Virus record (IMG/VR): IMGVR_UViG_3300042887_002597 | Coordinates: 110,234-131,354 of that record | DNA from: a virus | Taxonomy: Duplodnaviria > Heunggongvirae > Uroviricota > Caudoviricetes | Strand: one strand, 5' to 3' | DNA: 21,121 nucleotides | In this document: positions 1-21,121 of the stretch, one piece after another | Numbering within the stretch: position 1 is the stretch's first letter | Layout: the number at the start of each line of letters is the position of its first letter | The notes under the pieces: generated by a model | The model's database searches: none | Seen by the model: only the letters and a program-made list of their open reading frames with translations | What the model was told of the DNA's origin: nothing | Position numbers and translations under genes: made by a program

Positions 1-626
1 ACTGCTGCTAACGAGTTAGGTACTGCACATCCAAGATTATTGTGAGCGTGGAATCCAATAGGTATGTTCACCATCTCTTTCATAATACTAATTCGTATAC
101 TCACATCCGCTGGTAAGTAAGTTCCAGTTGAATCCATTATGATAATAGCTTGTGCACCATAATCCTCCATGATCTTAGCTTGTTGAGCTAATTCTATTGG
201 GCTTATTAAAGCACTCATCATCAATACACCATAAACTTCCTTACCGGTCTTGGCAAGATACTCTATGTGTGATTTAGATAAAGTAGCTTCTGTGCAGTGA
301 GTTGCTACTCGAAACACATCCACACCATAGTCTATAGCAGCCTTAGCATCATCAATAGTTGATAGTCCTGGGATTGTATGAATACCAAGCTTGGAGTTTT
401 TAAGATGCTTCTTAGCTGTAGTGAGCATCTCTTGGTCTGTATTAGGTGACTTGCCTATCAAGAGAGATGATGCAGCCAATCCATTTCCATGTCCTACCTC
501 TACAATAGGAATACCAGCCTTCTCTGCAAACTGACAATACTTTTCTATACTATCTAAACTGATAGTATGCTTTACGCTATGGTTTCCGTCTCTTAGACTA
601 GAGTCTGTTATGATAATGTTGTTCAT
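1..626 (-). CDS. mhpE: 4-hydroxy-2-oxovalerate aldolase (DmpG/MhpE, class II, HMGL-like TIM barrel); 3' end runs off the window
   Basis: Not in the ORF track. Manual translation from ATG at 626 is open to the window edge: MNNIIITDSSLRDGNHSVKH...IVEVGHGNGLAASS...FRVATHCTEA...IIMDSTG...IGFHAHNNLGCAVPNSLAA. It has the LRDG, EVxHGxG, HCTEA and GFHxHNNLG motifs of DmpG. ATGA overlap with the upstream acylating aldehyde dehydrogenase, its usual partner. Confidence 0.95.
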   Translation of the reverse strand, partial: MNNIIITDSSLRDGNHSVKHTISLDSIEKYCQFAEKAGIPIVEVGHGNGLAASSLLIGKSPNTDQEMLTTAKKHLKNSKLGIHTIPGLSTIDDAKAAIDYGVDVFRVATHCTEATLSKSHIEYLAKTGKEVYGVLMMSALISPIELAQQAKIMEDYGAQAIIIMDSTGTYLPADVSIRISIMKEMVNIPIGFHAHNNLGCAVPNSLAA

Positions 627-1483
627 GCTTCTGTTAATTTTTCGGTAACTTTAATTGCTGCACAGTTGATAATATCTAGGTTACCTGCATACGCTGGTAG
701 ATAATCACCTGCTCCTTTCACTTTGATACTCAATACTACAACTCCATTCTCATTCATTGTTGGAGGCAATACTAATTCGTAGTATGGTATGTATGTTTTG
801 AGTTCTTGTATCTTCTCCGTGATCTCCTCTGTTAAGTTTGTAAACTGTATGTCTTTAGTCTTAATGAAGATAGTTGTCTGCATGTCCACACAAGGCTCTG
901 CTGGATTTAGATTCAAGATAACTTTAGTGTTACTGCATCCAGTGAACTTGGTTATAGCTTTCTTTGTTGTTTTAATGTAGTTGTCTACATTGATACGAGT
1001 AGCCATACCAGCACTCTTAGAAGCAATCTGCGATACAATCTCAATGTACTCCAATCCTTTGCAGTGTTTAGATATTAGATGCAGCATAGGCATAGAAGCT
1101 TGTCCGCCACACGTAATCATATTAACATTGTCGTCAGTTAGAATGATATCAGAATTCACATCAGGAACGCACATATCACCTACTTTGGCTGGAGTTAAGT
1201 CTATAACTTTCACTCCTTGCTCTTTGAACACCTTTGCATGTTCCATTGCATCCAATGCACTTGTACAGTCGTACACAACATCACAGCAGTTAGGATTTGC
1301 TTTGAAGTACTCGATACCTTGATCAGACACAAACACTCCTTTCGATTTGGCAATGTTCATTCCATCGGAATCTAATCTACGTCCTACAAAAGCAACTACG
1401 TCTATAAAACCTGACCTTAGTGCTTTGAGTAAGAGATCGGTACCTATATTACCGGTACCAAGGATTGCTGCTTTTATTTTCAT
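623..1483 (-). CDS. mhpF: Acetaldehyde dehydrogenase (acylating), DmpF/MhpF family
   Basis: Rossmann motif AAILGTGNIGTDLL, DLTPA, catalytic-Cys motif NMITCGGQA, SKSAGxATRxNVD, and C-terminal GAGDYLPAYAGNLDII. Adjacent to the DmpG aldolase. Confidence 0.95.
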   Translation of the reverse strand: MKIKAAILGTGNIGTDLLLKALRSGFIDVVAFVGRRLDSDGMNIAKSKGVFVSDQGIEYFKANPNCCDVVYDCTSALDAMEHAKVFKEQGVKVIDLTPAKVGDMCVPDVNSDIILTDDNVNMITCGGQASMPMLHLISKHCKGLEYIEIVSQIASKSAGMATRINVDNYIKTTKKAITKFTGCSNTKVILNLNPAEPCVDMQTTIFIKTKDIQFTNLTEEITEKIQELKTYIPYYELVLPPTMNENGVVVLSIKVKGAGDYLPAYAGNLDIINCAAIKVTEKLTEA

Positions 1484-3231
1484 CTTATTACTAATTTGCT
1501 TCGTTCATTAACACCGGTAATCATAGCTTCTTCTATGTTATTGAGAGGGAGTAATGGTGACATCTCCTCGAGTAGACCAGCCTTAATTGTGTTATCTTGT
1601 TGTTTCATTCCTCTCACCTTTGGTATAAACTCCTGCTCAGGATCCATAAACACCTCCATGATACCACATCCAGGATCATTTATGAAGCTATCCATCTGCT
1701 CTTCTGTATAATACGGAAATTCAAACGCTTTTGCAACTTTTTTATAGTCTGGTAGAGTTACTCCGGTATTTTTATCTACACAAGTCTTGTGTCCTTGGAA
1801 CAACATCTTCTGAGTATGCTTGATCATTAGATACCCATCGTTGTTAAATATGATAATCTTAACTGGTAGGTTGTGTGTCTTAATAGTCTGAAGCTCTTGT
1901 AGGTTCATCATCATACCACCATCGCAGTTAAGACATAGTACTGGTTTGTCTCCGAAGCCTGCTCCTACTGCTGCTGCCAATCCATATCCCATCTCACCCA
2001 ATCCCAAAGACGTGAACATCTTTTGATTAGGCTTTATGTTGAATCCATAGAAGCCACTCAATAGAGCTGTACCCATGTCTGTTACTATTGTGTAGTTGTC
2101 AGGCCATGCTGTTGATAGCTTATCTATGAAAGTGTAAGAGTTAGTTGGATCGGCTAAATGCTCAGGCATTACCAATGGATACTCTTGCTTCATCTTGTTG
2201 CAATAGTCCACCCATGGTTGAATATCCAACTCAATAGATATCTGAAACTCATTAAGTAGTCTTATTAGTGATTTTGCATCTACGTTGTAGTTCTTCCCAT
2301 TAAACTTTCTAGTCTCAGTTGGATCGATATCAACATGGATTATCTCAGCGTTCGGAGCAAAGTCCTTTCTCGAGTATCCAGTTTGCAATAACGACAGCCT
2401 ACTACCCAATACAATAATCAAATCACTATTCTGTACTATGAAGTTGGCAGCACGCTGTCCTTGAACACCAGGTCTTCCAAAGTTGTTTGGATTGTCAGTT
2501 GCTAATAAGTCAACTGCTGACCAGCTTAATACTGTAGGTATTCCATGAGTATCAACGAGCTCTCTAAACTGACTCTCACCACCTGATAGCTTTACTCCAT
2601 GCCCTCCTAAAATTAAAGGACGTTTTGATTCGTTAAGTTTATTGACAATGTACTTAGCTTCTTCGATTGGCTCATCTGGTGAGTATGTGTATTCTGGAAA
2701 GCCACTAAACTCAGTTAGTTGACTTTGTGTATCAAACGGTACTTCTAAGTACACAGGTCCTGGTCTTTTACCATTAGTAATGGCATTAGCGAGCGCTAAG
2801 GTTTCAACTACATTATCTTTAGTAATACGAACAGAGAGCTTAGTGCAATTTTTGTAGGTTTCAACAGAATCATATCCCTGAACTCCGTACATACGCATGT
2901 CACTATACTCTTCAATGTAGTATGTTTGTTCCTGCCCTGCTATGATAATTCCTGGAATAGAGTCTGCCCAGTTGGATAGTATTCCTGTGAATGCATTTGA
3001 TGATCCACCGCCTGCTGTAACTAAAGCTACAGAAAGCTTGCCTGTTGCTCTATAATAAGCTCCCATAGCCATCACAGCTGCTTGTTCGTGATGGGTTGGT
3101 ATAAGTTTAATTTGCTCACATTTACTTAGAGAATCGTAGATGTAGGAATTTGCTGATCCTATAATACCAAAAACTACCTCTATGTTGTTAGCAAGGAGGT
3201 AGTCTCTGATGATGTCGCTGACTTTTACCAT
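1480..3231 (-). CDS. Thiamine-diphosphate-dependent enzyme, acetolactate-synthase-like fold; probable YerE-type sugar carboligase
   Basis: HHEQAA catalytic-Glu motif, TAGGG.SNA, SGKRP-like GKRPGPVYLEVPFD, central FAD-domain-like segment (GSRL, HVDIDP), and ThDP-binding motif CDGGMMMNLQEL...NNDGY. The YerE-type role is inferred from its position between RmlB and DmpF/G. Confidence 0.85.
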   Translation of the reverse strand: MVKVSDIIRDYLLANNIEVVFGIIGSANSYIYDSLSKCEQIKLIPTHHEQAAVMAMGAYYRATGKLSVALVTAGGGSSNAFTGILSNWADSIPGIIIAGQEQTYYIEEYSDMRMYGVQGYDSVETYKNCTKLSVRITKDNVVETLALANAITNGKRPGPVYLEVPFDTQSQLTEFSGFPEYTYSPDEPIEEAKYIVNKLNESKRPLILGGHGVKLSGGESQFRELVDTHGIPTVLSWSAVDLLATDNPNNFGRPGVQGQRAANFIVQNSDLIIVLGSRLSLLQTGYSRKDFAPNAEIIHVDIDPTETRKFNGKNYNVDAKSLIRLLNEFQISIELDIQPWVDYCNKMKQEYPLVMPEHLADPTNSYTFIDKLSTAWPDNYTIVTDMGTALLSGFYGFNIKPNQKMFTSLGLGEMGYGLAAAVGAGFGDKPVLCLNCDGGMMMNLQELQTIKTHNLPVKIIIFNNDGYLMIKHTQKMLFQGHKTCVDKNTGVTLPDYKKVAKAFEFPYYTEEQMDSFINDPGCGIMEVFMDPEQEFIPKVRGMKQQDNTIKAGLLEEMSPLLPLNNIEEAMITGVNERSKLVIR

Positions 3232-4193
3232 ATAAATTTATTCTTGTAATAATCAACTATACTGCTTATTTCTTCATTAAACAACTTTTTAGGTGACCAA
3301 CCTAATGCTTTTATCTTATCATCATCTAAGGCATATCGAACATCTTGTCCTGGTCTATTGCATGAAAAGTCTATGAAGTGATCATCTAGGTAAAAATCAC
3401 CCCAATTCTCTATTTCGATAAACTTACTGATTACCTGCTTTACTGTCTCGATGTTCTGCTGTTCAAAACCACCAGCTACATTGTATATTTCACCAACTTG
3501 TCCTTTCTCAATGAGAGTAATAACAGCTTCTGCAGTATCGTCTGCGTGTAGCCAGTTACGATAAGGAGTTCCATTGTTGTGTAGTGGTATCTTACGACCT
3601 AGATTTAGGCACTTAACTGCTTTTGGTATCAGCTTCTCAACATATTGACCAATTCCGTAGTTGTTGGTTGGTCTGATGATCATATAAGGCACATTGTGAG
3701 TTCTACCCCAAGCCATTACCAACATGTCTGCAGCTGCTTTAGTTGCTGAGTAAGGGTTACTTGGTTTGAGTAGATGATCCTCAGCATGAGCTCCTTCATC
3801 GATATCACCATATACCTCATCTGTACTAAAGTGCAACAGTACTGGCTTCTTAGCGTTCTCACCTCTATGGTTCTTTATCAGCTCCAAAAGGTTATGCACT
3901 CCATCTATATTAGACTTGACAAACTCAGTGCTACTCGCTATAGAGTTTCCAACATGAGTCTCAGCTGCTGTATTGATTACAAAATCACAGTCGTATAGAA
4001 ACTTCAACTCGTTGATATCGCAATGAACAAATGAGAAGTTTGGGTACTTCTTAAACTCTGTCAGCAAATCCTTTCTTGCTGCATAGGTAATCTTATCGAC
4101 TCCTTTTACAAACCATCCCTTCTCTAAACACTTTCTTGTAACGTAGGATCCTATGAAGCCTAGACATCCTGTGACGTAAACTACTTTTTTCAT
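3225..4193 (-). CDS. rmlB: dTDP-glucose 4,6-dehydratase (RmlB/RfbB family SDR)
   Basis: TGCLGFIGS, VDKITYAA, INTAAETHV, catalytic STDEVYG, PYSATK (YxxxK), RPTNNYG...EKLIP, RPGQDVRYALD. Confidence 0.92.
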   Translation of the reverse strand: MKKVVYVTGCLGFIGSYVTRKCLEKGWFVKGVDKITYAARKDLLTEFKKYPNFSFVHCDINELKFLYDCDFVINTAAETHVGNSIASSTEFVKSNIDGVHNLLELIKNHRGENAKKPVLLHFSTDEVYGDIDEGAHAEDHLLKPSNPYSATKAAADMLVMAWGRTHNVPYMIIRPTNNYGIGQYVEKLIPKAVKCLNLGRKIPLHNNGTPYRNWLHADDTAEAVITLIEKGQVGEIYNVAGGFEQQNIETVKQVISKFIEIENWGDFYLDDHFIDFSCNRPGQDVRYALDDDKIKALGWSPKKLFNEEISSIVDYYKNKFIW

Positions 4194-5149
4194 ATTATAT
4201 TATGCTTGATTAAATACTCATTAACTAAATTGTGATATGTTTGAGGTTTCCCATAATTAACTCCCTCTAACACTGTATGTCCTATAAAATGAACTACCTT
4301 TGACTTCAGACTAACATCCCAACCACCTAACTCACTTTCTGGATTAATCTCTCCAAACAATGGATGATATCCCCAGTTAGGACAGACGAAGTACTGGTCT
4401 GGTGTCATTATGTGTGGTGCTTTTTTAGATTTAATAATGTTCATTACTCCAAAGAAAGATTGCTGCTGTGTGTCTATAACAGACCTTTCTGGACCTACTA
4501 ACTCTTTTCCGTTTTCATCATAGATACCTCTATAATTGAATAGATTCAACATAAACAAAAAATACTCAGGATCCAAGAAATCATCATACATATCTAGTCT
4601 GATTCCCTGTATTCCTGCATTAAAACCTAATAGGTGAGGATTAATCTGCTTATAATACTCCCAAGCTCCTTCGTATATTTGAAAGATAGTGTTAGCTAGT
4701 GCTTTATCGCAGTTGCTATTGAGTGGCTCATGTAGCAAGCAAGGTAGTTCGTTTACCAAACAGTACTTGAGTTCAAACAACTCGTCTCCCAGTATAATAT
4801 CATCATCGTATATTAGATAGTAATTTGTGATATTATTCTTTTTAAGGTAATGACCATGTAGGATAAAGTATATGGCTTTGAACTTAGCAAAGCTGTCAAT
4901 TTTTGATTGATCTACTCCATAGTCTAAGCAATATTGATCTAGCTGCGATTTAGTATAATCTACTATGTTGGCGTTCAAATCTTGTATCTTAGCACTCCAC
5001 TCATCGGTGTAGTCCTCATCATCCCATAGTATGTGAAATTCAATCTCAAACTCGGATAACTTTGTTATTGCTTGGTGGATGGCAAAGAATGCTGATTTAT
5101 TCTTTGCTCTATACATATTGGCTATGACCAATCGTGGCTTTGCTGTCAT
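4190..5149 (-). CDS. Hypothetical protein, probable GT-A-fold glycosyltransferase
   Basis: Hydrophobic strand followed by a DDD motif (YYLIYDDDIIL), GFNAGI segment, QQSFF, and a late HFIGH. This layout resembles GT8-like enzymes, but I do not recognise a specific family. Confidence 0.5.
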   Translation of the reverse strand: MTAKPRLVIANMYRAKNKSAFFAIHQAITKLSEFEIEFHILWDDEDYTDEWSAKIQDLNANIVDYTKSQLDQYCLDYGVDQSKIDSFAKFKAIYFILHGHYLKKNNITNYYLIYDDDIILGDELFELKYCLVNELPCLLHEPLNSNCDKALANTIFQIYEGAWEYYKQINPHLLGFNAGIQGIRLDMYDDFLDPEYFLFMLNLFNYRGIYDENGKELVGPERSVIDTQQQSFFGVMNIIKSKKAPHIMTPDQYFVCPNWGYHPLFGEINPESELGGWDVSLKSKVVHFIGHTVLEGVNYGKPQTYHNLVNEYLIKHNII

Positions 5150-6843
5150 TTTCTCGTAACTCCTTTATTTATAATATCTTTATAATACATATCGTACAGC
5201 ATGTCGTTATCTAGGGGCCACTTGAAGCAAGCTTCAAAGTTTGCACGAACAAACTCTAACATAGACTCATACTTTTCTGGAGTAAGGCTGTCAATTATTG
5301 CATCCAATTCCTCTTGGTTATTGAAGTATAAGATACCCCTTGTATCAAAAAACTCACCAATGTTTATACATCCGTGGTAGATTGGAACAGTTCCAGTGAG
5401 GAAGCAATCTATAATCTTTTCTGAGAAATAGTTATCGTCGCATGATACATTTTCAATAGCAACACTAAATCTATAATCTCTCAGCGCATCGAGCTTACTT
5501 GGTATCTCTCTTCCCATGCCTCTACCAAACAAATCTATCTTATGTCTAATTGCTTTAATGAACTCTAACCTCTTTACGTGTCCTGGTAGAAATGCTTTTG
5601 ATGATACTACAGCAGACACCATCTTGCTTTTTGGATAAACTTGATAGGTACCTTCTGGTATCTCGTACGTATCTATGAGTTCTGATTTGTATGGTGGATG
5701 TCCGTATGGATTAGGCAGTCTATTGAATTGTGTAACCTCTGTTGGTGGTAGGAAATACGCGTTTGGAATTCTATTCAACAACTCTCTATCGAAGGTAAGC
5801 ACAGCATCAAACTTCTCATAGTTTTCTATAATAGCGTTATATATTCTGCGCTGGAAGTACTCTCTCTGTTCGAATAATCTTGCCACCAAAGGTGCTTTTC
5901 TAGTCACAGTAAACTCTCCATTAAGGTATTGGAGTATCGCAGGATCGCATAATACGGTCATATCAAATTCACCATCTGTTTGCTGATACACGTAAGTAAA
6001 CTTAGTTGGAACATTGCAGTACTCAAAGTAGTAATCTTGATTCCAAGAGTTTACTTGTGGTAGTCTTTCTCCAGTCAACCCTTCTTTGAAATGCTTCCTA
6101 TTTCTTATCTCTAACTCATACTTGGAGTTGTCATTGCTTTCGCGTTCTTGTGTTCTTACCGTGTTTTGATTGCTTTGATTATAGACTGCTGTGTAGAAAT
6201 CGACTACGGCAATCTTCTCTTTTGGACACATCTCCATATAAGGAAATTGGAATGCTAGGTCAGAGGCATGCCAGTAATAGCTTCCATCTTCAAGAGTCTT
6301 GAGAGCATCCAAAGGTAGAGCTTTGTATAAAAAGTTCCTAAAGGTTCTTGTATGTGATGCCCTCCATTGATCTCTTCTATAAAGCTTATGGTTGTGTACA
6401 AAATCTGGGTATGGTGTTGATTGTGGGTATGGAAGTTTTGGTGTATCACTACCATCCCAACAAACAAATCCACCATAAGTCATCCAACAATCCTTTTCGT
6501 TATAAAAGTCGTTAAGTTGTTGGAGTACATTTTCATCATACAACCAATCGTCTCCATCGAGATGCACTATGATGTCATCAGGATCAGTTAGGAAACTATC
6601 CAAGTTTTCAAAGTAGTTGAGAGTAGCTCCCAAGTTAGTCTCATTCTTTCTTACCATCCAGTTTGAGAGACCATTAACAGCTTCCAACACCTTCTCATAA
6701 GTGCTGTCAGTTGATGCATCGTCTATATACAATACATCGTAGTTTGTGTAGGTTTGATTCAACACACTAGCTACATTATATTCATACCAGCTTTCATTAT
6801 TAAACGAAGGTATGATTATTTTGAATTTATTTTGTTTATCCAT
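5146..6843 (-). CDS. Two-domain glycosyltransferase: N-terminal GT2 plus C-terminal GT10 (alpha-1,3-fucosyltransferase-like)
   Basis: N-terminal: IIIPSFN, SVLNQTYTNYDVLYIDDASTD, VHLDGDDWL. C-terminal: IDLFGRG and the GT10 motif YRFSVAIEN...NYFSEKIIDCFLTGTVPIYHG. Confidence 0.85.
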   Translation of the reverse strand: MDKQNKFKIIIPSFNNESWYEYNVASVLNQTYTNYDVLYIDDASTDSTYEKVLEAVNGLSNWMVRKNETNLGATLNYFENLDSFLTDPDDIIVHLDGDDWLYDENVLQQLNDFYNEKDCWMTYGGFVCWDGSDTPKLPYPQSTPYPDFVHNHKLYRRDQWRASHTRTFRNFLYKALPLDALKTLEDGSYYWHASDLAFQFPYMEMCPKEKIAVVDFYTAVYNQSNQNTVRTQERESNDNSKYELEIRNRKHFKEGLTGERLPQVNSWNQDYYFEYCNVPTKFTYVYQQTDGEFDMTVLCDPAILQYLNGEFTVTRKAPLVARLFEQREYFQRRIYNAIIENYEKFDAVLTFDRELLNRIPNAYFLPPTEVTQFNRLPNPYGHPPYKSELIDTYEIPEGTYQVYPKSKMVSAVVSSKAFLPGHVKRLEFIKAIRHKIDLFGRGMGREIPSKLDALRDYRFSVAIENVSCDDNYFSEKIIDCFLTGTVPIYHGCINIGEFFDTRGILYFNNQEELDAIIDSLTPEKYESMLEFVRANFEACFKWPLDNDMLYDMYYKDIINKGVTRK

Positions 6844-6849
6844 AAAGGT

Positions 6850-6878
6850 AATATAGGCAATTTATAAGCAAATCACAA
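6850..6878 (-). promoter_or_regulatory. Candidate sigma70-like promoter, TTGTGA-N17-TATATT, ending 6 nt before the ATG at 6843
   Basis: Minus strand reads TTGTGA tttgcttataaattgcc TATATT accttt ATG. It occupies the only intergenic gap longer than 10 nt in the window. Motif match only; AT-rich DNA yields such matches by chance. Confidence 0.35.
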
Positions 6879-8021
6879 CGATAATCCATATCCTTGGTAG
6901 GCTTGCAAGTACGTATTTAGTACGTTTTGTTCAACTTTCTCCTCAATGTGTGGATTGTATCTTTGATCACTATACATCATCTGCAACACTCCATGCAACC
7001 TATGCTGAACCATACTATCTTGATCTAAGGATGGATTGATGTCAATCTCAGCTACTCTAGCTTTCCAGAAAAGTGGTATGTCATCTAGGGTGATCCTATC
7101 ATCTGCTCCTGTAGCATCAAAAGCAAAGTAGTTTAGAGTTGGGTTAAGGTTTACCCATCCTTCCTTTCGATCTGTGTAACCATATCGTATACGAATATTA
7201 TGGTCAAAGAATCCTGGTGGTATGCTTATCGATGGGCATGTGTTGTTATCTATCAGCTGGTGCGTGTAACCATCAAAGTGTCTAAATTGCTCTTTAAGTG
7301 GAACTATAATATCCTGCTGAGGTAGTGGTACTCTGAGAGCTTGGCGGATGGTTGGAATAGATGCTTCTCCGATACCATCTGTTCGTGGTAGACTTAGATC
7401 ACCCCAGTTACCTGTAAAGAACCAATCATAGTACAGTTGCTTTGTCATAACAATAATGCTATCTACTGAAACTGTTTTAAAGTGTAAATGGTTATCATTG
7501 GCTGAGTAGTCTGCAAAGGGTTGCTTAGGTGCTATCTGATTTAGCTCTATGTAACCACACTTGGCCCACCTTATGTTCTCTGGCCAGTGACTGATTGCTA
7601 TTGTTGCAGTGCTTGGATACGCTGACTTCGCTACGTTCACCAAGTCTTGTAGATGATTGTTGCTTGAGTCAATGAATACGTGATCGTGGTTACCTAAATA
7701 CAAAATTAGATCATCGGTAAATTCTCTATATAAGGATTGCCATTCGCTTTGCTTCTCACATCGCTGTCGAGAGTAAGTTAGATCAACACCGTCGTATTCT
7801 TTACGTACGAATTGCTCAAACTCCTCTATTTCTTGTGTAGTGTGATTAGGATCAAACTCTACGTTAATTATAGCCTTTGTCCAAGGATACGCAACTGCTA
7901 AACTAGCCAGGCTGTATTTTGCAACCTCTAGCTTCTGGTACGATGGTAAATTACCTCTGTCGTGTATACAGAACTGATTACCAGGAACATTTGTAATGTA
8001 TACGTTAAATAATAGTATCAT
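6873..8021 (-). CDS. Hypothetical protein (382 aa), possibly a divergent GT-A-fold transferase
   Basis: Long open frame that tiles between its neighbours. ILYLGNHDHVFID falls where a DxD-type motif would lie after a hydrophobic strand. No family confidently recognised. Confidence 0.75.
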   Translation of the reverse strand: MILLFNVYITNVPGNQFCIHDRGNLPSYQKLEVAKYSLASLAVAYPWTKAIINVEFDPNHTTQEIEEFEQFVRKEYDGVDLTYSRQRCEKQSEWQSLYREFTDDLILYLGNHDHVFIDSSNNHLQDLVNVAKSAYPSTATIAISHWPENIRWAKCGYIELNQIAPKQPFADYSANDNHLHFKTVSVDSIIVMTKQLYYDWFFTGNWGDLSLPRTDGIGEASIPTIRQALRVPLPQQDIIVPLKEQFRHFDGYTHQLIDNNTCPSISIPPGFFDHNIRIRYGYTDRKEGWVNLNPTLNYFAFDATGADDRITLDDIPLFWKARVAEIDINPSLDQDSMVQHRLHGVLQMMYSDQRYNPHIEEKVEQNVLNTYLQAYQGYGLSL

Positions 8022-8023
8022 TG

Positions 8024-8386
8024 TTATATGCTAATATCTCCTATTCCTCTATTCCTTTCAACATTAATTGCAAAAGCCCCTTGTGCTCCGTCTGGCTTAG
8101 TGTCATTTATCAAATATCGAACTCCACCACCAACACCCATGATAAGTTGATCGTAGACTATGCCTGCTTCTTGAAGCTGTCTCTCGGTTTGTGTACGAGA
8201 ACCTTCTCGTCGTCCGGTAATTAAAATTATATTATAACCACAACGATCCCACTCCATAAGCTTTTCAAGAGTGCCATCTAACACAGTCATTTTGTAATTT
8301 GGATTCTGTGTTGTAGTGGGTAGCTCATGTTGAACGAGTGTACCATCAATATCACAGAGTATGGTTTTAGGCCTAGTATCTATCAT
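8024..8386 (-). CDS. Small capless HAD-superfamily phosphatase
   Basis: Motif I ILCDIDGTL (DxDGT), motif II LITGR, YDQLIMG, and a motif IV-like LIND. The 120-aa size matches capless HADs found in polysaccharide loci (BcbF/EcbF-like). Confidence 0.85.
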   Translation of the reverse strand: MIDTRPKTILCDIDGTLVQHELPTTTQNPNYKMTVLDGTLEKLMEWDRCGYNIILITGRREGSRTQTERQLQEAGIVYDQLIMGVGGGVRYLINDTKPDGAQGAFAINVERNRGIGDISI

Positions 8387-9516
8387 AAAAATATAGCGTT
8401 AGAGTTGATTGTAGTTAGTATTTGGTTCTTAATCTCGTTATTGTAGAAACCGGCTTTTAGTATTACTAAAGGAGCTTGTGTCTGCTTTAGTATTTGTGGA
8501 GATTCTACAACTAAGCTTGTGCCATACAATCGCTTACCCTGCTTTAAAGGATCGTTATCTAGTATACAAACAATCTTACTCTCATCTAATCCAAACTGCA
8601 ATAGATATTGTGCAAATATATGGGCTCCAAATAAATAAACAGGCTGTCCAGTCTCTCTTATTGCTAAGTTTAGTGAGTCTACAAGCTGCAGATGGTAGTC
8701 TATATACTGCTGAAAGGTTGCTTTTGTCTCAGAATATAGATTTTTTTTGATTAGAGAGTTGTTGTTATTTGTTCTGCGAGCGCAAAAGAAGATGCTGTGG
8801 TCATCTTTGAAGTATTCTCGCTCTATTAGCTCAAACTTATGCTCCTCAAGTAGTTGTGTCACAAAATCCTCGCTAGCGTAGTAAGTGTGCTCAAAGTTAA
8901 GGCAGTTAGTATACTTATTTTCCAGCATCCTTTTAATATTTGGAACTGAGAATATTACTAGAGAGTCTTCTTGCATAAAGGCTGCTTTGTTTCGCATAAA
9001 CTGTTGAGGATCGTAGAGATGCTCCATTACGTGTGAATGTACTATGGCACCATACTGCCTGCCAGGATCAAAAGTCTCATCAAACCATCCTCTAATTACC
9101 GTAGCTCTTATACTCTCATCTACTCGTGGATTAGGTTCAATAATCGTCCAATCCAATTTACTGTTTGCATTCAAGCATTTCTTAGCAAGATGACCATGCA
9201 AACCGCCTATTTCCAGAACACTACCAACATTGTACTTATTTACAAAAGCTGCAAATGCCTCATGATGCTCATCCCATAATCCTCCAACAGTGCCAGATCC
9301 GTGATCTTCTGCATATACCACTTCTAATGGTAGTAGTGGGTTAAGCTGTATCATACCCGATGCTGGGCTTATATACCAACTCATCTCTGCCTTTTGGTCT
9401 AAGCTAGAATCTTGGGTAGTGCATCCCATGAACACTGGGAAGCTGGGAAAGCTATATAGGTGCTCTAAACCATCAGTATTCGTTATAATATCTCTATTTC
9501 GCTGTATGTAGTTCAT
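8383..9516 (-). CDS. Class I SAM-dependent methyltransferase with NDP-sugar C-methyltransferase-like architecture
   Basis: SAM motif VLEIGGLHGHL, HSHVMEHLYDP, FSVPN, NFEHTYY, and a C-terminal domain VYLFGA...CILDNDPLKQGKRLYGT...VILKAGFYNNEI resembling the C-methyltransferase C-terminal domain. Confidence 0.8.
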   Translation of the reverse strand: MNYIQRNRDIITNTDGLEHLYSFPSFPVFMGCTTQDSSLDQKAEMSWYISPASGMIQLNPLLPLEVVYAEDHGSGTVGGLWDEHHEAFAAFVNKYNVGSVLEIGGLHGHLAKKCLNANSKLDWTIIEPNPRVDESIRATVIRGWFDETFDPGRQYGAIVHSHVMEHLYDPQQFMRNKAAFMQEDSLVIFSVPNIKRMLENKYTNCLNFEHTYYASEDFVTQLLEEHKFELIEREYFKDDHSIFFCARRTNNNNSLIKKNLYSETKATFQQYIDYHLQLVDSLNLAIRETGQPVYLFGAHIFAQYLLQFGLDESKIVCILDNDPLKQGKRLYGTSLVVESPQILKQTQAPLVILKAGFYNNEIKNQILTTINSNAIFL

Positions 9517-10480
9517 TTAATTTTAATTTTACTATACGTTTAACCGTATCATCAATGTGAGAATATTGATTTTTTATTGGAAGGAACTCTGGTGTGGATA
9601 TTATGTAGTGACCACAAATCTTTATCAAATCTGATTTACTTGTAGTAGGATCAAAATTAGGATCAACCCACTTCTCCCATTTTTTGGAGTCATAGCAAAT
9701 TTGCCAAAACTTTTGGAAAAGATCGCTACCTTCTTGGATACTATCCAAATAAGCCTGTGTCTCCATTAAACCAAACTCAGGCGCTATGTTAATGCTATCT
9801 AAGCCTAGATTAAACTTCTCCTGCACAATATGGGCTGGAATATAATCTCCGTTGTGTTCCTTTGAGAGGACTTTGTGTTTTTTTGCTACCGCAATCATAT
9901 CCAGTAGACGCTGGCTATCGTATTCTCCGGTCTGATTGTTTCCCTTCAAGGATGTACCAGATTGAATAACAAGGTAGGTTATCTGATTAAAAACCTCAGG
10001 CTTCAATAATACCTTTAACCTAGCCATCAATTCATCCAACTCAGAGGCTTCAAACCTTCTTATAGCTTCTTCTGTACTTACCTCATATTGTATATGAGGA
10101 TTCAAATTGTAACAATATTCGATCATCTCAACTGTCTCTTTTAATCCTAAGTCAAAAGCAGGGTACTTTTTCCAAGGATCAATGTGGATTAAGTCTAGGT
10201 ATTTGCAGTCCTCTGATAAGGATTGATACCCATCATCATCTGATTGACCTTGCCCAGGACCTGAATGATCTCTCTTTATGATTACGTTGCTGGATTTAGA
10301 CTTAACATACTCGCTAAAGTCCTTAGTAGTCCAGTTGTTAACATACCCACCATCCCACTCTACTTGCCTTCTTGATGGAATCAATCCGATTGGCATTCCA
10401 GTTTCATTGCTGAAGTCAATTATACCATCAACGACGTTCTTCGTCATTGGTCCTATAAAAATTCTTGGTTTTTTATTCAT
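9494..10480 (-). CDS. GatZ/KbaZ-like TIM-barrel protein (tagatose-6-phosphate 4-epimerase-like family)
   Basis: PSRRQVEWDGGY, RDHSGPG (cf. GatZ GDHLGP), IHIDP, VIQSGT (cf. VVQPG), KEHNGDY (cf. EAHSTDY), NIAPEF (cf. KVGPAL). Recognised from remembered motifs. Confidence 0.65.
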   Translation of the reverse strand: MNKKPRIFIGPMTKNVVDGIIDFSNETGMPIGLIPSRRQVEWDGGYVNNWTTKDFSEYVKSKSSNVIIKRDHSGPGQGQSDDDGYQSLSEDCKYLDLIHIDPWKKYPAFDLGLKETVEMIEYCYNLNPHIQYEVSTEEAIRRFEASELDELMARLKVLLKPEVFNQITYLVIQSGTSLKGNNQTGEYDSQRLLDMIAVAKKHKVLSKEHNGDYIPAHIVQEKFNLGLDSINIAPEFGLMETQAYLDSIQEGSDLFQKFWQICYDSKKWEKWVDPNFDPTTSKSDLIKICGHYIISTPEFLPIKNQYSHIDDTVKRIVKLKLNELHTAK

Positions 10481-11091
10481 ATGTACTTAATGTAAAGTTT
10501 ATATTGCTCTTCGGCTTGTAGTCTTGCTAAGATCTTACCTTCTTGTGTAAAAGGTCTTCCGTCTATTAACCTACCTTTAGTAATAACATCCATTGGAGTA
10601 GCATTGAATATATAACCCTCCAACTCCCCAACAGCACTCCACTCAGATCGACCTATAACTTGGTATGGAATACCGAGCTTGTTGCATGCAAACTGGGCTG
10701 CCTTACTAAAACCTCCGTTACCTACTATACTCAGAAACTTTGGTTTCTCCAACATTAAGTAATTGTAGATTGCGTACCAATCTGTATTATATCCTCTAAG
10801 AGTTCCATTCTCGTTTACTACTGTATTACATGATTGTATTAGGTGTACATCCTCGCTAACCTCATCTATGCAGTTTATGATATCAAACTTAAAGGGCATG
10901 CTAACAGCAAAACCTCCAAAGCCTAAAGTTCTAGCACTTTCTACCGATTTAACGATATTATCGCTATAAAAGGACTTGTATATAGCATTGATGTTGTTAC
11001 GTACAAAAAGCTCATTAAAAAAAGTACACCCGTTGTTACCAGGTGCACTTGAAAAAGAGCCATAAATTTTAGTATCTTTATTTATTAACAT
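10477..11091 (-). CDS. Shikimate-dehydrogenase-like protein, SdhL (H. influenzae HI0607-type) subfamily, compact
   Basis: N-terminus MLINKDTKIYGSFSSAPGNNG resembles SdhL MINKDTQLCMSLSGRPSNFG. It also has AVSMPFK (catalytic Lys), SCNTVVN, GYNTD (catalytic Asp), IVGNGGFSKAA, FNATP and QAEEQYKLY. Confidence 0.85.
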   Translation of the reverse strand: MLINKDTKIYGSFSSAPGNNGCTFFNELFVRNNINAIYKSFYSDNIVKSVESARTLGFGGFAVSMPFKFDIINCIDEVSEDVHLIQSCNTVVNENGTLRGYNTDWYAIYNYLMLEKPKFLSIVGNGGFSKAAQFACNKLGIPYQVIGRSEWSAVGELEGYIFNATPMDVITKGRLIDGRPFTQEGKILARLQAEEQYKLYIKYI

Positions 11092-12997
11092 CTGTCAACA
11101 TTTGTACGCTTTTAAACCATAATAATTTTGCAAAAACATCACTATGTAGTGGTGACATATTTAAGAAAATAATTGCCGTTAGTGTCTTTACTTTATTTAG
11201 GTCAAATCCTGCATCTACTATCCATTGTTCGTATACCGATTTGAATTTATGTAGATTAGGTAATGTGTCGTGCTCAAACTGAACAAAGGAAAGGCCTTCT
11301 GTGTATCGAATGAATCGATCATCCTTAGCTAAGTTGTATGGTATTATACAGCCTCCATAAAGTTTAGCTAAGTCGTAGTATATGTCACCACCTTCAACAC
11401 AACCACCAAAGGACTCTCTCCAATCTATATATGTAAATCTTTCGTCGCTATCTGTGCTATGGATTATGTTGTCGAATTGAAGATCACCATGAAACATATC
11501 ATAGGTTGGATTATTGTGGAATTGTTGTAAATCTACAGTACTCAACACATCTTTAAGTGGTGGATAGTTGACACCATTGATTGTGTATGGTTCGGTATAG
11601 TATCGCTCTCCGAATCTATCAACAAAAGCGGTTCTACGCTTTTCGGTTTTAGTCACATAAAACTCATCAAATACACTAGCATCTAAAACTATTCTCGATG
11701 AATTAGTTATTAAGCTCTTCAAAAAAGTTAGAAATTTTGTGTACAAGGCCAATGAGTCTTTTTCATACAAAGTCGAACCCTCAATCCAGTCGTATGAAAT
11801 AAAATGCAATGTATTTTTAAAGTTACTTGGAGTGACTTTTTTCAGTATTGCTGCTCTCTTTGCTTTATTTGCAACTACGTTTGTATCCGCATCAAACTTC
11901 AAAAACTTATTAGTTCGATACACTACTTCATGATTAAGCTTTTGCAACGATAAAGGTCTATCATTGAAATGATCCTTAGCCTTACTTAAATCGTCCAGAT
12001 TTCCGGTATCGAGCCATTTTGGACGTTTAGCTTTAAGGCTAGGATATTTTGATGGATTACTAAAAGCAGCTACCACTTCACCACTCTTCATATTTAACCG
12101 CAATTCTGACCAAAAAACCTCATAATCCCAAATACCAGCCAATCCAATAAAGGCTTCTGCGTATCCATTATCTGACTTGTTTAGAAAATTAGTCACATTG
12201 TCGTGTTCATCTACTTGCGCTGTAGAGTATTTTTCTGGATAACTTGTAGGCGTTACGCCAATCCAATTTCCATCTATGAAGGGCATATCTGAGTCAATGA
12301 GACAGTCAGCTGTTGTTAAGTAAAAGGGTCGTTGTAAAAGCTCTGAGCATTGTAATGCTGAATACCCAGGACCGCTTCCTTCTCCATCATACTGCTCTAT
12401 TTCCACAAATTTGAATTTTCGATCAGGGTGAGCTAAGTTGCAGTACTCTCTTATTGAATCGCCTTTGTATCCTAAAGCTACAACAATGTCATAATTAACT
12501 GGAAACTTCTCCACTATATGAGATATTACAGCTTTGTTGTTGATTGGCACTAGAGCTTTATTGGCATGCTTAGTCAATGACTCGAGCCTAGTACCCAAGC
12601 CTGCTGCTAATACCAATACTGCAGGCGTCTTATGTTCACCATCTATCTTACCATCCTTTCTATTAGCATCATCTTCGATTCTAATAACATCGTCTACTTC
12701 TGGCGTTGATACCTCCTGCAATATTATATCAGTTAAAGCTATTACTCTATGCTTTTTTGGTGGAGTTACGTTGAAATAATCACCAGCATGCATTATTTTC
12801 TTCTCAACCACTCCTTCGTCATTCTCCAACCACACTTCAGCTGTACCCTCTATAATGTAATTAGTCTCACGCTTTTTTTCGTGGTACTGGTAACTAGTCT
12901 TGTACCCAGCGTTGATATATATGCGTTTGTAGCAATAGCTCTCATTAAGCTCTAACCACACCTCCTTGCCCCATGGCTTATGTACTTCCTTACTCAT
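11078..12997 (-). CDS. Three-domain fusion: cupin (type II PMI-like) + nucleotidyltransferase + APH/choline-kinase-like phosphotransferase
   Basis: aa ~1-115: KPWG, KRI, SYQYH, KRETNYIIEG, KKHR, DDVIRIEDD. aa ~125-345: VLAAGLGTRL...KALVPINNK, LTTADCL. aa ~355-639: FHGDLQFDNII, YIDWR, GDIYYDLAKL. Confidence 0.88.
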   Translation of the reverse strand: MSKEVHKPWGKEVWLELNESYCYKRIYINAGYKTSYQYHEKKRETNYIIEGTAEVWLENDEGVVEKKIMHAGDYFNVTPPKKHRVIALTDIILQEVSTPEVDDVIRIEDDANRKDGKIDGEHKTPAVLVLAAGLGTRLESLTKHANKALVPINNKAVISHIVEKFPVNYDIVVALGYKGDSIREYCNLAHPDRKFKFVEIEQYDGEGSGPGYSALQCSELLQRPFYLTTADCLIDSDMPFIDGNWIGVTPTSYPEKYSTAQVDEHDNVTNFLNKSDNGYAEAFIGLAGIWDYEVFWSELRLNMKSGEVVAAFSNPSKYPSLKAKRPKWLDTGNLDDLSKAKDHFNDRPLSLQKLNHEVVYRTNKFLKFDADTNVVANKAKRAAILKKVTPSNFKNTLHFISYDWIEGSTLYEKDSLALYTKFLTFLKSLITNSSRIVLDASVFDEFYVTKTEKRRTAFVDRFGERYYTEPYTINGVNYPPLKDVLSTVDLQQFHNNPTYDMFHGDLQFDNIIHSTDSDERFTYIDWRESFGGCVEGGDIYYDLAKLYGGCIIPYNLAKDDRFIRYTEGLSFVQFEHDTLPNLHKFKSVYEQWIVDAGFDLNKVKTLTAIIFLNMSPLHSDVFAKLLWFKSVQMLTDVNK

Positions 12998-13950
12998 AAT
13001 TTAAAAAAGCGTTTACAATTACATTTTTCTCTGAAGAAGTTAATGGTCTCTTCGTTAAACCAATTTGTTTTAAAGTCGTTAATATACTCATTGAAGTCTG
13101 CCAATGGACGTCCTCCTATACCCTCAACAAAGTGAAAACACTTAATCTGCTTGTGGTCGTGTGTGAATAATTTATCATCCTTTACGTACCATCTATGTAT
13201 TGGCGATAGCTCACCATCTACCAATCCTTGCGATATTAACCACTGCGGATTAAAGCCATGTATGTTGTGTGGGTAGCAGTTCTCGAGCCTACCTTTCTTT
13301 ATCATGTTTGTTCTCGGCACACCTTTAGCTCTTACGTTGTAGGATACCTCACTAAGTGGATATGGCCCATCAACAACTTGTACCTCGAAAGATTTATCTG
13401 CCCAAGCTAACTCATTTAAGCCACCCTGAATAGAGAAGTAGCCATAGTGATCAATGCTTAGTTCAATCACCTTACTTAATGCTTCGTGACTATTAAAGCA
13501 AACAACATCAGCATTCACATTCATATGCTCCAATACCTTTGATCCATCAGGTAAGCTTACCTCAACAATAGGTGACTGCCAGTGTTCTGTAGCTTCTTGA
13601 ATATAGTAGTTAAGGGTTGCTAATACTGGTGTAGTATCGTTATCTAAGAACTCGTCTAATCTTCCACATACTATGGTATCTGATCCAAGTATAATAACCT
13701 TCTCATAATTGTGCTTGCGCATAATTTCGTAAGCGTATATGTATTGCATCAAAAAGGTTTCTGGTGCATACTCGTAATACTGCAAATCTGCATTATATTG
13801 CTCTTGATTGGTGTAATCGATTTGATAATAGTCACACTCCTCTCCATTGAAGGTTAGGAAGCTATTCCTGACATTATCAACTAACTCATCGTAGCGATCA
13901 TCGGTGTAAAACACCACACACGCTGTCTTTTTTGTTTTATTCATGTTCAT
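12994..13950 (-). CDS. Probable GT-A-fold (GT8-like) glycosyltransferase; alternative start at 13944
   Basis: KVIILGSDTIVCGRLDEFL resembles GT8 xLDxDxIVxxxLDELF with a degenerate DxD. Also NADVVCFN, QGGLN and a late HF. Confidence 0.55.
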   Translation of the reverse strand: MNMNKTKKTACVVFYTDDRYDELVDNVRNSFLTFNGEECDYYQIDYTNQEQYNADLQYYEYAPETFLMQYIYAYEIMRKHNYEKVIILGSDTIVCGRLDEFLDNDTTPVLATLNYYIQEATEHWQSPIVEVSLPDGSKVLEHMNVNADVVCFNSHEALSKVIELSIDHYGYFSIQGGLNELAWADKSFEVQVVDGPYPLSEVSYNVRAKGVPRTNMIKKGRLENCYPHNIHGFNPQWLISQGLVDGELSPIHRWYVKDDKLFTHDHKQIKCFHFVEGIGGRPLADFNEYINDFKTNWFNEETINFFREKCNCKRFFKL

Positions 13951-14632
13951 TACTTATTAAACTTGTATCTGTTGGCAGTGCTCGTAGTTGATCTGCATCT
14001 CTTTGCATAGGCTCAACTTCATACCCATGCGATTTATATAAATCATATAGTGATAACCGCTCCGACGCTATGTGTAATATAGGTGTACTACTGTATTGTA
14101 TGTTCTTTATTATTCTCGTAGCTGCCTCCTCCAAAAAGTACTTAGAACTATATTGATCTGCAAAAGCTTTGGTATATATCTTACGTACAAATGGTGCTCT
14201 TATTATTTGGTAGTTAGGTAGTGTTGATACAATGTATTCGGATGCAGCTTTTGTTTTACCGTACACGTTCTTAGGATTCAATCTATCATCTACTGTGTAG
14301 AAACCTCTTTCTCCCCCAAAAACATACTCTGATGAAATATAAACAAATTTACAATCCAATCCAACACTAGCTCTCACCAAGTTGGCTGTTCCAATTACAT
14401 TCACTTGTATGGCGTATGCCTTATCCTGCTCACATCCAAAGGTATCTACAAACGCAGCTGCGTGTATTACGATACTAGGCTTGAACTCTTGTACTATGGT
14501 ATGTACGCAGTTGTAATCCGTAATATCGCACACATCGCTTCCTGGTGCGTATACGTTCCACTCTTTAGGAATCTTCTTGTGGAGAGCAGTACCTAAAGCA
14601 CCACTTCCTCCTGTGATAAGGACATTAACCAT
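13937..14632 (-). CDS. RmlD-like NAD(P)-dependent NDP-4-keto-sugar reductase (short, 231 aa)
   Basis: NVLITGGSGALG, VIHAAAF, VNVIGTANL, YISSEYVF, PKNVYGKTK (YxxxK). Start revised from the track's 14656 to the ATG at 14632 (MVNVLITGG), which gives an 8-nt overlap like other junctions here. Confidence 0.85.
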   Translation of the reverse strand: MVNVLITGGSGALGTALHKKIPKEWNVYAPGSDVCDITDYNCVHTIVQEFKPSIVIHAAAFVDTFGCEQDKAYAIQVNVIGTANLVRASVGLDCKFVYISSEYVFGGERGFYTVDDRLNPKNVYGKTKAASEYIVSTLPNYQIIRAPFVRKIYTKAFADQYSSKYFLEEAATRIIKNIQYSSTPILHIASERLSLYDLYKSHGYEVEPMQRDADQLRALPTDTSLISNEHE

Positions 14633-15692
14633 GCATTTGTTCGTTAATCCACTCATACGTTCTTCTCACTCCTTCTTTAAGTGGCAAGCTTGGTTCCCAT
14701 CCTACTTTCTCCTTAAAGAGCTTGTTATCTGAGTTCCTTCCTCTAACTCCTACGGGACATTTAAAGCCGTATTTAGCTCTAAACTCTTCACCATCAATGT
14801 TTTTAACATAAGCTCGCTTGTTAGCGACCTCAATAGCCATTTCTGCTAACTGGTTAATAGTAACCATTTCTTCCGAGCCAATGTTAACAGGACCTAAAAA
14901 CTCATCTTGTCTCATAAAGCGAATAACGGCTTCTATACACTCATCTATGTAAAGGAACGATCTCGTTTGTTGTCCATCTCCCCATACTTCAATCTCATCA
15001 TCCATCAAGGAGTCAGCTACTTTACGACACATAGCTGCTGGTGCTTTTTCCTTTCCTCCATGCCAAGTACCATAAGGTCCAAATATGTTGTGGAACCTAG
15101 CTACCCTAACATCAAGATTGTAGTTTCGATTAAAGGCTAAGTACAACCTCTCGCTAAACAACTTTTCCCAACCATACTCCGAATCTGGATTAGCTGGATA
15201 TGCACTAGATTCCTCACAATTTGGGTTATCGGGATCTAGTTGATTGTGCTCTGGGTACATACATGCTGATGAGCTGTAGAATACACGCTTAGCTTTTTGC
15301 TCTACAGCTTCTTTAGCAACATTAAGGTTAATTAGAGCTGAGTTATGCATTACATTAGCATCATTCTCTCCTGTGAAGATGTAACCAGCTCCACCCATGT
15401 CAGCTGCTAATTGATAAACCTCATCGAAATGAATATGCTTAACAAATGGTCTAGGAGAGTTGTATTCATACTTTAAAGGATGTACACCGTCATTGGACTC
15501 TATTAAAAAGGCGTTTTTAACTACTCGAGGATCTCTCAAGTCTCCTATAATAAAGTCATCAGCTGCCGTTTCCCAATGCTCTGGATGCTTTAAATCGACT
15601 CCACGAACCCAGTATCCCTCTGACTTTAGACGTTTTACTAAGTGCGAGCCAATAAAACCTCCAGCACCTAATACTAATGCAGTTTTTTTCAT
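14625..15692 (-). CDS. GDP-mannose 3,5-epimerase (GME)-like extended SDR
   Basis: GAGGFIGSHL, QLAADMGGAGYI, catalytic Cys in SSSACMYP, YGWEK (YxxxK), RFHNIFGP, catalytic Lys in GKEKAPAAMCRK, WGDGQQTRSF, GVRGRNSDN. Confidence 0.9.
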   Translation of the reverse strand: MKKTALVLGAGGFIGSHLVKRLKSEGYWVRGVDLKHPEHWETAADDFIIGDLRDPRVVKNAFLIESNDGVHPLKYEYNSPRPFVKHIHFDEVYQLAADMGGAGYIFTGENDANVMHNSALINLNVAKEAVEQKAKRVFYSSSACMYPEHNQLDPDNPNCEESSAYPANPDSEYGWEKLFSERLYLAFNRNYNLDVRVARFHNIFGPYGTWHGGKEKAPAAMCRKVADSLMDDEIEVWGDGQQTRSFLYIDECIEAVIRFMRQDEFLGPVNIGSEEMVTINQLAEMAIEVANKRAYVKNIDGEEFRAKYGFKCPVGVRGRNSDNKLFKEKVGWEPSLPLKEGVRRTYEWINEQMHG

Positions 15693-15701
15693 ATACTATT
15701 G

Positions 15702-16682
15702 TTATTTTTCTAATATACTCAAAATGGAACGAATAAACAACTCTTTATTATAGTGCAATTTGTAATTCTCCTGAGCTATCTTGCTGCAATGTGAGTAAAA
15801 AGCATCGTCTTCTGCTAATCTCTTAGCGAGAGTTCTTGCTTGCTCCAAGTCATGTACATCAACAGCTAAGTCTGGGTGGCATATATTTTGGGTATCTACT
15901 TGTTTGTTTCCTATGCAAGGTATTCCGAAGTATGCACAATTTAGACTAAAGGTTCCTGCCGCTACTGTTGGCATTAAGTGAACCGCATACTTGAAGGAGC
16001 TCAACTGCTTCATCCAATCTGTCCAGAGCACTCGCGGTAAGTGATTAATTAGCTGATCTTCACCGTCTCTCATTGCATGGGAAGTTTGTCCCCATATAGG
16101 AACATTAAACTCTTGGGCTATCATATAGCTCTCAAAGCCTCCATACCATCTTGCGAAGTTACCTCCTACGATAGCTTTATCTTCCGGTTGTGGTTTGATA
16201 CCTTCTACAATAGCGTCTATCATTAGAGTAGGCATACAACCTACAGGTTTGTTTGGAAACATTCCTTGATAGTACTTTGTGTCTGATTGGTTGTGTGCAA
16301 AAATACCATCACAACTTGCAATCATATTATAGAAGTTTATCTGATCCGCTAGCTCGTAGTCGTTGAACCACCAATGAGGCCCTTCTTGCATGTAAAACAC
16401 CTTGGTGTTGGTCAATTTTAGCTTTCCAACTAAGTCGTGTGAGAGTATTTCAGATACTGGGTTCTGTTCTTGTGTTAATCTCGAACCACATGCATCTAAG
16501 AATACCCTACCTTTAGGGAAGATAACTACTACAGCATCATACCCCACTACGTCGTGGGGATTATGAATGTTGTAGTGCGTAGCGTCGAGAGCGTGCATCC
16601 AAGCAAACTCTGTTCTCATATTGGAATGATTCGCAGGAACCTTTCCAATAAAGCCCATTTCAGTTAGAAATGCTATTTTCAT
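15702..16682 (-). CDS. Hypothetical protein, probable GT-B-fold glycosyltransferase
   Basis: N-terminal KIAFLTE strand. C-terminal YAVHLMPTVAAGTFSLNCAYFGIPCIG resembles the GT-B nucleotide-binding helix motif (GTxxxExxxxGxPxI) and is followed by the typical LxxD...Y terminal helices. Confidence 0.6.
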   Translation of the reverse strand: MKIAFLTEMGFIGKVPANHSNMRTEFAWMHALDATHYNIHNPHDVVGYDAVVVIFPKGRVFLDACGSRLTQEQNPVSEILSHDLVGKLKLTNTKVFYMQEGPHWWFNDYELADQINFYNMIASCDGIFAHNQSDTKYYQGMFPNKPVGCMPTLMIDAIVEGIKPQPEDKAIVGGNFARWYGGFESYMIAQEFNVPIWGQTSHAMRDGEDQLINHLPRVLWTDWMKQLSSFKYAVHLMPTVAAGTFSLNCAYFGIPCIGNKQVDTQNICHPDLAVDVHDLEQARTLAKRLAEDDAFYSHCSKIAQENYKLHYNKELFIRSILSILEK

Positions 16683-17827
16683 TTAGCAAAGAACTCTTTA
16701 ATCTTATCACAAACGTAGTCAACGTCTTCGATGGTCATTCCATGGTGAGCTCCTAATAAGAATCCATTCTTCATAATTGCATCTGAGTTATCAAATGGTT
16801 GTAGGTACTCTCTATAAACTGGGTGACGGGTTACGTTACCGGCAAAGGTTACACGAGTTTGGATACTATTGTCTTCCAAGAAGGTTAGCAACTCTAATCG
16901 TCTCTCTGTCTGCAACGGAATAGCTAACCAATTTGGTTGGATGCTATCATCTGGTAAGATTAACTCTTTTACATCCTTCAAGTTCTCAAGATAGCGTTCA
17001 ATGTTAGCTCGACGAGTATCTTTGTAAGTCTCGAAGCGCTCTAACTGTACTAAGCCAAATGCTGCACTCATCTCACTGCACTTCATGTTATAACCTAATA
17101 CTCCATAAAGGAACTTGTGATCGTAAGGAATGCCATCTACTTTATGGTTAAAGCGATCGTCCATGATCTCTGAGTTGTCTCCAATACGTCCCCAATCACG
17201 ATACTGTAATGCTCTCTCCACATGCTTCTTGTCGTTAAACATAACCATACCACCAGTACCACCTGCTGTGATAATGTGACTTGCATAGAAGCTAGTAGTC
17301 GCTACATCAGTCTCTTCTGTGTAGGTGATTGTATCTGCAGAGTCTTCGATTACATAAATGTCTGTACGACCTATACGCTCAAGTTCAGCTCGCAAAGATG
17401 CCCAATCAGGTTTGTTACCAATAAGGTTGGGTACCATAATTGCTTTTGTATCGCTATCGATTGCAGCAATAATATCAGCTACAGTTGGTACATAGGAAGT
17501 TAATCCTACATCAACAAATACTGGCTTGTATCCTAATTGAATGATCGGTGCTAATGTTGTTGAGAATGTACATGCTGGTGTAATCACTTTACATCCTTTT
17601 GGAAGGTCTAGTGCTGCTAATGCTAGTAAGCAAGCTGATGATCCAGAATTAACGAATACACCATACTTCTTACCAAAGCGCTTTGCAATCTTCTCTTCAA
17701 ACTCAATTGAACGAGGTCCAAATCCAGCTAACCAACCGTCTCGTAAGCAGGCTTCAACTGCCTTGATTTCCTCTTCCCCATAAGATTCAAACTTATTAGG
17801 GGCATACCATACTTTTCTTGTACTCAT
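16679..17827 (-). CDS. DegT/DnrJ/EryC1/StrS-family PLP enzyme, His-type NDP-4-keto-6-deoxyhexose 3-dehydratase (E1/RfbH- or ColD-like)
   Basis: VNSGSSA, PACTFSTT, EDSAD, SFYASHIIT with His at the Schiff-base Lys position, RDWGR, YDHKF, LGYNMK, and TRVTFAGNVTRHP as in E1/RfbH. The Fe-S cysteines are absent. Confidence 0.85.
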   Translation of the reverse strand: MSTRKVWYAPNKFESYGEEEIKAVEACLRDGWLAGFGPRSIEFEEKIAKRFGKKYGVFVNSGSSACLLALAALDLPKGCKVITPACTFSTTLAPIIQLGYKPVFVDVGLTSYVPTVADIIAAIDSDTKAIMVPNLIGNKPDWASLRAELERIGRTDIYVIEDSADTITYTEETDVATTSFYASHIITAGGTGGMVMFNDKKHVERALQYRDWGRIGDNSEIMDDRFNHKVDGIPYDHKFLYGVLGYNMKCSEMSAAFGLVQLERFETYKDTRRANIERYLENLKDVKELILPDDSIQPNWLAIPLQTERRLELLTFLEDNSIQTRVTFAGNVTRHPVYREYLQPFDNSDAIMKNGFLLGAHHGMTIEDVDYVCDKIKEFFAK

Positions 17828-18435
17828 AACGTATTATAATAATTGTTTTGTTTTTCTTGTTTTTTTATTGTCTTAGGATGAAATAATGCATACTCTTCTG
17901 ATACTGGAAGATACGTAAATTGTTTGTGATTTACAAGGATTTCGTGAACTTTATTTTGCCACTTGATATTGCCATCGTTTCGATAGATTCTATGTTGCCA
18001 GTCTGGCCAGTTTACCCAACCATTACCATCAACTCTCCAACCCCATTGCTGTATATGCTCCTGTGTCAATCCTTCTACTGTATTCACTCGTGGTACCAGA
18101 TATACATCAACGTCAGGATTGGCTTCTACAATTGCTGGTAGGGTTTCTATGAAGTGAAGGTGTGGATATTCATCTGCATCAATTTGAAAGACGTAGTCGC
18201 CTGTGCATAGTTCTGTTAGTTTATTCTTCCACTCCGCAAAGTTGTGTTGAAAGTTGTCCCACACAAATTTAATTCCTTCTACCGACTTTAGGTAGTCAAA
18301 CGTCTCCTTAGTGCCGTTGTTGTCGTATAACACAACAATCTCGTCTTGCTCTCGCTTATTCTCAAGAAGAAGGTCAAGCAAACGCTTAACCTCTTCTAAT
18401 TCATTGCATACTGTAATTGCGTAACTAATTTTCAT
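17824..18435 (-). CDS. GT2-family glycosyltransferase (KdtX/WaaE-like short form)
   Basis: ISYAITVCNE, VVLYD, FQIDADE (DxD), VPRVN, PDWQHRIYRN, WQNKVHE. Confidence 0.85.
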   Translation of the reverse strand: MKISYAITVCNELEEVKRLLDLLLENKREQDEIVVLYDNNGTKETFDYLKSVEGIKFVWDNFQHNFAEWKNKLTELCTGDYVFQIDADEYPHLHFIETLPAIVEANPDVDVYLVPRVNTVEGLTQEHIQQWGWRVDGNGWVNWPDWQHRIYRNDGNIKWQNKVHEILVNHKQFTYLPVSEEYALFHPKTIKKQEKQNNYYNTL

Positions 18436-18438
18436 GTG

Positions 18439-18906
18439 TTAGGATTTGATTAGTCCCACATACTTACAAGCTTCGGTAAACTCTGTTTGCTCGAAGTCTT
18501 TAGCTAAGCTCATATCCAGTCTCTTGGTATAGAACTCTCCTGGCTTTCCAGGGATTGGATACTTTGTTTTCTCAGACTCAGCTACATTAACTGCTGGAGC
18601 TGCTTTCCATTTCCAATCCTCTTTAGTTTTACCATCTACAAAGACGATTCCTAAGGAAGGTACGTTGAGTACTGTAGGGTACCATGTAATACCTCGCTCA
18701 CTATCTACGAATTTAATATCCTTATATAGTTCTGGCATTGGTTGCTCAAAGCCCAACAAGTCTTCTGTTCCTGTCTTAAATAAGTCGTTTGAGGTATAAC
18801 CACATCCCATACAAAGGTAAGAGGTCATTTCATTCTCCATCTCCTCGTGAAAGCAATTATGTGATCCACAATGTGGACATATTATTTTACTACTATTAGA
18901 TTCCAT
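18439..18906 (-). CDS. Hypothetical protein with N-terminal Zn-ribbon
   Basis: CPHC-x18-CMGC tetra-Cys motif at the N-terminus; the frame tiles between its neighbours. Confidence 0.8.
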   Translation of the reverse strand: MESNSSKIICPHCGSHNCFHEEMENEMTSYLCMGCGYTSNDLFKTGTEDLLGFEQPMPELYKDIKFVDSERGITWYPTVLNVPSLGIVFVDGKTKEDWKWKAAPAVNVAESEKTKYPIPGKPGEFYTKRLDMSLAKDFEQTEFTEACKYVGLIKS

Positions 18907-19114
18907 ATTCCAAAGTTATTGTATAGATACTATTCTCATTGACCAAATCTCTTAGCCTTTCAAACACCTCTCGAGTGCTTCTAATTGCAAATCTACCGTA
19001 CATCTGCTCTGTCTGCACAATTTCTTGTTGAAATTGAGAGTCTGTGCTCGTTAGTATTTGTATTACGTAAGTGTGAGTAGAACTCTCATACGTTGTTGCT
19101 CTGTATTCAATCAT
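18896..19114 (-). CDS. Hypothetical protein (72 aa)
   Basis: The ORF fills the gap, with short overlaps at both ends (11 nt and 8 nt). No motif recognised. Confidence 0.7.
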   Translation of the reverse strand: MIEYRATTYESSTHTYVIQILTSTDSQFQQEIVQTEQMYGRFAIRSTREVFERLRDLVNENSIYTITLEYGI

Positions 19115-19256
19115 TTAATCGTTGTTTATATGTTTGCGTGCTTTCTTGCACATTGTTAGCTGCTGCTAGTAACTGTCGTGGATCCACTGAGGTTCCAGAT
19201 ACGATAGCTGTGTTAGCTAAGCCTTTGGCGTATTGAACAAATTGCTCTGGTGTCAT
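19107..19256 (-). CDS. Small hypothetical protein (49 aa)
   Basis: Not in the ORF track. MTPEQFVQYAKGLANTAIVSGTSVDPRQLLAAANNVQESTQTYKQRLND*. It starts in a TAATG overlap with the GT4 stop and ends in an ATGATTGA overlap with the next start. Confidence 0.75.
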   Translation of the reverse strand: MTPEQFVQYAKGLANTAIVSGTSVDPRQLLAAANNVQESTQTYKQRLND

Positions 19257-20569
19257 TATGCTTCTATTTTTTTAAGTTTTGGTAATTCGATTTTCTTAAG
19301 CTGTGGTAGCTTTAGTTCAGCTTGTACTGCAAACTCTGGTACGTTTCTATCTAAGATGTCTTTGAGCTTATCTACCATTGCATCAAAATTCCATTCCTTC
19401 TTAATCAAAGTTGCTTGCTTCTTTGCACCAATCTCATAGTCTTTTGGATTATCTACAATGTGCTTCATAACACCACTTGCATATCCATAGTCTACAGTAA
19501 ACCACTGTGATTCAGGTAATATCATCTTATCCCACACGGCTGATGGATGTACATTTTCCATGGTTCCTGGTAGTAGCACTGCTTCTTTTAGGAACTCAGT
19601 ATGAGCTGAGTAGTTAGTAGCTATTACTGGCTTTTGGCTTAAGGCTGCTTCTGCTAATGGACGTCCAAATCCTTCTCCTTTTGTAAAAGTAATATGAGCT
19701 TTCACCTTAGGGTGGTTATATAGGCTATTCATTTCACTATCCGTAAAATCACCATGTATAAAGTACACGTTTGGTAAATTCTGGCCAGTCACTGTACTAT
19801 ATACCACTCTCAACTTATCAATAATAGCCTCTTTGTCTACAGGACTATAGTCAGCTCCTGATGTCTTGATAAGGAGGGCTGGTTGGTTGTGCTTGGCTTT
19901 GTTCTTGAAGGTTTCCAAAAAGGTTCTAATAAGCATTCCAACATTCTTTCTGTCAGCACCTAAGTCGCCTTTTAGCCAATGACCAACAAACAAGAAGCAA
20001 AACTTTTCCTTTACTTGGCTTAGTTGTTCATCTACTGACTTGTGGATGTCCTTTGTTGCGAAGTACTTATCTAAACGAACACCTTCGAATAACACCTCAA
20101 TTGGCTTTTCTACTTTAAGGTCTTGTACTTTCTGCTTTGTGTTATTGTCTATTTGCTCATATGCACAAGCTAAAAATACATCTTTTGCAAAGTCGCTGGA
20201 TGTGATTGTTAGGTCCATACGATTAATTCCTTCAACCCACTCAGCAGCTGCAATAGTAGTTTCTATACCAGCTGTTACACCTATGTTATATTTTCCTACT
20301 CGTTGAAACTCGTTAGGTACTGTTATTTGTATAAACAACTCCGGTTGTCTATCTAGTTGTGGTTGTGGTAATAATCTCTTAGCTATCTCAACATGCTCTG
20401 GATTGGTCATGTCTAGGGCATTGTTAGGAGTTGAACCCCAAACTGTTGGGAATATCTTTACTTCGTACTTATCTAACTTCAACAACGCTGTAACTAAATC
20501 ACGTGATCTTGCACCATAGCCACTTGCAGTGCCTACTGGTGCCATAATTAAACATAATGGTTTATTCAT
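19256..20569 (-). CDS. GT4-family (GT-B) glycosyltransferase
   Basis: SGYGARSRD N-terminal loop, FLFVGHW, RKNVGMLI, KGEGFGRPLAEAA (E-x7-E), KPVIATNYSAHTEF. Confidence 0.9.
   Translation of the reverse strand: MNKPLCLIMAPVGTASGYGARSRDLVTALLKLDKYEVKIFPTVWGSTPNNALDMTNPEHVEIAKRLLPQPQLDRQPELFIQITVPNEFQRVGKYNIGVTAGIETTIAAAEWVEGINRMDLTITSSDFAKDVFLACAYEQIDNNTKQKVQDLKVEKPIEVLFEGVRLDKYFATKDIHKSVDEQLSQVKEKFCFLFVGHWLKGDLGADRKNVGMLIRTFLETFKNKAKHNQPALLIKTSGADYSPVDKEAIIDKLRVVYSTVTGQNLPNVYFIHGDFTDSEMNSLYNHPKVKAHITFTKGEGFGRPLAEAALSQKPVIATNYSAHTEFLKEAVLLPGTMENVHPSAVWDKMILPESQWFTVDYGYASGVMKHIVDNPKDYEIGAKKQATLIKKEWNFDAMVDKLKDILDRNVPEFAVQAELKLPQLKKIELPKLKKIEA
19262..19309 (-). repeat. Imperfect 24-nt tandem repeat encoding LP[Q/K]LKKIE twice at the GT4 C-terminus
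   Basis: Minus strand CTACCACAGCTTAAGAAAATCGAA then TTACCAAAACTTAAAAAAATAGAA. The peptide is conserved while synonymous positions differ. Confidence 0.7.
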
Positions 20570-21121
20570 AACTTAATACTATTCCGGTTTTTCTATTTTT
20601 ATACTTATCTAACTCTGCTTGTACATTATACACCTTAAATCTCTTAGGTGCAACGTAATTATCCAATACAGTAGTACACGCATTAGCAAAGTTACTACAC
20701 ATACTTTCAGCTGTGAATCCTGCTTCATCTGACATTGCCCACTCACGACCTGCTAATCCACACTCCACTCTCTCTTGTGTTGGAGTTTCGTACCAAGCCA
20801 TCATAGCTTTTGCTACATCTCGTATATCAGCTCTATCATCGAAGATATATGGAGTTGGAACTGATCCTTGCAAGTTAATTGCTGCTGGGAAGACTGGCTT
20901 AACCCATTTTCCATGCTTCTTATACTTGCCAGTGTGATTAGTTGCAAACTCAGCTGTAAACTTTATCCACTCTCCATTCTCATCCTCAAAACGACATTGG
21001 TCTTGTAGACCTCCAGTAACATTATTAATGATAGGTGTACCGCACATCATAGACTCAGTACTACTTAATCCCCATCCTTCGTTTGAACCTATGTTAATAG
21101 TAACGTCACATGAGTTGTATA
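20562..21121 (-). CDS. GT4-family glycosyltransferase, C-terminal part (5' end outside the window)
   Basis: The frame stays open upstream of the track's Met at 21050: YNSCDVTINIGSNEGWGLSSTESMMCGTPII carries the GT4 E-x7-E motif, followed by NVTGGLQDQC and PTPYIFDDR. Confidence 0.9.
   Translation of the reverse strand, partial: YNSCDVTINIGSNEGWGLSSTESMMCGTPIINNVTGGLQDQCRFEDENGEWIKFTAEFATNHTGKYKKHGKWVKPVFPAAINLQGSVPTPYIFDDRADIRDVAKAMMAWYETPTQERVECGLAGREWAMSDEAGFTAESMCSNFANACTTVLDNYVAPKRFKVYNVQAELDKYKNRKTGIVLSYE

Follow-up and report, generated by a model that had tools for sequence, protein, structure and literature searches.

Introduction

The founding example of sugar branching at C4 is YerE acting with pyruvate (PMC9306805). 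In the synthesis of CDP-yersiniose A in Yersinia pseudotuberculosis, YerE and YerF decarboxylate a 2-oxo acid, add it in a ThDP-dependent step to C4 of an NDP-4-keto-3,6-dideoxyhexose and then reduce the side chain, the use of pyruvate giving a C2 branch without the help of a partner aldolase or dehydrogenase. The erwiniose cluster of Pectobacterium atrosepticum SCRI1043, whose pathway was deduced and partly tested by Steitz et al. in 2022, encodes the ThDP enzyme ErwE, the reductase ErwF, the aldolase ErwI and the acetaldehyde dehydrogenase ErwJ (PMC9306805). ErwE rejects pyruvate, prefers the (R) acid and converts 4-hydroxy-2-oxopentanoate with a keto-sugar analogue, 4-hydroxy-2-oxohexanoate being converted better still (76% versus 49%) (PMC9306805). 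JanthE of Janthinobacterium sp. HH01 (PDB 8rph, 8rpi, 8rpj), whose physiological substrates are unreported, accepts 4-hydroxy-2-oxovalerate but, unlike ErwE, takes pyruvate and other 2-oxo acids as well (PMC12188165). Catabolic aldolase-dehydrogenase complexes such as DmpG/DmpF, in contrast, operate in the context of meta-cleavage. In the aldolase BphI, C4 stereochemistry is set by the Leu87 and Tyr290 positions, the L87N/Y290F variant being (4R)-specific, and BphI-type enzymes take aldehydes of varied length, with chain length set at position 89, where the change favouring long aldehydes is Leu to Ala (PMC3962088).

The window analysed here, a stretch of 21,121 nucleotides, begins at base 110234 of a 131354-base viral record that also encodes a terminase and a capsid protein of the T4 gp23 type. 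Four related viral records, which are 150-167 kb long and 93-100% complete, carry gp23 too, and the carrier of the module is an uncultured large T4-like phage. Positions 1-4193 of the window probably form the core of an erwiniose-type acyl-branched-sugar pathway, as judged from sequence. Compared by published description, the Erw cluster and the phage locus have a common gene set and logic: both place a YerE-like ThDP enzyme beside a BphI/BphJ-like pair, a reductase, a glycosyltransferase and genes for a 4-keto-3,6-dideoxyhexose, and the phage product is predicted to have the same C10 skeleton. The Erw route, however, is CDP-based and uses E1 and E3, whereas the virus-borne module combines a dehydratase of RmlB type with a 3-dehydratase that has no iron-sulfur site and with a short 256-aa SDR, and lacks both a cytidylyltransferase and E3.

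Results

The core genes, which all lie on the minus strand where the original prediction had placed them, are listed with their neighbours in Table 1. Their coupling in the order rmlB, ThDP enzyme, mhpF and mhpE, also claimed in that prediction, is borne out by the stop/start overlaps ATGGTAA, ATGA and ATGA at the three successive junctions. The aldolase gene is cut by the window edge and not by a contig end, and the operon continues past the window start with the complete aldolase, the short SDR and then a GT2 gene.

Table 1. Features of the branched-sugar locus and of the operon beyond the window start
Feature	Coordinates	Strand	Length	Remark
RmlB-like NDP-glucose 4,6-dehydratase	3225..4193	-	322 aa	
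JanthE-like (YerE-like) ThDP carboligase	1480..3231	-	583 aa	
Acylating acetaldehyde dehydrogenase, DmpF/BphJ/ErwJ type	623..1483	-	286 aa	
DmpG/BphI/ErwI-type class II pyruvate aldolase	3..626	-	N-terminal 208 residues	rest beyond window start
Complete aldolase	L002:11862-12860	-	332 aa	
SDR	L002:11095-11865	-	256 aa	coupled, outside window
GT2	L002:9818-11098	-	426 aa	coupled, outside window
Protein adjoining RmlB-like gene	4190..5149	-	319 aa	
RmlD-like SDR	13937..14656	-	239 aa	truncated
GDP-fucose-synthase-like SDR	14625-15692			
His-type NDP-4-keto-6-deoxyhexose 3-dehydratase	16679..17827	-	382 aa	PMP/PLP-dependent, DegT family

Co-occurrence of the mhpEF pair with the ThDP gene was a check that had been proposed. 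Of the loci with at least 3 kb either side of the homologous ThDP gene, 55/60 viral and 57/59 cellular ones have both a dehydrogenase and an aldolase gene no more than 10 kb from it. Loci were chosen by ThDP-enzyme similarity with search patterns that include the CDG motif described below, and these linkage figures therefore describe this clade only. Since it recurs to this extent, the arrangement is far beyond chance. Counted by itself, a dehydrogenase homologue is found within the same distance in 72 of 78 viral and 76 of 80 cellular loci, and the identities of dehydrogenase and aldolase to the window's proteins correlate with the ThDP enzyme's own (r 0.89 and 0.91). Both genes are usually on the strand of the ThDP gene, the aldolase being opposite in 26 viral loci. 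In five module-bearing bacterial genomes, one of 1.3 Mb, the sole aldolase above the TIGR03217 cut-off adjoins the ThDP gene, and Flavobacterium hercynium combines the branched-sugar module with a full CDP route (E3-like reductase, RfbF, RfbG and RfbH, the last at 703 bits).

The ThDP enzyme contains all three TPP_enzyme domains. Among solved structures it is closest to JanthE (8rph; E 3e-141, 475 bits, full length), the second match, the YerE homologue PpYerE (5ahk), being much weaker at 255 bits. An unusual CDG ThDP-binding motif is common to the phage enzyme and JanthE, inside the identical stretch NCDGGMMMNLQELQT, and the alignment suggests that the JanthE hot-spot residues Tyr297 and Lys567 are retained, with numbering offset by one. 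Although JanthE, a bacterial enzyme, is the nearest solved structure, the viral carboligases group in a deep clade of their own, apart from all cellular ones (74 viral contigs, split support 100), and cellular clade members are only 40-46% identical to the phage enzyme. One locus labelled as cellular (L081), whose enzyme is 59% identical, is probably a mis-binned phage contig. The phage carboligase is predicted to decarboxylate 4-hydroxy-2-oxopentanoate and to join the acyl unit to C4 of a keto-sugar; a shorter or longer branch is conceivable, because JanthE takes pyruvate and other 2-oxo acids.

The dehydrogenase scores above its equivalog cut-off (TIGR03215, 329 against 282 bits) and, when aligned with solved enzymes, keeps the catalytic cysteine (Cys125 in ITCGGQA); it is predicted to reduce acetyl-CoA to acetaldehyde. 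The full aldolase likewise exceeds its cut-off (TIGR03217, 336 against 286 bits), conserves Arg12, Asp13, His16, His193 and His195, and includes the DmpG communication domain. The pair thus resembles DmpG/DmpF, BphI/BphJ and HsaF/HsaG in fold, in metal and pyruvate ligands, in the catalytic cysteine and in this domain, yet identity to these catabolic pairs is only about 36-41%. While the aldolase active site retains its pyruvate and metal ligands, the residues facing product C4 are exchanged, His83 and Phe284 standing where BphI has the stereo-controlling Leu87 and Tyr290. Among 144 ThDP-linked aldolases, His occupies the Leu87 position in all 144 and Phe (His in 16) the Tyr290 position, one gap excepted, with Ile or Met instead of Leu at position 89. 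Ten of ten catabolic-type alphaproteobacterial aldolases, which have no ThDP neighbour within ±1.5 kb, carry Leu/Leu/Tyr. Because His83 and Phe284 replace the catabolic Leu/Tyr, the phage signature suggests (4R)-4-hydroxy-2-oxopentanoate as the product, by analogy with engineered BphI variants in which position 87 is Asn or Trp and not His; this is the configuration preferred by ErwE (PMC9306805).

The RmlB-like protein scores below the equivalog cut-off of TIGR01181 (296 against 365 bits) and reaches only 68 and 43 bits with CDP- and GDP-type dehydratase models; its top solved relatives are all dTDP-glucose 4,6-dehydratases, and it is predicted to make an NDP-4-keto-6-deoxyhexose. In 70/78 viral loci a homologue is found no more than 10 kb from the ThDP gene, mostly directly upstream. 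The adjoining 319-aa protein, which matches nothing in Pfam or NCBIfam, has as language-model neighbours viral hypothetical proteins and GT8-like or nucleotide-diphospho-sugar transferases, and in two loci (L035 and L077) its orthologue separates the RmlB-like gene from the ThDP gene; the protein is possibly a GT-A-type glycosyltransferase, offered as a lead only.

A histidine in place of the Schiff-base lysine of aminotransferases is the hallmark of sugar 3-dehydratases, among them ColD (GDP-4-keto-6-deoxymannose 3-dehydratase) and E1 (CDP-6-deoxy-L-threo-D-glycero-4-hexulose 3-dehydrase). The assignment of the gene at 16679 to this type holds: its His184 aligns with E1 His220, at the lysine position, occupied by Lys in the H220K mutant entry 3bb8. 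In sequence the phage enzyme matches E1 (203 bits) better than ColD (126 bits), and it scores below the cut-off of the RfbH model NF011936 (260 against 423 bits); unlike E1, it is about 55 residues shorter and lacks the cysteine-rich iron-sulfur insertion, with zero cysteines in that region of the alignment. With the iron-sulfur site missing, the enzyme probably acts in the manner of ColD, with glutamate and no need of an E3 reductase, and whereas E1 and ColD act on CDP and GDP sugars, its substrate is probably a dTDP sugar. In 29 related viral loci there is an orthologue at 79-87% identity, and a His-type 3-dehydratase was found in 60 viral and 53 cellular loci. Since it lies 12.5 kb from the core module, beside the GDP-fucose-synthase-like SDR, its role, or a second role, could be in a colitose-like pathway.

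For reduction of the side chain, the original prediction had nominated the RmlD-like gene at 13937; the ORF is real but matches only RmlD positions 2-148 of 285 (the N-terminal 60%), and it is a poor candidate, having orthologues in 0/78 related viral loci. Lying beside the GDP-fucose-synthase-like SDR, it may belong to a separate deoxysugar branch. The better candidate is the 256-aa SDR just past the window start, which is conserved in 56/78 viral loci, though nearly missing from cellular ones (1/80); it carries GxxGxxG and YxxxK motifs, and its predicted fold is that of an extended-SDR NDP-sugar reductase/epimerase (pLDDT 91.5).

Discussion

In the proposed pathway, the RmlB-like enzyme would convert NDP-glucose, the carrier probably being dTDP, into NDP-4-keto-6-deoxyglucose, from which the His-type 3-dehydratase would strip the C3 hydroxyl to give NDP-4-keto-3,6-dideoxyhexose. 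No dedicated nucleotidyltransferase was seen for the phage module, so the NDP-glucose is probably host-supplied. In a parallel branch, the dehydrogenase would turn acetyl-CoA into acetaldehyde and hand it to the aldolase, which would condense it with pyruvate to the predicted (4R) acid; a synthetic direction is expected for this pair because its context is sugar synthesis and not meta-cleavage. The ThDP enzyme would then decarboxylate the acid and place a 3-hydroxybutanoyl unit on C4 of the keto-sugar, creating a tertiary alcohol, and the 256-aa SDR would reduce the side-chain ketone to yield a C10 erwiniose-type sugar for transfer by the adjoining GT2. Because none of the island's proteins is predicted to contain a membrane segment, the sugar probably goes to a soluble acceptor, for which virion proteins are the most plausible choice; this is the weakest step.

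Among other readings, an unlikely one is that the dehydrogenase reduces propionyl-CoA or another acyl-CoA, which would give a new sugar with a branch of C5 or longer, or of other configuration. The breadth of BphI-type aldolases, the Ile/Met at position 89, the better conversion of the hexanoate by ErwE and the separateness of the viral clade all speak for it, but Ile and Met are near Leu in size, unlike the Ala of the long-aldehyde variant, and no other acyl-CoA comes close to acetyl-CoA in cellular abundance. Still less probable is a yersiniose-type route, in which the ThDP enzyme adds a C2 acetyl branch from pyruvate while dehydrogenase and aldolase act afterwards or serve elsewhere. Pyruvate is accepted by JanthE, the nearest characterised relative, and is the donor in the founding YerE reaction; however, it is a central metabolite, and its use would leave unexplained why dehydrogenase and aldolase genes nearly always adjoin the ThDP gene and evolve with it. 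ErwE, with the same gene partners, rejects it, and the aldolase has altered exactly the residues facing product C4.

It is very improbable that the genes are auxiliary metabolic genes (ilvB-like, mhpF-like and mhpE-like) that reprogramme central or aromatic catabolism of the host, through acetolactate synthesis or the turnover of acetaldehyde or hydroxy-oxovalerate, with no link to sugars. Automatic annotation does name them acetolactate synthase, acetaldehyde dehydrogenase and 4-hydroxy-2-oxovalerate aldolase, but all acetolactate-synthase equivalog models score the ThDP enzyme below half of their cut-offs, meta-cleavage genes are absent nearby, and the aldolase is without the Leu/Tyr pair seen in all catabolic members examined. 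Translational coupling, moreover, ties the genes to a sugar dehydratase on their upstream side and to SDR and GT2 genes downstream.

The mechanism first put forward, with DmpF/G run anabolically and a 3-hydroxybutyryl unit transferred to C4 to give a C10 sugar, is thus supported by the published Erw precedent, the linkage, the aldolase signature and the His-type dehydratase. The term 'erwiniose-type' is justified and 'erwiniose' is not, as carrier, stereochemistry and donor preference are predicted only. The chemistry itself has been known from bacteria since 2022 (PMC9306805); the novelty lies in the viral version, which is distinct and widespread.

Gene organisation and phage context

Every long open reading frame in the window is on the minus strand, and the module at its start is transcribed in the order RmlB-like dehydratase, ThDP enzyme, acetaldehyde dehydrogenase and aldolase. 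The ThDP enzyme, dehydrogenase and aldolase genes are consecutive with overlaps of 4 bases, and the junction sequences ATGGTAA (RmlB-like/ThDP), ATGA (ThDP/dehydrogenase) and ATGA (dehydrogenase/aldolase) show that the four genes are translationally coupled in the order given by the original prediction. Since the window covers bases 110234-131354 of a viral record of 131354 bases and therefore starts mid-record, the aldolase gene is cut by the window edge, not by a contig end. The DNA of the same record reaching past the window start (L002) carries two genes 3' of the aldolase, encoding a 256-aa SDR at L002:11095-11865 and a 426-aa GT2 and each overlapping by 4 bases; both lay outside the stretch on which the original prediction was made. 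A gene for a UvdE-type UV damage endonuclease comes right after the glycan island, ~5 kb past the start of the window.

The record (131 kb) is that of a T4-like phage, encoding a T4 gp23-type major capsid protein (PF07068, 251 bits) and a large terminase (PF03237, 47 bits). The gp23 protein is also found in four of five related viral records with the module, these four being 150-167 kb long and 93-100% complete, one of them with terminal repeats. Loose-threshold Pfam and NCBIfam scans of the unnamed open reading frames gave nothing usable.

Features of the phage record and of one bacterial locus (window coordinates unless a locus is named)
Feature	Position	Strand	Basis
RmlB-like 4,6-dehydratase	4193-3225	minus	family profile matches
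ThDP enzyme, all three TPP domains	3231-1480	minus	family profile matches
Acylating acetaldehyde dehydrogenase	1483-623	minus	family profile matches
HMGL-type aldolase, partial in window	626-3	minus	family profile matches
Second tightly coupled gene set	8024-12997		
Truncated RmlD-like SDR	13937-14656		
GDP-fucose-synthase-like SDR, 355 aa	14625-15692		
His-type 3-dehydratase	16679-17827		alignment with E1 (3bcx)
UvdE-type UV damage endonuclease	L002:6485-7399	minus	193 bits
His/Met/Phe aldolase and dehydrogenase, alphaproteobacterial genome G133	L194:5484-10788		

The ThDP enzyme and the erwiniose precedent

The closest solved relative of the phage ThDP enzyme is by far JanthE (8rph; E 3e-141, residues 2-582), the second being PpYerE (5ahk). 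The ThDP-binding motif of the phage enzyme reads CDG in place of GDG, an unusual form that JanthE also has, and is contained in a stretch of 15 residues, NCDGGMMMNLQELQT, that is identical in the two proteins. The phage enzyme has both the motif and the full-length similarity that mark the JanthE-like CDG-motif group. JanthE is a YerE-like carboligase that takes ketones and various 2-oxo acids, including 4-hydroxy-2-oxovalerate (PMC12188165; PMC12247030). A biosynthetic acetolactate synthase large subunit (IlvB/IlvI/IlvG) is ruled out because all equivalog models score below their cut-offs, the best reaching 304 bits (cut-off 738) and 295 bits (cut-off 538). From the sequence of the phage enzyme, its predicted donor is 4-hydroxy-2-oxopentanoate and its predicted acceptor a keto sugar.

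A precedent for this chemistry comes from P. atrosepticum, where Steitz et al. (2022) found the YerE homologue ErwE encoded beside the reductase ErwF, the BphI-like ErwI and the BphJ-like ErwJ (PMC9306805). ErwE joins 4-hydroxy-2-oxopentanoate to a keto-sugar analogue, preferring the (R) acid and rejecting pyruvate (PMC9306805). The authors deduced a route in which ErwJ converts acetyl-CoA to acetaldehyde, ErwI forms the hydroxy-oxo acid, ErwE adds this acid to CDP-4-keto-3,6-dideoxyglucose and ErwF reduces the side chain, yielding erwiniose with its C4 branch (PMC9306805). The C10 skeleton given for erwiniose in the original prediction agrees with this work, and its proposed mechanism, with DmpF/G running in the synthetic direction and the ThDP enzyme transferring a 3-hydroxybutyryl unit to C4, is supported, the same idea having already been published for P. 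atrosepticum (PMC9306805). The chemistry is therefore known, and the phage module is a viral variant of a known pathway in which the variant, not the chemistry, is new. Its gene content, a cluster of YerE-like ThDP enzyme, BphI-like aldolase and BphJ-like dehydrogenase, is that of the erwiniose pathway, from which it departs in its entry enzymes, its subtype of dehydratase, its candidate reductase and its viral lineage.

Linkage across viral and cellular loci

A search with the ThDP enzyme returned 102 relatives on viral contigs, from which 78 loci were retained, and 213 relatives from bacterial genomes, from which 80 were retained, and homologues of the partner genes were counted within 10 kb of the ThDP gene. 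Because the loci were picked by similarity to the window's enzyme, the linkage figures hold for that clade only: acetaldehyde dehydrogenase at 72/78 viral and 76/80 cellular loci, aldolase at 69/78 and 75/80, RmlB-like or related 4,6-dehydratase at 70/78 and 57/80, and a DegT-family protein at 61/78 and 59/80, with His at the lysine position in 60 viral and 53 cellular DegT-family proteins. Where at least 3 kb was available on each side of the ThDP gene, dehydrogenase and aldolase were both present at 55 of 60 viral and 57 of 59 cellular loci.

The setting of the module varies. Flavobacterium hercynium carries it inside a canonical CDP-3,6-dideoxyhexose set of E3-like reductase, glucose-1-phosphate cytidylyltransferase, CDP-glucose 4,6-dehydratase and RfbH (703 bits). 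In the phage, by contrast, the 4,6-dehydratase is of the RmlB type, and there is neither a cytidylyltransferase nor an E3. Four short contigs labelled GVMAG (L044, L048, L050 and L053), a giant-virus label that reflects binning only, have the module with its genes rearranged, the aldolase gene lying on the opposite strand; their 3-dehydratase shares 65% identity with that of the window, and their 4,6-dehydratase is a different one.

Aldolase and dehydrogenase

The complete phage aldolase (332 aa) scores 336 bits on TIGR03217 (cut-off 286), possesses the DmpG communication domain PF07836 and retains the catalytic residues Arg12, Asp13 and His16 as well as the metal ligands His193 and His195. 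The dehydrogenase scores 329 bits on TIGR03215 (cut-off 282), and its Cys125 falls at the position of the catalytic cysteine that solved enzymes conserve. Despite passing the TIGR03217 cut-off, the aldolase departs from the catabolic BphI type at the positions that govern specificity. BphI Leu87 and Tyr290 flank substrate C4 and impose (4S) specificity, Leu89 determines aldehyde length, and the variants L87N/Y290F and L87W/Y290F are (4R)-specific (PMC3962088). The phage aldolase has His83, Ile85 and Phe284 at BphI positions 87, 89 and 290, and this pattern is general among the 144 aldolases encoded beside a JanthE-like gene: the first position is His in all 144, the second Ile or Met, and the third Phe, or His in 16 viral sequences, with one gap and Tyr in none. 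Catabolic-type enzymes from a sample of 151 alphaproteobacterial genomes behave differently, Leu/Leu/Tyr being found in 10/10 aldolases that score 555-581 bits on the catabolic model, none of which has a ThDP neighbour within the fetched ±1.5 kb.

The replacement of the Leu87/Tyr290 pair marks the ThDP-linked aldolases, as judged by sequence, as a separate subfamily of the DmpG/BphI fold, and the His/Phe signature, taken together with the preference of ErwE for the (R) acid, suggests that they are natural (4R) synthases. Two aldolases in the same 151 genomes, at ~385 bits, carry His/Ile-or-Met/Phe, and one of them adjoins a ThDP enzyme of the canonical GDG type that shares just 31% identity with that of the phage, so that the signature tracks the predicted sugar-branching role rather than one ThDP subtype. 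At L194, a locus of an alphaproteobacterial genome, the His/Met/Phe aldolase and its dehydrogenase lie 1.6 kb from a GDG-motif ThDP enzyme with that level of identity to the phage enzyme, which may be an ErwE/YerE-type relative.

A catabolic or auxiliary-metabolism reading of the module was rejected, given the low scores on the acetolactate synthase models, the coupling of the genes to sugar genes and the lack in the aldolase of the Leu/Tyr pair seen in all catabolic members examined. Five bacterial genomes with the module have as their sole aldolase above the TIGR03217 cut-off the one adjoining the ThDP gene. One of the five is the 1.3-Mb genome of the beta proteobacterium KB13 (L136/L165), a streamlined methylotroph with the ThDP-dehydrogenase-aldolase cassette; that the sole aldolase sits beside the ThDP gene even in a genome of this size argues for an anabolic role.

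Predicted synthesis of the acceptor sugar

The genes for the predicted acceptor, an NDP-4-keto-3,6-dideoxyhexose, comprise the RmlB-like gene directly upstream of the ThDP gene and a 3-dehydratase gene in the same strand block. The best solved relatives of the RmlB-type enzyme are all dTDP-glucose enzymes. The 3-dehydratase aligns best with E1 (3bcx), its His184 standing opposite E1 His220, the residue replaced by Lys in the H220K mutant entry 3bb8, which upholds its earlier assignment as a His-type 3-dehydratase. It lacks the cysteine-rich insertion of E1, the aligned region containing no cysteine at all, and the RfbH model NF011936 gives 260 bits (cut-off 423). This 3-dehydratase thus has no iron-sulfur site and, as in the case of ColD, would be expected to work without an E3 reductase. 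Both dehydratases are thus of other subtypes than those of the bacterial CDP route. Neither a cytidylyltransferase nor E3 was found on the phage record, the sole nucleotidyltransferase domain of which lies in a 639-aa fusion protein belonging to a separate module.

Among related viral loci with the same core (L003-L080), 29 encode a 3-dehydratase that is short and free of cysteines in this region, and 31 one that is long and E1-like, with 3-5 cysteines in the insertion. Across loci, identity to the window's ThDP enzyme correlates with that to its dehydrogenase (r 0.89) and aldolase (r 0.91) but not with that to its 3-dehydratase (r 0.07), which suggests an exchange of modules.

Predicted side-chain reduction and possible neighbouring pathways

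Because C4 would be a tertiary alcohol after the ThDP step, the side-chain carbonyl would be the only ketone left for a reductase of this kind, and the 256-aa SDR is the candidate for reducing it. This protein is encoded at 56/78 viral loci versus 1/80 cellular ones, usually directly 3' of the aldolase, and its modelled structure (pLDDT 91.5) shows the extended-SDR fold that NDP-sugar reductases and epimerases share. The RmlD-like gene favoured for this step by the original prediction was rejected as prime candidate, being truncated relative to RmlD and having an orthologue in 0/78 related viral loci. The GDP-fucose-synthase-like SDR was likewise set aside, its matches in cellular loci being generic, 22-25% identical and at no conserved position.

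These last two SDR genes adjoin the 3-dehydratase gene and one for an unnamed 326-aa protein. Colitose genes are laid out in this way, with a fucose-synthase-like reductase coming after a ColD-type dehydratase, and by this likeness a plain 3,6-dideoxyhexose may be a further product of the island, derived from the shared keto intermediate. The second tightly coupled set of the window encodes a cupin-nucleotidyltransferase fusion, a shikimate-dehydrogenase-like protein, an unnamed protein, a C-methyltransferase and a HAD phosphatase, and probably represents a sugar or polyol pathway of its own; in another viral locus, L035, orthologues of all its genes adjoin the branched-sugar core.

Evolution of the viral clade

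A FastTree phylogeny of 158 ThDP enzymes, midpoint-rooted for drawing only, contains a branch of support 100 that separates 74 viral sequences and one from a 6.6-kb MAG contig from 79 cellular and 4 viral ones. Identity on the viral side, which includes a few contigs binned as giant-virus MAGs, falls to about 45-50%. The 6.6-kb contig (L081) was binned in an Ignavibacteria MAG and is probably a mis-binned phage fragment, its ThDP enzyme lying inside the viral clade at 59% identity to the window's. Other cellular sequences are 40-46% identical to the window's enzyme, which is not nested among those of Bacteroidota; by sequence comparison, therefore, the phage did not acquire it recently from the presumed host phylum. 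No isolated phage among GenBank phages searched with the ThDP enzyme carries the module, the best matches being ordinary acetolactate synthases, ~31% identical and many on host-contaminated records, and the literature searched yielded nothing relevant on YerE-like enzymes or yersiniose in phages or in giant viruses.

Probable glycan acceptor and significance

None of the 24 island proteins contains a segment hydrophobic enough for a membrane helix (maximum 19-residue Kyte-Doolittle mean 1.58), and genes for a flippase, a polymerase or a priming transferase are absent from the island. Assembly of the glycan thus probably takes place in the cytoplasm, on a soluble acceptor, for which virion proteins are the most plausible, if speculative, candidate. 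A wider proposal, held tentatively and judged rather more apt to fail than to stand, is that viruses have long kept their own branched-sugar pathway, with a separate ThDP clade, RmlB-type entry, iron-sulfur-free 3-dehydratase and virus-specific short reductase, that all-soluble transferases put a C4-branched higher sugar on virion proteins, and that the His/Phe aldolase signature is the natural counterpart of the engineered stereo-inversion of BphI and a mark of anabolic (4R)-hydroxy-oxo-acid synthases generally. If true, viral glycans would gain their first known example of a branched-chain sugar.

Automatic annotation labels the module genes as acetolactate synthase and aromatic-degradation enzymes, so that in viral metagenomes they would be counted among the 'auxiliary metabolic genes' of amino-acid or carbon metabolism, whereas a reading as glycan genes suits them better. 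The viral enzymes offer a new and diverse source of tertiary-alcohol-forming ThDP carboligases and, with paired aldolases whose stereopreference is, to go by their active-site residues, probably opposite to that of known catabolic ones, are of practical interest in biocatalysis. The module is present on more than 100 viral contigs, including complete T4-like phage genomes of 150-167 kb, and its spread points to rare, immunologically distinctive sugars in the glycans of freshwater viruses.

Follow-up and report, generated by a model that had tools for sequence, protein, structure and literature searches.

A predicted NDP-4-keto-6-deoxyhexose 3-dehydratase of the His-type DegT fold that lacks the iron-sulfur site, encoded by a tailed phage

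Two solutions are known for the deoxygenation of hexoses at C3, namely that of E1 and SpnQ, in which an Fe-S cluster works together with a reductase, and that of ColD, which relies on glutamate. In E1, the ligands of the [2Fe-2S] cluster are reportedly C193, C251, C253 and C261. Their spacing, which we take to be C-X57-C-X-C-X7-C, is reproduced by the cysteines of the orthologous Salmonella RfbH, located at positions 192, 193, 251, 253, 257 and 261. To our knowledge, all characterized cluster-free enzymes are ColD orthologues that act on GDP-manno sugars.

E1 of Yersinia and Salmonella (also DdhC or RfbH; CDP-6-deoxy-L-threo-D-glycero-4-hexulose 3-dehydrase, PDB: 3BCX) yields, together with the reductase E3, CDP-4-keto-3,6-dideoxy-D-glucose (PMC8987622). 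SpnQ, the TDP-4-keto-2,6-dideoxy-D-glucose 3-dehydratase of spinosyn forosamine, is also a His-type enzyme with a dTDP-linked gluco-type substrate and has no dedicated E3 gene, but it binds a [2Fe-2S] cluster and needs ferredoxin/flavodoxin reductase pairs (PMC8987622). Cluster-free chemistry with recycling by glutamate is established for ColD (PMC8987622) and for enzymes of C. jejuni (PMC10440746), and PLP with L-glutamate is the sole established cluster-free route.

Here, we examine a gene of a large uncultured phage at positions 16679-17827 on the minus strand (the initial annotation had named no strand) of a window of 21,121 nucleotides. On the basis of Pfam, NCBIfam, PDB and AF2 comparisons, the 382-residue product is predicted to be a His-type DegT-fold enzyme, an NDP-4-keto-6-deoxyhexose 3-dehydratase without an Fe-S site. 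We consider it reasonably likely that this protein is a PMP/PLP-dependent nucleotide-sugar C3-dehydratase of a distinct Cys-less His-type DegT clade, with ColD-like glutamate recycling and a gluco substrate.

The record that holds the gene comprises 131,354 bp and is about 75% complete. A prasinovirus origin, suggested by acetolactate-synthase-like, aldolase and acetaldehyde dehydrogenase genes, was ruled out by PHROGs matches to the major head protein, portal and large terminase of tailed phages. An NCLDV capsid model found no match in the record, and the control of that model was silent too.

The protein gives a full-length match to PF01041 (DegT/DnrJ/EryC1/StrS; 5.7e-74, residues 17-376), and its AF2 model (pLDDT 95.7) and fold matches display the fold type I PLP architecture. 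The top Foldseek match of the model is E1 (3bcx, TM 0.88), further ones being ColD, perosamine synthase and ArnB; the ColD entries include 3b8x (H188N) and 3gr9 (H188K/S187N). In a sequence search of the PDB, E1 (3bcx) scores 203 bits (7e-59) and ColD 126 bits (1e-35), and the profile scores are 381 bits for E1 versus 275 bits for ColD. The score against the NCBIfam RfbH model (NF011936) is 259.7 bits, below the family cut-off of 423 bits.

We now turn to the active site. The initial annotation had a histidine in place of the PLP lysine, and both script placement and alignment bear this out, with the CAC codon of His184 at 17276-17278 (minus strand). Lys-type homologues carry the motif SF(H/Y)xxK, whose Ser-to-Lys spacing equals that of S179...H184, and His184 therefore replaces the Schiff-base lysine; it is aligned with His220 of E1 and with the aminotransferase Lys. 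The preceding residue is Ser183, like Ser187 in ColD. Among 200 close homologues (76-99% identity, mostly from phage contigs), all keep His184 and Ser183, as well as Ser163 and Ala164 discussed below. With E1 the enzyme shares the DegT fold, the replacement of the Lys by His and the RDWGR...YDHK(F/Y) framework, and it also retains the Asp of E1 position 194 and the Tyr of position 217. It differs from E1 in having Ser instead of Ala at -1, Ile instead of His at +1, Thr instead of Glu in GEGG and Leu instead of Phe at E1 position 345, and it is shorter (382 versus 437 residues).

The most conspicuous difference concerns the cluster ligands. Between RDWGR (17186-17200) and YDHKF (17111-17125, both on the minus strand) the loop of residues 215-234 (17126-17185, minus strand) holds 20 residues and, as initially annotated, no Cys. 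This loop is the counterpart of the C251-x-C253-x7-C261 loop of E1 and is 4 residues shorter; the columns of C251, C253 and C261 are occupied by G216, a gap and M222, respectively. Ser163-Ala164 in IEDSAD (17336-17341, minus strand) lie at the columns of E1 Cys192 and Cys193, the latter being the fourth ligand, so that none of the four ligands is a Cys. The HMMER alignment with the E1 chain of 3bcx gives the same picture. Residues 210-240 are devoid of Cys in 200/200 close homologues, and the loop of the clade members has neither a conserved Cys nor a conserved His in the homologue and clade alignments. As judged from its sequence, the enzyme is unable to bind an E1-type cluster. An alternative cluster site was also considered and rejected: of all the cysteines in the protein (27, 66, 79, 86, 250 and 373), only Cys66, Cys86 and Cys373 are kept among close homologues, and none of them is clade-wide.

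The reductase partner is missing as well. That the window contains no E3 or ferredoxin gene could be extended to the whole 131,354-bp record, in which the profiles Fer2 (PF00111), NAD_binding_1 (PF00175) and FAD_binding_6 (PF00970) gave no matches. NAD_binding_1 was likewise not found in 45 of 47 related phage records, one of them 92% complete; the other two carry an FNR-like ORF of 240 residues 15-20 kb away. In the genome of an Fe-S-type relative, the sole FNR-like ORF sits on a different contig. An FNR-like ORF of 411 residues located 11 kb from a homologue of a gammaproteobacterial sub-clade was discarded as a partner, its 412-residue counterpart being far from the homologue in another genome of this sub-clade; by its size it could, we presume, be a housekeeping NqrF-type protein.

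These data bear on the option that E1/SpnQ-like reduction is kept, such that host ferredoxin, flavodoxin or another partner would feed the PMP-glucoseen without an enzyme-bound cluster. That E1 is the closest enzyme by sequence and fold, that Asp and Tyr are retained at E1 positions 194 and 217 and that an FNR-like ORF occurs in 2/47 related records would all fit this option. However, with zero ligands, no conserved Cys or His in the loop, and the FNR-type gene missing from this record and from 45 of the related ones, we regard it as very improbable; we are also unaware of any enzyme of this family in which electrons are transferred without a cluster.

Cluster-free turnover is found in ColD (E. 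coli O55, PDB: 2GMS; GDP-4-keto-6-deoxy-D-mannose 3-dehydratase), which, together with the C3-dehydratases of C. jejuni HS:5/HS:11, resembles the phage enzyme in its Ser-His pair and in the absence of the Fe-S cysteines. ColD is also alike in length (ca 385 residues) and in having no reductase partner. Unlike the phage enzyme, it has RAHGW instead of RDWGR and a His at +1, and it acts on GDP-manno sugars with Gmd and ColC as partners, whereas the neighbor here is RmlB-type. In the trees, ColD groups with a marine bacterial homologue at 100%, and the phage enzyme falls outside this ColD clade. It belongs instead to a clade of about 50 representative clusters, all of them Cys-less and monophyletic at 99%, which is set apart both from ColD and from the Fe-S E1 clade. 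Going by these sequences, it is a member of a large separate clade, and not a lone E1 stripped of its cysteines.

In rooted trees, ColD, the Cys-less clade and nearly the entire E1 group are united in a single His-type group (support 70 with 110 rows and 98 with 41 rows), just outside which one Cys-bearing row branches. The split of all His-type rows from the Lys aminotransferases has a support of 97 (110 rows) or 96 (41 rows), which makes 3-dehydration the parsimonious function. An AU test on the 41-row alignment, with the E. coli O55 sequence as ColD, did not reject the Cys-less clade and ColD as sisters (p 0.56). The initial annotation had spoken of an E1-like scaffold, and this therefore holds in the sense of similarity (203 versus 126 bits for 3bcx and ColD, TM 0.88) but not of demonstrated descent; the trees with E1 and ColD separate the clade from plain ColD at 99% and leave the deep branching order unsettled.

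It is important to note that the clade departs from ColD at residues that ColD and E1 have in common. The -1 residue is Ser, as Ser187 in ColD, in 41/51 clade members (Ala in 29/33 Fe-S E1 types), but the +1 His of ColD and E1 is changed to Ile, Val or Met, and the Glu of (G)EGG to Gly, Thr or Ser, so that ColD-type handling of PLP and glutamate is not guaranteed. A third mechanistic class is therefore conceivable, in which an E1-like architecture would act on dTDP/UDP-gluco substrates and the PMP-glucoseen would be resolved neither in E1's way nor strictly in ColD's, for instance with help from an RmlD-like SDR domain, whether fused or adjacent, or with a distinct donor for PLP recycling. The clade's own signature, Ser-His-(Ile/Val/Met) without the glutamate of GEGG and with Leu in place of Phe345, argues for such a class, although we think it unlikely.

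Another Cys-less entry is PDB 9WVY ('putative NDP-4-keto-6-deoxyglucose-3-dehydratase'), a His-type protein whose loop likewise lacks the Cys triad. It is distant from the phage enzyme (113 bits, below ColD), retains GHH and GEGG, and was dismissed as a close relative, as it fits neither the present clade nor a small Cys-less 'AHI' clade.

The neighboring genes give information about the substrate. The window encodes an RmlB-type NDP-glucose 4,6-dehydratase (3225-4193, minus strand), the likely supplier of a 4-keto-6-deoxy substrate, which scores 296 bits with the dTDP-glucose model TIGR01181 versus 68 bits with the CDP-type model TIGR02622 and 43 bits with Gmd. It is the sole 4,6-dehydratase; unlike in the E1 systems, the record holds neither an E3 gene nor a CDP-type 4,6-dehydratase, and the CDP-glucose pathway context of E1, with its cytidylyltransferase and CDP-glucose 4,6-dehydratase, is not encountered. 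The neighbors thus point to an RmlB-type (dTDP/UDP-glucose) and not a Gmd-type 4,6-dehydratase, in keeping with the dTDP-gluco substrate that had initially been raised as a possibility. Next to this gene is a YerE/JanthE-type ThDP carboligase (1480-3231, minus strand; Pfam TPP_enzyme N/M/C; 3e-141 against JanthE, PDB 8rph, PMC12188165), the likely consumer of a 4-keto-3,6-dideoxy product. A DmpG-like aldolase, which runs off the window, and a DmpF-like acetaldehyde dehydrogenase (3-1483, minus strand; Pfam) are counterparts of ErwI/ErwJ, which make the keto-acid donor in the erwiniose scheme (PMC9306805).

The same logic of aldolase, acetaldehyde dehydrogenase and ThDP carboligase underlies erwiniose and yersiniose formation (ErwE/YerE, ErwI/ErwJ), where the acceptor of the ThDP enzymes is a 4-keto-3,6-dideoxy sugar (PMC9306805). 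In the bacteria this acceptor is CDP-4-keto-3,6-dideoxy-D-glucose, whereas the phage pairs an RmlB-type enzyme with a Cys-less dehydratase. The arrangement recurs: the gene immediately after the dehydratase encodes an RmlB homologue in 21 loci and a ThDP homologue in 6, together 27 of 68 related phage loci. Relatives also occur as fusions with RmlC, RmlD or 4,6-dehydratase domains, and these domains would use up or provide just the intermediates proposed below. This context supports a real 3-deoxygenase.

Closer to the gene, a GT2 glycosyltransferase (17824-18435, minus strand; Pfam) has its TGA stop overlapping the dehydratase ATG (ATGA) and is one of its neighbors in 69/80 related loci. On the other side, the ATG of a 326-residue protein (15702-16682, minus strand), with no Pfam match and GT-B-like by eye, overlaps the dehydratase TGA (ATGA). 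It is followed by a GDP-mannose 3,5-epimerase homologue (14625-15692, minus strand; PDB 2c59, 1.9e-88), which means that GDP-sugar chemistry is present as well, and the island also encodes a GMP-like cupin/nucleotidyltransferase and a GT10 domain.

These GDP-type genes would suit a plain ColD function, in which GDP-4-keto-6-deoxy-D-mannose from a host Gmd is converted to a colitose-type sugar, which the GT10-containing transferase would then use. The Ser-His pair without cysteines and the AU test (p 0.56) are compatible with this as well. On the other hand, the enzyme lies outside the 100% ColD clade and scores higher with E1, the record has no gmd (the top score with the gmd model, 41.5 bits against a cut-off of 415, is that of the RmlB-like gene itself), the recurrent direct neighbor is an RmlB-type dehydratase, and the fusions are to RmlC/RmlD-type domains. 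We therefore judge a plain ColD function to be rather improbable.

Taken together, the lack of both ligands and a partner, along with the gene context, makes turnover by PLP and glutamate as in ColD, with dTDP- or UDP-gluco sugars as substrate, our best inference. The RmlB-type 4,6-dehydratase would provide dTDP- (or UDP-) 4-keto-6-deoxy-D-glucose, with which the enzyme-bound PMP would form a ketimine at C4 of the sugar. His184 would then take the C4' proton, and the 3-OH would depart. Since the enzyme has neither a [2Fe-2S] site nor a reductase partner, we propose that the 3,4-enamine adduct is probably hydrolyzed as in ColD, to give the NDP-4-keto-3,6-dideoxyhexose and ammonia, and L-glutamate would return PLP to PMP. 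The keto product may next be branched by the ThDP neighbor, in the manner of erwiniose and yersiniose, and/or be reduced. Against this mechanism stand the GDP-type genes of the island, which weaken the case for a gluco nucleotide, and E1, the most similar characterized enzyme, which shows no glutamate turnover.

It is also conceivable that no net deoxygenation takes place, and that a 4-aminotransferase reaction or a stalled PMP adduct, similar to the side reaction of SpnQ, leads to a 4-amino-4,6-dideoxy sugar. SpnQ does transaminate when given PLP and glutamate without reductase (PMC8987622), and the fold and PLP-binding residues are of aminotransferase type. However, a His at the Lys position is confined to the dehydratase group in the tree, the linked ThDP carboligase requires a ketone acceptor, and the fused RmlC/RmlD domains require a 4-keto substrate, which leaves this outcome with little likelihood.

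Not every part of the clade belongs to sugar pathways, as a gammaproteobacterial sub-clade is surrounded by genes resembling those of steroid or aromatic catabolism (SDR, KstD-like, KshA-like and FMO), and sugar genes are absent there. This sub-clade would be in line with another PMP/PLP-dependent reaction, whose keto substrate would be no sugar or would differ in some other way. It is, however, just 40% identical to the phage enzyme and has a different motif (FHI), whereas nucleotide-sugar and glycosyltransferase genes surround the phage enzyme's own sub-clade in 80/80 phage loci, with fusions to sugar-nucleotide enzymes; such a reaction is extremely unlikely here.

As to the scope of the pathway, the initial annotation called it self-sufficient, which is overstated. 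There is no RmlA-type nucleotidyltransferase for NDP-glucose in the record, the sole NTP_transferase being a 639-residue multidomain protein, and the host would still provide NDP-glucose, PLP and glutamate.

If the clade indeed works on dTDP/UDP-gluco substrates, phages would make 3,6-dideoxy and C4-branched sugars without Fe-S assembly or a dedicated reductase, probably by a group of enzymes that needs no more than vitamin B6 and glutamate to remove the C3 oxygen. An oxygen-tolerant catalyst made of a single protein would then be at hand for the enzymatic synthesis of NDP-3,6-dideoxyhexoses, and a widespread automatic E1-type label would be corrected: in the JGI annotation the proteins go under 'CDP-6-deoxy-D-xylo-4-hexulose-3-dehydrase' or 'reductase, E1'. 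A literature search found no assays of any Cys-less clade member. The gene is abundant, with 288 IMG/VR contigs and over 120 protein clusters of at least 89% identity, so that one assay result would annotate many sequences.

The predicted 3-dehydratase (P0001, 382 residues) is encoded by one open reading frame at 16679-17827 on the minus strand. Its start codon overlaps the TGA stop of the GT2 gene upstream (ATGA, 17824-17827), and at the other end its TGA runs into the start codon of the following gene (ATGA, 16679-16682), whose 326-residue product looks GT-B-like by eye and has no Pfam match. The dehydratase gene thus belongs to an operon whose genes are tightly packed and run in one direction. 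The window is the final 21 kb of an IMG/VR virus record of 131,354 bp, estimated to be 75% complete, and the major head protein, portal and large terminase of a tailed phage were found elsewhere in the record with PHROGs.

Scripted placement puts the His184 codon at 17276-17278, RDWGR at 17186-17200 and YDHKF at 17111-17125. Since S179 and H184 are spaced exactly as in the SF(H/Y)xxK motif of the Lys-type homologues, the Schiff-base lysine is replaced by histidine, as the initial annotation had claimed; it was also right that the stretch between RDWGR and YDHKF is free of cysteine, the 20 residues there containing none. The six cysteines of the protein are residues 27, 66, 79, 86, 250 and 373. 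Salmonella RfbH (L004, from a GenBank fragment) has cysteines at 192, 193, 251, 253, 257 and 261, with a spacing of C-X57-C-X-C-X7-C that we take to be that of the E1 cluster; Agnihotri et al. in 2004 reportedly described this spacing. In the query, S163/A164, G216, a gap and M222 occupy the cluster columns, and the loop lacks four residues relative to the Fe-S loop of E1.

The cysteine-less His enzyme is a family trait and not an accident of one phage. Across 200 close homologues (76-99% identity), His184, Ser183, S163 and A164 are invariant, and a cysteine within residues 210-240 was found in none. The only cysteines conserved among them (Cys66, Cys86 and Cys373) are not kept in remoter members of the clade, which means that there is no substitute cluster site. 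The tree set holds 104 His-type sequences (the query, representatives, genome-locus homologues and two references), and the Cys triad of the E1 loop is missing in 69 and present in 35. More than 120 metagenome clusters at ≥89% identity contain this protein type, and a relative is encoded on 288 IMG/VR contigs. Homologues 63-77% identical also occur in MAGs labelled Pacearchaeota, SAR86, Ignavibacteria, Flavobacteriaceae and Chlamydiae (loci L005, L006, L007, L008 and L010); this spread over unrelated phyla suggests that phage contigs had been binned with cellular genomes and that the genes are not truly cellular.

In a 110-row IQ-TREE phylogeny (LG+G4, SH-aLRT), for which six Lys aminotransferases served as the rooting outgroup, the split between these and all His-type rows is supported at 97. 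ColD of E. coli (O55 O-antigen locus, L049) pairs at 100 with a marine homologue, the Fe-S E1/RfbH types fall in a clade at 92, and a separate third clade of 51 rows, all cysteine-less, contains the query (99). These groups recur in a tree of 41 rows (query clade 99, ColD 100, rooted His-type group 98, the last leaving out one Cys-bearing row, L044). The AU test does not reject (p 0.56) a tree constrained to unite the query clade with ColD, and this tree is better by 3.4 log-likelihood units. The tree with E1 and ColD proposed in the initial annotation yields a distinct query clade, but the trees do not fix the branching order of the three groups. At least six changes of the Cys triad are needed on the large tree, so it was gained or lost repeatedly. 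By similarity, E1 is nearer than ColD (203 vs 126 bits for the single sequence, 381 vs 275 for the query-clade profile), and the predicted model (pLDDT 95.7) matches E1 (PDB 3bcx) with a Foldseek TM of 0.88. The E1-like scaffold of the initial annotation therefore holds as a matter of similarity, but not of proven descent.

With an active-site signature of its own, the query clade is not simply E1 in a degraded form, nor is it plain ColD. It keeps E1 Asp194 and Tyr217, as do the Fe-S E1 enzymes; ColD has Glu and Phe there, and the Lys aminotransferases have His in 4/6 and 3/6, respectively. Preceding the catalytic His is Ser in 41/51 members (Ala in 29/33 Fe-S E1, Ser187 in ColD, Thr in 4/6 Lys aminotransferases). 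Following it is Ile, Val or Met, where Fe-S E1 and ColD have His and the Lys enzymes mostly Asn. The Glu of (G)EGG, present in Fe-S E1 and ColD and Glu/Asp in the Lys enzymes, is Gly, Thr or Ser, and E1 Phe345 (Phe also in ColD, His in 4/6 Lys enzymes) is Leu.

We now turn to the mechanism. Fer2, FAD_binding_6 and NAD_binding_1 domains are absent from the whole 131,354-bp record (75% complete), which extends the earlier statement that the window has no E3 or ferredoxin gene. Of 47 related phage records, 45 likewise lack NAD_binding_1, one of these 45 being 92% complete; in the other two, a ~240-residue FNR-like protein with this domain lies 15-20 kb from the dehydratase gene (G019:C1:18818-19123, the record of L126, and G028:C1:3678-4019, the record of L096). 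As a positive control for a reductase gene next to the dehydratase gene, the Fe-S-type relative L026 failed: the only FNR-like ORF of its genome lies on another contig. With neither cluster ligand nor reductase, the E1/SpnQ electron-transfer route is closed to the query. The only established alternative is that of ColD, in which hydrolysis of the PLP-enamine adduct releases ammonia and L-glutamate serves to restore PMP (PMC8987622); the C. jejuni enzymes have ColD-like turnover and are ColD orthologues by their motifs. For this reason we propose that the query probably performs ColD-like chemistry: dTDP- or UDP-4-keto-6-deoxy-D-glucose would be the substrate, the PLP-enamine adduct would hydrolyse with loss of ammonia, and PMP would be restored from L-glutamate. 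Both the step from the missing cluster to glutamate recycling and the nucleotide, dTDP or UDP, are what we infer. Against the proposal, two residues that ColD keeps, the +1 His and the (G)EGG Glu, are missing from the query clade, and one bacterial sub-clade lies in a non-sugar neighbourhood.

The gene context points to a working 3-deoxygenase. The sole 4,6-dehydratase of the window is RmlB-type (296 bits with the dTDP-glucose model, 68 with CDP, 43 with gmd), and no gmd was found in the incomplete virus record. Next to this 4,6-dehydratase lie a ThDP enzyme that, among solved structures, is most similar to JanthE (8rph, 3e-141), a DmpF-like dehydrogenase and a DmpG-like aldolase. The three correspond to ErwE/ErwJ/ErwI of the erwiniose scheme, where a keto-acid-derived branch is put by the ThDP enzyme on the 4-keto-3,6-dideoxy sugar that a 3-dehydratase produces (PMC9306805). 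In the 68 related phage loci whose sequence reaches far enough downstream, the gene directly after the dehydratase is RmlB-like in 21 and encodes a ThDP enzyme in 6; one or the other lies within 10 kb in 45/80 loci. The closest non-phage relatives are fusions, namely RmlC+RmlD+dehydratase (868 aa), RmlD+dehydratase, RmlC+dehydratase and dehydratase+4,6-dehydratase (metagenomic multi-domain proteins P0005, 868 aa; P0003, 814; P0008, 707; P0034, 603; P0033, 795; P0032, 728). The reactions of the fusion partners, which may be likened to that of ColC after ColD, either yield or use up the very intermediates proposed here, and the fusions imply a putative single-polypeptide route to an NDP-3,6-dideoxy-L-hexose. 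One ESM Atlas cluster similar to them is mostly Nucleocytoviricota.

A GDP-manno substrate, supplied by Gmd of the host, is a conceivable alternative. The 355-residue SDR at 14625-15692 (minus strand) is a clear homologue of plant GDP-mannose 3,5-epimerase (PDB 2c59, 1.9e-88), which means that the island also processes a GDP-sugar; a GT10 domain (5146-6843) fits such use. These two, together with a GMP-like nucleotidyltransferase, speak for a GDP-manno substrate and count against the dTDP or UDP nucleotide of the proposal.

The ColD-like reaction and its cofactor logic are already known, and the enzyme is no new kind of system; what is new is the uncharacterised lineage, its different nucleotide-sugar context and its viral distribution. 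In the literature searched, we found no enzyme assay of any query-clade member. The solved 'putative NDP-4-keto-6-deoxyglucose-3-dehydratase' 9WVY has a similarly Cys-free loop, but is only distantly related. Source databases call the phage proteins CDP-type E1, a label contradicted by the membership tests on the query. The result bears on annotation and biocatalysis, and would be a moderate surprise to a deoxysugar enzymologist.

The genes of a gammaproteobacterial Cys-less His-type sub-clade with the motif SFSIFHIIT (L011:9890-11218, on the 3.9-Mb chromosome of a Sediminihaliea MAG, and also L012, L013 and L017) are set between those for an SDR, a KstD-like flavoprotein, a KshA-like Rieske oxygenase and an FMO, and no sugar genes accompany them; the substrate of this sub-clade may be a keto compound other than a sugar. 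Inteins interrupt some of the relatives. The insert of P0100 and P0109 starts right at the Fe-S loop's first Cys (RDWGRD|C...), CxCx7C resuming ~380 residues on, and in P0022, P0043, P0062, P0073, P0126 and P0146 an insert lies near residue 170; P0022 matches Intein_splicing and Hint_2.
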